A stretch of DNA of 64,000 bases. Source: Coriobacteriia bacterium (GTDB lineage: Bacteria; Actinomycetota; Coriobacteriia; Anaerosomatales; PALSA-660). Below are positions 1-64,000 of this stretch, in pieces. Position numbers and translations under genes: made by a program. Below the pieces are notes generated by a model. It was given only the letters and a program-made list of their open reading frames with translations. It searched no databases and was not told where the DNA came from. The stretch lies in the NCBI GenBank assembly GCA_025361335.1, contig JANYAK010000022.1:21737-85736 (forward strand). Direction: 5' to 3'. Position 1 is the stretch's first letter. Every line of letters begins with the position of its first letter.

Positions 1-1609
1 GGTCGATCTCGCCGCGGAAGTCCGCCAGGGCGGCATCGCGATGCGCCGGATCGCCCGCAACGATCTCGTCGATCCGCTCCATCGCGAGTGTGGCCTGCGC
101 GATCCTGGCCTCTGTCTGCGGGGCCTGGTCGGCCGATATGGCCCCGACATCCGCCTTCGCCCGGTTCACGCCGATCGCCGCCTGGTAGGTGGCGTCGATC
201 AGCTCGCCCTTCGACATCGCATCGGATTCGTAGTTCATGATGTAGCGCCACGAGGGCTCGAGCAATAGCTGGCGGTGTTCCTCGAGCGTGTGCGCAAGCA
301 GCTTATAGCCGTGCGTGCCGGGGTCGTCGAACGCCATGGACCCCGGGTCAAGGAACGGGGCCATCGGACTTATGAACGGCAGAAGGCGGGGGTCGTCCCC
401 CGTGCGCTCGTACAGCCCCCTCACGTAGTCGGGCGTCTCGAGGACGGAGGCGGCGGTCTGACCGGGGATGCCGGTCATGAAGTACAGGTCGAAGCGTTTG
501 CATCCGTGACGCAGCGCGGCGCGGATCGACTCCTCGACCTGTTCGGTCGTGTAGTGCTTCTTGCCGAACGCGGTCCGGACCGCATCGTCGTGGCTCTCGA
601 CCGAGATCTCCACGGAGTAGTCGGGGAGGTGCGCGTCGAGGAACTCGTACATCTCTTCCTTCGGCGGGGTGAAGAACTCGAAACCGATCGGATTGCGCAG
701 CTTGATGCGCGAAAGCCCTTTCACGAACGTCTCCACGTAGTCGGGGCCGGCCTGCATGAAGTCGTTCAGGACGAAGACCGGCCCCGGGATGTAGCGCTGG
801 ATGTGCTGGATGTCGTGCACGAGCAGCTCGGGGTCGCGGAACGCGATGCGGTCGCGGCCGAAGTGCTCGCGGAAGGCATAGGCGCTGCCACCGCACGTCA
901 CGCAGTTGTGCGTGCAGCCGCGGCAGGTCAGCGAAGCGCACACGGGGTACTTCAGCCAGTCCTTGAACGGCACGAATCCCATCATGTCGCGGTACCGGAT
1001 CACGGCGCGCATGTTGAACGAGTAGTCGAGCGAGATGTCGTTCATGTCCCCGGGCACCCACGACAGATCGTTGACGTTGATCGAGCCGTCCGGGCCCTTC
1101 CACGTGAGGTTCGGGACATCGGCGACGGAGCCGTGCCCGCGCAGGGCCAGCATCAGCTGCCGGAAGGGTTCCTCCGTCGAGTCGCCGCGGAGGACGTAGT
1201 CCACCGCGTCGTACGAGCACAGTTCCTCGTGGAAGTAGCTCGACGTGAGCCCGCCGAAGATGACCGGCGTGTCCGGGTGGTGCTTCTTGCAGATCCGTGC
1301 GATCTCGATAGATCCGTGAGCGTGCGGCAGCCAATGCAGGTCGATGCCGAACGCCGTGGGGTCCATCTCCCGAATGGCCTTCTCGACGTCGAAATCCGGC
1401 CTGTTCAGCATCAGCACGGCCAGATTGACGATGCGGACGTTGAGACCGTGCCGCTCCAGATACTCCGCCATGGTCGTGAACCCGAGGGGGTACATCTCGA
1501 ACACCGGTGTGGAAGGGACCATGTCGGACACGGGGCCGAACATGATCGAGCGCTCGCGGAAGTCGTAGACGCTGGGCGCGTGCAGCAGCACGAGATCGGT
1601 GTTGGACAT
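1..1609 (-). CDS. B12-binding domain / radical SAM protein (N-terminus complete, C-terminus beyond left edge)
   Basis: Absent from the ORF track because it runs off the window. My manual minus-strand translation from ATG 1609 (GAGAGGAA upstream) stays open to base 2: MSNTDLVLLHAPSVYDFRERSIMFGPV.... It has an N-terminal B12-binding-like part (GIDLHWLPHAHGS, PVIFGGLTSS) followed by the radical-SAM cluster motif CTHNCVTC. Confidence 0.8.
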   Translation of the reverse strand, partial: MSNTDLVLLHAPSVYDFRERSIMFGPVSDMVPSTPVFEMYPLGFTTMAEYLERHGLNVRIVNLAVLMLNRPDFDVEKAIREMDPTAFGIDLHWLPHAHGSIEIARICKKHHPDTPVIFGGLTSSYFHEELCSYDAVDYVLRGDSTEEPFRQLMLALRGHGSVADVPNLTWKGPDGSINVNDLSWVPGDMNDISLDYSFNMRAVIRYRDMMGFVPFKDWLKYPVCASLTCRGCTHNCVTCGGSAYAFREHFGRDRIAFRDPELLVHDIQHIQRYIPGPVFVLNDFMQAGPDYVETFVKGLSRIKLRNPIGFEFFTPPKEEMYEFLDAHLPDYSVEISVESHDDAVRTAFGKKHYTTEQVEESIRAALRHGCKRFDLYFMTGIPGQTAASVLETPDYVRGLYERTGDDPRLLPFISPMAPFLDPGSMAFDDPGTHGYKLLAHTLEEHRQLLLEPSWRYIMNYESDAMSKGELIDATYQAAIGVNRAKADVGAISADQAPQTEARIAQATLAMERIDEIVAGDPAHRDAALADFRGEID

Positions 1610-1646
1610 GCGTTCCTCTCGGCCCGCCAGGTGGGTGGGTCGTGCG

Positions 1647-2711
1647 CTACTTCTTGCCCAGTCCCCGGACATGACAGTGGGCGCAGTACGTGACGGGGTG
1701 ACACTTGAAGCACCCGTAGGTTCCCTGTGCGACCACCACGGCGGGGTGCTGGGGCAGCCACGGCTTGGTCGGGTCCCCTTGCTTGTGATGGCACGCGTTG
1801 CAGAACTCGGCGTTGCGCGCGACGGCGACGCCCTTCGCGTGGCAGTTCGCGCAGACTGCCGGGGACTTTTTGCCCGCGGGACCGTGCGTCTCGACGAAGC
1901 CCTTCGGGTGCGGGACCTGCACGCCGTGGCACCTGTCACAGAAGCGGACCCGGACGTGGCACATGGAGCAGTACGTGCCGGTCTTGTCGGCAAGGGCCAG
2001 CTTCGCGTGTCCCGTCGAATCGCCGTAGTGCGTGTAGAAGCCGGGCAGGTCGTGGTTGGCCGGCTTGAGCTTGAATCCGATGGGGTGGCAGAGCTGGCAG
2101 TCACCCAGGGCCCGCTTCTTGCCTTCCATGTCGTGGCAGCGGAAGCATCCCTGCATCTTCATGAAGTCGGCATGGCGAGCGACACCCTTGGTCAGCGTCA
2201 CGCCGTTCTCATCGTGCCCGATGCGGTTGTGGCACTGGGTGCACGTGATCTTGTTTCTGGAGTGCACGGCGTGGTCGATGACGATTCCCCGGCTCGGCGT
2301 GAGCTTCCGGTTGGCGGTGTGGCACTGAGTGCACTGCCGCTCGGGCATCTGCCTCGGGTCCATGGCCAGCTCGGACTCCGCATTGATGGGGGGCTTGGCG
2401 CCCGACGCGACACCGATCAGCCCGCTGACTCCGGCTTCCGCCTTGTGGATGAGGAACGTGACGGGGTCGGCGTTCACCGGCATATGGCAGGCGAGGCACG
2501 AGATCTCCGAGTGCGACGAGTTCTCGTACGAGGACAGAGCGTCGGCCTGGAGGGTGTGACACATGCCGGCGGCGCAGAAGGCGCGGGTCGATGTGGCGCC
2601 GACGGCGACGACGATGACGGCCAGCAAGGACAGGACCGCCACTCCGGTCCAGACGATGAAGAGCGGTCGGCGAACCGGGTCTCGGAACCCGGAGAGCGAC
2701 AATCGAGGCAT
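1647..2711 (-). CDS. Membrane-anchored multihaem c-type cytochrome, NapC/NirT-like (about 12 haems)
   Basis: ORF 1647..2747 trimmed to ATG 2711 (GAAGGA about 11 nt upstream). TM helix LFIVWTGVAVLSLLAVIVVAV. Eleven CxxCH motifs (CLACH, CTQCH x2, CFRCH, CQLCH, CSMCH, CDRCH, CANCH, CNACH, CFKCH, CAHCH) plus CAAGMCH (CX4CH). Confidence 0.85.
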   Translation of the reverse strand: MPRLSLSGFRDPVRRPLFIVWTGVAVLSLLAVIVVAVGATSTRAFCAAGMCHTLQADALSSYENSSHSEISCLACHMPVNADPVTFLIHKAEAGVSGLIGVASGAKPPINAESELAMDPRQMPERQCTQCHTANRKLTPSRGIVIDHAVHSRNKITCTQCHNRIGHDENGVTLTKGVARHADFMKMQGCFRCHDMEGKKRALGDCQLCHPIGFKLKPANHDLPGFYTHYGDSTGHAKLALADKTGTYCSMCHVRVRFCDRCHGVQVPHPKGFVETHGPAGKKSPAVCANCHAKGVAVARNAEFCNACHHKQGDPTKPWLPQHPAVVVAQGTYGCFKCHPVTYCAHCHVRGLGKK

Positions 2712-2750
2712 TATCGTGGTCGTCCTTCGTCGTCGGACCCGGTACACAGG

Positions 2751-2756
2751 AGTCTA
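2751..2756 (-). promoter_or_regulatory. -10-like TAGACT about 40 nt upstream of the 12-haem cytochrome gene
   Basis: The minus strand reads GGTGTAGACTCC in the 277-nt gap 2712..2988. Confidence 0.3.
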
Positions 2757-2960
2757 CACCGACCCGTCCGCCCCGGTGGCGCTATCGAGTCCCGGACGAA
2801 GTGAATCATCCGGGAGGCCAAAGCGCCCGAGCAGAGCGCTCGGATCAGTCCCGTGCGGATTGTGACACGTCGCGGGCGGTATGAGGAAGGTGTTGGCCGC
2901 ACCGGTTTGTCTGCGCGGCAACTGCCTGTCGCCGCCGTACGGTGACGTCGGCGGCCGCCG

Positions 2961-2978
2961 GGCCCCGCGCGCGGGGCC
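2961..2978 (-). terminator. GC-rich perfect palindrome GGCCCCGCGCGCGGGGCC directly after the heptahaem cytochrome stop
   Basis: An 18-nt self-complementary sequence 11 nt downstream of the stop at 2989. It has no U-tract, so only a weak terminator/processing-site call. Confidence 0.3.
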
Positions 2979-2988
2979 GCGTGAAGCC

Positions 2989-4107
2989 CTACCACGGCCT
3001 CCACGGCGGGATCGGTCTGTGACAGTTGTCACAAAGTGCCGTCGTCGTGGCGGGCTCGATCAGCAGGCGCTTTCCCTGCACCTCGTGCGGGAAGGTCTGG
3101 AACCGGGGGACGTCGGCCGCGCTGGTGCCGTCGACCGAGTTGACCACGAAGGTGGTGGGGTCGGCCGTGGAAGCGTCGGCCGAGAGCGTCCCGGGATCGC
3201 GCGCGTCCTCGTGGCACTGCTGGCAGATCGCGCCCGACCCGAGAGCGAACAGACGATCCTTCGTCCCCTGGGTCATCAGGTAGCCCCTATTGGTGCCGCC
3301 GATCGTGCCCGTCTCGGTGGCGGGCGACGATGTGTCGTTCACCATGCGTATGACGTTCTGATAGTAGAACCCCTGGGGGTCGTTGCCGACCTGGTGATCA
3401 TGAAGACCGGCTCGAGCGGCCAGGCGCCCCTGATGGCATGCGGCGCACCACGCCGAGCCGTACCGGGTGACCCCCGCTCCGAACCCGCCGGGCTTGCGCT
3501 TGAGGAGCCGGGAGCTCGTGATGGGATAGCTGATCGAGGTGGCCGCCGGCACCACTCGCCGCCTGTCTCCGGTGAACGCCTGCACGACATCGGCCCCATG
3601 CGCGGAATGGCAGTCGGTGCAGATCATCGGCCGGCCGGGATCGGCCGGATCGAAGTTGACCGTCGATGTCCCGCCGGTCGACGAGCTGCCACCCGGGATG
3701 AGGTTGGTGGCCTCCACCCGGTGCCGCGAGATCTGGTTCGCCGGGACCCCGCGGGCCGCGAGGACTCCGTAGACTCCCTTGCCGCCCGTGCCGTCATGAC
3801 AGATCTGGCACGTCGCGACGATGGTGAAATCCGGCAAGAGGTGAGGCGCCATGCCCGAGGCGTTGTGGACCCGATGGCACGTATCGCACTTATGCGACGT
3901 CGCCGCATAGCCGAGATGGGGCCCCGTGACGGTGCGTGTGTCGGCGTTCGACTGGGACGGCGGCGTCCCGGTGGCTCCGTGACACTCGATGCACTGCGTG
4001 TAGATGGACGGACTCAAGCCCTCATCGACGTAGGCGAAGGAGGACGCGGGGGTGATTGCGACGATGAGCAGAGCTATCAGTGGCAGGATCGTGGTGCGGG
4101 TCGGCAT
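2989..4107 (-). CDS. Secreted/anchored heptahaem c-type cytochrome
   Basis: N-terminal hydrophobic signal/anchor ILPLIALLIVAITPASSFAY. Seven CxxCH motifs (CIECH, CDTCH, CQICH, CTDCH, CAACH, CQQCH, CDNCH). Ser/Thr/Gly-rich loops are present (GGSSSTGGTST, NDTSSPATETGTIGGT, SADASTADPTT). Confidence 0.85.
   Translation of the reverse strand: MPTRTTILPLIALLIVAITPASSFAYVDEGLSPSIYTQCIECHGATGTPPSQSNADTRTVTGPHLGYAATSHKCDTCHRVHNASGMAPHLLPDFTIVATCQICHDGTGGKGVYGVLAARGVPANQISRHRVEATNLIPGGSSSTGGTSTVNFDPADPGRPMICTDCHSAHGADVVQAFTGDRRRVVPAATSISYPITSSRLLKRKPGGFGAGVTRYGSAWCAACHQGRLAARAGLHDHQVGNDPQGFYYQNVIRMVNDTSSPATETGTIGGTNRGYLMTQGTKDRLFALGSGAICQQCHEDARDPGTLSADASTADPTTFVVNSVDGTSAADVPRFQTFPHEVQGKRLLIEPATTTALCDNCHRPIPPWRPW
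3018..3033. promoter_or_regulatory. TGTGA-N6-TCACA palindrome (Rex/CRP-type half-sites) inside the last haem motif of the heptahaem cytochrome
   Basis: TGTGACAGTTGTCACA. On the coding strand it is TGT GAC AAC TGT CAC A, encoding CDNCH. See findings; it may be coincidental. Confidence 0.2.
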
Positions 4108-4182
4108 GTCACGTCCCGTCGGGCATCCGCTGTCCAGGGAAACACAGTAATGTCACGTCGGCCAGCGGCCGCGGACGGGTTC

Positions 4183-4212
4183 AGTATATGGGGGTGCACC
4201 GACCAGCCACAA
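4183..4212 (-). promoter_or_regulatory. Sigma70-like promoter candidate (TTGTGG - 18 nt - TATACT) upstream of the heptahaem cytochrome gene
   Basis: The minus strand reads TTGTGGctggtcggtgcacccccaTATACT within the 164-nt gap 4108..4271. Confidence 0.3.
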
Positions 4213-4271
4213 GGAGGCGGTGCCCGACGGTGACGTGGAACACGGGAAGCGCGCCGTCGAGCGCGGCGTCA

Positions 4272-5408
4272 TTAAGGCGCGAGATCGACCACGAGCACCC
4301 GGTCGTTGCCCTTGTCGGCCACCGCGACCTTCTCCCCGGATGAATCGATCCCGTTGGGGAAGTTGAACTGGGCGGGGCCGACGCCGCGTTCACCGAATCG
4401 TGCGCCGATCGTGCCGGCGTGAGATATCTCGACGATCTCGAAGGCGAGGGCATCGGCGACGAGAAGGTCCCCCGCCGATGTCAGGGTGATGCCGCGGGGC
4501 AGCGCGAGCGGCGTCGAGGAGGCCTTCCCCATCTGGGGGACCGTGCCCCCGACGCTCCACAGCCGCGTCCCGTCGGGGCGGAACGCGACCACGCGCGCAT
4601 GGTTCGAGTCCGAGACATACATGATGCCGCTGGAGTCCACGTCGATCCCGTTCGGGTGGTCGAGGTCCGAGCGCCCTGTCCCCGGCTTGCCGAACTGCAG
4701 GAGGAGCTTGCCGGAGAGGTCGAAGACCATGACCTGGTACGTGTCCGTGGCGTAGACCTTGCCGCCGCTCACGGCAACGTCCGTGACTGCGATACCGGTC
4801 CCGTCCTGCCCCGAAGCTCCCCTCCCGACGCGCTTCCTGGGGTTGGGAAAGACGCGCGCGTACTCCCCGTCGGCGTCGAAGACCTGAATCTGGTCGTTGC
4901 GGAAGTCCGCGACATAGACGGAACCGTCGTCGGCGACGTCGATTCCCACGGGCTGGTTGAGCCTCCCCGGCTTCCAGGAGTACTTCCCGCCGGGCAGGGG
5001 CTTGGCGACCCCGAACGTGCCGAACTCGAACAGGAACGACCCGTTCCCTTCGAACACGCACACTCGATCGTGCCCGGTGTCGACGACGTAGATCCTGCCG
5101 TCGGGACCAAAGGCCACTCCCATCGGACCTGAGAAGCGCGGGTACGCCCCGCGCCCCGGACCCTCGATGGCCAGCACGGGCTGGATCCCCGTCGCGACGG
5201 CGCCGCCGCGCGTCACGAGCGATCCCGGGGCGGCGCTCGACCGCGCGAAATACCCGATGAGCACCGCGAGGGCGACGAAGAGCGCGATGGCCGTGGCGAC
5301 AAGTGCTCGGCGCAGTGTCAGGAACGCGCCGATGTCCGGGCGCCCGGATCGCGCGACGTCGCGCCCGTCCTCCGGTCCGGCGGGCAGGCGCGCTCCGTCA
5401 CCGCTCAT
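4272..5408 (-). CDS. Membrane-anchored NHL-repeat beta-propeller protein
   Basis: One TM helix (LVATAIALFVALAVLIGYF) followed by repeated NHL-type units (GVAFGPDGRIYVVDTGHDRVCVF, GIDVADDGSVYVADFRNDQIQVF, GIDVDSSGIMYVSDSNHARVVAF, GIDSSGEKVAVADKGNDRVLVV). Start overlaps the upstream stop (ATGA at 5405-5408). Confidence 0.8.
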   Translation of the reverse strand: MSGDGARLPAGPEDGRDVARSGRPDIGAFLTLRRALVATAIALFVALAVLIGYFARSSAAPGSLVTRGGAVATGIQPVLAIEGPGRGAYPRFSGPMGVAFGPDGRIYVVDTGHDRVCVFEGNGSFLFEFGTFGVAKPLPGGKYSWKPGRLNQPVGIDVADDGSVYVADFRNDQIQVFDADGEYARVFPNPRKRVGRGASGQDGTGIAVTDVAVSGGKVYATDTYQVMVFDLSGKLLLQFGKPGTGRSDLDHPNGIDVDSSGIMYVSDSNHARVVAFRPDGTRLWSVGGTVPQMGKASSTPLALPRGITLTSAGDLLVADALAFEIVEISHAGTIGARFGERGVGPAQFNFPNGIDSSGEKVAVADKGNDRVLVVDLAP

Positions 5409-6118
5409 TTCCGGGGGGCGATCCGGTCGAGCCCCTCCTTGGCCTCCACCATGTGCGGGGCGTACCGGAGGGCCTCGGTGTAGGCCAGCTTCGCCCGCTT
5501 GGGTTCGCCAAGCTTCTCATATGCCAGCCCCGTGAGGTACTGGAGGTCGGCTGACCAGGGATTGTCCTTGACGGCGAGGCGCACGGCCGCGACCACGGAC
5601 TTGTATTGACCCTTCGCCGCGTAGTACCTGCCGAGATCCGCCGCCGCCTGGACATGTGTCGGATCGACATCGAGGACTTCCCACAGCGCCCTCTCGGCCT
5701 TCTTGGGCGACCCGAGCTGCATGTAGATGACGCCCCGGTTGTACAGGGCCGCGAGGTTCTTCGGCGCCCGCGCGAGCACCTTGTCGTACTGCGCCAGGGC
5801 CATGTCGTTCTGCCCCTTCTTCTGATACGCCGCCGCAAGTTTGAGCCGGGCCGCCTGGTTGTTGGGATCGGAGTGCACCGCGCGCGTCAGTTCGACGAGG
5901 GACGGCTCCGCGGCGGGCTCCGTACTCGCGCTCTTCGCAGACGCCCCCGCCGGAACCGCCATGAGCGCGTACCTGGCAGCGATACCGGCCACACTGACCA
6001 GCGACACGATCAGGCCGAGGACGAGCCACCCGAGCCACCGCGGCACGGCATCGGCAGCGGCGTCGACGTCACTGCCGATGCCGGGTTCGTCGATCTCGGG
6101 GGCAAGCTGTTCGGTCAT
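5405..6118 (-). CDS. Membrane-anchored TPR-repeat protein
   Basis: ORF 5405..6271 trimmed to ATG 6118 (AAGGAGGG upstream; ATGA overlap with the rex stop). TM helix WLGWLVLGLIVSLVSVAGIA, then TPR-like repeats (AAYQKKGQNDMALAQYDKVLARAPKN, LGRYYAAKGQYKSVV, GLAYEKLGEPKRAKLAYTEALRYAP). Confidence 0.75.
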   Translation of the reverse strand: MTEQLAPEIDEPGIGSDVDAAADAVPRWLGWLVLGLIVSLVSVAGIAARYALMAVPAGASAKSASTEPAAEPSLVELTRAVHSDPNNQAARLKLAAAYQKKGQNDMALAQYDKVLARAPKNLAALYNRGVIYMQLGSPKKAERALWEVLDVDPTHVQAAADLGRYYAAKGQYKSVVAAVRLAVKDNPWSADLQYLTGLAYEKLGEPKRAKLAYTEALRYAPHMVEAKEGLDRIAPRK

Positions 6119-6786
6119 TGCAGCCCTCCTTTGTCGGCGCAGTGCCCCTTCGGGCCCGCGAACCTCAGGTGGAACGAAAGCACGAGCAACTCCGCGAGAA
6201 GGTCGACGTTGCGGACGCTGACGCCCTCGGGAACGTCCAGAGCGACCGGAGCGAAATTGAGGACCCCGCACACCCCCGCCAGAGTGACCCGGTCGGCCAG
6301 GGACTGCGCGACCTCGCCCGGGGTGGTGATGGCGGCGATGTCGACGTCCTCCGAGAGGAACACGCTCTCGAGCTCATGGATGGAGCGGACCGTCACGCCT
6401 TGGACCAGGATGCCGATCTTGGACGGATCGGCATCCAGGACAGCCACGACGGCGAAACCGCGATCCTCGGACATGATGTAGCGGATGAACGCGCTGCCGA
6501 GCCTCCCGTACCCGATGACGCAGACGCGACGCGGGCTGGTCACCCCGAGCGTACGCATGAGATGCGCGAGCAGTGCGAGCACGTCATATCCGATGCCGCG
6601 CGTGCCGAGCTCACCGAGGTAGGACAGATCCTTGCGCACCTGCGCGGCGTTCGTGCCGGCCATCTCGGCTATCTCGCTCGAACTGATGAGGGCCACGCCG
6701 TCGGCCTGCGCCCGCACGAGGGAGCGCAGATAGGCCGGGAGCCGCTCGATCGTCGTCTCGGGCACGTCCATCATGTCAGTGTCCAT
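6115..6786 (-). CDS. rex: Redox-sensing transcriptional repressor Rex
   Basis: ORF 6115..6942 trimmed to ATG 6786. N-terminal winged-helix signature ERLPAYLRSL...ISSSEIAEMAGTNAAQVRKDLSYLGELGTRGIGYDV. NAD(H) Rossmann part VCVIGYGRLGSAF...AAITTP...GVLNFAP. Confidence 0.85.
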   Translation of the reverse strand: MDTDMMDVPETTIERLPAYLRSLVRAQADGVALISSSEIAEMAGTNAAQVRKDLSYLGELGTRGIGYDVLALLAHLMRTLGVTSPRRVCVIGYGRLGSAFIRYIMSEDRGFAVVAVLDADPSKIGILVQGVTVRSIHELESVFLSEDVDIAAITTPGEVAQSLADRVTLAGVCGVLNFAPVALDVPEGVSVRNVDLLAELLVLSFHLRFAGPKGHCADKGGLQ

Positions 6787-6796
6787 GACCGCCGCC

Positions 6797-9040
6797 TCAC
6801 TTCGGCGCCGGGTTCGAACCGCCGGCGGCGAGGCTGGCCTCGACCGACTTGAGCCCAGCGGTGGCGCGAGCATCACCCGGCTGCAGAACGAGGACCCGGT
6901 CGTACTGCGCCCGCGCCTTCTCGTACTCGCCGAGCCGCGCATACGTGTCGCCCAGCAGCTGCATGGGCTCCGCGTAGTTCGGGTCCATCAGGACCGCAGC
7001 CTCGAGGACCGTCGCGGCTGAGTCGAGGCGCCCGAGGGTCCAGAGAGCCAAGGCCTTCTGGAGCCGGATCGCCGGTCCGTAGGGCTCGACCGCGATGCCC
7101 CGATCGGCCACCTTCACCGCGCGCTGGGCGAAGTCTCCCTGGAACGCGTTGCCCGCCTGGTTGTAAAGAGCCGCCAGGAACACATAGTTGTCGAACTCGG
7201 TGGGCACGAGCGCGATGACGTCTTGGTACGCCCTCTCCGCGAGCACGAACGCATCGTACGCGTGTCGTACGTCGGGCTGCGGATCCTTGCCGTCCGCCTC
7301 TGTCTGTCTCGCAGTATCGAGATCGACGGCCATCTGCTGCGCGTAGGTCTGGCCCAGTTGGGCGCGGTACATGTCGTTGAACGGGTTGAGCCGGATGGCC
7401 GATTGGATCGAGGCCAGCGTGCTTCCGCCGGAGCTCGTGTTGAACTGCGCATGCAAATAGTCGTTGTCGGCGACGATGTAGGCGATGTTGTACACGGACG
7501 CGGCGCTCACGACGACCGTCATGGCGAAGGCCGCCGCCATGCCCCACTTCGGTGCCGCGATCTCCACGACGCGCGCCGTCGGTGCCACGACCATCGCGAG
7601 AGACAGCCACAGGAACACGGACGAGCCCGTCACCGACAACCCGAACATCAGATGGACGATGTAGCCGACAGCCGCGGCCCAGAATCCCGTCACGATCAGC
7701 CCCGCGGCGCCCCGGTCACGCCGGAACGCGCTGGGCGCGCCGAGGAACAGGATCCAGCCGAACAGCCCATACAGGAGGAAGGCGCCGACGAGTCCGATGC
7801 CCGCCGCGAGCTGGAGCGGATAGTTGTGGACGTTGTCCGCGACCGACAGATACCCGGCATCCCTCGTGTAGGTGAGCGGCTTGGTGTGAGGGAACACGAG
7901 CCGGAACGTGTCGGCGCCGAAGCCGAGAATCGGTCGCTCCTTGACCGCCCGCACGGCAGCCTGCCAGATCTCGAACCTGGTCAGAGCGCTTCCCTCGTTC
8001 AGCTTGAAGATCGACGCCATGCGCGTCCAGATGTTGAGCACCGGGTTGTCGCTGCGCAGGCTGCGCGCCACGACGGCCCCGCTTATCGCCGTGCCGACAC
8101 CCGCCGCGGTCCAGTCGAGAAGGCCCCATTCGACCTTCGCGAGCGCCGCCGCGACCACCGTGATGCCCAGTGCGACGACACCCCCGATCCAGGCGCTGCG
8201 CACGAACGCCGTGAGCCACGCCGCGACGCTCACCAGGAACACCGCCCAGTAGATGCCCCGCCAGACCCTGCGGGACTCCGCGAGGGCCATGACCAGCGCG
8301 ATGGGCAGCAACAGCACCAGGAACCCGCCTAGCAGGTCGGGGTTGCCGAAGGTCGCGAAGCCGCGATTGAACTCGAACGGCAGCTGTGTCCCCCACTGGA
8401 TGGGATCGATCCCGAGGAACTGCGAGAACCCGTAGGCCGCCACGATCGCTCCAGAGACGACGAACGTGTGCGCCAAGGAACGCGAGCGGCTGGGCCTGTC
8501 CACCAGCTGGACGACCAGGAAGTAGACGATCGCGTACGTGAGGAACGAGAGGAAGCCCTCGTAGCGTCGGTACTTCCCGAAGATCGCGGTCGCGGGACTC
8601 ACCGACGTGAACGAGGTGATCAGGACCCATGTCAGGAAGGCGAGGATGATGAAGTCGGCTCGCGTGCGACGCAACTTGCCGCCGCGCACCAGCAGGTCGG
8701 CCGACCAGGCGCCCACCCCGACCAGAGCGCACGCCCTCATGACGAAGACCTTCACGATGTCGAACTGGTCGTAGGTGAGCGGGAGCGCGAACACCGTGAG
8801 GCCTGGGGCCAGCTTGAAGATCCAGTTGGCGTTGCTGATCGCGAGGGGCACAGCGAAGACGAGGACGTGAAGGGCGACCCAAGCGACCTTGTGCGCACCG
8901 CTCATGCCGTCCATGGGGCGAGCCGCGGCTACCTGCCGAGACGGGGTCGCGACCGGCTTGGAACGCTGCGCGGAGCCCGCGCTCTTGCCGCCCTTTCGCC
9001 TGCCTGACGCCACCTCGGCCATCCCCCTATCGAGCGCCAC
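6797..9040 (-). CDS. O-antigen ligase / Wzy_C-domain polytopic membrane protein with C-terminal TPR domain
   Basis: Many TM segments. Wzy_C-like core ADNVHNYPLQLAAGIGLVGAFLLYG. The C-terminal ~230 aa are TPR-like (LGDTYARLGEYEKARAQYDRVLVLQPGD, ALALWTLGRLDSAATVLEAAVLMDPNY). Start is uncertain (GTG 9040 or ATG 9022). Confidence 0.8.
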   Translation of the reverse strand: MALDRGMAEVASGRRKGGKSAGSAQRSKPVATPSRQVAAARPMDGMSGAHKVAWVALHVLVFAVPLAISNANWIFKLAPGLTVFALPLTYDQFDIVKVFVMRACALVGVGAWSADLLVRGGKLRRTRADFIILAFLTWVLITSFTSVSPATAIFGKYRRYEGFLSFLTYAIVYFLVVQLVDRPSRSRSLAHTFVVSGAIVAAYGFSQFLGIDPIQWGTQLPFEFNRGFATFGNPDLLGGFLVLLLPIALVMALAESRRVWRGIYWAVFLVSVAAWLTAFVRSAWIGGVVALGITVVAAALAKVEWGLLDWTAAGVGTAISGAVVARSLRSDNPVLNIWTRMASIFKLNEGSALTRFEIWQAAVRAVKERPILGFGADTFRLVFPHTKPLTYTRDAGYLSVADNVHNYPLQLAAGIGLVGAFLLYGLFGWILFLGAPSAFRRDRGAAGLIVTGFWAAAVGYIVHLMFGLSVTGSSVFLWLSLAMVVAPTARVVEIAAPKWGMAAAFAMTVVVSAASVYNIAYIVADNDYLHAQFNTSSGGSTLASIQSAIRLNPFNDMYRAQLGQTYAQQMAVDLDTARQTEADGKDPQPDVRHAYDAFVLAERAYQDVIALVPTEFDNYVFLAALYNQAGNAFQGDFAQRAVKVADRGIAVEPYGPAIRLQKALALWTLGRLDSAATVLEAAVLMDPNYAEPMQLLGDTYARLGEYEKARAQYDRVLVLQPGDARATAGLKSVEASLAAGGSNPAPK

Positions 9041-10397
9041 GGCCGGTCAGGACCACGCGCACGGTGTCGACGACGATCTGCACATCCATCAGCAGGTTCT
9101 GATGATACATGTAGATGAGGTCGTACTTCAGTTTGCGGGCGGGGGTCGTCGCGTACGATCCGCTCACCTGGGCGAGCCCGGTCGCCCCCGGCTTGAGACG
9201 GAACCTCTCGCGATAGCCCGGGATGTCTCGCAGGAACGAAGCGACGAATGCCGGGCGTTCGGGACGTGGTCCGATGAAGCTCATCTCACCGCGCAGGATG
9301 TTCACCAGCTGCGGGAGCTCGTCGATCCGGTAGGTGCGCAGGAACCGGCCGAGCGGCGTGATCCTCGGGTCCTCCTCTGTGGCGAAGACCGGGCCGCTGA
9401 CCGACTCGGCGTCGCGAACCATCGTGCGGAACTTGATCACCTTGAATAGGCGCATGTCCCTGCCCACCCGCTCCTGGAGGAACAGGACGGGCCAGCCCAT
9501 GGTGGTCAGGATCCCCAGGGCTGCCAGCAACATGATCGGGCTGAGCGCGACGAGCAGGACGACTCCGAAGAGGGCGTCGAGCAGCCGCTTCGCGCCCGAG
9601 TACCACTGGGGCGAGCGATGGGTGATCTCCATCAGTGGGATGTCGGCGACGATGCTGTCCACGGTCCCGATGAAGATCTCGTACAGTTCGGGCACCACAT
9701 CCACGCGAACGTCCGTCTCGCCTGTCAGCGTGATGTCCTCGAACAACTCACGCAGGGCGACGGGCGAGGCCACGATGACCCGGTCCACCCGCTCGCGCGC
9801 GACCAGGGCCGACAGCTCGTGAACGGTGCCGAGGACGGAGTGCCCGGGGGTGTCGGCCGCCTCACCGAACGCCTTGTCCTCATCGCGGGCGACCAGGCCG
9901 ACGACCCGGTATCCCCACTTCTCGCGCTCCGCCAGCCGTGCCGCCAGCTCCCGGGCCAGCGGCCCCGTGCCGACGATGAGCACTCTCTGCTCGGGCCAGT
10001 GTATGGGCGTGAGACGCGTCGCCCCGACTCGCCAGCCGATGAGGAGGAGGACCTGGAGTGGCGCGGCGATCAGGATGACGAGCCGCGGGAAGGCGTCGAA
10101 GGTCTGACCGGACAGTTGGAGCCCGCCCAAGGTGAGCAGGGTCGTGAGTGTGGCCGCCGACAGCGCGCTGCGGACGATGGACCACGCGCTCTCGACCCGC
10201 TCCGGATCGTAGAGCCCGTAGATGTAGGCGCCGACCAGGAACGTCACCGTCAGGAACGGCGCGAGCGAGTAGTAGGCGCGGACGTTGTACGCGGGCAGCG
10301 TGCCCCCGAAGCGCACGAAGAACGCGGCGAGCACCGCCGCGTTGTATGTCAGCGCATCGACGATGATGGAGAGCCATGCGAACTGGGCGCGCGACAC
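9027..10397 (-). CDS. Polyprenyl-phosphate glycosyl-1-phosphate transferase (WbaP/bacterial sugar transferase family), initiating enzyme
   Basis: N-terminal TM bundle, central Rossmann-like VLIVGTGPLARELA, and C-terminal catalytic signature KRLLDALFGVVLL...RVGRDMRLFKVIKFRTM...DPRITPLGRFLRTYRIDELPQLVNILRGEMSFIGPRPERP. Confidence 0.9.
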   Translation of the reverse strand: MSRAQFAWLSIIVDALTYNAAVLAAFFVRFGGTLPAYNVRAYYSLAPFLTVTFLVGAYIYGLYDPERVESAWSIVRSALSAATLTTLLTLGGLQLSGQTFDAFPRLVILIAAPLQVLLLIGWRVGATRLTPIHWPEQRVLIVGTGPLARELAARLAEREKWGYRVVGLVARDEDKAFGEAADTPGHSVLGTVHELSALVARERVDRVIVASPVALRELFEDITLTGETDVRVDVVPELYEIFIGTVDSIVADIPLMEITHRSPQWYSGAKRLLDALFGVVLLVALSPIMLLAALGILTTMGWPVLFLQERVGRDMRLFKVIKFRTMVRDAESVSGPVFATEEDPRITPLGRFLRTYRIDELPQLVNILRGEMSFIGPRPERPAFVASFLRDIPGYRERFRLKPGATGLAQVSGSYATTPARKLKYDLIYMYHQNLLMDVQIVVDTVRVVLTGRGAR

Positions 10398-11537
10398 CTA
10401 TGCCACTCCCGTCAGTTCGCGGTACAGGCCCAAGTACGCCGATGTCATCGTCTCGACGGTGAAGCCGGCCAGCACGCGCTCGCGGGCCTGCCTCCCGAGA
10501 CGGGCGCGCAGCCCCTCGTCTCCCGTCAGCAGCCGCAGTGCGTCGGCCAACCGCTCCACGTCCCCCGCGGGGACGGTGATCCCCGTGACCCCGTCGAGGT
10601 TCGCGTACGGGACCGACGTGGGAACATCGGTGGAAACGCACGGCGTGCCGCACACCTGTGCTTCGAGCTGGACGATGCCGAACGACTCGGCGCGCGACAC
10701 GGACGGAAGGCACAGCACGTCCGCCGCGTGGTAGTGCGCGACCAAACTCTCGAGCGGCTGAGACGGCAGGAAGGTCACGCGCCCCTTCGGCCTCAGGGCC
10801 ACCGCCATCTCGCGCAGGCGGCTCTCGAGCGGCCCGCTGCCCATGACGACCAGATCGGCGTCGACACCGGCCATGGCGCGCACCAAGACCTCGACCCCCT
10901 TGTAGTAGACGAGCCTCCCGACGAACAGCACGGTGGGACGATCGTGCTGCTGCCGCAGCCCCGCGACAGCCGAGACGACGGAGGGCGTGAGGTCGTAGCG
11001 CGCGGGCTCGATGCCGTACGGGATGACGCGGCACTTATCGGCATAGCGCGACAGCACGTCGCTGCCCTCGATGATGTTGGGCGACGACGCCACGATCGCG
11101 TCGGCGCGCCGAAAGACAGCGTCCAGGATGGGTCGATACAGCGCGAGCAGGCGCTTCTGCCTCGTGATGTCCGCGTGGTAGCCGATCACCATGGGCACGC
11201 GAGAACCGGAGGACAGCCATGCGGCTTCTCCCCAGGGATACGGGTGGTTCAGCTGGATGAGGTCGGACGCGCCGGGGCCCCGCCCGGCGGCTCGGATGGC
11301 GGCGGGCATCCCGAGAGCAAGGGGCGTCTTCGCGATCGCCGCGGCCCGTGCGAGCCGTGTCACGGAGACCCCGTCGACGATGTCGGTGACCGTGACGCCC
11401 GCCTCGTTCGCCACTATCGCGGCAACGTCGACCCCTTTGGCCGCCAAGCCCGCCGACAGAGTGGCCACGACAGTCTCGACCCCTCCGAGGTGTGGCGGGC
11501 TGTAGTACTTGTTCACCTGGGTGACGCGCATCGCCAT
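10398..11537 (-). CDS. Glycosyltransferase, GT4 (GT-B fold)
   Basis: MRVTQVNKYYSPPHLGGVE N-terminus. E-x7-E region SRAESFGIVQLEAQVCGTPCV. Abuts the downstream start with no gap. Confidence 0.85.
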   Translation of the reverse strand: MAMRVTQVNKYYSPPHLGGVETVVATLSAGLAAKGVDVAAIVANEAGVTVTDIVDGVSVTRLARAAAIAKTPLALGMPAAIRAAGRGPGASDLIQLNHPYPWGEAAWLSSGSRVPMVIGYHADITRQKRLLALYRPILDAVFRRADAIVASSPNIIEGSDVLSRYADKCRVIPYGIEPARYDLTPSVVSAVAGLRQQHDRPTVLFVGRLVYYKGVEVLVRAMAGVDADLVVMGSGPLESRLREMAVALRPKGRVTFLPSQPLESLVAHYHAADVLCLPSVSRAESFGIVQLEAQVCGTPCVSTDVPTSVPYANLDGVTGITVPAGDVERLADALRLLTGDEGLRARLGRQARERVLAGFTVETMTSAYLGLYRELTGVA

Positions 11538-11541
11538 CGAG

Positions 11542-12942
11542 CTACACGGTCCCCTCGGCGATCGCGCGGCCTGCCGCCAGAAGGTCGTCCACCACGCCGA
11601 GGCTCGGGGCCTCGGCGTAGACGCGGACGAGCGGCTCCGTCCCCGACGGCCGCAGAAGGAGCCACGCGTCGTCCGGGAGAAGGAACTTGATGCCGTCGGA
11701 GCGCTGAGTCTCCTTCACTGGCAAGCCGGCGATCTCCGTGGGCTCGAGGCGCGGGATGGAATCCACGAACGAATCCTTCACGGCCGAGTCGAGCTTGAGA
11801 TCGACACGGCGATACTCCATGGGACCGGTCAGCTCCAGCAGGTCGTCGATGAGCTCGCCCAGCCCCTTACCCTTCTGGGCCATCATCTCGGCGAGCATGA
11901 GCGCCATAAGCAGGCCGTCGCGCTCACGGACATGACTGGGGATTCCGATGCCGCCGGACTCCTCGCCGCCGATCATCACGCCGCCCTTGACCATCTCCTC
12001 ATATATCCACTTGAATCCGACCGGCGTCGTGACGACCTCGATGCCCAGCCGGTTGGCCAGACGGTCCACCAGCACCGAGGTGGAGACCGTCTTCACGATC
12101 GTGCCACGCTGTCCCTTGTCCTCGAAGAGGTGCCGGGCGACCAGAGCGATGATGCGGTGTGGATTCACGAACGTCCCGCTGCGATCCACGGCACCGATGC
12201 GGTCCGCATCGCCGTCGGTGACGAACGCCGCGTCGAGGCCGCGTGAGCGGACGAGCGCGCAGACATCGTCGATGTGCGGTGGGATCGGTTCGGGATGCAG
12301 CCCGCTGAACCCGGGATTGTCCTCGCCGTGGACCTCGATGACCTCGACCCCGAACTCACGGAACACGCCGGCAAGATAGCCGCGACCGGCGCCGTGCAGC
12401 GGGTCGACCGCGACCTTGAGGCTAGCGGCGCGGATGGCCTCGGCGTCCACCAGACCGCGCAGGGACTCCAGATACGGCCCCATGAGATCGACGACCTCGT
12501 ACTCGCCGCGCGCGGCGGGCGGATCGGGCAGGAGCGCCGCCTCGACCTTGTCGGTGAAGGCCACGGGAGACGCCCCCCCGTCGGCCATGCGAAGCTTGAA
12601 GCCGAGGTACGGCGCGGGGTTGTGGCTGGCGGTCAGCATGACCCCCGCGACCGCGGCGTCGTCGCGCGACACGTTCCAGCACAGCGCGGGCGTCGGGCAG
12701 TAGCTGTCGGACACCTTGGCGACCAGGCCGTGCGAACTCAGGACCTCGGCGGCCGCGCGTGCGAACGAACCCGCCTGGAAGCGCGTGTCGTAGCCGACGA
12801 GAACGGTGCCGCCCGGGCTCGCGGACGAGATGACCCGCCCGGCGGCGTCGGCGACCCGACGCAGGTTCGCGTAGGTGAAGTCGTCGGCGATGACGGCACG
12901 CCAGCCGTCCGTGCCGAACGTGATGGGGGCAGGATCCGGCAT
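11542..12942 (-). CDS. Phosphomannomutase/phosphoglucomutase (alpha-D-phosphohexomutase)
   Basis: ORF trimmed to ATG 12942 (GGAGGA upstream). FGTDGWRA start, active-site loop LTASHNPAPYLGFK, metal loop FVTDGDADRIG, and sugar loop GGEESGG. Confidence 0.85.
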   Translation of the reverse strand: MPDPAPITFGTDGWRAVIADDFTYANLRRVADAAGRVISSASPGGTVLVGYDTRFQAGSFARAAAEVLSSHGLVAKVSDSYCPTPALCWNVSRDDAAVAGVMLTASHNPAPYLGFKLRMADGGASPVAFTDKVEAALLPDPPAARGEYEVVDLMGPYLESLRGLVDAEAIRAASLKVAVDPLHGAGRGYLAGVFREFGVEVIEVHGEDNPGFSGLHPEPIPPHIDDVCALVRSRGLDAAFVTDGDADRIGAVDRSGTFVNPHRIIALVARHLFEDKGQRGTIVKTVSTSVLVDRLANRLGIEVVTTPVGFKWIYEEMVKGGVMIGGEESGGIGIPSHVRERDGLLMALMLAEMMAQKGKGLGELIDDLLELTGPMEYRRVDLKLDSAVKDSFVDSIPRLEPTEIAGLPVKETQRSDGIKFLLPDDAWLLLRPSGTEPLVRVYAEAPSLGVVDDLLAAGRAIAEGTV

Positions 12943-12999
12943 GGCGTCCTCCGAGCTCGAAACGACATACGCCTGCCCGACAGCGGGCAACGTGGCCCT

Positions 13000-13005
13000 A
13001 TTCTA
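13000..13005 (-). promoter_or_regulatory. -10-like TAGAAT about 58 nt upstream of the phosphohexomutase gene
   Basis: Plus strand ATTCTA sits within the 150-nt gap 12943..13092. Confidence 0.3.
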
Positions 13006-13092
13006 GCCGATAGAGGTGTCGGCGGCCCCGGCGTCGGAGTCGCCGTCGAGAGCGACCGCGTCCTCGGGTCGCCTGCGCCGCGGAGCAAGGCG

Positions 13093-14163
13093 TCAACGCC
13101 CCGTGACCTCGCGGTACACGCCGACCGTCGCCTCGGCGGTCGCCGCCCAGGTGAGCATCGCCGCGCGCTGTCGGCCGGCCGCTCGCAGCCGCGCGGCTTC
13201 TCCCGGATCATCCAGCACGCGGGATACCGCCGCCGCGAGCGCAGAGACGTCCCCGGGGTCGAACATGATCGCCGCGTCGCCCACGACCTCGGGAAGCGAG
13301 GTGTCACGCGCGCAGACGACCGGCGCACCGAGGGCCATAGCCTCGAGCGGGGGCAAACCGAAACCCTCGTACAGCGACGGGAAGGCGAAGACGGCGGCGT
13401 TCCCGTACAGGGCGCGCAATGTGGCGTCGTCGGTCCTCCCGGCGAACCCGACCTTCGCGGCGGCGGGGTCGGAACCCAGAACATCCGCGATGTATCCTGG
13501 CCGGTCCTCTCCCGCGAGCACCAGTCGCACGTCCGGCCGCAAAGGCGACACTCGCGAGAACGCCGCCAGTAGCGTCGGCAGATCCTTGTGCGGCTTGGTG
13601 TTGCCCATCGAGAGCACGTAGCGGACGCCGGCCAGCCCGGAGGGGAGGGGGCCGACCTCACCCGAGCTGAAGTCGTCCGCGGCCTCCGGGACGACGCGCA
13701 CGCGTTCGCCTGCCGACAGGAGCCGGCGAACGTCCGACGCCGTGTTCGCTGACGGGCAGATCAGGCGGTCGGCGCCCCGCACGGCCGCGACGTTCATGCG
13801 GCGATACACCACCCGTCGGATCAGCGACGGCATCACACCGCTGACGATCAGCGGGCTGAGGTCGTGCAGCGTCACGACCAGCGGCTGAGGGACGGGACGA
13901 GGCACGGGGAAGTGCAGGCAATGCGTCACGTCCGGCGCTACACGACGGACGATCCGGCCGAGCTCGAGGCCTCCGGCGAGGGTGAACGGGCGCGCGGCGG
14001 CCGGGATCGACAGCGCGTCGGACACCGGCGTGGTGCCTCTGTCCGCGACCACTTGGATCAGTTCGATGTCGTCGCGATCGGCCAGCGCGCGAGTAAGGCC
14101 CGTCGAGTATCGGCCGACCCCGGACCAGTCCGCCATGCGACAGTCGACCAGAACGCGCATCAT
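13093..14163 (-). CDS. Glycosyltransferase, GT4 (GT-B fold)
   Basis: ORF trimmed to ATG 14163 (GGAGGGGA upstream; ATGA overlap with the upstream stop). MMRVLVDCRMADWSGVGRYS N-terminus. SLYEGFGLPPLEAMALGAPVV E-x7-E motif. Confidence 0.85.
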   Translation of the reverse strand: MMRVLVDCRMADWSGVGRYSTGLTRALADRDDIELIQVVADRGTTPVSDALSIPAAARPFTLAGGLELGRIVRRVAPDVTHCLHFPVPRPVPQPLVVTLHDLSPLIVSGVMPSLIRRVVYRRMNVAAVRGADRLICPSANTASDVRRLLSAGERVRVVPEAADDFSSGEVGPLPSGLAGVRYVLSMGNTKPHKDLPTLLAAFSRVSPLRPDVRLVLAGEDRPGYIADVLGSDPAAAKVGFAGRTDDATLRALYGNAAVFAFPSLYEGFGLPPLEAMALGAPVVCARDTSLPEVVGDAAIMFDPGDVSALAAAVSRVLDDPGEAARLRAAGRQRAAMLTWAATAEATVGVYREVTGR

Positions 14164-15005
14164 GGGCGAGGTCCCCTCCACGAGCGGGCGGAGAGGCCCA
14201 GACGCGCAGCCGCCTTCAGTCCCCACAGATGCTGCTGATCGCAGTAGCGCAGGAAGCTCTCCCTGTACGCGCGCTCACCCAGCGCGGAGGCCCCGCCGCC
14301 GGAGGAGCCGGCATGGTGGACGACCGGCGCAGTCGGCTCCTGGAGCACCTCCCACCCGTGCTGGCGCATCCTGTGGCACCACTCGACATCCTCGTAGTAG
14401 AGGAAATACCCGGCGTCCATCGCGCCGGCCTCTTCGATCGCGGAGCGCCGGACAAGCATGCACGCGCCCGTCACCCAGTCAACGCTTCGCGTCCTCGTGA
14501 AGCCCCGCGGACTGAGCGCGCGATTCCCCGTGATCGCCTGCCACGCCCTCCAGAGGCGGAGTCCGACCACCTGGGCCAGTGAGGGGAAGTGCCCCGCCTG
14601 GCCGGCCTGGAGCGATCCAGAAGCGTCCAGGATCCTTGCGCCGACGATAGCGGCATCCGGCCGGGCGTCAGCCGTTGCGATCAACGCGGCGAGCGCCCCT
14701 GGGCCGAGCTCCGCGTCGGGGTTCAGCAACAATGCGTATTTGCCGGACGTCATCTCCAGACCGGCGTTGTTGGCGGCCGCGAAGCCGTCGTTTCGCACAG
14801 CCGCGATGCGCACTCGGGGATGCACGGCCGCAACGGAGAGCACCGACCCGTCGGTACTCTCGGCATCGACCACGATGACCCGCTCCGGCGAAGCCTGAGC
14901 AACAGCGCTGGAGACGCACGCCTCCAAGAGAGGGCCCGAGTCGTGGGCTACCACGATGATATCGACGTCGGGCTCGCGCCCGGCGCGGTCGGCCTCGCCC
15001 GTCAC
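14160..15005 (-). CDS. Glycosyltransferase, GT2 (rhamnosyltransferase-like)
   Basis: DIIVVAHDSGPLLEACVSS...VIVVDAESTDGS...NNAGLE...LLLNPDAEL, typical GT-A DxD architecture. Probable GTG start at 15005 forms a GTGA overlap with the rmlD stop. Confidence 0.8.
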   Translation of the reverse strand: MTGEADRAGREPDVDIIVVAHDSGPLLEACVSSAVAQASPERVIVVDAESTDGSVLSVAAVHPRVRIAAVRNDGFAAANNAGLEMTSGKYALLLNPDAELGPGALAALIATADARPDAAIVGARILDASGSLQAGQAGHFPSLAQVVGLRLWRAWQAITGNRALSPRGFTRTRSVDWVTGACMLVRRSAIEEAGAMDAGYFLYYEDVEWCHRMRQHGWEVLQEPTAPVVHHAGSSGGGASALGERAYRESFLRYCDQQHLWGLKAAARLGLSARSWRGPRP

Positions 15006-15874
15006 GCGCCGGCCTCGTCGCGAGGTGCGCCTATGAACCGCGCCAGCGCGTTGCGCCAATCGGGCAACACCACGCCGTGAGCCGCGGCGCGAGAGCAGTC
15101 GAGGACCGAGTTCGCCGGGCGGCGCACGCGGCTGGGGAAGGAGGCGCTGATCACCGGCTCGACCGGGTTGGCGAGCCCGGCCAACCGGAGCACCTCGACG
15201 GCCATCTCGTATCGGGTGCAGTGTCCCGAACCCGCCAGATGGTGCACGCCGGCCGCCCCTCGGTCAGCCAGGTCGAGCAGCGCGGCGGCCAGGTCGACCG
15301 TGTACGTGGGAGATCCGCACTCGTCGGTCACGACGTTGAGGGTGGGGTTCGACTCCGCCGCGGCGAGTATCTTGAGCGGGAAGTTGACGCCGCCGGCACC
15401 GAACACCCACGCGGTGCGCACTATGAGCGCGGACGGGTCCGCCGCCTCGACGGCCGCCTCCCCCGCCAACTTGGAGGCGCCGTATACGGACAGCGGGTGA
15501 GGCTCGTCCGTCTCGATGTACGGGCCCGACTTGGCGCCGTCGAAGACGAAGTCCGTCGACACGTGCACGAACCCCAGTCCCGCTTCACGAGCTGCCTCGG
15601 CAAGCACCCGTGCTCCATGCTCGTTGACCCGGAACGCGGTCTCGCGGTCGTCCTCGGCGCGTTCGACGTCGGTGTAGGCGGCGGCGTTCACGAGCAGCGC
15701 GCGGGGGTTGGCGCCGGCGAACTCGCCCACCAATTCACCGACGACCGCGGGGTCGGTGATGTCGAACACCGACTCCGCGGGAGCCTGGAAGGCTATCCCG
15801 CGCTCGACCAGCACGCGCTGCAGTGCGGTCCCCAGCATGCCGCCCGCGCCCGCGATGAGAACGGCGCTCCCCAC
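15002..15874 (-). CDS. rmlD: dTDP-4-dehydrorhamnose reductase
   Basis: GTG 15874 lies 1 nt after the rmlB stop. VLIAGAGGMLGTAL Rossmann, SVYGASKLAGE (YxxxK), VRTAWVFG. Sits in the rmlA-C-B-D order. Confidence 0.85.
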   Translation of the reverse strand: MGSAVLIAGAGGMLGTALQRVLVERGIAFQAPAESVFDITDPAVVGELVGEFAGANPRALLVNAAAYTDVERAEDDRETAFRVNEHGARVLAEAAREAGLGFVHVSTDFVFDGAKSGPYIETDEPHPLSVYGASKLAGEAAVEAADPSALIVRTAWVFGAGGVNFPLKILAAAESNPTLNVVTDECGSPTYTVDLAAALLDLADRGAAGVHHLAGSGHCTRYEMAVEVLRLAGLANPVEPVISASFPSRVRRPANSVLDCSRAAAHGVVLPDWRNALARFIGAPRDEAGA

Positions 15875-15875
15875 G

Positions 15876-16883
15876 TCAGGCCCGCTCGTCGTACCAGCGG
15901 CGACGCCAGTCGGCGAACTCCCCGGTGGAGTGCTTGATCTTGCTCCACCACCACTCGTTATCGCGGTACCACCGGATCGTGTCGCGAAGTCCGGCCTCGA
16001 AGTCGACCTTCGGCGTCCAGCCCGCGTCGGCCATCTTCCCGCAGTCAAGCGCGTAGCGCCGGTCGTGGCCCGGCCTGTCGGAGACCCACGAGATCACGTC
16101 GGGGGTCAGGCCCAGCTCGTCGATGATGATCGCGGTGATCTCGCGGTTCGTCCGCTCGTTGCCGCCGCCGATGTTGTAGACCTCCCCCGGCACTCCGTTG
16201 AACAGCACGAACTCGATGCCGTCGCAGTGGTCGTCGACGTGCAGCCAGTCGCGCACGTTCATGCCGTCGCCGTACAGCGGCAGCTTCCCGCCCTCGAGCG
16301 CATTCGTCACGAACAGCGGGATGAGCTTCTCCGGATACTGGTACGGCCCATAGGTGTTGCTGCCGCGCGTGATCATGACCGGCACACCGTAGGTCGTGTG
16401 GTACGCGAGCACCTGGAGGTCGCCGCCGGCCTTGCTCGCCGAGTACGGGCTCGACGGCTTGATGAGGTCGGTCTCGCGAAACGCCCCGACGTCGATCGAC
16501 CCGTACACCTCGTCGGTCGAGACCTGCACCATGCGCCCGATGCCGCGCGCGCGCACCACCTCCAGCAGCGTGTGCGTGCCGAGGATGTCCGTGTGCAGGA
16601 ACGCCTCCGGCTCCGCGATGGAGCGGTCGACGTGCGTCTCCGCGGCGAAGTTCACGATGGCGTCGACGCCTTCGGCCGCCGCCTCGACAGCCGCCCGTTC
16701 GCAGATGTCACCGCGCACGAAGCTGTAGCGGGGATCGGTGGCGACGTCCCTCAGGTTGTCGAGGTTGCCGGCATACGTGAGCGTGTCGAAACACACGACC
16801 TCCAGGTCGTCATGCTTCGCCAGCATCCGCCGGACGAAGTCGGAGCCGATGAACCCGGCCCCGCCGCATACCAGCAGCCTCAT
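15876..16883 (-). CDS. rmlB: dTDP-glucose 4,6-dehydratase
   Basis: ORF trimmed to ATG 16883 (ATGA overlap with the rmlC stop). MRLLVCGGAGFIGSDF, HVDRSI, STDEVYG, SPYSASKAGGD, NVRDWLHVDDH. Confidence 0.9.
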   Translation of the reverse strand: MRLLVCGGAGFIGSDFVRRMLAKHDDLEVVCFDTLTYAGNLDNLRDVATDPRYSFVRGDICERAAVEAAAEGVDAIVNFAAETHVDRSIAEPEAFLHTDILGTHTLLEVVRARGIGRMVQVSTDEVYGSIDVGAFRETDLIKPSSPYSASKAGGDLQVLAYHTTYGVPVMITRGSNTYGPYQYPEKLIPLFVTNALEGGKLPLYGDGMNVRDWLHVDDHCDGIEFVLFNGVPGEVYNIGGGNERTNREITAIIIDELGLTPDVISWVSDRPGHDRRYALDCGKMADAGWTPKVDFEAGLRDTIRWYRDNEWWWSKIKHSTGEFADWRRRWYDERA

Positions 16884-17341
16884 CCGTTCTTCACGCTCCA
16901 GTCGTAGCCGATGGATGCGTCGTCGAACGGGAGGCGGTACTCGTCGGGGGTCTCGTAGTCGTACAGCTCGGTCGGGACGTTGATGATCGAGGCCGGCTCG
17001 GGGCCGACGGGGGTGAAGCCGTGATACACGCCCGGCGGGATGATCACCATGTTCTGGCGCTGCCATCCGATGACGAACTCGTTCGTCTCACCGTTGGTGG
17101 GCGAACCCTCGCGCGTGTCGTGGAGGACCACTTTGGCCATCCCGCCGACGCAGACGAAGTGGTCGGTCTGCTTCTTGTGGTAGTGCCACGCCTTGACGAC
17201 TCCCGGATAGACCATGGTCACGTAGACCTGGCCGAACTTCTGGAAGTCGGGGTCGTCGCTGCGCAGCATCTCCATGAGCAGGCCGCGCTCGTCGGGAACG
17301 ACCTTGAGCGGTTTGACCTTCACGCCATCGATCATGACCAT
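16880..17341 (-). CDS. rmlC: dTDP-4-dehydrorhamnose 3,5-epimerase-like cupin (short form, 153 aa)
   Basis: C-terminal part of ORF 16880..17998 from ATG 17341 (GAGGAG upstream). PDERGLLMEM...VKAWHYHKKQTDHFVCVGG...IPPGVYHGF. Position between rmlA and rmlB. Confidence 0.8.
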   Translation of the reverse strand: MVMIDGVKVKPLKVVPDERGLLMEMLRSDDPDFQKFGQVYVTMVYPGVVKAWHYHKKQTDHFVCVGGMAKVVLHDTREGSPTNGETNEFVIGWQRQNMVIIPPGVYHGFTPVGPEPASIINVPTELYDYETPDEYRLPFDDASIGYDWSVKNG

Positions 17342-17346
17342 GCTCC

Positions 17347-18207
17347 TCACACGTCCAACAGGGACCGGTAGTAGTCGGACTTGGCGCTCTCCGCAACCCC
17401 GCGAAGAGCGGCGGCATCGATCCAGCCCATATTGAACGCGATCTCCTCCAGGCACGCGATCCTCTGTCCCTGACGCCTCTCGACAGTCTGCACGAATGCG
17501 CTCGCCTCGAGCAGGGAGTCGGGGGTGCCGGTGTCCAGCCACGCCATGCCCCGGCTCATGAGCCTGACGCGCAGGGAGCCGTCCGCCAGGTACAGGTTGT
17601 TGAGCGTCGTGATCTCCAGCTCGCCGCGCGACGACGGCTCGACGGTTCTGGCGAGCTCGCAGACGCGGCCATCGTAGAAGTACAAGCCGGTCACCGCGTA
17701 GTTCGAACGAGGCACGGTGGGCTTCTCCTCGATCGACAGGGCGCGACCCGCCTCGTCGAACTCGACCACCCCATAGCACCGGGGCTCCCGGACCTTGTAG
17801 GCGAACACGACCGCGCCTTCGCGCTCGGCGTCCTGGCGGGCGGTCTGGAGCATCTCGATCAGCCCGGTCCCGTAAAAGATGTTGTCGCCCAGGACGAGGC
17901 AGGCAGAGCCTCCGTCGAGGAACTCCTCGCCGATGAGGAACGCCTGCGCCAGCCCTTCTGGAGCGGGCTGGACCGCGTAGGAGACCTCGATCCCCCACTG
18001 CGACCCGTCCCCTACCAGCCGCTTGAACGCCGCTTGGTCCACCGGCGTGGTGATGATCAAGATCTCGCGGATCCCGGCCAGCATGAGTATGGACAGCGGG
18101 TAGTAGATCATCGGCTTGTCGTACACCGGCAGGAGCTGCTTGGATGTCGCCAGCGTGATCGGGTGCAGCCGGGTGCCCGAGCCGCCGGCAAGAACGATCC
18201 CCTTCAC
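17347..18207 (-). CDS. rmlA: Glucose-1-phosphate thymidylyltransferase
   Basis: [39 protein letters not shown]...GLAQAF...[10 protein letters not shown], the canonical RmlA signature. GTG start with AGAAAGG upstream. Confidence 0.9.
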
Positions 18208-18265
18208 CCCGATGCCTTTCTCTTGATGACGGGTCAGGCAGCGACGCTCGACAGCGCGACAGCGC

Positions 18266-19258
18266 TCATCGGTCGAACGGCTGCCAGCCTACCACCATCC
18301 ACCTGATGATGCCCCACAGGGAGTTGTCCCGGCGAGCCCACACGCCGCTGCGCTTCCCCAGACCGGCCCTGAATCCCTCGATCTCGGCGGCGACCCGCAT
18401 GGGGGTATAGGCCACCAGCGATGGTATCCGGCTCCATGTGCCCGGCCCGACCAAAACGGCCTTGCGCAGCATGCGCCACACGTAGAGGAACGGGAGCAGC
18501 GGGAACAGGGGCGCGGGCAGGTCCTTGCCCACCACCAGTCCTTCGTTGCGGTCGGCGAGCCTCTTCATGGTCAGCGACGGCTCGGCGTCTATGGACGCGC
18601 GCACCTTGTGACGCACCCGCGCCGTCGGCACGTACATGCACCGCTTCCCCGCGATGAGAGCGCGCAGGTTCATGTCCGTGTCCTCGCTCATGAGGAAGAA
18701 GTCCTCATCGAAGAGACCCACATCGTCGAACATCGCCCGCCGGTAGATCGATGCCCCGGCGCACGCCCCGAGCACCCGACCCGGTCGCTCGTAGCGGGAC
18801 GCGGGCTTGCCCAGACCTCGATTCCGGCCGGCCAAGAGCGCCAACGCGTAGACGTCGCCCGCCGCGTTCGTCAGATGGGGCTCGTAGTACAACAGCATGA
18901 GCGAGGCGGCGAGATCGTAGTCCGGCGACCGGTCCAGCGACGCGACGAGCTCGCCGAGCCATTCAGGCTCCGCGTGGGTGTCGTTATTGAGCAAGACGAC
19001 GTAGGGCGCGGAGGAGGCGCGGATGCCGTCGTTCACGGCTGCCGCGAAGCCTCCATTGTCCGCGCGCCGGATGATCCTCGCCGCCGGATCGTTGCTCTCG
19101 ACCCACTCGGGACCGCCGTCGGCCGACCCGTTGTCGACGAGGATCACCTCGAAGTCGCGGAAGGTCTGCGACCGGAGGGCGTCGAAGCACTCGGGAAGAT
19201 GAGCCAGCCCGTTCCAATTGGGGATGACCACCGATACTCTTGGCTGAGCAGCCTGCAT
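18266..19258 (-). CDS. Glycosyltransferase, GT2
   Basis: [41 protein letters not shown]...VVLLNNDT. First gene of the ~19 kb minus-strand array. Confidence 0.85.
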
Positions 19259-19324
19259 GCGGAGGTCCCCCTTTCGGGACTTCGTGTGAAGCCGCAGTCC
19301 CGGGCGGCACGGCTCACGAGGTGC

Positions 19325-19330
19325 AGTCTA
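19325..19330 (-). promoter_or_regulatory. -10-like TAGACT about 67 nt upstream of the first gene (GT2, 19258) of the 19-kb minus array
   Basis: The minus strand reads TTGGTAGACTGC in the divergent gap. Confidence 0.25.
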
Positions 19331-19584
19331 CCAAGACGTCAGCCGGAAGGGCGTGTGTGGGAAGTGACCCTCCCCGAGGATGCGATCGCGCGAAGGCTGC
19401 TCGACCAGTACGCCCTCGATGGCGGTGGCCTGGAGGTCTTGGCGTCGCGAGTGCCCGGACACCGCGCGCGGGTCCGTCTCACGATGCTGCTCATCGGCGC
19501 CCGCCGGGCCGCGGTGCGATCCCCGCTGGGAGGGAGCCGACTCCGGGCGTTCCTTGTCGGAGTGCGAGCCCGACGGCGGCGCTC

Positions 19585-20928
19585 GTGAAGCGCCCTCAGC
19601 CCACGGTGGCCTGGCTCAGCCCGATGGGGGCGCACTCCGCCATCGGACGATACACGTCCACGGTGGTGCCGCTGCTCGAGGCGTCGGCCTCCGTCGACGT
19701 GTGGGCGCCGCGGGCCCACACGATGCAGACGGCCGGCGGGCGCGAACCGCGGACCCTCATGCCGGCCGGCGGTTCGGTCGAGGAGCTCTCACGCTACGAC
19801 TTCGTCGTGTACAACATGGGCAACAGCTGCGACTACCACGCCGAGATCTTCGAGCACTACCTGCGGCTGCCCGGCGTCGTGGTGATGCACGATCTCGCGA
19901 TGAGCGGCTTCTTCGAGACGTACGCCCGCGAGCGCCTGTCACGCCCTGAGTGGTACATGGCGCTCATGGCCTATGTGTACGGTCGGGAAGGCGAGAAGCT
20001 CGCGAGCAGGACGCTCGTCTCGGGGCGATCGCGCGCCCAGGAGGTCACGCTCGCGGAGCGCTTCCCCCTGTTCGAGCCGTGCCTGTGGAACGCGACCGGT
20101 TTGATGCTCCACTCGCGCTCGGCCGCCGCGCGCGTGTCGGGACACTACGGCGATCTGGTGCCAACAAAGACGAGCGAGCTGCCCTACTTCGACTACTCTC
20201 GCGACTACTCCGAGCGACCATGGCTCGGCAGGCCGGAACTCGACCTGCCCGCCGACAAGGTCGTGATCCTGGCCAGCGGATGGATGGACACGCCGAAGCG
20301 CGTCGCCCGTCTTCTGGAGATCTGGGGCAGCGACACTGAGGTTCGGGAGCGCTCGGTCGTCGTCATCGCGGGCCGGGGGAGCGCCGAATACATGGCGCGC
20401 CTCCACGAGATCGCCCGCGACCTCGATGGTCTCGACCGCGTCCGGTTCGTGGAGGGCCCCACGGACCACCTGCTCCACAGCTACATGAACGCCAGCGACC
20501 TCATCTCAGTCATGCGACTGCCGTGCACGGAGACCGCGAGCGCGTCGCTGGTCGAGTCGATCCACTTCGGCAAGCCGGTGCTCCTGACGGACACCGGGCC
20601 GTACGCGGAGCTTCCCGGGGATGTGTTCGCGAAGGTCGACCCCCTCGACGAGGAAGCCTCCATCCGGTGCGAACTGCGCCGGATGGTCCTGGACGTCGGG
20701 TACCGGGAGGCGCTCAAGAAGCAGATGGAACGCTATCGCGGCGAACATCACGACCCGGCGGCATATTGCGGCGCCGTGATGGACCTTCTGCGAGCCTCCG
20801 CGGACGCCGCCGGACCGCTGAGCGCGATCGCCGCGGAGGCTGCGCGTCTGCCCAGACACACGGGGCCCGCCAAGGTGATCGAGGCGGCCCGGCTGCGTGC
20901 CGCGGCTCTCGCGCGGTCAGGCCTCTAG
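19585..20928 (+). CDS. Glycosyltransferase, GT-B (GT4-like)
   Basis: Only the C-terminal ~447 aa of ORF 19240..20928 look protein-like (VAWLSPMGAHSAIGRYTSTVVPLL...MHDLAMSGFF...RLPCTETASASLVESIHFGKPVL). Start is taken as GTG 19585 (alternative GTG 19606). Confidence 0.7.
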   Translation: MKRPQPTVAWLSPMGAHSAIGRYTSTVVPLLEASASVDVWAPRAHTMQTAGGREPRTLMPAGGSVEELSRYDFVVYNMGNSCDYHAEIFEHYLRLPGVVVMHDLAMSGFFETYARERLSRPEWYMALMAYVYGREGEKLASRTLVSGRSRAQEVTLAERFPLFEPCLWNATGLMLHSRSAAARVSGHYGDLVPTKTSELPYFDYSRDYSERPWLGRPELDLPADKVVILASGWMDTPKRVARLLEIWGSDTEVRERSVVVIAGRGSAEYMARLHEIARDLDGLDRVRFVEGPTDHLLHSYMNASDLISVMRLPCTETASASLVESIHFGKPVLLTDTGPYAELPGDVFAKVDPLDEEASIRCELRRMVLDVGYREALKKQMERYRGEHHDPAAYCGAVMDLLRASADAAGPLSAIAAEAARLPRHTGPAKVIEAARLRAAALARSGL

Positions 20929-20938
20929 CGAGCTGGAC

Positions 20939-21904
20939 TCACCCCGCGCGCAGCCGCTCCAGGTCCGCATCCACCATCATCTCGACCAGTCCGCGGAACG
21001 AGACCTTGGGCTCCCACCCGAGCACGGCGTGGGCCCGTGTCGGATCGCCCCAGAAGGCGTTGATGTCCACCGGACGGAACAGCGCCGGGTCCACCTTCAC
21101 GTATCGCTCGTAGTCCAAGTCGAGCCTGGCGAATGCCGCCTCGCAGAACTCCCTCACGGTGTGGGTGATCCCGGTGGCGATGACGTAGTCGTCGGCGACA
21201 TCCTGTTGGAGCATGAGCCACATCGCCTGGATGTAGTCCCCCGCGTAGCCCCAATCGCGGCGGGCGTCGAGATTGCCGAGGAGCAGCTCCGTCTGCATGC
21301 CGAGGCTGATCCTGGCTGCGGCGTCCGTGATCTTGCGGGTGACGAACTGGACCCCGCGCAGGGGTGACTCGTGGTTGAAGAGGATGCCGCTGCTGGCATG
21401 CATGCCGTACGAGTCGCGGTAGCTGCCGACGATGTGGAACCCGTACGTCTTCGAGGCGGCGTATGGCGAGCGTGGCCGCAGGGGGGTGGTCTCGCGTTGG
21501 GGTGCCTCGACGGCGTTGCCGAACATCTCGGCCGATGACGCTTGGAACATCCGCGCGTCTGGCTTCACGATCCTGAGCGCCTCGAGAAGCCGGAGGACCC
21601 CCACGGCGTTCGTCTCGGTGGTCGCGATGGCACCGCGCCAGGACTCCCCCACGGATGACTGCGCGGCGAAGTTGTACACCTCGTCCGGAGACGCCTCCTC
21701 GACCGCTGTGAGCAGGGAGTCCATGTCCTCGAGGTCGGCGGCGAGCATGGTCACGGGGCCGCAGCGCGCCGCCGTCCAGGCGCTCACGTCGTCGGTCAGG
21801 GGTCCGGGGACCCCGAAGACCTCGTAGCCCTTGCCCAGCAGGAAGTCGGTGAGGAACGTCCCGTCCTGCCCGACCACGCCGGTGATGAGTGCTCGCCTGG
21901 CCAC
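20939..21904 (-). CDS. gmd: GDP-mannose 4,6-dehydratase (paralogue 1, 321 aa)
   Basis: [58 protein letters not shown]. Confidence 0.9.
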   Translation of the reverse strand: MARRALITGVVGQDGTFLTDFLLGKGYEVFGVPGPLTDDVSAWTAARCGPVTMLAADLEDMDSLLTAVEEASPDEVYNFAAQSSVGESWRGAIATTETNAVGVLRLLEALRIVKPDARMFQASSAEMFGNAVEAPQRETTPLRPRSPYAASKTYGFHIVGSYRDSYGMHASSGILFNHESPLRGVQFVTRKITDAAARISLGMQTELLLGNLDARRDWGYAGDYIQAMWLMLQQDVADDYVIATGITHTVREFCEAAFARLDLDYERYVKVDPALFRPVDINAFWGDPTRAHAVLGWEPKVSFRGLVEMMVDADLERLRAG

Positions 21905-21924
21905 GGAAGCCGCCTTCCTGGACT

Positions 21925-24120
<2,196 letters not shown>

Positions 24121-24124
<4 letters not shown>

Positions 24125-25002
24125 CGCCAGTCCTCGGGCCACCGGCTCTGGCGCGACGCCACCTGTCGCTTGAACACGACGCCCCGGCTGTCCTGCTCAC
24201 CACTGAACGCCAGCCGCGCCGGCATGCCCAGCACGTAGCGGCCTCCGGCGAGCCGGGACAGGACGAAAAGCACCCTCCACATCCCGAAGAAGAACCACGG
24301 GAGGTTCACGCCGTACATATGCCCCAGGCGGGCGCGGTCGGCCTCGAGCACGGCTTCCTGGGTCTTGATCTTGCGCTCAGGCTGCGCGCGGTCGATCGCG
24401 AGCACGCGGGGCATGCGCACGAAGCGCAGGTTCCGCCCCAGGCGGAGCCACAGCTCCCAGTCCATCGCGAAGTGGAACGACTCGTCCAGGAACCGCTCCT
24501 CGATGGCGCGCCTTCGGAAGAACACGCCGGGCTGCTCGAGGAAGCACGTCCAGCGCAGCAGGCGGTAGCTGAAGGGCAGCATCCAGATGATGTAGACGAC
24601 GCGCCCCGTACTCGTGACTCGCGCCACGTGGCCGTAGACCACGTCGGCCTCGGGATGGCGGTCGAAGAAGTGCACGACGTCGGCCACGACGTCGCAATCG
24701 AAGTACGCGTCGTCCGAATTGATCCACCCGACGATCTCACCGCTGGAGGCAGCGAACGCCTTGTTGATCGCGTGAGCCTGTCCCCGATCCGGCTCGCTGC
24801 GCCAGCGCACGCGGTCCCCCGCCGCCTCGAGCAGCGCGACGCTCCCGTCGGTCGAGCCACCGTCCATCACGATGTGCTCGATGTGAGGGTAGGTCTGGCA
24901 GGCCACCGACGCCAGGTTGTCGGGCAGGTAGGCCGCCTGCTCGAACGACGGCGTCAGAATCGAGACGAGGGGCCCAGCCTGCTGTGGGATGGTGCGCGCC
25001 AT
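24121..25002 (-). CDS. Glycosyltransferase, GT2
   Basis: ORF trimmed to ATG 25002. VSILTPSFEQAAYLPDNLASVACQTYPHIEHIVMDGGSTDGS...GWINSDDAY. Confidence 0.8.
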
Positions 25003-25093
25003 GGATGCTCCGGCCGGGACCGAGGACTTCACCCCCGAAGGATAGCGCACATGACTGCCGCGTCCGCGACCTCGCGGCCTTCGACGCCGGCGG

Positions 25094-26965
25094 TCACAGC
25101 TGGAAGAAGACGATCCTTCCGTCATCGCTCACCAGCGGCGCGGTCCCCAGCTCCGCCCGCAGCGCCCGCTCCTCCTGCGCGCCTCTGTCCGCGTACCCGT
25201 CGCGGTCGAGCCAGATCCCGTCGAAGCCCTTCGCCCTCAGCGCCGAGACCATGTCGGGGATGACCATCGCGGCCACGGCGCGCTGCCACAGGTCGGTCGA
25301 GCGCCCCTTCATCGCCGCGTAGCTCCATTGCAGGTGGGTCGAGTGGAGGTAGCCTCTCAGCTGGTCGTAGTCGTTCATCGTCCCAGGGTACGGCGGCGGG
25401 GACTCGGGATACGGCATGTACGGCAGGGTGAACACCATCGAGCCCGACGGCAGGACCTTCTCGATGCGGGCGGTGATGCCCGCGTCGCTGTCCCAGCGGA
25501 CCTTGTTGGCCGCGTACTTCGGAAGGATCCCGGGCGGGACCTGATCGAGCAGCCCCAGCGCGAGCAGGATCACCAGGGCGGCTGCGAACGCGGCCGCGCC
25601 CAGCCGGGTGCGGCGTGGCCTGTCGCCGAGGCGCTCGAGCAGGACCGCCACGGCGACGAAGCAGAAGAAGGCCACGTAGACGAACATCCTGCCGTAGACG
25701 CGCACCCGCGGGAACACCGCGGCGATTGCTACCCCGAGTCCGGCGTAGGTCGCCACGAACAGCGCGAACCCGTCGATGACGCTGATGCGGCCCATGATCC
25801 AGTCGCGATGCTTCCCGAGGACGAGCCGGCCTCCCCGAACGAACAGCAGCCAGCCGATGAGCACCAGCAGTCCGACACTGCCGATCAGGCCGAGGCTCAC
25901 GTTCTCCGTCTGGGTCGCCCAGGGAGACCACACGGCCAGGTTCGCCAGATAGAAGCTCTTGACGTGTCTCAGGAACCCGATCCGGTGCTCCTGCACGGGG
26001 AGCAGCATCTGGTCGATCTTGAGCCCCATGATCTCGGCCTCGATGGGCGAGCGCTGCGCGACCTCGGGGTTCGGGCCGTTGGCGCGCTGATACAGGATCG
26101 AGGGCGCGAGGTTCGCCAGGGTGACCAGGAGGATGAGAGCGGACAGCAACGCGACCGAGGTCAGCGGCCGCCACGTCCTGTGCCTCGCGGCCCCGGAGAT
26201 CCCCGAGCCCGCCAGGACGACGACCGCGAAGAACGCGTAGTAGATGCCGTTCGACGCGATGAGGACGCACACGAGCGCCGTGAACAGCGGCCTGCGCCAA
26301 CCGCCGGACCATCCCTCTCCTCGTCGGGGCAGCACGAGGAACGGGCGGTCGACGTTCTCGACGGCGATCCAAGCCACCAACGGGACGAGGAAGTATGACG
26401 TGAGCGAGACCTGGCCATACATGCTGACGCGCAGCACGGCGTAGGGTACGAACGCGTACAGCATGCTCGCGACGAATGCCGGAAGCGTCGAGATCCCGAG
26501 CCGACGCATCGCCCACAGGGCGCACACGGCCGTCATGGGATACATCAGCAGCACGAACAGGTTGAGCACGACAGCGTAGTCCGGTGAGATCACGGACAGC
26601 ACCTTCATCGTCGCCAGCTCGAGGTTGTCCGCGATGGGATAGTCCCGCAGGTCCTGGACGCCGGGAGCTCCGAGCGAGGGGTTGTCGAGGTACCAGCCGT
26701 TCTCGATCGTGCCTTTGACGGTGGCGCTCACGAAGAGGCCGTCGCCGTCGTACGTGGCGGGGACCCGCACATCGGCGCCCCACAGCCTGAAGAGGACGAA
26801 TGCGATGACCAGCGCGGCGAGGGCGGCCAGCACGTACAGCAGCGCCTCGTGGAGCCGGCTGGCGCGCGCGTGAGACGCTTCCCCCGCGATCACGATCGGG
26901 GCCGCCACCATGTCCGCGGGATGATCCGCCACTCGGATCACGCGCCCTTCGCCGCTTCGGCGCAC
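25094..26965 (-). CDS. Large polytopic membrane protein, GT-C-like, function unknown (paralogue of 52614..54485)
   Basis: About 12 TM segments. Acidic loop after TM1 (PATYDGDGLFVSATVKGTIENGWYLDNPSLGAPG). Conserved C-terminal soluble domain (LPYMPYPESPPPYPGTMNDYDQLRGYLHSTHLQWSYAAMKGR). Start is uncertain (26965 or 26911). Confidence 0.7.
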   Translation of the reverse strand: MRRSGEGRVIRVADHPADMVAAPIVIAGEASHARASRLHEALLYVLAALAALVIAFVLFRLWGADVRVPATYDGDGLFVSATVKGTIENGWYLDNPSLGAPGVQDLRDYPIADNLELATMKVLSVISPDYAVVLNLFVLLMYPMTAVCALWAMRRLGISTLPAFVASMLYAFVPYAVLRVSMYGQVSLTSYFLVPLVAWIAVENVDRPFLVLPRRGEGWSGGWRRPLFTALVCVLIASNGIYYAFFAVVVLAGSGISGAARHRTWRPLTSVALLSALILLVTLANLAPSILYQRANGPNPEVAQRSPIEAEIMGLKIDQMLLPVQEHRIGFLRHVKSFYLANLAVWSPWATQTENVSLGLIGSVGLLVLIGWLLFVRGGRLVLGKHRDWIMGRISVIDGFALFVATYAGLGVAIAAVFPRVRVYGRMFVYVAFFCFVAVAVLLERLGDRPRRTRLGAAAFAAALVILLALGLLDQVPPGILPKYAANKVRWDSDAGITARIEKVLPSGSMVFTLPYMPYPESPPPYPGTMNDYDQLRGYLHSTHLQWSYAAMKGRSTDLWQRAVAAMVIPDMVSALRAKGFDGIWLDRDGYADRGAQEERALRAELGTAPLVSDDGRIVFFQL

Positions 26966-28110
26966 ACCGCGACGAAGCGCTCACCGAAGACCCGAGCGCG
27001 CGCGATCGTGGCCTCTCGGGCGGACGTCTCGTCGATGCGCTCGACAGCCCCATCCAGCGCCGCCGTGACGGCGCCGGCCAGACCCTCCGCGGAAAGTGCC
27101 TCGAAGTAAAGCGCGTTGCGCGGCTCCTGTTCGCGATGGACCGCCAGGTCGGAGATGACCATGCGCTGGCCGATTGTCTTGGCGTCCTCGACCACCGTGC
27201 TCCATCCCTCGAACAGCGACGGGTGAACGACGAGATCGCAGTCGCGCAGCAGCTGCACCTGATCGGCGCGCGGGATGGCGCCCAGGGTGCGGACCGTGTC
27301 GGTCAGCCCCAGATCGGAGATGAGCTGCATCATCCGCGACGGGTGACCTTCATCGCGATAGTCCCGCATCGCGCCGGTGAACACCCACGTCAGACTCGAA
27401 CCGGCGTCTTTCAACCGCTTCGCCGCCCGCAGCGCCGTCTCGTGGTTCTTGTGTCGCCACCACTGGTTCGGGACCACGACGTAGGGGTGCGCGATGCCCA
27501 GGCCCTCCGCGACCTCCGCGGCGTCCCGCTCGAAGTACTCATCGGGGAAGAGCGACACGAACGGCGCCACCCGTGCCTTGCCCGCCAGCGTCGGGGCGAA
27601 CCGGTCGAAGTCCTTCTCGCAGTCCCGGCTCGACAGCATGACCAGCGACGCGCGCTGTGCCCAGCGGAGATACGTGGTGTGGCGCTCCTCGATCTCGCCC
27701 TGAGCGAAGAACTCGGGATAGTGCAGCTGCTGGAAGTCGGGGATCCAGGCGACCCACGGCACGAAGTCGCGCACGACCATGTCCACATTGCCGAAGACCA
27801 CGCCGATGCCCGCCTCGCGGGCGGCCGCGGCCATCGGCGAGTCGGACATCCCCAGTGACCTGCGCAGCTTGCCCGCGACCCTCCTCGAGACCGAGCGCGT
27901 CGACGGATCGTCGAACGTGACGAGCGGGACGTCGGGGAACGAGGCGCTGCCACGCTGCGAGAAATCGCCGCCGACAGGCTCGAACACCACGACGTCGATG
28001 CCCGCACCGGCGACGAGGCGCACGGACTTCAGAAGGTTCTCGGCGTAGATGCCGCCGGCCGTCCAGGCTCCGGAGGTCTGCGGCCAGAGGAGTCCGATCC
28101 GGATGGTCAT
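26938..28110 (-). CDS. Glycosyltransferase, GT-B (GT1/GT4-like)
   Basis: ORF 26938..28638 trimmed to ATG 28110 (ATGA overlap with the upstream stop). MTIRIGLLWPQTSGAWTAGGIY... C-terminal PSLFEGWSTVVEDAKTIGQRMV. Confidence 0.8.
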   Translation of the reverse strand: MTIRIGLLWPQTSGAWTAGGIYAENLLKSVRLVAGAGIDVVVFEPVGGDFSQRGSASFPDVPLVTFDDPSTRSVSRRVAGKLRRSLGMSDSPMAAAAREAGIGVVFGNVDMVVRDFVPWVAWIPDFQQLHYPEFFAQGEIEERHTTYLRWAQRASLVMLSSRDCEKDFDRFAPTLAGKARVAPFVSLFPDEYFERDAAEVAEGLGIAHPYVVVPNQWWRHKNHETALRAAKRLKDAGSSLTWVFTGAMRDYRDEGHPSRMMQLISDLGLTDTVRTLGAIPRADQVQLLRDCDLVVHPSLFEGWSTVVEDAKTIGQRMVISDLAVHREQEPRNALYFEALSAEGLAGAVTAALDGAVERIDETSAREATIARARVFGERFVAVCAEAAKGA

Positions 28111-29036
28111 CCGTCCATCCGCTTCGCGCGCAGGTACCACTGGCAGTACTCGGCGACACCGTCGGCCAGGGGGACGTGCGGCTCGAAGCCCAAGGCTCGG
28201 ATCGACGAGATGTCCGCGCGCCATCTCAGTGGGTCGCCCGCTCGGGAGACGCCCGAGAAGACGACCGGCGCGTCCGGAGAGACAAGTGCGACGACCTGCT
28301 CGGCGAGCTCTCGGATCGAGGTCTCCACTCCCGAGGCCACGTTGTGGGCCTCGCCCCGCATCGGCGCGTTCTCCGCCAGCACACGCACGGCGCGGGCGAC
28401 GTCGTCGGCATGGATGAAGTCGCGCGTCTCCTCGCCGGTGCCGAAGAGACCGACGCTGCCCGCGCCGGCCTTCTCGCAGACGTCCCAGAGCACCTGCCTT
28501 CTCAGACCGGAACCGTATGCCGAGAAGATGCGCGCGGCGCACGCGCTGATCCCGTGGAGCTGATGGAACTCGTGCAGGAGGGTCTCGGCGATGTGTTTGT
28601 GGAAGCCGTATGGCGAGACCGGCGCGATCGCCGCGCACTCCGAGACCGGAAGCACCGCGGGGTTGCCGTAGACCGCGGCGCTCGACAAGGTCACGACCCG
28701 CGCCCGAGGGGCGGACCGGCGCACCGCCTCGAGGACCTCGAACGTCACTCCGACGGTGCCTTGGAAGTCGAGCGCGGGGTCGCCCACCGAGTCCGTGACG
28801 GATGCCGGCCCCGCGGCGTGCACGACCACATCGGGCTGCTCTGCCGCGAGCATCTCGGACAGGGCGGGACCGGACAGCTCAGCCGTCCTGTAGCTCGCCA
28901 ACCCAAGAGCGGCGATCTGGTCCGGCAGCACGACCTCGCGCCCGAGGCCGGCGACTCGATAGCCGCCCCCGACGAACTCGGAGGCGATGCGCGCGCCCAG
29001 AAACCCTCGTGCGCCGGTGATGAGGCAAGTCTTCAT
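28107..29036 (-). CDS. NAD-dependent sugar epimerase/dehydratase (extended SDR)
   Basis: ORF trimmed to ATG 29036. MKTCLITGARGFLGARI Rossmann, SPYGFHKHIAE (YxxxK). Confidence 0.8.
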   Translation of the reverse strand: MKTCLITGARGFLGARIASEFVGGGYRVAGLGREVVLPDQIAALGLASYRTAELSGPALSEMLAAEQPDVVVHAAGPASVTDSVGDPALDFQGTVGVTFEVLEAVRRSAPRARVVTLSSAAVYGNPAVLPVSECAAIAPVSPYGFHKHIAETLLHEFHQLHGISACAARIFSAYGSGLRRQVLWDVCEKAGAGSVGLFGTGEETRDFIHADDVARAVRVLAENAPMRGEAHNVASGVETSIRELAEQVVALVSPDAPVVFSGVSRAGDPLRWRADISSIRALGFEPHVPLADGVAEYCQWYLRAKRMDG

Positions 29037-29059
29037 GACACGGACGCCATTCCTTCGAG

Positions 29060-29866
29060 TCAGCTCTTCCGGGCAACGCCCTCGATGCTTCGCACCCACC
29101 CCGCGTAGAGCGGCAGCGCTGCGGCGTTCAGGTGGGTCCCGTCATCCGTCAGTCCATCCAGGATGAAGCCCCGCTCGTCGCTCACCACACTATACAGGTC
29201 AAGGTAGTCGACCCCGTGGTCCCGGCACCACCTGGACAGCGCTTCGTTGAATACCCGCACGATGACCGCGCGCTTCGCGTCGTCGGCGTAGTGCTCGACA
29301 TCGTAGATGTTGCCTTGACGGGGGACCGCCGGAACACTCTGAACGACCACCTTGTAGCCCTGACTCGCGAGCCGCAGAATGACCGCCCCGTACCGCTCGA
29401 TGATCTCATCGATGATCTGCTCGAAGGAGCACGCTCCTCCCCGTCGGACATACTGGAGGTACACGTGGATCCGGGTGTCGATCTCGCCGAGGACCAGCAA
29501 GACGACGTCGCGGGACTTGTCGACCGCGCGCAGAGCCGCCTCCAGCTTGCCGCTCGACCCGGTCGAGCTACCGGGCTTCCCCAGATTGAATGCGGTCGCG
29601 CTTCCCAGCCAGGTGACGACGAAGGGACTGATGCCTCGCAGCACGTGGGTGTGGCTGTCGCCGATCGCGTGAACGACCGGCCTTCGCATCAAGCGACGCT
29701 GCAGCGCGATCACACCGTTCCGGCGGGTGACCCAGCTCTCGGACCATCGCCGGACCACGGGGTGCCATGCGCGAGCCCAGGCCATCCCCGCGACCCGGGA
29801 AAGGCCCCCCTGCTCCCACGCTCGGCAGATCTTGTCCATGGGAGTCGAGCCCGGGGTCACGGCCAT
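29060..29866 (-). CDS. SGNH/GDSL-like hydrolase (candidate glycan O-acyl esterase/transferase)
   Basis: Block I HAIGDSHT and block V DDGTHLN. Start is ATG 29866 or 29839. No closer family recognised. Confidence 0.6.
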   Translation of the reverse strand: MAVTPGSTPMDKICRAWEQGGLSRVAGMAWARAWHPVVRRWSESWVTRRNGVIALQRRLMRRPVVHAIGDSHTHVLRGISPFVVTWLGSATAFNLGKPGSSTGSSGKLEAALRAVDKSRDVVLLVLGEIDTRIHVYLQYVRRGGACSFEQIIDEIIERYGAVILRLASQGYKVVVQSVPAVPRQGNIYDVEHYADDAKRAVIVRVFNEALSRWCRDHGVDYLDLYSVVSDERGFILDGLTDDGTHLNAAALPLYAGWVRSIEGVARKS

Positions 29867-29871
29867 CCCTG

Positions 29872-31644
29872 CTAAGCCAAGCTCTGCATGGCCTGCATCT
29901 CGAAGAAGCGGCCACAGTTGGCGAGCAGGGCGTCCCACGAGCCCGACTCGACGACGCGCCCCTTCTCGAGGAAGTAGATGACGTCGGCGTTGCGCACGGT
30001 CGCGAAGCGGTGCGTCACAATCACGATGGTCATCTTGTTCGCCAACTGGTCGACGGCGCGCTGGACCTTCTCCTCCGACTCGGCGTCAAGGGCACTCGTC
30101 GCCTCGTCCAGGACCAGGATGTCCGGGCGGCGCACGATCGCCCTGGCCAGCGCGAGCCGCTGCCGCTGGCCTCCCGACAGTCGCACGCCCCGGTCGCCGA
30201 TCACGGTGTCGTAACCTTGGGGCAGCTTGGCGATGAACCGGTCCGCGAACGCCAGCGTGGCTGCCTCTTCGACGTCCGCGTCGGTCGCATCGAGGCAGCC
30301 GAACCGGATGTTCTGACGGACCGTGTCGTGGAAGAACGAGCTGTCCTGTGCCACGTAGCCGATCCGCCTGCGCCACGCGGTGAGGTCGAGTGTGTCCAGC
30401 GTCGTCGCGTCGATACGGATGCGCCCCTGCGTGGGGCGCACGAGACCCAGCAACAGATCGACGATCGTCGTCTTGCCGGAGCCGGACGGCCCCACGATGG
30501 CCACTGTCTTGCCCTTCGGGATGTCGATGCTGACCTCGTGGAGCACCGGCGCGTCCGCATGGTAGTCGAACGACACCCCTTCGAACCTCATGAGATCACT
30601 GAACGCAGCAGGGACGTCGGCACCGGTGACCTCTTGAGCGGCGACGGCCGCCGCGATGGTGCGGTCCACCGACCTCAGGCCGGGGATGAGGGACAGCGTC
30701 TGCGTCTGCATGGACTGGACGGCCGAGATCCTGGGTGAGACGCGGTAGAACACGAGGAGGAACACCATCAGTGCCGGGATCGACATCCCGAAGAACGTCA
30801 CGGCGAAGTAGACGCCGGAGAAGACCGCGATGACGCTGATCGCTTCGTAGAAGAACTTCAGCCAGCCCTGGTTCATCGCGATCTTGTACTGGAGGTGGGT
30901 GAGTTCCTCGGCCATCACGTCGTAGCGGCGTATCGTGTCCTGTTCGACGGAGTACGCCTTGACGGTCTTGGCCGCCGCGATGTGCTCGCCCGCCTCGCCC
31001 CACATCTCCATGGCGAGTGCGGTGATCGCCTGGCCGTACCTGCTGCCGCGCGACACGCGGCTCCGCAGGATCACCAGGATCAGCGCGCCGGTGACCCCGA
31101 TGATGAGCGTCATCTGCCATGACAGAGCCACAGCGAGGGCGAGATAGACCAGCACCATGATCACGGTGCCCAGCATCTGGACCAGCGTCGCGTATGCGCC
31201 GCTCGCCCGCCCGCTCTCCTGCATCAGTGCGGCCGTCAGGTCGGTCGCTTTCTGCGATACGAAGAAGGGCCAGTCCGCCTCGGTGATCGCCGCATACAGT
31301 CTCATGCGAAGCCGCGCCTCGAAGCGCGCCACCGAGCCCGCCGTCAGCTTCTGCTGTCCGAGCACGATGACCTGGCTGGTCAGCAGCAGGGCCAGGATGA
31401 ACGCCAGGACCGTCGCAAGATCGAACGGCAGACGCACGACGTGAAGGGCCGTGCCGATCAGGATCCCGACCCTGCCCGCGGGCAGCACGGCACGTCCGCC
31501 GGCCTGCACGAGCTGAAGCATTGGGACGACCGCCGCCAGAGCGAAACCCTCCAGGACGCCCGCGAACGCGAGCGCCATGACCGAAGCTGTGAAGCGTCTG
31601 GGCTGCTCCGCCCATATGCGCCTGATGAGGTAGAGGAGTTCCAT
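29872..31644 (-). CDS. ABC transporter, fused permease/ATPase (MsbA/PglK-type exporter)
   Basis: ORF trimmed to ATG 31644 (AAGGAG 5 nt upstream). Six-TM N-domain. Walker A GPSGSGKTT, signature LSGGQRQR, Walker B ILVLDEATSALD. Confidence 0.9.
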   Translation of the reverse strand: MELLYLIRRIWAEQPRRFTASVMALAFAGVLEGFALAAVVPMLQLVQAGGRAVLPAGRVGILIGTALHVVRLPFDLATVLAFILALLLTSQVIVLGQQKLTAGSVARFEARLRMRLYAAITEADWPFFVSQKATDLTAALMQESGRASGAYATLVQMLGTVIMVLVYLALAVALSWQMTLIIGVTGALILVILRSRVSRGSRYGQAITALAMEMWGEAGEHIAAAKTVKAYSVEQDTIRRYDVMAEELTHLQYKIAMNQGWLKFFYEAISVIAVFSGVYFAVTFFGMSIPALMVFLLVFYRVSPRISAVQSMQTQTLSLIPGLRSVDRTIAAAVAAQEVTGADVPAAFSDLMRFEGVSFDYHADAPVLHEVSIDIPKGKTVAIVGPSGSGKTTIVDLLLGLVRPTQGRIRIDATTLDTLDLTAWRRRIGYVAQDSSFFHDTVRQNIRFGCLDATDADVEEAATLAFADRFIAKLPQGYDTVIGDRGVRLSGGQRQRLALARAIVRRPDILVLDEATSALDAESEEKVQRAVDQLANKMTIVIVTHRFATVRNADVIYFLEKGRVVESGSWDALLANCGRFFEMQAMQSLA

Positions 31645-31679
31645 GATCTCCTTTGCCGTGCTAGCGGAACATGCGGGCA

Positions 31680-33907
<2,228 letters not shown>

Positions 33908-34026
33908 CTATGCTCCAACCGGTCCCACACGATCGACTGCGTCGTCTACGCAACAGTCAGAAGCGGAGCTAATCCATCGCCTACGGCTCAGATATCGAAC
34001 CTCGGCCGCGAGCGCAGTGGCTCGGG

Positions 34027-35703
34027 ATGCCCAAACCGGCCGCTGTCATCACGCTGGGCGCCGTGGTTCTCGCGGTGGCAGCCACCGCCTGGCGACTGAG
34101 GTACGGCATCTCCTGGTACGACGAGGCTTGGTACGTTGCCATTCCTTATCGATTCGTGCTCGGCAGTCGGCCGTACATCGACGAAGTCAACGCCAACCAG
34201 TTCTTCGGGATACTGACATACCCCCTCGTCTGGCTCTGGGTGCAGCTGACCGGCTCCACCGACTCGATCGTCCTCTTCATGCGGTTCATGTGGCTTGCCT
34301 TCATGAGCGGCGTGGCACTTCTCGCCTTTCGTCTTCAGTCGAAGGTGGTGGAACCCGGGCTCGCGCTCGCCTGTGCAGCGGTCTACGTGGTCGCGATCCC
34401 GTTCACGATCCCCGGCATCAGCTACAACACGGCGGGTTCGGGCCTGCTGACCGCCGGATGCTGCCTGCTGGGTCTCGGCCTCATCGCGAAGACCCCTTCA
34501 TTCAGGACCGTACTCATAGCCGGCCTGCTCCATGGGCTGGCGATACTCGCGTATCCCCCTCTTGCCGCGGCGGCCTTGGTTTCCACTGGGCTCCTTGCAT
34601 GGATCTGGGGGCTAAGATCACGTCACCTTCGCGCATACGCTCTTGGTTGGGTAGCTGTGGTCGCGATCGCCGCCGTCCTTCTATTTGCGCTGGTTGGCTC
34701 AGAAAAGCTTCTCGCCGACCTGAGTGTCTCCAGGCTGGGCCCGTTCGGCGGAGGCGTCGCCAAGCTTAGGAGCATCGCGGAGACGGCCTGGGGCGTCGGC
34801 CGCCGCAGCTTGTTGGCCGGGGGATCGATCCTGGCAGCGACACTGGCACTTTGGAACCGGATCCCCAGAGCGCGACTGCTGCTGCTGGCTCTGCCCATCG
34901 TGGCGCTGGTTCCACTCCTGTCTTCGCCGACGACCGCCGTGCTCCTATGGATACCTCTGTTCGGGTCCTTGTCCTTGTTCGTGCTTCTGCGGCTGCGCCC
35001 TGGCGAACCCCTCCTCAGGGCGGTCAAGGTGCTTGTGCCCACGTCGGTCGTCGGCGGCATCGCGACCGCATATACGAGCACGAATGGAGCTATGAACGCG
35101 GGCTTCGGGATGTCGCCGCTCCTGCTGATCGCGGTACCGCTCGTTCTTCTGGCTGCGGCACCCCGTGAAGCGCGAGACACCGCGTACGTGTCGACCGCAC
35201 TGGCGCTCGCTGCTGCCCTAGTAGTCGGGATGTTCGTTGCGACCAGCTACCTGGACTCGTACCCCTCGTTCGACCAAGTGCTCCCGCTGCAGATGCATCG
35301 CTCGCCTGAGACTGGCCCGTGGGCACACGTGATGGGCTCACCCGAACAGGTCGATCTGGTCGACTCTGCGTACCGCGACACTCGTCAGTACGTTGGGTCC
35401 GGCGAGACCGTTCTCTACTACTACGACTTCCCGGCGGGGATCTTGATGGGCAAGTCCCCCGTGGCGTCGCCCATGGTCTGGGTCGGTTGGCACCCGGCCA
35501 TCAGTGAGGATGGAAAGCGGGCCTTCGGACAGCTCCTTGAGGACTACTACGCCCGAGAAGATGCACTTCCTGACGTCGTGTTCAGGACGAACCTTCTCGG
35601 ATGGTACAAAGCCGGGGATCCGATGTGGGACTTCACAGAGCGCCACCACTACACGCTCGTCGCCCATCGGGCGAGGTACGACGTCTTCGTGCGAGGAGAC
35701 TGA
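34027..35703 (+). CDS. Polytopic membrane protein, GT-C-like (ArnT/PMT-like architecture), function unknown
   Basis: At least 10 TM segments. Acidic loop right after TM1 (GISWYDEAWYVAIPY). C-terminal soluble tail. Third-position G+C is visibly lower than in neighbours (hand counts of 60-78% on two ~40-codon samples against ~89% in rmlA). Confidence 0.7.
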   Translation: MPKPAAVITLGAVVLAVAATAWRLRYGISWYDEAWYVAIPYRFVLGSRPYIDEVNANQFFGILTYPLVWLWVQLTGSTDSIVLFMRFMWLAFMSGVALLAFRLQSKVVEPGLALACAAVYVVAIPFTIPGISYNTAGSGLLTAGCCLLGLGLIAKTPSFRTVLIAGLLHGLAILAYPPLAAAALVSTGLLAWIWGLRSRHLRAYALGWVAVVAIAAVLLFALVGSEKLLADLSVSRLGPFGGGVAKLRSIAETAWGVGRRSLLAGGSILAATLALWNRIPRARLLLLALPIVALVPLLSSPTTAVLLWIPLFGSLSLFVLLRLRPGEPLLRAVKVLVPTSVVGGIATAYTSTNGAMNAGFGMSPLLLIAVPLVLLAAAPREARDTAYVSTALALAAALVVGMFVATSYLDSYPSFDQVLPLQMHRSPETGPWAHVMGSPEQVDLVDSAYRDTRQYVGSGETVLYYYDFPAGILMGKSPVASPMVWVGWHPAISEDGKRAFGQLLEDYYAREDALPDVVFRTNLLGWYKAGDPMWDFTERHHYTLVAHRARYDVFVRGD

Positions 35704-35733
35704 GCGACGCGCGTCTGCCCCGCCTTGGCCTCT

Positions 35734-36683
35734 TCAGTGCTCGAGCAGGGTGGCGAGACCTTCGTGCAGCGAGACCTGGGGGCTCCAGCCGAGGACCTCG
35801 CCCGCCACAGCCAGCAATCCCCCGTCTCGACCGAAGCGGCGTCCGGTGGCCACGGCTCCCCCGTGAGGACCGTCCCAGAGCCGCGCAGTTCGACGACAAG
35901 ATCCGCCGCCGCCCTCAGCGAGGTACACGTACCGGAGCCGATGTTGAACGCGCGCCCCGCGGCGTCCGGGCACAGCGAGGCCGCCGCTGCGGCGCGCACG
36001 ACGTCGTCGACGTGCACGAAATCGCGTAGCTGCATGCCGTCCCCGTAGAGCCGGATGGGCTCACCCCGCCGCGCGAGATCGACGAACAGGTTCAGTATCC
36101 CGTAGCCGGCACGGGCCGGATCACCCGCAGCATGTGGCCCGTAGGGGTTCGGCAGACGCAGGACCACAGTCCGCATGCCGTGGGTGTGCGCGTACATCTC
36201 GTAGTACAGGGAGCAGAGCGCCTTGTGGCTGGCATACGGGCTCGTCGGGTGCAGCCGATGCTTTTCGTCGACCGGAAGGTACTCGGGCGCACCGTACTCG
36301 AGACGCGATCCCGCGAACACGACAGACGCGGCGGGCGCCAGCTCCCGCACGGCCTCGAGAAGCAGGAGCTGAGCGCGCGCGCTCGTTTTCAGGTCGCCGA
36401 GGGGATCGCAGAGCGACCGAGTCGCCCCTAGACCGCCCGCGAAACAGAAGATGTGCTGCGCGCCGGTCACGACCGATCGGACCGCTTCGACGTCGGTGAT
36501 GTCGCCTCGCACGCCGACGACTTCGCCGGGCAGCTCGCATGCCGCGGCGTCGAACGCGACCACGTCGGCTCCCTCGCGAGCGAGGTACGCCACCACGTGG
36601 GACCCCATGAAGCCGCAGCCGCCGAAGACGATCGAGCGGGATCCGGCCAGTCCGGCGGCGAGTTCGCTCACTTCCTCGTGCAC
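35734..36683 (-). pseudogene. NAD-dependent sugar epimerase/dehydratase, interrupted by a 1-nt frameshift near 35819-35823
   Basis: The frame of ORF 35649..36683 gives IVFGGCGFMGSHV...SPYASHKAL...PWPPDAASVETGD. The canonical C-terminus LLAVAGEVLGWSPQVSLHEGLATLLEH* continues in the frame of ORF 35734..35973. The switch lies at a C5 (G5 on the coding strand) run. Confidence 0.65.
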
Positions 36684-36687
36684 CCCG

Positions 36688-37664
36688 CTAGCGGCCGATG
36701 GGATCGAAGTCCGTCGCCATGTTGTGCGTCTCGGCGACCAGATACAGAGGACGATGCTTCGTCTCGTAGAAGATGCGGGCCATGTACGAGCCGAGGAGCC
36801 CGATCGACATCAGCTGCACGCCGCCGAGGAACAGGACGATGACCACCGTGGACGTCCATCCCTGGATCAGCGTCTCCGGGTGCATGGCCTTGTCCACGAG
36901 GAGATACAGCCCGAACAGGAATCCGAAGAGCGTGACGACGGCGCCGAGACGCCCGGCGATGAGTAGCGGCTTGCTGGAGAAGCTCAGAATCCCGTCGTAG
37001 GCGAGGCGGAACAGCTTCTGCAGCGAGTAGTTGCCCTTGCCGGAGTGCCGAGGATCCCTGGCGTACGGAAGCGCGAACTGCTCGAACCCGACCCATGCAA
37101 CCATGCCGCGGACATAGCGGCTCTCCTCGCGCATGCTTCGAGGGCTTCTGCGGCCGCGCGATCGAGAAGGCGGAAGTCGCCGGTGTCGAGCGGCAGGGGC
37201 GTCTCGCTCAGCCATGACAGTGCGCGGTAGAACGAGGCGGCGGCGGCCCGCTTGAGGGGACCCTCCCCCTTGCGCTCCGTGCGCTTCCCGTAGACGACGC
37301 TGTAGCCCTCGCGCCACTTGGCGACCATTCCGGCGATGACCTCGGGCGGGTCCTGGAGGTCATCGTCGATCGTCACCACAGCGTCGCCACGAGCCGCATC
37401 GATCCCCGCGGAGATGGCGACCTGATGGCCGAAGTTGCGGGACAGCGAGATGACCTTGACCCGTTCGTCTCGCTGCGCCAGCTCCCTCAGGACGGACATC
37501 GCGCCGTCGGGGCTCGCATCGTTCACGAAGACGATCTCGTAGTCGAGCCGCTCCAGGCTCGAGAGCACCTCGGTGAGGCTCGCGTACGTGTGCGGCAGGA
37601 TGCTCTCGCTGCCGTAGACCGGTACGACGACCGACAGCAGCCGCTGGCTCTCCGCATGCGCCAT
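36688..37664 (-). pseudogene. GT2 polyprenyl-phosphate glycosyltransferase (GtrB/ArnC/DPM1-like), interrupted by a 1-nt frameshift near 37135-37150
   Basis: N-terminal part is ORF 36984..37664 (LSVVVPVYGSESIL...VFVNDASPDG...TIDDDLQDPPE...DTGDFRLLDRAAAEAL). It continues in the frame of ORF 36688..37317 (SMREESRYVRGMVAWVGF...GWTSTVVIVLFLGGVQLMSIGLLGSYMARIFYETKHRPLY). An intact paralogue lies at 57742..58689. Confidence 0.7.
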
Positions 37665-37807
37665 CGATCAGTCTCTCTCCTCCGCAGGCTCCTGACGTGC
37701 CGGCCACCTGGCACCCCTAACACCGCGACCACGATAGCACGACCGGCTGAGTGGACCGGGCCTGCGGCGGAGGCCCGCCCGCCTCGACGCGCGCGCCCCC
37801 GCGCGCC

Positions 37808-37813
37808 TATAGT
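37808..37813 (+). promoter_or_regulatory. -10-like TATAGT upstream of the methyltransferase gene
   Basis: GCGCGCCTATAGTGAAGC lies in the divergent gap 37665..37843. Confidence 0.25.
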
Positions 37814-37894
37814 GAAGCAAGCGCGGGAGAAGCGGCCCCGCCGATGTCCCACCGCCGGTCTGCGACGACGGCTGTCCCTGACGAACGGAACGGG

Positions 37895-38635
37895 ATGGAT
37901 CCGGCCTACCTCGCCTCGTTCGGCGACACGGAAGACAACCACTGGTGGTTCAGAGCCAGGCGCGAGATCGTCGTCGACCAGCTGCGCCGATCCCTGCCCC
38001 GTGACGACATCGACTTGCTGGACGTCGGATGCGGCACCGGGGGGACGCTCGCCTACTTCAGCGCGGAGTTGCCGCGCGCACGCTGTCGGGGGATCGAGCC
38101 GGACCCTGCGGCACGCGCTCGCTGCCTGGACCGCGGTCTGGACGTGCTCGAGGGCACCGCGACACCCATGCCGGTGGCCTCCACCTCCCAGGACGCCGTC
38201 ATCGCCCTTGACGTGATCGAGCACATCGAGCACGACGAAGCCGCGGCGCGGGAGCTGGCGCGCTCCCTTCGGCCGGGCGGGATCGCGCTCGTCACGGTGC
38301 CGGCATACATGTGGATGTGGGGACCGCACGACGAGCTGAACCACCATCGGCGACGCTACGTGCGCAGCGAGGTCGAGCGTCTCATGTCGGACGCGGACCT
38401 CGAGATCGAGTTCTCCACGTACTTCAACACGCTGCTCTTCCCGTTGGGGGTGGTCCAGCGGGCGGCGGAGAGGGTCACGGGGCGGCATGCAGCGACAGAG
38501 AAGGCCCCCCTCACCGCGATCAACGCCGCGCTGCACGCCATCTTCGAGATGGAGCGCCCGCTGCTCAGGCGCATGCAGCTCCCATGGGGCGTCTCCATCC
38601 TCGTCGTCGCTCGGAAGGGGCCTTCCGGCCTGTGA
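37895..38635 (+). CDS. Class I SAM-dependent methyltransferase
   Basis: DNHWWFRAR N-terminal motif, SAM motif LLDVGCGTGG, and DVIEHIEHD. Start is ATG 37895 or 37844. Confidence 0.75.
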   Translation: MDPAYLASFGDTEDNHWWFRARREIVVDQLRRSLPRDDIDLLDVGCGTGGTLAYFSAELPRARCRGIEPDPAARARCLDRGLDVLEGTATPMPVASTSQDAVIALDVIEHIEHDEAAARELARSLRPGGIALVTVPAYMWMWGPHDELNHHRRRYVRSEVERLMSDADLEIEFSTYFNTLLFPLGVVQRAAERVTGRHAATEKAPLTAINAALHAIFEMERPLLRRMQLPWGVSILVVARKGPSGL

Positions 38636-38695
38636 CGGCCCTTGTCGGCAGTACCCCGAGAGCCCGCACCCCGGTCGGGGGCGCGGGTGCCCCCG

Positions 38696-39880
38696 TCAGT
38701 CGAGATCCGGACTGTCGCACGCTCGCTGGACGGACGGGTCTTCTCCGCCTTCCGGGACCTCAGACCCTTCCGACGAGCCGCCTGCGTGTTCGCGCGGACG
38801 GACGTCCCACTGACCCAGCAGGACAGACCTGAGCACCGGTACGCGCTCAAGGAGTGCGGTCAGCGCGGCCGCAACGCCCAGCGACACCACGAAAAGGACG
38901 ATGGCGTCCCTGACGCCGGCGCTCACGAGCAGCCACTGCACCGGGAAGTGTGTCGCGTAGACGCCCAGGCTCCTGCGGCCGACCCAGGCCTGGACCCTCA
39001 CGGCCTTGCCTCCTCGGCCCACGTAGAGCCCGTACAACCCGAGGATCGCCGCGGACGCGCAGAGGTACGGGAGCAGGATCCCCGCCCACTGTGACAGGGT
39101 GTGGGCTCCGCGAAATCCGGCGCCGTACAGAGCGGCCAGAAGTGGCCCGATCGGTTGGAGTGGACGCACGTAGAGCGGATGCCGCAAGTAGAGCAGCGGC
39201 ACGAACGCCACCATGCCCGCCGATGCGATGAGTCGACGGTGCTTCAAGACCCGTGGCTTCCAGGAGCTGATCAGGTAGCCGAGCACGAGGAACGGATAGA
39301 TCCACAGAAGGCTCGGCAGGTAGAGCCACGTGGAGGGGACCTCGGCAAGGCCTCCAGGCGAGAACGCTACCGCCGCCAGCGCGGACGCCGCCAGTATCCA
39401 GCGTGACCCGGGGACCCGCGCGATGCATAGCACGATCGCCAGGCAGATGAACAGCGCGTACAGATACCACAGGACCCACCACAGGACGCTCTGGCCGACC
39501 GCCGCATAGACGATCGCATCGCGGAGACCTCCCGACCACGCGGGCTGGACCCAGAGCGCGACCGGGTAGAGAAGCGCGAACCAGACCCAGTAGGGCACCA
39601 GCAGGCCTCGGGCTCGCCGCAGGATCTGCTCGCCGGGGGGGCGGCCTAGCGGCCGCAGCACGAGCCCTGCGACGAACGCGAAGAACGGCATGTGGAAGGA
39701 GTAGACGAAGCTCAATACCGGGTTCGTCGCTGTCGCCATCGGAACCCAGATGACAGCGCCTGCCTGTACCAGCCCCGGACCATCCTGGAACACGGCGCCA
39801 CCGCTGAGAATGGCGTGACCTGCGACCACGAGCGCGACCGCCAGACCTCTGAGAGCATCAATCGATTCGTCGCGCGGCAA
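38696..39880 (-). CDS. Acyltransferase family 3 (AT3) membrane O-acyltransferase
   Basis: Only the C-terminal 394 aa of ORF 38696..40744 are plausible. TTG 39880 with GGAGG 4 nt upstream, just after the upstream stop. [18 protein letters not shown] signature and about 10 TM helices. Confidence 0.75.
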   Translation of the reverse strand: MPRDESIDALRGLAVALVVAGHAILSGGAVFQDGPGLVQAGAVIWVPMATATNPVLSFVYSFHMPFFAFVAGLVLRPLGRPPGEQILRRARGLLVPYWVWFALLYPVALWVQPAWSGGLRDAIVYAAVGQSVLWWVLWYLYALFICLAIVLCIARVPGSRWILAASALAAVAFSPGGLAEVPSTWLYLPSLLWIYPFLVLGYLISSWKPRVLKHRRLIASAGMVAFVPLLYLRHPLYVRPLQPIGPLLAALYGAGFRGAHTLSQWAGILLPYLCASAAILGLYGLYVGRGGKAVRVQAWVGRRSLGVYATHFPVQWLLVSAGVRDAIVLFVVSLGVAAALTALLERVPVLRSVLLGQWDVRPREHAGGSSEGSEVPEGGEDPSVQRACDSPDLD

Positions 39881-39897
39881 GAGGCCTCCGAGGGAAC

Positions 39898-40881
39898 CTA
39901 GACGACGATCGGTCGCGTCACCTTGTTGGACTTCAGCGCGAGCGTGGTCAGTGTCGCCCCCGCCAGCGTGAACGCCCACCCGGCCGCGATCCAGACAGAG
40001 CCGGGAAGTCCGCCGGCCCTCGGAACGAGGGCCAGGAAGAGCTGGAGCCACAGGACGTGCGAGACATACACGCCGATCAGGTAGTCGCTTCCCCAAGCCA
40101 ACCGACCCACGCCGAGCCAAGTGACTCCCGATGCGGCACCCCACAGCAGGACGAACGCGCCGATCGACCAGAGGACGGTCTGCACTGTGATCGACAGCGG
40201 TCTCGTCAGGTCGCCGTAGAGAACGCCCACCGTCCCAGCGGCGAGCACCGACACGGGGAACGCCGCGCGCGCCAACAGGCCCGGGGGCCGCATCTCGCCC
40301 AACGCGCGCAGCTCCATCCCGCCCAGGTACACTGCGAACCACCGCGGCGCGAGGATGAAGTGCTGTACCGGACCGGTGTAGATCTCCCTGAGCGGTGCGA
40401 ACTGGTACAGCGCGAGCGTCAGCAGGATACAGGCCCCGATCGTGATTCTCCGCTGAATGCTGTTGTGCACGAGCAGCTCCGCGGCCACCGCGCAGTACAG
40501 CAGCAGCGGCAGCACCCACAGGATCTCGTTCGCTCCGGCGAAGAACACCACCCGGAATGCGTTGGGCAGGAACGGGGGACCGCCGATGAGCAGGTTGCGC
40601 TGCCCCCAAACGAGATACACGACGGTCCATGTGGCATAGGGAACGCCGAGCCTCACGAGCCGCTTGCGGAGCCACGCTGGTCCGCGGTCCCCCACGCCAC
40701 CATGCAGGTAGCCCGAGGCCGCGATGAAGAAGAACAGCGCCCACAAGGGTGCAGCAGTCATGAATGCGCCCAGACGGCCACCCGCGCCCGCCGAGACGTG
40801 GTGAAGCACGATCGCGGCGGCTGCGACGTACTTCAGACCGTCCAGAGTGACATTCCTCGGCGCAGCGGTCGCTTCCGGCAT
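39898..40881 (-). CDS. Acyltransferase family 3 (AT3) membrane O-acyltransferase
   Basis: LDGLKYVAAAAIVLHH N-terminal AT3-like signature and about 10 TM helices. Confidence 0.75.
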   Translation of the reverse strand: MPEATAAPRNVTLDGLKYVAAAAIVLHHVSAGAGGRLGAFMTAAPLWALFFFIAASGYLHGGVGDRGPAWLRKRLVRLGVPYATWTVVYLVWGQRNLLIGGPPFLPNAFRVVFFAGANEILWVLPLLLYCAVAAELLVHNSIQRRITIGACILLTLALYQFAPLREIYTGPVQHFILAPRWFAVYLGGMELRALGEMRPPGLLARAAFPVSVLAAGTVGVLYGDLTRPLSITVQTVLWSIGAFVLLWGAASGVTWLGVGRLAWGSDYLIGVYVSHVLWLQLFLALVPRAGGLPGSVWIAAGWAFTLAGATLTTLALKSNKVTRPIVV

Positions 40882-40897
40882 GGGGGGTCCAGTGGCC

Positions 40898-42706
40898 CTA
40901 CGCTCGAGGCTCGTCGTCGGAGAAGAGGCCCATGATCGCGTCCCTCTCCTCCTGCGGCAGGTAGGGATACTGGTCGTCTAGCGAGGGCGACTCGAACGTC
41001 CCGTCCTCGCGGCGCCGCGACACGATCTTCGGGCGCTTCTCCTGCGAGAATGAGACGTTCACCTCGCAGAGCCACGGGGCGTCGTCCTCCATGACGGCTG
41101 CCAACCCTTCGTCCAGGTCCGCATTCGTCTTGAACAGCCGATACCCGAGACCGTACGCCGCCGCGAGTGAGTCGAACCGCGGGTTGCTGACGCCCGATCC
41201 TGGGTGACACCCCACGAACCGTCCCCCGAAGAACGCCGTCTGCGTCGCTCGGATCGTCTCGTAGCCACCGTTGTTGAGCACGAAGATCTTCACGTTGAGT
41301 CGGTTGTGGCCGATCGTCAGGAGCTCCTGGATGTTGAGTTGCACGCTGCCGTCGCCGGTGACCACTACGGTGCGCGCCCCGTCCCGCGCGATGCACGCCC
41401 CGACCGCCGCCGGCAGGTCCCACCCCATCGCGCCGAAGCCGTAGTTCGTGATGACCCTTTGGCCGGGCTTCACCGCGAACGAATGGTGGATGGAAACCGC
41501 GTCCGAGCCGTTGCCGGTCAACACCACTTCTCCGGGTCCCATCGCCCTCGAGAGTTCTGCGGCCAGGACGTAGCTGTTCACGTGGTCCGCGTCTTCGAAG
41601 TAGTCGCTCGTCACGATCGGGTAGTCGCGTTTCCACCGGGTGACGGCATCGAGCCAGCGCTCGTCGAACGCGAAGCTTCTCCGTGGGACGTCCTCGACGA
41701 ACCGCTCCATGAACCACTTGACGTCGGCCAGAACCGCATGGTCCGCCACGAAGTGCGGCTTGCGCATCTCCTCGAGTTCGATGTTGACCATGACCCGCTT
41801 CGCCTTCGGGGCGAAGCCGCTGGTATCGAAGCCGACCGCGGTGACCGCCATGCTCGCGCCGAGGCACAGCAGGAGGTCCGCGTTCTGCAGGGTGAAGTTC
41901 GCTCTACGCTGGCCTGTGGGACCGAATCTGCCCAGGTAGAGGGGGTGCTCCTCGGGAAGTAGGTCCATCCCGCCCATCGTGGCCACGACAGGACAGCCGA
42001 CGTGCTCGACGAACGCCGTGAACGCCGCTTCCGCATGCCCGAGATGGATGCCGTCACCGCAGACGATCACCGGCCGTCTCGCATGCCGGAGGAGGTCGGC
42101 TACCTCGGCGATCCCTTCCGGGCGATCCAGCGCCGGATCGGGCTCCTGCGCGGGCGCGTCGGCTGCCGCGGCGGCGAGCGCTTCGTCGATGTCGCCGGCC
42201 TGCACGTCCAGGGGGATGTTCAGCCAGACGGGGCCCGGTCGCCCTGCCGTGGCGACGCGGATCGCGTGCGCCAGCTCGGCGGGGACGTCCTCGGAACGCA
42301 TCACGGTCTTCGCGTACTTCGTCACGGGCTGCCCCATGCTGACGATGTCGATCTCCTGGTGACCGGTCTGGCGATGCTTCGAGTAGTCCGCGATCAGGTC
42401 GGTGCGGACCTGACCCGAGATGACGAGCATCGGGACGGAATCCACCCAGGCGCCGGCTACCGCCGACAGCGCGTTCGTGCTTCCAGGACCGCTGGTGACG
42501 AGACACACACCTATGCCGCCCGTGACTCGGGCGTACGCCTCGGCGGCGATCGCGCAGGCCTGCTCGTGAGCATTGCACCAGTACTTGACGTCTGGGTGAC
42601 GCCCCAGCGCGTCCAGCAGGAACATGATGCCGCCGCCCGACACCGTGAAGACGTCCCGCACTCCGCGGGATGCGAGGTTCTCGATGACGTAGTCCGCAAC
42701 GATCAT
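40898..42706 (-). CDS. Thiamine-diphosphate enzyme, acetolactate-synthase large-subunit/YerE-like (paralogue 1)
   Basis: ORF trimmed to ATG 42706 (ATGA overlap with the upstream stop). NAHEQACAIAAEAYARVTG, SGPGSTNALSAVAGAWVDSVPMLVISGQV, and C-terminal ThDP fold GDGSVQLNIQEL. Confidence 0.85.
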   Translation of the reverse strand: MIVADYVIENLASRGVRDVFTVSGGGIMFLLDALGRHPDVKYWCNAHEQACAIAAEAYARVTGGIGVCLVTSGPGSTNALSAVAGAWVDSVPMLVISGQVRTDLIADYSKHRQTGHQEIDIVSMGQPVTKYAKTVMRSEDVPAELAHAIRVATAGRPGPVWLNIPLDVQAGDIDEALAAAAADAPAQEPDPALDRPEGIAEVADLLRHARRPVIVCGDGIHLGHAEAAFTAFVEHVGCPVVATMGGMDLLPEEHPLYLGRFGPTGQRRANFTLQNADLLLCLGASMAVTAVGFDTSGFAPKAKRVMVNIELEEMRKPHFVADHAVLADVKWFMERFVEDVPRRSFAFDERWLDAVTRWKRDYPIVTSDYFEDADHVNSYVLAAELSRAMGPGEVVLTGNGSDAVSIHHSFAVKPGQRVITNYGFGAMGWDLPAAVGACIARDGARTVVVTGDGSVQLNIQELLTIGHNRLNVKIFVLNNGGYETIRATQTAFFGGRFVGCHPGSGVSNPRFDSLAAAYGLGYRLFKTNADLDEGLAAVMEDDAPWLCEVNVSFSQEKRPKIVSRRREDGTFESPSLDDQYPYLPQEERDAIMGLFSDDEPRA

Positions 42707-43788
42707 TCCGGTGGCTTCCTCTCGGCCGAGGCAGTCATGGTACGCCATGCGGCGGTCCGACGGATGCCGTCCTCGAGCGTGACCGCCGCGGCCAGCCCCA
42801 ACTCCTCGGCGGCCCGCGACGTGTCAGGGACGTATCGCTGAGGCAGGACTCCCGATGTAGGCCTCTGTGCGACGTCCACCCGCAATGCGGGGTCGATGAC
42901 GCGGCCCACGGTCTCAGCCAGATCGAGGATGCTGACCTCCTTGTCGGAGCCGACGTTGTAGGGGCGAGCCGGCGCGCCACGCAGGAGCACCGTCCAGAGC
43001 CACCACGCGAGATCGGCAGCGTACAGGTAGGAGCGCATCGGCGTCCCGTCGCCCGTGATCCGGATCGTCTCGCCGGCCATCGCGTCCCGAATGAAGTTGC
43101 CGACCGCATACCCGGCGTCCATCGGCAGGTGCGGCCCCACGAAGGCGAACAGACGCGCGATCTTCGTCTCGAGTCCACTCTCCTGGTGGGCGGCGCAGCA
43201 CAGGAACTCCGCGGCCCGCTTGCCGTGAGCGTAGGCCGCCGTGGCGTCCTGAGGCGGCGGAGCCATGGGCAGGTCCTCGGAAACGCGGGCGCACTCCGCC
43301 GGCTGCCTGCCGTAGACGGCTCCGGAGCTCGTGTACAGGACGCTCCTCACGCCGCGGGACGTCGCGAAGTCCAGAACGCGGCGGGTCCCCTCGACCGCCG
43401 TGTCGAACTCGAGCGACGGCTTGTGAGCGGACGCCTCGGTGTTCGTCTCCGTGGCCATGTGGAGCACGTGCGTGAAGGGGCCTTCCGGGAAGCGGAACGA
43501 CCGGATATCGCCCTCCAGCAGGGTGACGACGCCCTCCCGCGCGAGGTGCGGCGCTCGCGCTGCCGCCCGGGCGGGATCGCGTGAGAGCACGACTGCCTCC
43601 ACCCCGAGGTCCAGCGCGTCGTTTGCCCACACGAGACTCTCGAGGACCCAGCCACCCACGAACCCCGTGCCGCCCGTGATGAAGAGACGGCATCCGCGCA
43701 GGTCGTCCCAAAGGCCCCGGCCGCGCTCCAGAACGTTGTCCAAGTCCGCAGCGAGGGGATTCGAGCGCCTGTCCGCCGCGTCACCCAT
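42703..43788 (-). CDS. NAD-dependent epimerase/dehydratase (extended SDR)
   Basis: ORF trimmed to ATG 43788. LFITGGTGFVGGWV Rossmann, AAYAHGKRAAE (YxxxK). Confidence 0.8.
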   Translation of the reverse strand: MGDAADRRSNPLAADLDNVLERGRGLWDDLRGCRLFITGGTGFVGGWVLESLVWANDALDLGVEAVVLSRDPARAAARAPHLAREGVVTLLEGDIRSFRFPEGPFTHVLHMATETNTEASAHKPSLEFDTAVEGTRRVLDFATSRGVRSVLYTSSGAVYGRQPAECARVSEDLPMAPPPQDATAAYAHGKRAAEFLCCAAHQESGLETKIARLFAFVGPHLPMDAGYAVGNFIRDAMAGETIRITGDGTPMRSYLYAADLAWWLWTVLLRGAPARPYNVGSDKEVSILDLAETVGRVIDPALRVDVAQRPTSGVLPQRYVPDTSRAAEELGLAAAVTLEDGIRRTAAWRTMTASAERKPPE

Positions 43789-44779
43789 CCGACGCCACCT
43801 CCTCGACCGCTCGCCCATCGAACAGAAGACGGAGCACCTCACACCCCTCGTCGAGAGTCGGAAGACGGACTCCCGAGGTGGCGGCCCCGGCGGTCTCGGC
43901 GAAGAACGACTCGAGCTCGCGCACGTAGGTCGCTTCGGTGTCGAACAGGACGGGATCGGCGATGTCCGGACCGCCGCCCTCTCCCGTCAGCGCAAAGGTG
44001 CCAGCGGCGATGTCGCACTCGAGCACCGCTGTCGTTCCCACGATACGGATCCTGCGTCGCGTCTTCTTCTCCAGGTAGTCCATGTGCACGGTGCAGGTGA
44101 ACCCGTTCGTGAAGGAGTAGACGGCGTCGAACACGTCCGGTGCCGCGATGGGCAGGGCGCCCGTGTGCGCGGTGCGCGTGCACCACTCGATCGGCTGCCC
44201 GAAGAGCATGCGCATGTAGTCGACCTCGTGGGAGAGATCGAGCGCCACGCCTCCGCCTCGATCCGAGGAGGCGCTGTACATGTCCTCGAGCGGACGGTCC
44301 GGGCGCCAGTCGGGGAGCCACTGGCCGACTTCGATCCGGGCGAACAGCGGCGTCCCGAGCGTCCCCGCCGCGAGAACGTCGGCGACCCGGCTCAAGACCG
44401 GGAGGAAGCGCAGGTTGTAGGCGACCCGCGCTACGAGCCCGGCCTCGCGGACCTCGGCGAGCAGGAGCGACAGGTCGCTCGTGAGGGCCGGGGCCACGGG
44501 CTTCTCGATCAGCACGTGTGCACCGGCCGCGACGAGTTCGCGGGTCGTGCCGACGTGCTTGGAGGTGTCGTTCGCCACGACGGCCACGTCCGGAGGATCG
44601 GCGGGGAGGGTGGCGATCGGGTGGACTCGCGGGTCCTCGAACGCGTCCACGGTCGAGACGTCCCGGGTCGTCCACAGCAGGACTTCCGAGACTCCGAGTG
44701 CCAGGAGGTTGCGGGTGTGCCGCTGAGCGATGGAACCGCTTCCGGCGACCGTCACGCGCTCCGGGACCTGCGACCTCAT
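43781..44779 (-). CDS. Gfo/Idh/MocA-family oxidoreductase
   Basis: N-terminal VTVAGSGSIAQRHTRNL Rossmann, LIEKPVA motif, and a C-terminal alpha/beta domain. ATGA overlap with the SDR stop. Confidence 0.8.
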   Translation of the reverse strand: MRSQVPERVTVAGSGSIAQRHTRNLLALGVSEVLLWTTRDVSTVDAFEDPRVHPIATLPADPPDVAVVANDTSKHVGTTRELVAAGAHVLIEKPVAPALTSDLSLLLAEVREAGLVARVAYNLRFLPVLSRVADVLAAGTLGTPLFARIEVGQWLPDWRPDRPLEDMYSASSDRGGGVALDLSHEVDYMRMLFGQPIEWCTRTAHTGALPIAAPDVFDAVYSFTNGFTCTVHMDYLEKKTRRRIRIVGTTAVLECDIAAGTFALTGEGGGPDIADPVLFDTEATYVRELESFFAETAGAATSGVRLPTLDEGCEVLRLLFDGRAVEEVASDG

Positions 44780-45540
44780 CGCGCCGACCAGCCGCCGTCG
44801 ACGATGAGGTTGTGGCCTGTCACGTAGGCGCCGGCGTCGCAGGCGAGGAAGACGACCGCACCCACGATGTCCCGCGGTTGGGCCATGCGCCCAAGGGGCG
44901 TGAGCGCCTCGTACCTCTGCCTGAACGAGTCCGGCTGGCGGTCCTCGACTCCCCCCGGCGAGACGCAGTTGCAGCGCACACCCGCGGGGCCGAAGTACGT
45001 GGCGAGCAGGCGCGTGATGCTGACGATGCCGCCCTTGATGGCCGCGTACGCGCTCGGCATCGTCATGTCCGTGCCTTCGTACACCTCGTAGCTCGGGCCC
45101 ACGACACCGTAGATCGAGGCCAGGTTGACGATCGAGCCGCCTCCGGAGGCGCTCATGAGGCGCGCGGCCGCACGAGATGTGGCGAAGTAGCCGCCCAGAT
45201 GACTATCTACATTGGCGAGCCAGGACGCGTACTCCTCGCTCTCGAGCGGCGCGCCCCAATCGGCCGTACGCGGGTAGGCGCAGTTGACGAGGATGTCGAG
45301 CCGACCGGCTCGCGTCACGACCTGGTCGAGCGCCCGGACCACGGACTCCTCGGAACTCACATCGAGGACCACGCTGGGATCCAGCCCCTCGAGTCCCGAC
45401 ACGTCCGCAGCCCATACCTCCGCTCCCGCCGCGGCCAGGCCCGCGCAGATCTCGCGGCCAAGCAGCCCGGCCGCCCCCGTCACGACGGCGACTCGGCCGG
45501 CGCACGAGAAGAGCGTGTCGTAGGACTCGGACGCGGTCAT
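44776..45540 (-). CDS. Short-chain dehydrogenase/reductase (classical SDR)
   Basis: VAVVTGAAGLLG (TGxxxGxG), NLASIYG, SAYAAIKGG (YxxxK). ATGA overlap with the neuC stop. Confidence 0.85.
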   Translation of the reverse strand: MTASESYDTLFSCAGRVAVVTGAAGLLGREICAGLAAAGAEVWAADVSGLEGLDPSVVLDVSSEESVVRALDQVVTRAGRLDILVNCAYPRTADWGAPLESEEYASWLANVDSHLGGYFATSRAAARLMSASGGGSIVNLASIYGVVGPSYEVYEGTDMTMPSAYAAIKGGIVSITRLLATYFGPAGVRCNCVSPGGVEDRQPDSFRQRYEALTPLGRMAQPRDIVGAVVFLACDAGAYVTGHNLIVDGGWSAR

Positions 45541-46736
45541 CTATGACTCCCCTCTGCCGGCGCGGCGCCGGCGGGCTCCTCGAATTGGAGGTCGACGAAA
45601 GTCGCGCGCCTCGCGCGCAACAGCAGGTCTTCGTCGGCCAGGAAGTCGGCGATGTGCTCCGCGGTGTGCCCTTCGCCGTACGGGTTGAGCGCGACCTTCG
45701 AGAAGGCCCGGTGCTCGGGCGAGGTCGCGTGGCGAACGGCAGCCACGATGGCTGTCGCGTCGGCACCCGCGTGCACGACGCTCGGCGGCCGCTCGCGGCC
45801 TTCCTGCCGAGTCCCGACATCAACGCTCGGCACGCCCAGCACGGGCACCTCGTGGAGCCCGCTCGACGAGTTGCCCACGACTGCCGCGGCGTTGCGCGCG
45901 GCCGACAGGTAGCCGCGACTACCGAGCGACGAAACCAGGGCAGCTCGACCTGGATGGTCCTGGATCCAGCGCTCGAGACTCGATGCGACGGCTTCGCCGC
46001 CCGCGTCGTCGTTCGGCGCGGTGAACAGCACCTTGAACTCCGTGAGCTCATCCAGCGCGCGCATCAGCACGTCCAGTTCGTGTGCCGAGTCCCCGCGCGT
46101 CACGGGGTGGAACGTGACGAGGAGGGTGTCCGAGTCGCACGCGACCCCGAACTCCTTCAAGAACTCGTCCGGGCCCATGAGCGGAGTGCCGGCGACGTTG
46201 TCGACCGCGAGCGCGCCGACGTTGAACACCGTCCACGCGGGCGCGCCCATCTGCACGATGCGTCTGCGGTAGGTTTCCGCCACGGGGAAGTGCAGCGTCG
46301 CCATCTTCGTGATCGCATGTCGCAGCGGGTCGTCGACCGCCCCCGCGGTGACCTCGCCGCCGTGGATGTGTGCCACCGGGACGTCGAGCAGGACGGCGGC
46401 TCCGGCCGCGGCGAACGTCTCGAACCTGTCACCCAGAAGAACCACGACGTCGGCCCCTGAGCGGTCGATGGCGTCAGCCAGCAGCGTGAGCGCCGCGCCG
46501 GCTCGGCCAGCCATCTGGAGCCGATCGCCACCGCCCGCGGGGAGCTCTACCCGGGCGAAGATCGGCAGCGCATCGGCTTCGATCTCGTCCACGGTGCTGT
46601 GCTCCGCGGCGAGGTGCGAGCCCGTCACGATGAGCCGCAACTCGAACCGCGGATCCCCGTCGAGCTTCACGAGGAGCGGATGCAGAAGACCGTAGTCTGC
46701 CCGACTCGTGGTCACGACTGCGGCCCGGACGGTCAC
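45537..46736 (-). CDS. neuC: Hydrolysing UDP/GDP-N-acetylhexosamine 2-epimerase (NeuC/LegG type)
   Basis: GTG 46736 (GTGA overlap with the neuB stop). AAVVTTSRADYGLLHPL, VVLLGDRFE, VAHIHGGEVT, GNSSSGLHE. Confidence 0.85.
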   Translation of the reverse strand: MTVRAAVVTTSRADYGLLHPLLVKLDGDPRFELRLIVTGSHLAAEHSTVDEIEADALPIFARVELPAGGGDRLQMAGRAGAALTLLADAIDRSGADVVVLLGDRFETFAAAGAAVLLDVPVAHIHGGEVTAGAVDDPLRHAITKMATLHFPVAETYRRRIVQMGAPAWTVFNVGALAVDNVAGTPLMGPDEFLKEFGVACDSDTLLVTFHPVTRGDSAHELDVLMRALDELTEFKVLFTAPNDDAGGEAVASSLERWIQDHPGRAALVSSLGSRGYLSAARNAAAVVGNSSSGLHEVPVLGVPSVDVGTRQEGRERPPSVVHAGADATAIVAAVRHATSPEHRAFSKVALNPYGEGHTAEHIADFLADEDLLLRARRATFVDLQFEEPAGAAPAEGSHR

Positions 46737-47734
46737 AGTTCGATCATCTCGTCCGGCGCGAACCGGCGGCGAGCCGGTGTGCCCAGCACGGAGTCCCACA
46801 GCATGGGGCTGAGTCCGAGCCCGGGCCGCTTCGTGGTGATGTTGGCCTCCGCGAGGACTTCACCGGCCTGTATCTCGCGCGACGCCACGATGCTCTTCCG
46901 GACCACGCCGACGTTTCGTTCCTCCGAGGGTGTCCGACGCTTGTGGCCCTCGCCCAGGGCCCGCGACACGTTCCTCGTCGCGGAGACCAGCGCCGATAGC
47001 TCCGCGGGCTCTATGCTCGCGGCGTGATCGGGACCGGGGAGACTCCTGTCCAGCGTGAAGTGCTTCTCGATGACCACAGCCCCCAAAGCGACGGCGGCGA
47101 TCGAGACCTCGATGCCTCGCGTGTGGTCCGAGTATCCGACCCGCAGGCCGAACGCGGACTCCATCTCGGCCATGGCGCGCAGATCGACCTCGTCCATCGG
47201 CGCCGGGTACTCGGTGGTGCAATGCAGAAGGACCACGTTCCCGCGCGCCAGGCCGGACTCCTCGAGCGCTTCCAGCGCGGCGCCGATCTCGTCGAGCGTC
47301 GCCATCCCGGTCGAGAGCAGCACGCTGTCCGCGTGCCGCGCCACCGCGCGCAGGACGGGAAGATCAGTGATCTCCCCCGAAGCGACCTTGAACTCGCGGA
47401 CACCCAGTCTCGCGAGCATCTCGACGCTCTCCACGTCGAACGCCGACGAGAGGAATCGGACGCCGCGCTGCTCGCACCGCTCCATCAACTTCGCGTGCGC
47501 CTGCTCGTCCAATCGCAGCGACGCCAGCATCTCCAGCTGGCTTCCCGGGCCCGTGCTTCGCGCCTGGTAGTCCGCTTTTCCCGCGTTCTCCGCAACCAGC
47601 AGGGCTGGATCGAAGGTCTGGAACTTCACGGCGTCAGCGCCGGCTTCCGCAGCCACGTCCACCATCAGGAGGGCGCGCTCGAGCGATCCGTTGTGGTTCA
47701 CGCCGGCCTCGGCGATGATCCTCGGTCCGCTCAC
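46733..47734 (-). CDS. neuB: Nonulosonic acid synthase (NeuB/LegI type)
   Basis: GTG 47734 (GTGA overlap with the upstream stop). IIAEAGVNHNGSLERALLMVDVAAEAGADAVKFQTF, GYSDHTRG, and a C-terminal SAF-like domain (RKSIVASREIQAGEVL). Confidence 0.9.
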   Translation of the reverse strand: MSGPRIIAEAGVNHNGSLERALLMVDVAAEAGADAVKFQTFDPALLVAENAGKADYQARSTGPGSQLEMLASLRLDEQAHAKLMERCEQRGVRFLSSAFDVESVEMLARLGVREFKVASGEITDLPVLRAVARHADSVLLSTGMATLDEIGAALEALEESGLARGNVVLLHCTTEYPAPMDEVDLRAMAEMESAFGLRVGYSDHTRGIEVSIAAVALGAVVIEKHFTLDRSLPGPDHAASIEPAELSALVSATRNVSRALGEGHKRRTPSEERNVGVVRKSIVASREIQAGEVLAEANITTKRPGLGLSPMLWDSVLGTPARRRFAPDEMIEL

Positions 47735-48795
47735 CTGATCCCCAGACGGTCGAGCGCGTTCTGAAGCTCCTCGAGTTGTCCCACGTCCAGCCAAGCGCGC
47801 TCGGGGATCGGGTAGACGCCGACGTGGCGCCCCGACTCCAGGGCTCGCCTGATCAGGTCCGTGGCGTCGGTGGGACCGTCAGTGCCGATGCCCTTGAGTA
47901 CCTCGGGTTCCATCACATAGATCCCGGTCGACACCAGCAGGTCGAAGCGGGGCTTCTCCTGGAGAGCGTCGAGCGTTCCGCCATCTCCGAGTTGACACAC
48001 CCCGTACGGCAAGACGAGGTGCTTCATCGAGGCGACGATGGTGATCACGCTCTCGGTTTCGCGATGATGGTCGATGACGTCGGCGAACTCGATGTCGACG
48101 ATGGTGTCGCAGTTGGCCAGGATGAACGTCTGGTCGAGCGCGGAGGCCATGAGCGATAGGCTCCCGGCCGTGCCGAGCGGTCTGTCCTCGTCGAAGAACG
48201 TTATCTCGTACGGCAGAGACTCGTCGCTGAAGTAGGCGCGGATGAGGCTCGCCTTGAAGTTCAGCGATACGAGGAAATTCGTGCATCCCTGCTCGTAGAA
48301 GCGGTCCATGATCAACTGCAGGACGGGCTGGTCGCCGACGGGCATCAGGGGTTTGGGCAGGATCCGCGTGAACGGCTCGAGCCGCGTTCCCTGGCCGCCC
48401 GCCATGATCGCCACCGGGACGCCCGCTGGACGACGGGGGACGACCGGTCCACCGAAGACGTCGGCCCACCACGCGGCATCGACGACCTTGCGGTCACCGT
48501 CGAGGACCGGCATGCAGTGGACCTGCCGAGAGAGCAGTTCCGCCCGCAGGCGTTCCTCGGAGACGCCCTGCTCGACCCAAGCGGGCTCCACGTTCATCGC
48601 CTGGGTGATGGGATCGTCCAGTCCCCTACCCGCGAGGATGTATCGGCGGACGTCGCCGTCGGTGAGCACCCCCAGGAGCAGGCCGTCGTCGCCGGCCACG
48701 AAGAGGATCTTCCCAGCGGTCTCATCGAGGACGCGCAGGGCCTCGACTATCGTCGTGACTGGGGAGACGAGAATCGCCGACAGGTCTGGATGCAC
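47731..48795 (-). CDS. CBS-pair + sugar-1-phosphate nucleotidyltransferase (PtmE-like)
   Basis: N-terminal tandem CBS-like region (ILFVAGDDGLLLGVLTDGDVRR, MPVLDGDRKVV) followed by IMAGGQGTRLEPFTRILPKPLMPV. GTG start. Confidence 0.85.
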   Translation of the reverse strand: MHPDLSAILVSPVTTIVEALRVLDETAGKILFVAGDDGLLLGVLTDGDVRRYILAGRGLDDPITQAMNVEPAWVEQGVSEERLRAELLSRQVHCMPVLDGDRKVVDAAWWADVFGGPVVPRRPAGVPVAIMAGGQGTRLEPFTRILPKPLMPVGDQPVLQLIMDRFYEQGCTNFLVSLNFKASLIRAYFSDESLPYEITFFDEDRPLGTAGSLSLMASALDQTFILANCDTIVDIEFADVIDHHRETESVITIVASMKHLVLPYGVCQLGDGGTLDALQEKPRFDLLVSTGIYVMEPEVLKGIGTDGPTDATDLIRRALESGRHVGVYPIPERAWLDVGQLEELQNALDRLGIR

Positions 48796-48798
48796 GTG

Positions 48799-49986
48799 TC
48801 ATCTCCTGGCCAAGGATCGGATCGCGCCGACGACGCGATCGACGTCATCGGGTCGCAGACTGCTGCTGCACGGCAGGTTCAGCACCCGCTCCCAGTACCA
48901 TACCGCACGTTCGGGGCCGACCACAGTGCACCCTGCGTACGGTGGCTGCATGTGGATGGGCAGCCACAAGGGACGGGTCTGGATCCCCGCCTCCGCGAGA
49001 CGGGTCATGAGGCTCTCGCGATCCATCCCGAACTCGGCCGGCTCTACCAGCACGGAATAGAACCAGCAGTTGGGGTCGGTGCCGCCGGGAGGCCCGACGA
49101 ACGTCAGACCGGGGACCCCCGCGAGACCCTCCGAGTACCGTGCGCGGTTCCGGCGCTTCGTCTCGATGAACCCCTGCAGCTGCTCCATCTGGGCGACGCC
49201 GATGGCGGCGGTGACGTTGCTCATCGCGTAGTTGAACCCGACTGCGCCGTGCACGTACCTGACCGGGTCGTCCTTGGCCTGGTGGAACAGATAGCGGGCC
49301 CTCCAAGCGACGTCGTCGTCGTCCGTGACGAGCATGCCGCCGCCGCCCGTCGTGATGATCTTGTTGCCGTTGAACGAGAGAGCACCCGAGAGCCCTAGGG
49401 TCCCGGTCGCGCGCCCGGCCAGGGAGCCCACGGTGTACGTCGATCCGATGCTCTCCGTCGCGTCCTCCACCACGGCCAGCTCGTGGCGTCGCGCGATCGC
49501 GAGCAGGCGCTCCATGTCGCACGGATCGCCGAACACGTGCACGGGCATCATGGCCTTCACCAAGCGCCCCGTCGCAGTGTCGACGACTCGCCGTGACGAC
49601 GCGTCCCAAGCGCGTTCGAGATAGTCCTCGAGCGCATCTGGGTCGAGGCCGAGACGGTCGTCGCAGCCGATGAGGACGGGCTCGGCGCCGCAGTAGCGGA
49701 CGGCGTTCGCGGAGGCGATGAACGTGACCGTCGGCACGATGACCGAGTCCCCGGGGCCGACGCCGGCGGTCAGGAGCGCGACGTGCAGGGCAGCCGTACC
49801 GCTTGCGCAGGCGACGGCATGGCGCGCCCCGGTCAGTTCGCAGACGGCTGCCTCGAACCGGCCGACATACTCCCCCGCGGCGGACAACCAACCGCTGCTG
49901 AGGCAGTCTTCCACGTACCGGCCCTCATTGCCGCCGACATTCGGGACGGACAAGGGCAGGAAGGGCGCTGGGACCGGATCAGACAT
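48799..49986 (-). CDS. legC: DegT/DnrJ/EryC1-family PLP aminotransferase (LegC-like)
   Basis: LPLSVPNVGGNEGRYVEDCL, CASGTAALHVAL, and PLP-lysine context ALSFNGNKIITTGGGGML. Confidence 0.8.
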   Translation of the reverse strand: MSDPVPAPFLPLSVPNVGGNEGRYVEDCLSSGWLSAAGEYVGRFEAAVCELTGARHAVACASGTAALHVALLTAGVGPGDSVIVPTVTFIASANAVRYCGAEPVLIGCDDRLGLDPDALEDYLERAWDASSRRVVDTATGRLVKAMMPVHVFGDPCDMERLLAIARRHELAVVEDATESIGSTYTVGSLAGRATGTLGLSGALSFNGNKIITTGGGGMLVTDDDDVAWRARYLFHQAKDDPVRYVHGAVGFNYAMSNVTAAIGVAQMEQLQGFIETKRRNRARYSEGLAGVPGLTFVGPPGGTDPNCWFYSVLVEPAEFGMDRESLMTRLAEAGIQTRPLWLPIHMQPPYAGCTVVGPERAVWYWERVLNLPCSSSLRPDDVDRVVGAIRSLARR

Positions 49987-50983
49987 TGAAGATCTCCCAC
50001 TTGTACCGTGCGAGATTGGCGGGGTCGCGGAACCACGCCACCGTCCGCTCCAGCCCCTCTCTCAGATCGACCGTGGGGGCCCACCCGGTCAGCGAGCCGA
50101 TCAGCGAGTTGTCCGCGAGCAGCCTCTCGACCTCGCTCTTCTCCGGCCGGAGCCGCTCCTCGGCGCCGACGATCTCGGTACCGGGGCGGACCATCTCTAT
50201 CAGCATCGAGGCGAGCGCGCCGACGGATATCTCGCTCCCCGATCCTATGTTGACCTCCCTGCCGACCGCGGCATCGCATCCGGCCAGAGCGATGAGCCCG
50301 GCGCAGGTGTCCTCCACGTAGGTGAGGTCGCGCGTCGGGTGCAGCGACCCGAGATGGATCTCCGCGGCGTCGTTGAGGAGCTGGGTGACGATCGTCGGTA
50401 TCACGGCCCTCGCCGACTGCCGCGGCCCGTACGTGTTGAAGGGCCGCGCGGTGACGACGGGGAGATCGAAGGAGCGATGGAACGACTCCGCCATCTTGTC
50501 GGCGGAGATCTTCGACGCGGAGTACGGTGACTGCCCCTGAACGGGATGCGTCTCGTCGATCGGGACGTACTTCGCCGTTCCGTAGACCTCCGACGTCGAC
50601 GTGACCAACACCCGCTCGAGACCGAGGTCTCGAGCCGCCTGCAGGACGTTGAGCGTGCCCTTCACGTTCGTGTCGATGTAGGACTCGGGGGCGTTGTACG
50701 AATGTGGGATGCCGATCAGAGCGGCCAAGTGGAGCACGGCATCGACGCCTTCAAGGCTCTTCCGTACGAAGACGGAGTCCCGCACGTCACCCATGACGAC
50801 CTCGACCGCCGTCAGCGACTCGCGAGGGATCGTGTCGAGCCACCCCCACGTTCCGAACGAGTTGTAGTGGACGAACGCACGCACATCCGCGCCGCGCGAG
50901 AGGAGCGCCTCCACGAGGTGGCTGCCGATGAACCCGTCCGCACCGGTCACGGTGATCTTCTTGCCCTGCACTTCCACGCGCAC
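49979..50983 (-). CDS. legB: NAD-dependent hexosamine-nucleotide 4,6-dehydratase (LegB-like)
   Basis: ITVTGADGFIGSHL, HYNSFGTWGWLD, HLAALIGIPHSY, STSEVYGTAKYVPIDE, SPYSASKISAD, RPFNTYGPRQSARAVIPTI. This matches the LegB pattern as I remember it. Confidence 0.8.
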   Translation of the reverse strand: MRVEVQGKKITVTGADGFIGSHLVEALLSRGADVRAFVHYNSFGTWGWLDTIPRESLTAVEVVMGDVRDSVFVRKSLEGVDAVLHLAALIGIPHSYNAPESYIDTNVKGTLNVLQAARDLGLERVLVTSTSEVYGTAKYVPIDETHPVQGQSPYSASKISADKMAESFHRSFDLPVVTARPFNTYGPRQSARAVIPTIVTQLLNDAAEIHLGSLHPTRDLTYVEDTCAGLIALAGCDAAVGREVNIGSGSEISVGALASMLIEMVRPGTEIVGAEERLRPEKSEVERLLADNSLIGSLTGWAPTVDLREGLERTVAWFRDPANLARYKWEIFNV

Positions 50984-51028
50984 TCACTCCTGTCGTGGTC
51001 GCCCTACCGCCCCTCGAAGACGGCGATC

Positions 51029-52531
51029 CTACCTGCTGTCCCGGTCCCAATCGTCCTCTATCCGGATAATGTCGTCTTCGCCAAGGTAGTCCCCCACCTG
51101 CACCTCGATCACCTGCAGGAGGGACTCGCCGCGGTTCTCGATGCGGTGCACGGCGCCCAGTGGGATGAAGGCACTCTCGTTGAGCGGCACCTCGGTGACC
51201 CGGTCGTCGCAGGTCACGACCGCCTTGCCCGCGACCACGATCCAGTGCTCGCTGCGGTGCTCATGCCTCTGCAGGCTGGGCTTGGACCCCGGCTTGATCT
51301 CGAGCAGCTTGATCTGGTAGCCGAGGCCCTTGAGCAGGCTCGTCCAACTGCCCCACGGCCGAAGGCTCACCTTCGGCTGGGTCACCTCGGGAGCGCCCAT
51401 CGCCCGCAGCGCGTCGACCACAAGCCTGACGTCCTGCGCCCGTTCCTTCGGCAGGACGAGCGTGGCGTCCGTCGTGTCGACCACGATGAGATCCTCGACC
51501 CCGAGCGTCGCCACCAGCCGGTCGGTCGAGTACACGATGCTGCCGCGGCTACCGATGTCGACGCCGCGGCCGGAACGGACGTTGCCCGCGGAGTCCGGGT
51601 CGGCCATCTCCTCGAGCGCGAGCAGGGATCCGACGTCGCTCCACTTGAGCGGCGCGGGGATGACGGCGACCCGATCCGAGCGCTCCATGATGGCCACGTC
51701 GACCGAGACGGGCGCGATGCCGGCGAAGGCCACACGCGCGTCCTCTCTGTTGCGGTCGGCGGGCGGGAGGGCCGCGATCCCTCTCACGACGTCGGCGATG
51801 TGCGCCAGCTCCCCGCCCGCGGAATCGAGCTCTTCGAGAACGCGCGCCGCCTTCATCACGAAGATCCCGGCGTTCCAGAAATGCACGCCGCCCGAGACAT
51901 ACTCCTCGGCGCGGGCGTGGTCGGGCTTCTCGACGAACTCGGCCGCGACGTGCGGGACGGCGAGACCCACAGCCGACCCCGGCAGGGGCTCCCCCGCGCG
52001 GATGTAGCCGTAGCCGGTCTCGGGCCGCGTGGGCTCGATACCGATGGTGACCAGCCAGCCGTCGGCAGCCACGGCCGCCGCGGCCGCGATGCAGTCCGCC
52101 CACAACCCGCCATCCTCCAAGAGGTGGTCCGATGGCAGGACAACCATGATGGCGTCGGGGTCATCGACGGCGAGCGTCGCTGCGGCCAGCGCGATCGCCG
52201 GGGCGGTGTTGCGCGCGAGAGGTTCCTGGATGTAGCGCACGCGATGGAGCTCGGGGTCCGGCTGCGCGGTGAGATGGTTGCGCAGCTCGTCGAAAAGGCG
52301 CTCGTTCGTCACGACGGTGATGGCGGAACCGCCATCCGTGAACGGCAGGATCCTGTGCACGGCCGCGGCGATGAGCGACTCCGTTCCGAACATCGAGAGC
52401 AGCTGCTTCGGGTTCAGCTCGCGCGACAGGGGCCAGAACCGCTGCCCGCTCCCGCCCGCGAGAACGACGGCCTTCAGTCCGGGGATGGAGCGAGGCACGG
52501 CTGCTCCTCGTGGGGTCGGTTTCGGGGGCAT
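51029..52531 (-). CDS. manC: Mannose-1-phosphate guanylyltransferase / mannose-6-phosphate isomerase (bifunctional type)
   Basis: AVVLAGGSGQRFWPLSR, PSDHL, GYGYI, and a C-terminal cupin RPWGSWTSL...KPGSKPSLQRHEHRSEHWIVVAG. Confidence 0.9.
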   Translation of the reverse strand: MPPKPTPRGAAVPRSIPGLKAVVLAGGSGQRFWPLSRELNPKQLLSMFGTESLIAAAVHRILPFTDGGSAITVVTNERLFDELRNHLTAQPDPELHRVRYIQEPLARNTAPAIALAAATLAVDDPDAIMVVLPSDHLLEDGGLWADCIAAAAAVAADGWLVTIGIEPTRPETGYGYIRAGEPLPGSAVGLAVPHVAAEFVEKPDHARAEEYVSGGVHFWNAGIFVMKAARVLEELDSAGGELAHIADVVRGIAALPPADRNREDARVAFAGIAPVSVDVAIMERSDRVAVIPAPLKWSDVGSLLALEEMADPDSAGNVRSGRGVDIGSRGSIVYSTDRLVATLGVEDLIVVDTTDATLVLPKERAQDVRLVVDALRAMGAPEVTQPKVSLRPWGSWTSLLKGLGYQIKLLEIKPGSKPSLQRHEHRSEHWIVVAGKAVVTCDDRVTEVPLNESAFIPLGAVHRIENRGESLLQVIEVQVGDYLGEDDIIRIEDDWDRDSR

Positions 52532-52564
52532 CGGGCGTCACATAGCCCGACTGCGGTACGGCGA

Positions 52565-52578
52565 GATTCTACTACGAG
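52565..52578 (-). promoter_or_regulatory. Promoter-like box CTCGTAGTAGAATC (contains -10-like TAGAAT), about 35 nt upstream of manC
   Basis: Identical 14-mer to 33708..33721. Flanked upstream by the inverted repeat ACGAG-CGC-CTCGT. Confidence 0.4.
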
Positions 52579-52613
52579 GCGCTCGTGGGCGCGCGGACGG
52601 CGGCGGGACGCAC

Positions 52614-54485
52614 CTATATGCGCCAGACGACGAACCGCCCGTCGGCGCTGGTCACGACCGGGGTCCCGAGCAGCCGCGTGAGCGAGCCCTCGATCGCCGC
52701 TCCCCCGTCGGTGTAGCCGTCGGTCTGGACCCACACGGCGCTGAAGCCCCGGGCTCGCGCCGCGCGCACCATCTCCGACGGCGGGAGCATCGCGGTGGCC
52801 TTCTGCCACGCGTCGTCGGCGCGGCCCTTCATCGCCGCGTAGCTCCACCGCAGGCCGTCGGTGTGCAGGTAACCGCGCAACGGGTCGTAGTCCTGCATGC
52901 CGAAGATGGGCCCGCCCGGCTCCGGGTACGGCATGTACGGCAGTTGGAACACCGCGGTGCCCTTGGGCAGCGCCTTCATCACCGTCGCCCCAAGAGCCGC
53001 GTCCGCGCGATAGGCCGCCACCTGCGCGGGCGGAACGGCGAGGGTCACGGGCGTCTGGTCGAGAGCCCCCACGGTGGTGACGGCGACGAGCCCGACCATC
53101 ACGAGCAGCCGCGCCGAACCCGTGCGGTTCTCCAAAGACCGGTCCGCCAGCGCCGCGAGGGCCACGACCGCGAAGAAGCCGACGAAGATGCTGATGCGGT
53201 TGTACGCCCTGATCTGGGGGACCAGCACCGCGAGCATCGCGCCGAAGCCGCCGACGGTCGCCAGCAGGAGGGCGCACAGGCTGAGGAACCCCGCGGTACG
53301 CACGATCTCGCCGGGGTGCGGCGTTTCGCCCGAAGGGTCCGCGTCGCCTGAAGGGTCCGCGTCGCTGCGCAGCGCCGCCGGTCTCGACCGGCCGAAGACG
53401 AACACCAGCATCGAGCCGAGGAAGCCGAGCGCTCCCAGCAGGCCGAGAGATGCCGTGTTCGCCTCGTTGTCCAAGGAGGGCCCCAGAGCGCGCAGCCCCT
53501 CGCGGTAGGTGGCCTTGAGGGCCGCGAAGGCGGGGATGCGATGCCCGTCGATCGGCAGGAAGAGCTGCGTGACCTTGAGACCGTCGACCTCGGCCTGCCC
53601 GGGATTGCGCACCAGTCCCGCCGCGTTCGGCCCCTCACTCGCCGCGAGGACCACGTTCGGTGCCGCTTGGGCGGCCGCCACGACACCCATCGCGAGCGCC
53701 AGCGCGACCCCTGCCAGCGCCACCCTCTTCTCGCTCCGCCGGATAGCCCCGCGCACCGAAGCGAGCAGGATGAACGCGGCGCCGAAGAACGCGTAGTAGA
53801 CGCCGCAGGCGGCGCCCACGACACAGACCGCCAGGGTCGCCAGCGAGCGAGCGGACCGCAGATCCCACGCGGGACGACGCCCGGCCTCCCGCACCGCCAG
53901 GAGCAGCGGGCGGTCCGAGTCCATCCGCAGCGCCACCAGCGCCAGCAGCGGCACGACCGCATACGCCGAGAGGAGCAGGTGGCCCTCGCCGCGCATCCAG
54001 TGATACGGGATCAGCGCGTAGAGGACCGCTCCGCACAGGGCGACGAGCCGCGACGTCCCCAGCTTGCGCAGCGCGAAGACGGTGGTGAGCCCGACCGCCG
54101 GATAGCCGAGCAGGTAGAACATGTTGGTCACCGTCGCCCAGTTCCCCGTGAACCCTCCGAGCACCCGGATCGTCGCCCACAGGAGCGTGTCCGCCCCCGG
54201 CATCTCGTACAGGTTGTGGACTCCCGGCGCGCCGAGAGCGGGATCAGTGAGCCACCACCCGTTGTGCAGGACGCCCTTGATGATCTGGCCTGTGAACAGA
54301 GCGTCGACGTTGTAGGAGAACGGGATGGCCAGCCCGCTCGCCCACGGGCGGATCAGCATGGCGATCGCGGCCAGAGGCAGGACCGCGGCGAGGACGTAGG
54401 TCAGCGCCTCGATCCACGGGGCATGGCGCTCGAATCCCGGCGGCCGCGGCACGCTAGTCACCCGGCCGGAAGACGGCGCGCACAC
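52614..54485 (-). CDS. Large polytopic membrane protein, GT-C-like, function unknown (paralogue of 25094..26965)
   Basis: Same ORF-track length (623 aa) and architecture as 25094..26965. Shared blocks GVLHNGWWLTDPALGAPG and LPYMPYPEPGGPIFGMQDYDPLRGYLHTDGLRWSYAAMKGR. Start is uncertain (54485 or GTG 54461). Confidence 0.7.
   Translation of the reverse strand: MCAPSSGRVTSVPRPPGFERHAPWIEALTYVLAAVLPLAAIAMLIRPWASGLAIPFSYNVDALFTGQIIKGVLHNGWWLTDPALGAPGVHNLYEMPGADTLLWATIRVLGGFTGNWATVTNMFYLLGYPAVGLTTVFALRKLGTSRLVALCGAVLYALIPYHWMRGEGHLLLSAYAVVPLLALVALRMDSDRPLLLAVREAGRRPAWDLRSARSLATLAVCVVGAACGVYYAFFGAAFILLASVRGAIRRSEKRVALAGVALALAMGVVAAAQAAPNVVLAASEGPNAAGLVRNPGQAEVDGLKVTQLFLPIDGHRIPAFAALKATYREGLRALGPSLDNEANTASLGLLGALGFLGSMLVFVFGRSRPAALRSDADPSGDADPSGETPHPGEIVRTAGFLSLCALLLATVGGFGAMLAVLVPQIRAYNRISIFVGFFAVVALAALADRSLENRTGSARLLVMVGLVAVTTVGALDQTPVTLAVPPAQVAAYRADAALGATVMKALPKGTAVFQLPYMPYPEPGGPIFGMQDYDPLRGYLHTDGLRWSYAAMKGRADDAWQKATAMLPPSEMVRAARARGFSAVWVQTDGYTDGGAAIEGSLTRLLGTPVVTSADGRFVVWRI
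53332..53367 (-). repeat. In-frame 18-bp tandem duplication (2 copies) encoding DADPSG-DADPSG
   Basis: GAAGGGTCCGCGTCGCCT / GAAGGGTCCGCGTCGCTG on the plus strand, 16/18 identical. It lies in a loop of the 52614..54485 membrane protein. Confidence 0.9.
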
Positions 54486-56427
54486 GAGCCGCGAGGAGCG
54501 CGCCCAGCAGTCCCCACGGCAGCGGGCTGGAGGCGACCGAGCTCGCGAGAGCGACCTCGCGCACGCGGGCGTGCTCGAGCGCCCACACGAGGAACGCCGC
54601 GGAGGACGGCCCCTCCGAGGTCAGGCCGCTCCGCACGTCCGCCGGCGCCGACTTGAGCACCTCGGTGTCGACCAGTGCGAACGGAGCCGCCATGTCGCGA
54701 AGGCCCGGCACCGGACACACGCAGCGGCACAGAGACGACAGCACCCGGATCCCCACCCAGCCCGCGAGCCTCGGGGCCGGCGAACCCTCCGCGCGTGCGA
54801 CGGTGGCGAGACGCGAAGCGACCACTATGTCCGCGCCGGTCTCCCACTCCGCGGCGGCCGCCGCCTCGAACGCCGCGCTCGCGGACCGATCCTTGCGAGG
54901 CAGGATCTGGAACGCCCGTCTGCCTGTCCTCGGCGCCGCGGGCCCGTCGAGCAGCGCTCGGGATGACGGCACGACGACGCCCGCTACCAGCGGCACGAGC
55001 GCGAGCAACATCGGCATCGCGATGGCGCCCCAGTAGTAGCCCCACACGCCACCGCTGAACACCGTCAGCGCGATGACCGGTACGGCCACCGCGGCGCAGA
55101 GGAGCGCCTTGGTCCACACGGCACGCGTCGCGAACGCGCCGGCCAGCGCGAGCAGCGGGACGATCAGGTATATCCGGTCGCTCGCGCCGACGAGGTCTCC
55201 CGAGAACTGGAGCGCGTCTATCAGCCTCTGCGCACCACCCTGGAACCAGCGCGACACGCCCTCCGCGCTCTGTCCCCCGACGGGGGACCACAGGGCGTGA
55301 AGGCCGAGCAGGACGACGGGGCCCAGGATCGCCACTGCGAGACCACCGACCGCTTCGCGCCTCCTGGAGCTGACCAGCCACCACACGACATACACCGGCA
55401 CGAGGAACAACATCAGCTCGCGGAACGCGAACGCGACGACCACCAGGACGGCTCCCCATGTCCAGCGCTCGGTGACCATCGCGTACAGGAAGAAGACGGC
55501 CACCATCCCGGCCCAATACTCCGACAGAGGGAACCACAGCGTGAGGGCCGGCATGAGCAGGTACCCGCCGATCGCGATGGGGGCGATGATGGCGGCGGCA
55601 GGCTCGACGAAACGGCGAGCCACTCCGTACCCGGCCAGCATCGTGGCCACGGCGAGCACGTTGAACCCCCACAGCACCCGAAGTCCCGGGGGACCGGGGA
55701 GGATGTTCCAGAATTCGAAGAGCCAGCGCTGGCGGATGTTGAGCAGGCCGGGGGGCTGCCCCTGCAGCCGCGCGTCCTGATCGAACGCGCGCAGGAACGC
55801 CTGATAGTACGGAACACCCTGTGCTACGAGGTAGTCGATCTTGATGAACAGGTCGCCGTCGAAACGGTAGACCTCGGCCTGTGGCTCCGTGCTGACCCGC
55901 GCCCTGGTCGCGACGGTCAAGTCGCGCGGCGTCCCAGGCACCATGCCCGTCTGATAGAGCTGCAGACCGACGATGACCACGAGCGCGACCAGCACCACCG
56001 CGCGGAGCCGCCCTCGGGAACACGCCCATCCGACAACGACCGCCACGACGGCGCAGACGACCACCACGGCGAGCATGTCCGGGACTTGGGGAGCGACGAG
56101 TTTACGGGCGCCGGGCGACAGCGCGAACACGGCCATCGCGAGCACGCCGGCAACGGCGGAGAGGCCCGCGGCCGGGAGGATCTCGCGGATGGAGCGCACG
56201 GACAGGCCGACCACCAGACCGCACGCGAGTGCGCGCACTGCCCACGCCCCCGGCATAGGCAGTGCCCCCGCCAGCAGCAGCGCCAACGCTCCGAGAGCCG
56301 CTCCCGACAAGAGCCGGCGCCACTGCGGGTCGGCGGATCCATGGGGCCATCCGGGGTGTTTGACGTCGGTGGACTTCCCCCGGGCGCTCGAGCCGGCTCT
56401 CACAGGATGCTTGCTCTGCTTGGCCAT
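54454..56427 (-). CDS. Polytopic membrane protein with C-terminal degenerate half of a Ppm1/DPM1-type GT2 domain
   Basis: ATG 56427 with GAAGGAGGGGG upstream. At least 12 TM segments. The C-terminal ~170 aa align by eye to the second half of the neighbouring Ppm1 (ADIVVASRL / ADVAIGSRY; RDMAAPFALVDTEVL / HDCTSGFRCYRADVL; ARVREVAL / ARIVEVPI). Confidence 0.65.
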   Translation of the reverse strand: MAKQSKHPVRAGSSARGKSTDVKHPGWPHGSADPQWRRLLSGAALGALALLLAGALPMPGAWAVRALACGLVVGLSVRSIREILPAAGLSAVAGVLAMAVFALSPGARKLVAPQVPDMLAVVVVCAVVAVVVGWACSRGRLRAVVLVALVVIVGLQLYQTGMVPGTPRDLTVATRARVSTEPQAEVYRFDGDLFIKIDYLVAQGVPYYQAFLRAFDQDARLQGQPPGLLNIRQRWLFEFWNILPGPPGLRVLWGFNVLAVATMLAGYGVARRFVEPAAAIIAPIAIGGYLLMPALTLWFPLSEYWAGMVAVFFLYAMVTERWTWGAVLVVVAFAFRELMLFLVPVYVVWWLVSSRRREAVGGLAVAILGPVVLLGLHALWSPVGGQSAEGVSRWFQGGAQRLIDALQFSGDLVGASDRIYLIVPLLALAGAFATRAVWTKALLCAAVAVPVIALTVFSGGVWGYYWGAIAMPMLLALVPLVAGVVVPSSRALLDGPAAPRTGRRAFQILPRKDRSASAAFEAAAAAEWETGADIVVASRLATVARAEGSPAPRLAGWVGIRVLSSLCRCVCPVPGLRDMAAPFALVDTEVLKSAPADVRSGLTSEGPSSAAFLVWALEHARVREVALASSVASSPLPWGLLGALLAARVRAVFRPGD

Positions 56428-56540
56428 GTCCTGGGACGGACCCCCTCCTTCGCCGCGGCGCGACTGTCGCCGCGCTGTCGAAACGATATCATGGCAGTCG
56501 CGCGCGGGTGCTCATCCACTCAGATGAAGGCGACCTCACG

Positions 56541-57278
56541 ATGCCCTCGACGATCGTCATAGTCCCCACCTATAACGAGGCGGAGAACCTTCCGGTTCTC
56601 GCGGCCCGCCTGCTCGCGCTCGATCCGCCGCTCGAAGTCCTGTGCGTGGATGATGGTTCGCCCGATGGGACGGGGCGCATAGCGGACGGACTGGCAGACC
56701 TGGACGCTCGATTCCGCGTCATCCACCGCGCGGGACCGCGCGGCTACGCCCGCGCGTGCGCCGAGGGGATGCTGTGGGCACTCGCCGCGGGCTACGAGGT
56801 CGTGTGCACGATGGACGCGGACCTCTCCCACGACCCGGACTCCCTGCCTGCACTGCTGAGCGCTATCGCGACATCCGCGGATGTCGCGATCGGCTCGCGC
56901 TATGTGGAGGGCGGGAGCCTCGAGGTGGACTGGGGACCCGTGAGGAGCGCGATCAGCAAGGCCGGCAGCGGCTACGCCCGCGCGATGGTCGGGACGAAGG
57001 TGCACGACTGCACGAGCGGTTTCCGATGCTACAGAGCCGACGTGTTGGGCCGGTTGCCGCTCGGCAGCATCCGCTCCGACGGGTACTCGTTCCTCATCGA
57101 GCTGCTCGCCATGCTGACGGCGGAGAAGGCCAGGATCGTCGAGGTCCCCATCGCGTACGTCGATCGTCGCGTGGGGACGTCGAAGATCTCAAGGGCCATC
57201 GTGCTGGAGGCGCTCGGCGTGGCGACGGGACTCGGGCTGCGGCGACTCGCTCGACCCGGGAGAAGGGCGAACGACTAG
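56541..57278 (+). CDS. ppm1: Polyprenol-phosphate mannosyltransferase (Ppm1/DPM1-like GT2)
   Basis: ORF trimmed to ATG 56541. IVIVPTYNEAENL, VDDGSPDGTG, MDADLSHDP, GSRYVEGG, DCTSGFRCYR, SDGYSFLIELL, EVPIAYVDRRVGTSK. Confidence 0.85.
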   Translation: MPSTIVIVPTYNEAENLPVLAARLLALDPPLEVLCVDDGSPDGTGRIADGLADLDARFRVIHRAGPRGYARACAEGMLWALAAGYEVVCTMDADLSHDPDSLPALLSAIATSADVAIGSRYVEGGSLEVDWGPVRSAISKAGSGYARAMVGTKVHDCTSGFRCYRADVLGRLPLGSIRSDGYSFLIELLAMLTAEKARIVEVPIAYVDRRVGTSKISRAIVLEALGVATGLGLRRLARPGRRAND

Positions 57279-57739
57279 CCCTTCGGAAGGGTCGCGCCGT
57301 CCGCCTCGTACGTCTCGGCGAGCACCTGGTCCGTGGTCCGATAGGTGAAGTACTTGTGGCCGACGTAGCTGACGATGGTGACCACCGCGATCGCGGGAAG
57401 CTGCGCGATGATGAGCCGCGGCCGCCACACCTCCATGATGACGGCCACGATCGCCAGGTTCAGCACGAACCCACCCGCGTACACCACGTAGCTGCGCAGG
57501 TACTCCTTCAGCCAGTTCCCCTTGGTGCGGAACACGAGCAGCTTGAACGTGAACAGGTTCTGCGTCACGCCGATCACCCAGTTGATCGTGAGTAGCAGCG
57601 TGTAGTGCAGCCGGGAGTGCAGCAGCGAGTCCAGGATCCAGAGCGTACCGAGGCCGAACAGCGTGTTCCACGCGCCCACGACGAGGAACCGCGCCTTCTC
57701 GCCATGCCTGTCGTACAGCGGCCGCAGGCGCGCGGGCAC
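57275..57739 (-). CDS. GtrA-family small membrane protein
   Basis: Probable GTG 57739, 2 nt after the upstream stop. ARFLVVGAWNTLFGLGTLWIL...YVGHKYFTY, four TM helices. Its stop shares CTAG with the convergent ppm1. Confidence 0.75.
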   Translation of the reverse strand: MPARLRPLYDRHGEKARFLVVGAWNTLFGLGTLWILDSLLHSRLHYTLLLTINWVIGVTQNLFTFKLLVFRTKGNWLKEYLRSYVVYAGGFVLNLAIVAVIMEVWRPRLIIAQLPAIAVVTIVSYVGHKYFTYRTTDQVLAETYEADGATLPKG

Positions 57740-57741
57740 CC

Positions 57742-58689
57742 TCACAGGCCGATCTCCTCCCGCACGATGAAGTTCGGCCGCTGCTTGACCTCGTCGTAGA
57801 TGAGCCCGATGTACTCGGCCACGACGCCGAGCATCGTGAAGAGGAAGCCGAACATGAGCAGCATCACGCCCATGATCGATCCGAACCCGGCGAACGGCAC
57901 GCCGTAGAAGATGGCCCTGACGATCTCGTAGGCGAGCAGGACGAACGATAGCGCCGAGACCGCCAGCCCCGTGCCGGTGATGAACCGCAGCGGCACGTAC
58001 GAGTACGACAGTATCCCCTTGATGGCAAGCGCCAGCACCATGCGAGTCCCGGCCTTCGTCTCTCCCGCGAACCGGGGCGGGCGCTCGTACTCGATGCCGA
58101 TGGAGCGGAACCCCGTCCAGTAGAACATCCCGCGCATGAAACGGTTGTGCTCCCGCATGGCGTTGATGGCCTCGTAGACGCGACGATCCACGAGGCGGTA
58201 GTCGCTGACGTTCTTCGGGAACAGCCCGCCGGTCATGGCGTTGATGAGCCAGTAGAAGAGCTGGGAGTTCATGCGCCGCAAAGCGCCGGTCCCCTGACGC
58301 TTCGTGACGATCTGGAAGACGTTCTCGTAGCCGAGTTCCCACTGCTCGATGAACCGGGTGATCAGCTCGGGCGGATCCTGCAGGTCGGCGCACATGATCA
58401 CGGCCGCATCGCCCCGCGCATAGCTGAGCCCGGCCGTCACGCCTCCGTCGGGTCCGAAGTTGCGGGAGAGCCGCAGGATCTTGAACCGGGGGTCGCGCTG
58501 GCGCAGCGCCAGGAGCCGGTCGTAGGTGCCGTCGACCGAGCCGTTCTCTACGACGATGACCTCGAAGTCGTACTTCGGGTTCTCGGCGAACGTCGCCGCC
58601 AGTTGCACCCCGAGTTCGTCGACATTGCCCTCCTCGTTGTAGGCGGGCGTGACGATGGTGATGAGCCTGCGGGCGGGGTCTTCGGTCAT
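57742..58689 (-). CDS. GT2 polyprenyl-phosphate glycosyltransferase (GtrB/ArnC-like), intact
   Basis: ORF trimmed to ATG 58689 (GGAAGGA upstream). ITIVTPAYNEEGNV, VVENGSVDGT, MCADLQDPPE, SDYRLVDRRV, FMRGMFYWTGF, and two C-terminal TM helices with GVVAEYIGLIYDEVKQRPNF. Confidence 0.85.
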   Translation of the reverse strand: MTEDPARRLITIVTPAYNEEGNVDELGVQLAATFAENPKYDFEVIVVENGSVDGTYDRLLALRQRDPRFKILRLSRNFGPDGGVTAGLSYARGDAAVIMCADLQDPPELITRFIEQWELGYENVFQIVTKRQGTGALRRMNSQLFYWLINAMTGGLFPKNVSDYRLVDRRVYEAINAMREHNRFMRGMFYWTGFRSIGIEYERPPRFAGETKAGTRMVLALAIKGILSYSYVPLRFITGTGLAVSALSFVLLAYEIVRAIFYGVPFAGFGSIMGVMLLMFGFLFTMLGVVAEYIGLIYDEVKQRPNFIVREEIGL

Positions 58690-58789
58690 CGAGCCGCGTC
58701 CTTCCAGAGTCCGAGCAGCGGAGATGTCACATGGTCGACGAGACGCGCCGGCCCCTCGTCCCAGTGTAGAACAGGCCGACGCGCATGAC

Positions 58790-60508
58790 TCACTCGCCCC
58801 CGGCCTGCGCCTCCGGGGGAGGCTCCATCTCGTAGATCGCATTCCCGAATGTGACCTTGGGCCGGACCCGGGACGCGGACGAGATCGACACGTCGACGAG
58901 CGCCGGGGAGGAGGGATCGCCGAACAGCCATTCGATTGCGTCGCCGGTGCCGTCTTCTTCGTCGAGACGCCGCGCGGGCACTCCGAACGCCTCGGCCACC
59001 GCCACGAAGTCGGGTGCTCCGTAGCCCCACGCCGTCGACTGGTAGCGCGCATCGAAGTACTCGTCCTGGAACTGGCGCACCATGCCCAGGCAGTGGTTGT
59101 TGAACACGACGATCTTGGCGGGGAGGCCCAAGCGGGCGATGGTCTCGAGTTCCTGGATGTTGACCTGCATCCCGCCGTCGCCCGAGACGACCACGACCGG
59201 TCTGCCGGGTACGGCGAGAGCGACGCCGGCGGCGGCCGGCAACGCGAATCCCATGGCGCCCAGGCCCGCCGAACTGAGGAAGCGCTGATCCGGGCCGAGC
59301 CTCAGGGACTGGGCGGCCCACATCTGGTTCTGCCCGACGTCCGCAACGAACGCGGAGGCCTGCCCCGCCCGCTCGGATAGGACGTGCAGGAAACGGGCCG
59401 GATTCACGCCCGGCAGATCGGTGAGCTCGTTCTCGTCCGGGAATCGTTCGCGCAGGGCCGCGATCTCGCTGCGCCATCCGGTCCGCACCGGCCGCGACTC
59501 CGAGCCCTTCGCCTCCGCGATGGCCGCCCTGAGGAAGGCGCCCGCGTCGGCCTCGACCGACAGGACCCCGTCCATGCCGCCGTCAAGCTCCGCCGGATCG
59601 ACGTCGATCCTCACGAACCGCTTGCCGGCCGCGAACCCGTTCCGGTCGCTGCCGGTCTGACGAACGTCCAGCCGGCTCCCGATGACGCAGACCATGTCCG
59701 CGCGGCCCAGCGCCAGGTTCGCCCACCTGTTGCCGTACGTCCCGATCATGCCTACGTGCAGCGGGTCGTTCGACGGGACGGCGTCGACGCCCAGCAGCGA
59801 GACCACCACCGGCACGTCCATCAGACGCGCGAACTCGCGAAGCGCATCAGTCGCGCGAGCAGTGCGCACGCCGCCACCGACGAGCAGGAGGGGGCGTTCG
59901 GCGCGGGATATGGCGTCAAGCGCGGCTTGGGCCTGCGGAAGCGACGGCTCCCGCACGGAGGGCGGGGTGAACGCGCCCGCGGACTCGTCCGCCTCCCCCC
60001 TTTGCACATCCATGGGGATGTCGAGAAGCACGGGGCCCGGACGTCCCGAGAGTGCCAGGGCGAACGCCTCATCGATGGCCGCCCCGACCCCGGCGGGATC
60101 GTCCAGAAGGCGCGCGCCCTTGGTGACGCCTCGCGCCAACGACACGATGTCCGTCTCCTGGAAGCCGACCTGGCGCACCTTCCTGGCACCGCGAAGCTCG
60201 TTGCGGTTCACCTGCCCGGTGATGAAGACCGCCGGCACCGAGTCGAACCAGCAACTCGCAATCCCGGTCAGAAGGTTCGTCGCACCGGGTCCGCTCGTGG
60301 CCATCGCGACCCCCGGGATGCCGGTCATGCGGGCGCCTGCCTCCGCGGCGAACGCGGCGGCCTGCTCGTGGTGCATGCTCACGACATCGATCTCCGAACG
60401 TTCGCCGAGCGCGTCGAGAAGGTGCGTGATCATCCCGCCGCACATCTCGAAGACGCGCGGCACTCCGTGCCGGACGAGGCGATCGACGATGACGCGCGCG
60501 GCCTTCAT
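58790..60508 (-). CDS. Thiamine-diphosphate enzyme, acetolactate-synthase large-subunit/YerE-like (paralogue 2)
   Basis: ORF trimmed to ATG 60508 (TGATG 1-nt overlap with the upstream stop). MHHEQAAAFAAEAGARMTG, SGPGATNLLTGIASCWFDSVPAVFITGQV, GDGGMQVNIQEL. Confidence 0.85.
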   Translation of the reverse strand: MKAARVIVDRLVRHGVPRVFEMCGGMITHLLDALGERSEIDVVSMHHEQAAAFAAEAGARMTGIPGVAMATSGPGATNLLTGIASCWFDSVPAVFITGQVNRNELRGARKVRQVGFQETDIVSLARGVTKGARLLDDPAGVGAAIDEAFALALSGRPGPVLLDIPMDVQRGEADESAGAFTPPSVREPSLPQAQAALDAISRAERPLLLVGGGVRTARATDALREFARLMDVPVVVSLLGVDAVPSNDPLHVGMIGTYGNRWANLALGRADMVCVIGSRLDVRQTGSDRNGFAAGKRFVRIDVDPAELDGGMDGVLSVEADAGAFLRAAIAEAKGSESRPVRTGWRSEIAALRERFPDENELTDLPGVNPARFLHVLSERAGQASAFVADVGQNQMWAAQSLRLGPDQRFLSSAGLGAMGFALPAAAGVALAVPGRPVVVVSGDGGMQVNIQELETIARLGLPAKIVVFNNHCLGMVRQFQDEYFDARYQSTAWGYGAPDFVAVAEAFGVPARRLDEEDGTGDAIEWLFGDPSSPALVDVSISSASRVRPKVTFGNAIYEMEPPPEAQAGGE

Positions 60509-61836
60509 CAGGCCGACACGGTGGTGGTGATGGTCGATGCCATGTAGTCGAGCATCTCCTGCGTCATGCCGGGGTAGACGCCCACCCACAGCGAATCCCG
60601 CATGATGCGGTCGGTGTTGGTCAGCTCGCCCACGACGCGATATCCCTCGCCGCGCTCGCGCATCCCGTCAAAGCACGGATGGCGCGTCAGGTTCCCTGCG
60701 AACAGCGCGCGAGTCTGCACCTTCGCGTCCTCCAGCGCGCGCACGAGCGCGTCGCGCGTGACGCCCGAGCCCTCGCGCACCGTCATGAGGAAGCCGAACC
60801 ATGACGGGTCGGAGCCCGGGGTCGGCTCCGGCAGGACGAGCGTGTCGCCGAGCGGGGCGAGCGCATCGCGCAGGTACGCCCAGTTCCGCTTGCGGGCCTC
60901 GGTGAAGCCGGGGAGCTTTTCGAGCTGGGCGCAGCCGATCGCCGCCTGCATGTCGGTGGCCTTCAGGTTGAACCCGAACTCCGAGTAGACGTACTTATGG
61001 TCGTAGCCGAACGGCAAGGTGCCGTGCTGCTGCTCGAACCGCTTGCCACAGCTGTTGTCGCGCCCCGACGGGCACCAGCAGTCGCGACCCCAGTCGCGCA
61101 TGGACAGTGCGATCTTGGCGAGCGTCTCGTCGCTGGTGTAGACGGCGCCGCCTTCGCCCATGGTCATGTGGTGCGGCGGGTAGAAGCTCGACGTACCCAG
61201 GTCGCCGAACGACCCGGTGAGCCTGCCCTCGTAGCGCGAGCCAAGCGCGTCGCAGTTGTCCTCGACGAGCCACAGGTCGTGGCCATCGCAGAAGTCGCGG
61301 ACGGCGCGCACCTCGAACGGGTTGCCGAGCGTATGGGCGAGCATGACCGCCTTGGTGCGCGGCGAGAGCGCGGCCTCGAGCGCAGAGACGTCGACGTTGG
61401 CCGTCTCGAGTCTCACGTCCACGAAGACCGGCACGGCGCCGAACTGCACGATCGGGGCGACGGTCGTCGGGAAGCCGGCGGCGACCGTTATGACCTCGTC
61501 ACCGGCCCTCACTCTCCGCTCCCCGAGCCGTTCGGAGGTGAGCGTCGCGAATGCCAGCAGGTTCGCAGAAGAGCCCGAGTTGACGAGCAGGGCTGTCTCC
61601 ACCCCGAGGAAGGAGGCAAGACCCTCTTCGAACCGGGCGGAATAGCGGCCGTAGGTGAGCCAGAAGTCGAGCGACGAATCGACGAGGTTCACCAGCTCCT
61701 TCTCGTCGAAGACGCGTCCCGCGTAGGAGACCCTGGATCGGCCGGGGACGAACCCGTGATCGCGAGCGAACGTAGCCCGGTGGTACTCGCTCACCTTCTC
61801 GAGTATCTCCCGGCGGAGCATATCGGCGTCCGACAT
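60508..61836 (-). CDS. ddhC: PMP/[2Fe-2S]-dependent NDP-6-deoxy-4-hexulose 3-dehydrase (E1; DdhC/RfbH/AscC type)
   Basis: ORF trimmed to ATG 61836 (AAGGAG 9 nt upstream). SFYPPHHMTMGEGG (His replaces the PLP lysine), CWCPSGRDNSC (C-x-C-x7-C cluster motif), LVNSGSSANL, DNCDALGS. Confidence 0.88.
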   Translation of the reverse strand: MSDADMLRREILEKVSEYHRATFARDHGFVPGRSRVSYAGRVFDEKELVNLVDSSLDFWLTYGRYSARFEEGLASFLGVETALLVNSGSSANLLAFATLTSERLGERRVRAGDEVITVAAGFPTTVAPIVQFGAVPVFVDVRLETANVDVSALEAALSPRTKAVMLAHTLGNPFEVRAVRDFCDGHDLWLVEDNCDALGSRYEGRLTGSFGDLGTSSFYPPHHMTMGEGGAVYTSDETLAKIALSMRDWGRDCWCPSGRDNSCGKRFEQQHGTLPFGYDHKYVYSEFGFNLKATDMQAAIGCAQLEKLPGFTEARKRNWAYLRDALAPLGDTLVLPEPTPGSDPSWFGFLMTVREGSGVTRDALVRALEDAKVQTRALFAGNLTRHPCFDGMRERGEGYRVVGELTNTDRIMRDSLWVGVYPGMTQEMLDYMASTITTTVSA

Positions 61837-61876
61837 CCTTGGGGGCTCCTTGTGGTGGGCGTCGTTGCTGAACGAC

Positions 61877-61884
61877 GATTCTAC
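61877..61884 (-). promoter_or_regulatory. -10-like GTAGAATC box about 42 nt upstream of ddhC
   Basis: Plus strand GATTCTAC shares 8 nt with the 14-mer box. A hairpin AGGCC-TTTTCG-GGCCT lies in the -35 position. Confidence 0.3.
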
Positions 61885-61967
61885 CGCAAACGCGCAGGCC
61901 TTTTCGGGCCTCGCCCGCCACGGCGACCCCTCTTCGGGAGCGAGGGATCGGTCGCCTAGGCATCCTG

Positions 61968-61973
61968 TATACT
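61968..61973 (+). promoter_or_regulatory. -10-like TATACT (preceded by TG) about 44 nt upstream of the membrane-protein gene at 62017
   Basis: CCTGTATACTCC lies in the divergent gap 61837..62016. Confidence 0.25.
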
Positions 61974-62016
61974 CCCTGCGTCGGCACGAACCGCAGCCCA
62001 GGAAGGCCCGCCAGGC

Positions 62017-63885
62017 ATGAAGCCCGACTGGTTCGACGCCGTGTTCGAGGGCCGACGCCGGTGGCTCCTGCTCACCGCGGCCAGCCTCCTTGCCTTCTTC
62101 ACGCTCTCCCCGATCCTGCAAGGCGGCTTCTATGCGGACGACGCCAAGAAGTCGCTGCTCTCGGCGCGCTACTTCGCCCTTGTCGGCGGGTCGGTCCTGC
62201 GCAGCATGATCGACTCGCAGGCCTCCTGGATCGTCGGACAAGGGCGGTTCTTCCCCTTGTCGGGCTACGTCGACCTCGTCTTCTACGCGGTCAACGGGAA
62301 CGCGCTCATCTACAAGCTCTTCATCCTGGCTCTCGTCATCGTCGACCTCCTCCTGTTCCGGGTCCTGGTCGTGAAGCTCACCCGCTCGCAGGCGATGGGC
62401 CTGCTCGCGCTCCTGCTGCCGCCGCTCATCTTCCAAGTGCGATACGCCGACGATGCCCTCACGACCTACCAGGGCCTCCTCCAGATCGTGCTGCTCTACA
62501 CGCTCCTCTCGCTGATCGCGCTCGTCGCCCATATCGACACGGGCAAGAGGCGCTACCTCGTTGCGAGCCTCGTGGCGTACGCCGCGAGCCTCCTCACGTA
62601 CGAGGTGGGCATCCCGTTCTTCCTCGTGTTCTGGCTGGTCGCCTACCTGTACCCGCGGCGCCGGCGATTCGCGGACGCCACAAGAACGACATGGCCCTTC
62701 GCCGCGCTGGCCGTGCTCGCAGGTCTGGGCGCGATCGCCATCCGCGCGCGCTACGGCATCCCCGTGACGGCCAGCGCGGGCGGCAGCCCCTACGCCCTCA
62801 ACCTCGATCCGCTCGCCGTGGCCGGCACGCTCGCCAAGCAGACGACGGCCGCGCTCCCGCTCACCTACTACGCCATGTACCTGTACCGTGCGGCGGTCGG
62901 CGCGTGGTCGTCTCCGCCTCTTCCCGGATTCGTCGGAACGATCGTCGCGCAGCCGTTAACATCGGTGGCTCTGGCTGTGGGCTACGGATCGCTCATCTGG
63001 ATCGCGTGCGTGCGAGCTGCGCGGGAGCGGGTCTCCGGGGACCGATCGATATGGCCGTTGCTCGCATCGGTCGGGGGCGGACTCCTCGTGCTTCCGGGCA
63101 CGCTCCTCGCCCTCTCTCCCAAGTACCAGCAAGCGACGTGGGTCAGTTGGGGCGTCGGATACCTGCCCGTGTACATATCGTGTTTCGGCGTCGCCCTGCT
63201 CGCCGTCGCCGGTCTGCAGCCGCTGCTCGCGTCCTCGCTTCCGCGCGTGCGCCGCACGGTCACGGGCGTCGCCATCGCGCTCGCGGCCTTCCTCGGCGTG
63301 CTCGCGTACGGCGACACCGGGAGCGTCATCCAGGGCTGGGCTTCGATCTACGACCACCCCCGCGCGATCGAGATCGCTGCCCTCGAACGCGGGATCATGG
63401 CGCCCCTCGCCGATGGCGCGGCGCTCCTGACCCGCGGCTCGGACTGGGAGACCCCCACGTTGTTCAAGCTCTACGCCGGGAAGAACGTGGGCCCGCTCGG
63501 GTCCTTGGGCGCGCCGGGTGACGACGTCCTCGAGCGAGCGTCCGACTCGACACCCTCGACGGCGGGGATCAGGTACACCTTCGGTCCGGGAGCCGATCTC
63601 CGCGCGCTGGACTTCCAGGGCGTCACGGACCACGACGGGTACGCGACGTTCGGGACGGTGGCGTCGCTCACCGTGGACAGCCAAGGCGCCGTATCCGACG
63701 CGAAGGTCGAGCCGTCACGCGTGTATCTCTCGTGGAGCGAGCGGGCCGCGGCCGCCTCGGGCGCGACCCGCTATGACTCGCTGGCCTCACTGGGGCTCGA
63801 CAAGTCGTCGTGGGTGCGCAAGGGTTCGGGCCCGGGTTGGGCGCTCTACGAGCGGCGCAGCCTCGTGCCTTCCGCCGCTCCGTAG
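62017..63885 (+). CDS. Polytopic membrane protein, GT-C-like, function unknown
   Basis: At least 12 TM segments. Acidic loop after TM1 (LQGGFYADDAKKSL). C-terminal ~200-aa soluble domain. Divergent from the ddhC operon. Confidence 0.7.
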   Translation: MKPDWFDAVFEGRRRWLLLTAASLLAFFTLSPILQGGFYADDAKKSLLSARYFALVGGSVLRSMIDSQASWIVGQGRFFPLSGYVDLVFYAVNGNALIYKLFILALVIVDLLLFRVLVVKLTRSQAMGLLALLLPPLIFQVRYADDALTTYQGLLQIVLLYTLLSLIALVAHIDTGKRRYLVASLVAYAASLLTYEVGIPFFLVFWLVAYLYPRRRRFADATRTTWPFAALAVLAGLGAIAIRARYGIPVTASAGGSPYALNLDPLAVAGTLAKQTTAALPLTYYAMYLYRAAVGAWSSPPLPGFVGTIVAQPLTSVALAVGYGSLIWIACVRAARERVSGDRSIWPLLASVGGGLLVLPGTLLALSPKYQQATWVSWGVGYLPVYISCFGVALLAVAGLQPLLASSLPRVRRTVTGVAIALAAFLGVLAYGDTGSVIQGWASIYDHPRAIEIAALERGIMAPLADGAALLTRGSDWETPTLFKLYAGKNVGPLGSLGAPGDDVLERASDSTPSTAGIRYTFGPGADLRALDFQGVTDHDGYATFGTVASLTVDSQGAVSDAKVEPSRVYLSWSERAAAASGATRYDSLASLGLDKSSWVRKGSGPGWALYERRSLVPSAAP

Positions 63886-64000
63886 AGGGACGACTGCCGG
63901 GAAGTTCACCAAGGCCCGCTTCAGTACCACGTACTCTCCCACTCGCGCTTCCTCGACCCATCCACGCGCGAGGGCGGGTCCGAAGGATGCGCCCACATCG

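What the first reader, a model, noticed from the sequence alone, without database searches (positions are those of the whole stretch)
58790..61836. E1-type 3-dehydrase fused in an operon with a YerE-like ThDP enzyme: predicted branched-chain 3,6-dideoxyhexose pathway missing its usual partners
Seen: 60508-61836 has SFYPPHHMTMGEGG (His replacing the PLP lysine) and CWCPSGRDNSC (C-x-C-x7-C). These are hallmarks of the PMP/[2Fe-2S] 3-dehydrase E1 (DdhC/AscC/RfbH). Its stop overlaps (TGATG) the start of an ALS-like ThDP enzyme. Known: in Yersinia pseudotuberculosis, YerE adds a two-carbon unit from pyruvate to the E1/E3 product to form yersiniose. Missing from this window are the E3 reductase (AscD/DdhD), glucose-1-phosphate cytidylyltransferase, CDP-glucose 4,6-dehydratase and the branch ketoreductase. 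Inference: this is a yersiniose-like branched sugar made on a different nucleotide carrier or with non-orthologous reductases. The spare gmd, the SDRs or general ferredoxin systems might fill those roles.
Basis: partly seen in the sequence, partly recalled or inferred. Interest (0 to 1): 0.7.

Follow-up and report, generated by a model that had tools for sequence, protein, structure and literature searches.

The report
Branched dideoxy-sugar operon, partners just off-window
This is a real gene pair for making a branched 3,6-dideoxy sugar of the yersiniose type in an uncultured actinobacterium, but its 'missing' CDP-glucose genes sit a few kilobases past the window's end, so it is a variant of a known pathway, apparently feeding a lipid-linked route to the cell surface.

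Summary
Window 60508-61836 (-) encodes a full-length E1/RfbH-type 3-dehydrase with the catalytic His and all four [2Fe-2S] Cys in the published spacing. Its TGA shares one base with the ATG of a ThDP enzyme (58790-60508).

The ThDP enzyme is YerE-like, not an acetolactate synthase. It lies in a clade whose genes sit beside E1 and an SDR with no aldolase, which favours pyruvate as donor.

"Missing its usual partners" is mostly a window-edge artefact. Contigs 100% identical to the window's last 2557 bases continue past it and carry ddhB (complete) and ddhA (3' part) on the E1 strand, 4-5.4 kb upstream.

No linked E3 reductase was found here, in 80 related genomic loci, or in the four closest operons. 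Lack of a linked E3 is therefore the norm.

The YerF-like ketoreductase is truly absent from 67.3 kb. Related operons read ddhA-ddhB-E1-yerE-yerF; some continue yerF-GT2-gtrA.

Here yerE is followed by a GtrB/ArnC-like GT2 and GtrA, next to a membrane protein with a confident GT-C fold. I infer that the CDP-sugar is moved onto polyprenyl phosphate and added outside the membrane.

This is a known pathway kind with a modestly new delivery context.

The parts
60508..61836 (-). ddhC/rfbH-type E1: PMP/[2Fe-2S] CDP-4-keto-6-deoxy-D-glucose 3-dehydrase, 442 aa
   Evidence: RfbH equivalog 726 bits against cutoff 423. PDB 3bcx E=2.6e-160, 57% identity. His222 and Cys195/253/255/263 are invariant in 83/83 orthologues. 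It is 75-85% identical to the E1 of Actinomycetota/Coriobacteriia MAG ddhA-ddhB-E1 operons.
58790..60508 (-). YerE-like ThDP carboligase, 572 aa; its ATG shares one base with the E1 stop
   Evidence: Three ThDP domains and GDG-X26-NN. Best PDB match is 5ahk at 425 bits, against 328 bits for the best plant AHAS. It falls below every ALS equivalog cutoff. Orthologues at 57-63% identity always follow E1. It sits in the aldolase-free clade A of the ThDP tree.
57742..58689 (-). GtrB/ArnC/PgfS-like GT2 with two C-terminal TM helices: predicted polyprenyl-phosphate glycosyltransferase, 315 aa
   Evidence: Pfam GT2. NCBIfam PgfS 230 bits and ArnC 117 bits, both below cutoff. TM segments at about 234-299. 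Of 35 metagenome loci with orthologues (49-77% identity), 27 carry a YerE-family ThDP gene within 8 kb. It is 33-36% identical to a GT2 family present in 33/80 E1 loci, always on the E1 strand.
57275..57745 (-). GtrA-family small membrane protein (candidate flippase), 156 aa; 4-nt overlap with the GT2 gene
   Evidence: Pfam GtrA_DPMS_TM E=1.7e-17. Gene call from L087. A GtrA gene follows the GT2 orthologue in 14/35 metagenome loci.
62017..63885 (+). Polytopic membrane protein with a GT-C fold (candidate extracytoplasmic transferase), 622 aa, divergent from E1
   Evidence: No Pfam hit. Only 33 homologues, with invariant D41-D42. AF2 pLDDT 91.3, pTM 0.91. The top 13 Foldseek PDB hits are all GT-C enzymes (STT3, PglB, Pmt4, ArnT), prob 1.00, TM 0.33-0.41. 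Homologues lie next to GT2-GtrA in L099, L102, L107, L111 and in L095.
63787..64000 (-). 3' end of a 658-aa polytopic membrane protein that continues past the window. It is the last gene of a ddhA-ddhB-membrane protein run (window-equivalent 63787-67277)
   Evidence: L081 gene calls. About 13 hydrophobic segments. Upstream in L081 lie DdhB (window-equivalent 65760-66872) and the DdhA 3' part (66869-67276). L081 is 100% identical to the window over 2557 nt.
40898..42748 (-). Second YerE-family ThDP enzyme (616 aa), a possible second consumer of the E1 product
   Evidence: Best PDB match is 8rph (JanthE, a YerE-like enzyme) at 350 bits. It is 40% identical to the L085 ThDP enzyme that sits with an HpcH aldolase and E1. 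It falls in clade B of the tree, whose contexts contain aldolases.

Best explanation
The finding is the core of a CDP-linked, yersiniose-type branched-sugar pathway in an uncultured member of the Actinomycetota; the closest named relatives are Coriobacteriia MAGs.

Shown by sequence:
- ddhA and ddhB lie 4-5.4 kb upstream on the same strand, just outside the window. They would make CDP-4-keto-6-deoxy-D-glucose.
- The E1 orthologue keeps every cofactor residue.
- Its translationally coupled neighbour is a YerE-family ThDP enzyme.

Inferred steps:
1. E1 removes the C3 hydroxyl. The two electrons come from an unlinked E3 or from general ferredoxin/flavodoxin reductases.
2. The YerE-like enzyme decarboxylates an alpha-keto acid and adds the acyl group to C4 of CDP-3,6-dideoxy-4-keto-glucose. 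Pyruvate is the most likely donor, because this enzyme's clade never has an aldolase beside it.
3. No YerF-type reductase is linked. The side chain either stays as a 4-C-acetyl group or is reduced by an unlinked SDR.
4. The next two genes move the sugar onto polyprenyl phosphate (GtrB/ArnC-like GT2) and across the membrane (GtrA).
5. A GT-C enzyme attaches it to a surface glycan. Candidates are the divergent 622-aa protein and/or the 658-aa protein after ddhB.
For: - E1 identity.
- ddhA/ddhB just off-window in 100% identical contigs. They are 48-56% and 44-51% identical to the ddhB/ddhA next to E1 in other genomes, and 69-70% identical to those of L088.
- Conserved operon ddhA-ddhB-E1-ThDP-SDR in the closest relatives.
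- ThDP enzyme closest to YerE-like structures and below ALS cutoffs.
- Clade/context correlation (no aldolase beside clade A). The literature shows that the donor follows the linked aldolase (PMC9306805).
- No linked E3 in any of 80+ related loci. SpnQ precedent for general reductases: PMC8987622.
- GT2/GtrA/GT-C.
- The same module, ddhA-ddhB-E1-YerE-YerF-GT2-GtrA, occurs in L117 and L119. GT2 orthologues are linked to YerE-family genes in 27/35 loci.
Against: - No enzyme activity or glycan structure is available.
- The rest of the genome could not be read, so an E3 or a YerF elsewhere cannot be excluded or confirmed.
- The donor keto acid is inferred only from context and a rough NJ tree.
- No GtrB-like enzyme is known to me to use a CDP-sugar. 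The GT2 could instead carry a common sugar. GT2 orthologues in relatives more often accompany the aldolase-linked ThDP type (24 of 27) than the YerE clade found here (3 of 27).
- The GT-C match has modest TM-scores (0.33-0.41).
- A second YerE paralogue in the window could compete for the same E1 product.
Confidence: 0.7

Rival explanations
1. One reading: the pathway truly lacks ddhA/ddhB and runs on another nucleotide carrier (GDP- or dTDP-4-keto-6-deoxyhexose from gmd or rmlB) with non-orthologous partners.
For: gmd x2, rmlA/rmlB and a LegB-like dehydratase are in the window. No ddhA/ddhB lies inside the 64 kb.
Against: ddhB and ddhA lie 4-5.4 kb upstream in contigs identical to the window. 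E1 is 75-85% identical to E1s inside ddhA-ddhB-E1 operons and far above the RfbH equivalog cutoff. The GDP-specific ColD matches at only 190 bits.
Confidence: 0.04
2. The branch is longer than two carbons. The ThDP enzyme would use a functionalised 2-keto acid made elsewhere (for example by the NeuB-type synthase at 46733-47794 or an unlinked aldolase), giving an erwiniose/caryophyllose-like sugar rather than a yersiniose-like one.
For: YerE-family donors range from C3 to C8 and are hard to read from sequence (PMC9306805). GT2 orthologues usually accompany aldolase-linked ThDP enzymes. The window holds NeuB and a second YerE paralogue.
Against: The enzyme sits in the clade whose neighbours are E1 plus an SDR with no aldolase, as do its 57-63% orthologues. 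Its closest solved structure is 5ahk, which I recall as PpYerE; the review cited reports PpYerE products alongside those of YpYerE, whose preferred donor is pyruvate. The NeuB gene is adjacent to the other ThDP gene, not to this one.
Confidence: 0.2
3. The CDP-branched sugar is used directly by a cytoplasmic Leloir glycosyltransferase, as in Yersinia O-antigen. The GT2-GtrA pair downstream would then carry an ordinary sugar (Glc, GlcNAc, Man) in an unrelated side-chain modification.
For: Characterised GtrB/ArnC/CsbB-type enzymes known to me use UDP-sugars (own knowledge). L088, L090 and L091 follow yerF with other GT2/GT10 genes. A 100-nt gap separates the ThDP and GT2 genes.
Against: GT2 orthologues at 49-77% identity are linked to ddh/E1/YerE-family genes in 29/35 loci, often abutting them. 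A more distant GT2 family tracks E1 on the same strand in 33/80 loci. No UDP-sugar gene is in the operon.
Confidence: 0.25
4. The ThDP enzyme is an ordinary acetolactate synthase large subunit for branched-chain amino acid synthesis that happens to lie next to E1.
For: The top NCBIfam hits are ALS models, and database names are 'acetolactate synthase'.
Against: All ALS equivalog scores are below cutoff (466 against 538 for TIGR00118). No regulatory small subunit is nearby. The start codon overlaps the E1 stop. The E1-ThDP order is conserved across phyla (36/80 loci). The best structural relative is a YerE-like enzyme.
Confidence: 0.03

Closest known systems
Yersiniose A pathway of Yersinia pseudotuberculosis O:VI (DdhA, DdhB, E1/DdhC, E3/DdhD, YerE, YerF)
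   Same: ddhA, ddhB, an E1 with identical cofactor residues (57% identity to the crystallised E1), and a YerE-family ThDP enzyme placed right after E1. A CDP carrier is expected.
   Different: No linked E3 and no YerF. The ddhAB genes are separated from E1-yerE by two membrane-protein genes. The operon continues into a GtrB-like GT2 and GtrA rather than sitting in a Wzx/Wzy O-unit cluster. The host is a high-GC actinobacterium.
YerE-like acyl-branched sugar clusters (ErwE of Pectobacterium, MMAR_2332 of M. marinum, MyGE of M. gastri; more than 200 predicted from gene clusters; PMC9306805, PMC12247030)
   Same: The same logic applies: a ThDP carboligase adds a 2-keto-acid-derived acyl group to the E1 product. 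The window even holds a second paralogue of the aldolase-associated type.
   Different: Those characterised clusters include an aldolase that makes the donor and a YerF-like reductase. This operon has neither, which points to pyruvate and possibly an unreduced branch.
SpnQ (dTDP-sugar 3-dehydrase of spinosyn forosamine synthesis)
   Same: An E1-type PMP/[2Fe-2S] 3-dehydrase that works without a dedicated E3, using general ferredoxin/flavodoxin reductase pairs (PMC8987622). This is a precedent for the missing E3.
   Different: SpnQ acts on a dTDP-2,6-dideoxy substrate. The window protein is an RfbH equivalog, far closer to CDP-specific E1.
Three-component extracytoplasmic glycosylation (GtrA/GtrB/GtrV of Shigella/Salmonella phages; CsbB/GtcA/YfhO; ArnC/ArnT; PgfS/PgfM; pentofuranose systems, PMC11127046)
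   Same: A GT2 with C-terminal TM helices, a GtrA-family protein and a GT-C-fold membrane protein are clustered together.
   Different: The implied donor is a CDP-activated branched dideoxyhexose rather than a UDP-sugar or PRPP. The GT-C protein belongs to a small family with no Pfam model. None of this has been tested biochemically.

Membership tests
E1 / DdhC / RfbH (CDP-6-deoxy-L-threo-D-glycero-4-hexulose 3-dehydrase) | Aspartate-aminotransferase-type DegT fold, full length | tested here: met
   PF01041 matches residues 47-436, E=8e-90. The alignment to 3bcx covers residues 5-435 of 442.
E1 / DdhC / RfbH (CDP-6-deoxy-L-threo-D-glycero-4-hexulose 3-dehydrase) | His in place of the PLP-binding Lys (H220 of E1) | tested here: met
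   His222 aligns with H220 and is invariant in 83/83 orthologues.
E1 / DdhC / RfbH (CDP-6-deoxy-L-threo-D-glycero-4-hexulose 3-dehydrase) | [2Fe-2S] motif C-X57-C-X1-C-X7-C; this separates E1/SpnQ from ColD | tested here: met
   Cys195/253/255/263 have exactly this spacing and are invariant in 83/83 orthologues. The non-ligand C257 position varies.
E1 / DdhC / RfbH (CDP-6-deoxy-L-threo-D-glycero-4-hexulose 3-dehydrase) | Score above the curated equivalog threshold | tested here: met
   NF011936 RfbH scores 726 bits against a cutoff of 423.
E1 / DdhC / RfbH (CDP-6-deoxy-L-threo-D-glycero-4-hexulose 3-dehydrase) | Substrate supply: linked glucose-1-P cytidylyltransferase and CDP-glucose 4,6-dehydratase | tested here: met
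   Both are found 4-5.4 kb upstream, outside the window, in L081, which is 100% identical over 2557 nt.
E1 / DdhC / RfbH (CDP-6-deoxy-L-threo-D-glycero-4-hexulose 3-dehydrase) | Dedicated E3 reductase (AscD/DdhD: Fer2 + FAD + NAD domains) | tested here: not met
   None in the window plus 3.3 kb. None in 80 related loci (motif scan and clustering) or in L085-L092. The rest of the genome could not be read.
E1 / DdhC / RfbH (CDP-6-deoxy-L-threo-D-glycero-4-hexulose 3-dehydrase) | C3 deoxygenation of CDP-4-keto-6-deoxyglucose | not testable with these tools
   This needs an enzyme assay.
YerE-like ThDP carboligases | Three-domain ThDP decarboxylase architecture with the GDG-X(24-27)-NN cofactor motif | tested here: met
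   PF02776, PF00205 and PF02775 all match. GDG is at residue 443 and NN at 470-471.
YerE-like ThDP carboligases | Closer to characterised YerE-like enzymes than to acetohydroxyacid synthases | tested here: met
   5ahk scores 425 bits against 328 bits for the best AHAS. All ALS equivalogs are below cutoff. That 5ahk is PpYerE rests on my memory of Hampel et al. 2018, which is listed as ref. 57 in PMC12247030.
YerE-like ThDP carboligases | Gene context: adjacent to the genes that make the 3,6-dideoxy-4-keto sugar acceptor | tested here: met
   One-base overlap with E1. The E1-ThDP order is conserved in L088, L090, L091, L117 and L119, and a ThDP gene lies within 10 kb of E1 in 36/80 loci.
YerE-like ThDP carboligases | Companion YerF-type side-chain ketoreductase | tested here: not met
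   The YerF-like SDRs of L088, L090 and L091 have no orthologue in 67.3 kb (best 26% identity, E=6e-6).
YerE-like ThDP carboligases | Ketone (ketosugar) acceptor and 2-keto acid donor activity | not testable with these tools
   This needs an enzyme assay.
Three-component (GtrB/GtrA/GT-C) extracytoplasmic glycosylation | Polyprenyl-phosphate GT2 synthase with C-terminal TM helices | tested here: met
   GT2 domain. PgfS and ArnC are the best NCBIfam hits, both below cutoff. Two or three hydrophobic segments at residues 234-299.
Three-component (GtrB/GtrA/GT-C) extracytoplasmic glycosylation | GtrA-family small membrane protein | tested here: met
   PF04138 E=1.7e-17. The gene overlaps the GT2 gene by 4 nt.
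Three-component (GtrB/GtrA/GT-C) extracytoplasmic glycosylation | GT-C fold transferase with an acidic motif in the first outer loop | tested here: met
   The AF2 model has pLDDT 91. The top 13 PDB matches are all GT-C enzymes. D41-D42 are invariant. TM-scores are only 0.33-0.41.
Three-component (GtrB/GtrA/GT-C) extracytoplasmic glycosylation | Lipid-linked monosaccharide intermediate made from the pathway's nucleotide sugar | not testable with these tools
   Inferred only from synteny.

The most novel reading that the evidence does not exclude
The GtrB-like GT2, GtrA and the Pfam-less GT-C family form a dedicated three-component system. It would load a CDP-activated, ThDP-branched 3,6-dideoxyhexose onto polyprenyl phosphate and add it to a glycan outside the membrane. 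This would be the first such system fed by a CDP-sugar. Because yerF is absent, in this organism it would deliver an unreduced 4-C-acetyl sugar. The second YerE paralogue, sitting in a nonulosonic-acid-like cluster with no CMP-synthetase in view, might use an ulosonic acid as donor on the same E1 product.
Probability: 0.35. Interest if true: 0.6.

Novelty: new variant of a known kind. Interest (0 to 1): 0.35.

Why it matters
Acyl-branched dideoxy sugars are rare, strongly antigenic surface components, and YerE-like enzymes are wanted as biocatalysts for tertiary alcohols.

This locus adds an actinobacterial member. Together with about 30 related environmental loci, it suggests that such sugars are often delivered through a lipid-linked, GT-C-dependent route rather than by cytoplasmic transferases. 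If confirmed, that would widen the donor range of three-component glycosylation systems to CDP-sugars and define a new GT-C family.

The practical lesson for the scan is that 'missing partner' arguments near a window edge need the flanking sequence. Here the partners were 2-3 kb beyond the last base.

Tried and rejected
1. Exact-product look-ups for E1 and for my first ThDP translation found nothing. The ThDP start was one codon off; the correct 572-aa product is P0121.
2. The roughly 96-kb source contig is never shown by the look-up tool. Only short Logan contigs could be used.
3. Attempts to extend beyond L081, to look for ddhD or yerF upstream of ddhA, all failed. A homologue search with the DdhA fragment gave no 100% match; the best was 77%, from a Coriobacteriia MAG. 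An exact 55-mer scan of JGI metagenomes found nothing.
4. A regex scan for E3 (Fer2 motif plus RxY[ST] plus G[TS]GxxP) in 1878 ORFs of 80 loci gave no candidates. The relaxed hits I inspected were radical-SAM proteins, not reductases.
5. A sigma-70 promoter and terminator scan of 56.3-62.3 kb was uninformative.
6. Pfam at E up to 5 gave only insignificant hints for the large membrane proteins: Alg6/Alg8 at 0.022 and YfhO at 0.27. I therefore turned to structure prediction.
7. Considered and rejected on the residue, score and context evidence above: ColD-type chemistry, a GDP or dTDP carrier, and an ordinary ALS.
8. The in-silico survey of YerE-like clusters (Krug et al. 2024) is not held in the library.

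Full report
**What is in the sequence.** The window has 65-72% G+C. Almost all of it is one large polysaccharide-biosynthesis region.

On the minus strand, 60508-61836 is an intact 442-aa ORF preceded by AAGGAG. It matches Pfam DegT_DnrJ_EryC1 (E=8e-90). It scores 726 bits on the NCBIfam RfbH equivalog, whose cutoff is 423. Against the crystallised E1 dehydrase of Y. pseudotuberculosis (3bcx) E=2.6e-160, with 57% identity over 431 aligned columns. The GDP-specific, cluster-free ColD matches at only 190 bits.

In the alignment to E1, His222 equals the catalytic H220. Cys195, 253, 255 and 263 equal C193, C251, C253 and C261, giving the published spacing C-X57-C-X1-C-X7-C. E1's extra, non-ligand C257 is Arg here. 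In an alignment of 83 orthologues, the His and all four Cys are invariant, while the C257 position takes ten different residues. This is E1-type, not ColD-type, chemistry.

**The ThDP enzyme.** The E1 stop (TGA, 60510-60508) shares its A with the ATG at 60508-60506. The gene is thus 58790-60508 and encodes 572 aa, the length on record for this product (P0121).

- It has the three ThDP-enzyme domains and a GDG-X26-NN motif.
- Every acetolactate-synthase equivalog model scores below its cutoff, for example 466 against 538 bits for TIGR00118.
- Its best solved relative is 5ahk (425 bits), against 328 bits for the best plant AHAS. I recall 5ahk as the YerE homologue of Pseudomonas protegens (Hampel et al. 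2018, cited in PMC12247030). This identification rests on memory.
- The closest database relatives (57-63% identity) come from Coriobacteriia and Actinomycetota MAGs. This is also the best clue to the organism.

**The 'missing partners'.** Inside the 64 kb there is no ddhA, ddhB or E3. However, E1 lies only 2.2 kb from the window's end.

Looking up the divergent neighbour gene (62017-63885) returned four Logan contigs. They match window 61444-64000 with 0 mismatches in 2557 bases. The longest, L081, runs 3277 bases further. Window coordinate equals L081 coordinate plus 61443. On the E1 strand L081 carries three genes:

- a 658-aa polytopic membrane protein at window-equivalent 63787-65763;
- a 370-aa CDP-glucose 4,6-dehydratase at 65760-66872 (TIGR02622 equivalog, 464.5 bits against a cutoff of 278);
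- the last 135 residues of glucose-1-phosphate cytidylyltransferase from 66869 onward (TIGR02623 positions 122-255, 200 bits).

These are 48-56% and 44-51% identical to the ddhB and ddhA that flank E1 in other genomes, and 69-70% identical to those of the close relative L088. The CDP route is therefore present and linked. The idea of another nucleotide carrier is not needed.

**E3 and YerF.** I scanned 80 genomic loci carrying E1 homologues at 60-69% identity, spread across many phyla. Clustering of their ORFs gave ddhB in 72 loci, ddhA in 70, a YerE-family ThDP enzyme in 33-36, and a GtrB-like GT2 in 33. No ferredoxin-NAD(P) reductase-type protein was found.

The four closest actinobacterial operons also show no E3 within 10 kb (L085, L088, L090, L091/92). 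An unlinked or absent E3 is therefore the rule outside the enterobacterial O-antigen clusters. SpnQ shows that an E1-type dehydrase can run on general ferredoxin or flavodoxin reductase pairs (PMC8987622). Whether this genome has an E3 elsewhere could not be tested.

The branch ketoreductase is different. In L088, L090 and L091 the operon is ddhA-ddhB-E1-ThDP-SDR (313-321 aa). That SDR has no orthologue in the window plus extension; the best match is 26% identity at E=6e-6. YerF is truly missing from 67.3 kb.

**Which donor?** The literature shows that YerE-family enzymes differ in donor, and that long-branch enzymes travel with an aldolase that makes the 2-keto acid (ErwE, MMAR_2332, MyGE; PMC9306805). 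[quoted passage not shown]

A rough NJ tree of 39 ThDP enzymes from these loci splits in two.

- The target enzyme falls with L088 and others whose neighbours are E1 and an SDR, with no aldolase.
- The other clade has HpcH-, HMGL- or NeuB-type aldolases or synthases beside it.

This favours pyruvate and a two-carbon branch, but it remains context-based inference.

The window has a second ThDP enzyme (40898-42748) in the aldolase-associated clade. Its best solved relative is JanthE (8rph, 350 bits).

**What happens to the sugar.** After a 100-nt gap comes a 315-aa GT2 (57742-58689). It has two to three C-terminal hydrophobic segments and best, sub-threshold, matches to PgfS and ArnC. It is followed, with a 4-nt overlap, by a GtrA-family protein (57275-57745).

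The divergent 622-aa protein (62017-63885) has no Pfam match and only 33 homologues, which share an invariant D41-D42. An AlphaFold model built on that alignment is confident (pLDDT 91.3, pTM 0.91). Its 13 best PDB matches are all GT-C enzymes (STT3, PglB, Pmt4, ArnT), each with probability 1.00 and TM-scores of 0.33-0.41.

Synteny links these parts to the sugar pathway.

- GT2 orthologues (49-77% identity) were found in 35 metagenome loci of at least 6 kb. Of these, 27 carry a YerE-family ThDP gene within 8 kb, and 29 carry at least one of ThDP, E1, ddhA or ddhB.
- L117 and L119 read ddhA-ddhB-E1-YerE-YerF-GT2-GtrA.
- L099, L102, L107 and L111 place a homologue of the GT-C protein next to GtrA. 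L095 does the same in an Actinobacteria MAG.
- A more distant GT2 family (33-36% identity) sits on the E1 strand in 33/80 genomic loci.

I therefore infer a three-component route: CDP-sugar to polyprenyl-phosphate-sugar, then flipping, then GT-C transfer. This resembles the Gtr, Arn and CsbB/YfhO systems and the pentofuranose systems (PMC11127046). No biochemical data support a CDP-sugar donor for this enzyme class, and I found none in the held literature.

**Assessment.** The window's locus is the lineage's standard module with two changes. First, ddhAB are displaced upstream by two membrane-protein genes. Second, yerF is absent.

The finding is a real and correctly recognised E1-YerE pair. 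Its headline oddity is a window-edge artefact for ddhA/ddhB and a common condition for E3. What remains of interest is the missing YerF, the likely lipid-linked delivery through a new GT-C family, and two YerE paralogues in one region.

I rate it a new variant of a known kind, of moderate interest.

Noticed in passing
window 39898-52531 (-): A legionaminic-acid-like nonulosonic acid cluster. It holds a ManC-type guanylyltransferase, LegB-like dehydratase (TIGR04180, 480 bits against a cutoff of 475), DegT aminotransferase, CBS-nucleotidyltransferase, NeuB, NeuC-type 2-epimerase, PtmA-like SDR, GFO/IDH/MocA oxidoreductase and an SDR epimerase. It then continues into a JanthE-like ThDP enzyme (40898-42748) and an acyltransferase_3. 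No CMP-nonulosonate synthetase or LegH-type acetyltransferase was seen anywhere in the window. The ThDP enzyme might use an ulosonic acid as donor.
   Followed up: partly
L009, L022, L026, L050; L008, L015, L058, L068, L074, L077; L016, L021, L029 (genomic loci): In gut and environmental MAGs (Victivallaceae, Lachnospiraceae, Smithella, uncultured Campylobacter), E1 and a YerE-family enzyme sit beside one of three gene sets: a NeuB-like synthase plus HAD phosphatase, an HMGL-type aldolase, or an HpcH aldolase plus HAD. This predicts several different long-branched sugars that appear uncharacterised.
   Followed up: partly
L019, L032, L038, L040, L045, L049, L057, L059, L073, L078 and others: Twelve of the 80 E1 loci have ddhA-ddhB-E1 plus the GtrB-like GT2 but no ThDP enzyme. 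This suggests that plain 3,6-dideoxyhexoses may also be delivered via polyprenyl phosphate, mostly in Lachnospiraceae.
   Followed up: no
L111, L116, L123, L124, L134, L138, L140, L144, L146, L148, L155, L167; L095: A DHQ-synthase-like gene recurs with an HpcH aldolase, a YerE-family ThDP enzyme and the GT2 orthologue (14 of 35 metagenome loci). Its role in a branched-sugar pathway is unclear.
   Followed up: no
window 52614-54485 (-) and 25094-26965 (-): Two paralogous polytopic membrane proteins of 623 aa (38% identity) with no Pfam family. A homologue of 52614-54485 (46% identity) sits directly before the GT-C homologue in L093. Together with 54454-56427 and 34027-35703, the region holds at least six large uncharacterised membrane proteins.
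   Followed up: partly
window 56541-57278 (+) with 51029-52531 (-): A soluble DPM1/Ppm1-like GT2 (no TM segment) lies near a ManC gene and converges on gtrA. This could be a second polyprenyl-phosphate-mannose branch feeding the neighbouring membrane proteins.
   Followed up: no
window 15002-18207 and 20939-23133, 32657-33841: rmlA, rmlB and rmlD are present, but no rmlC was seen. Two gmd paralogues lie side by side, and an Fcl-like GDP-fucose synthase is also present. At least five different nucleotide-sugar pathways are packed into one 64-kb region.
   Followed up: no
window 2-6942: A B12-binding radical SAM protein, two multihaem c-type cytochromes (one NapC/NirT-like), an NHL-repeat protein, a TPR protein and a Rex-type redox repressor flank the glycan region. 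Multihaem cytochromes strike me as unusual company for an actinobacterium.
   Followed up: no
window 61444-64000 = L081-L084; 50.3-60.5 kb = L087: Contigs identical to the window occur in several sequencing runs (SRR23617162-64, SRR22198307; L087 is reported in 6 samples). The same strain therefore recurs across samples. The source contig is about 96 kb.
   Followed up: partly
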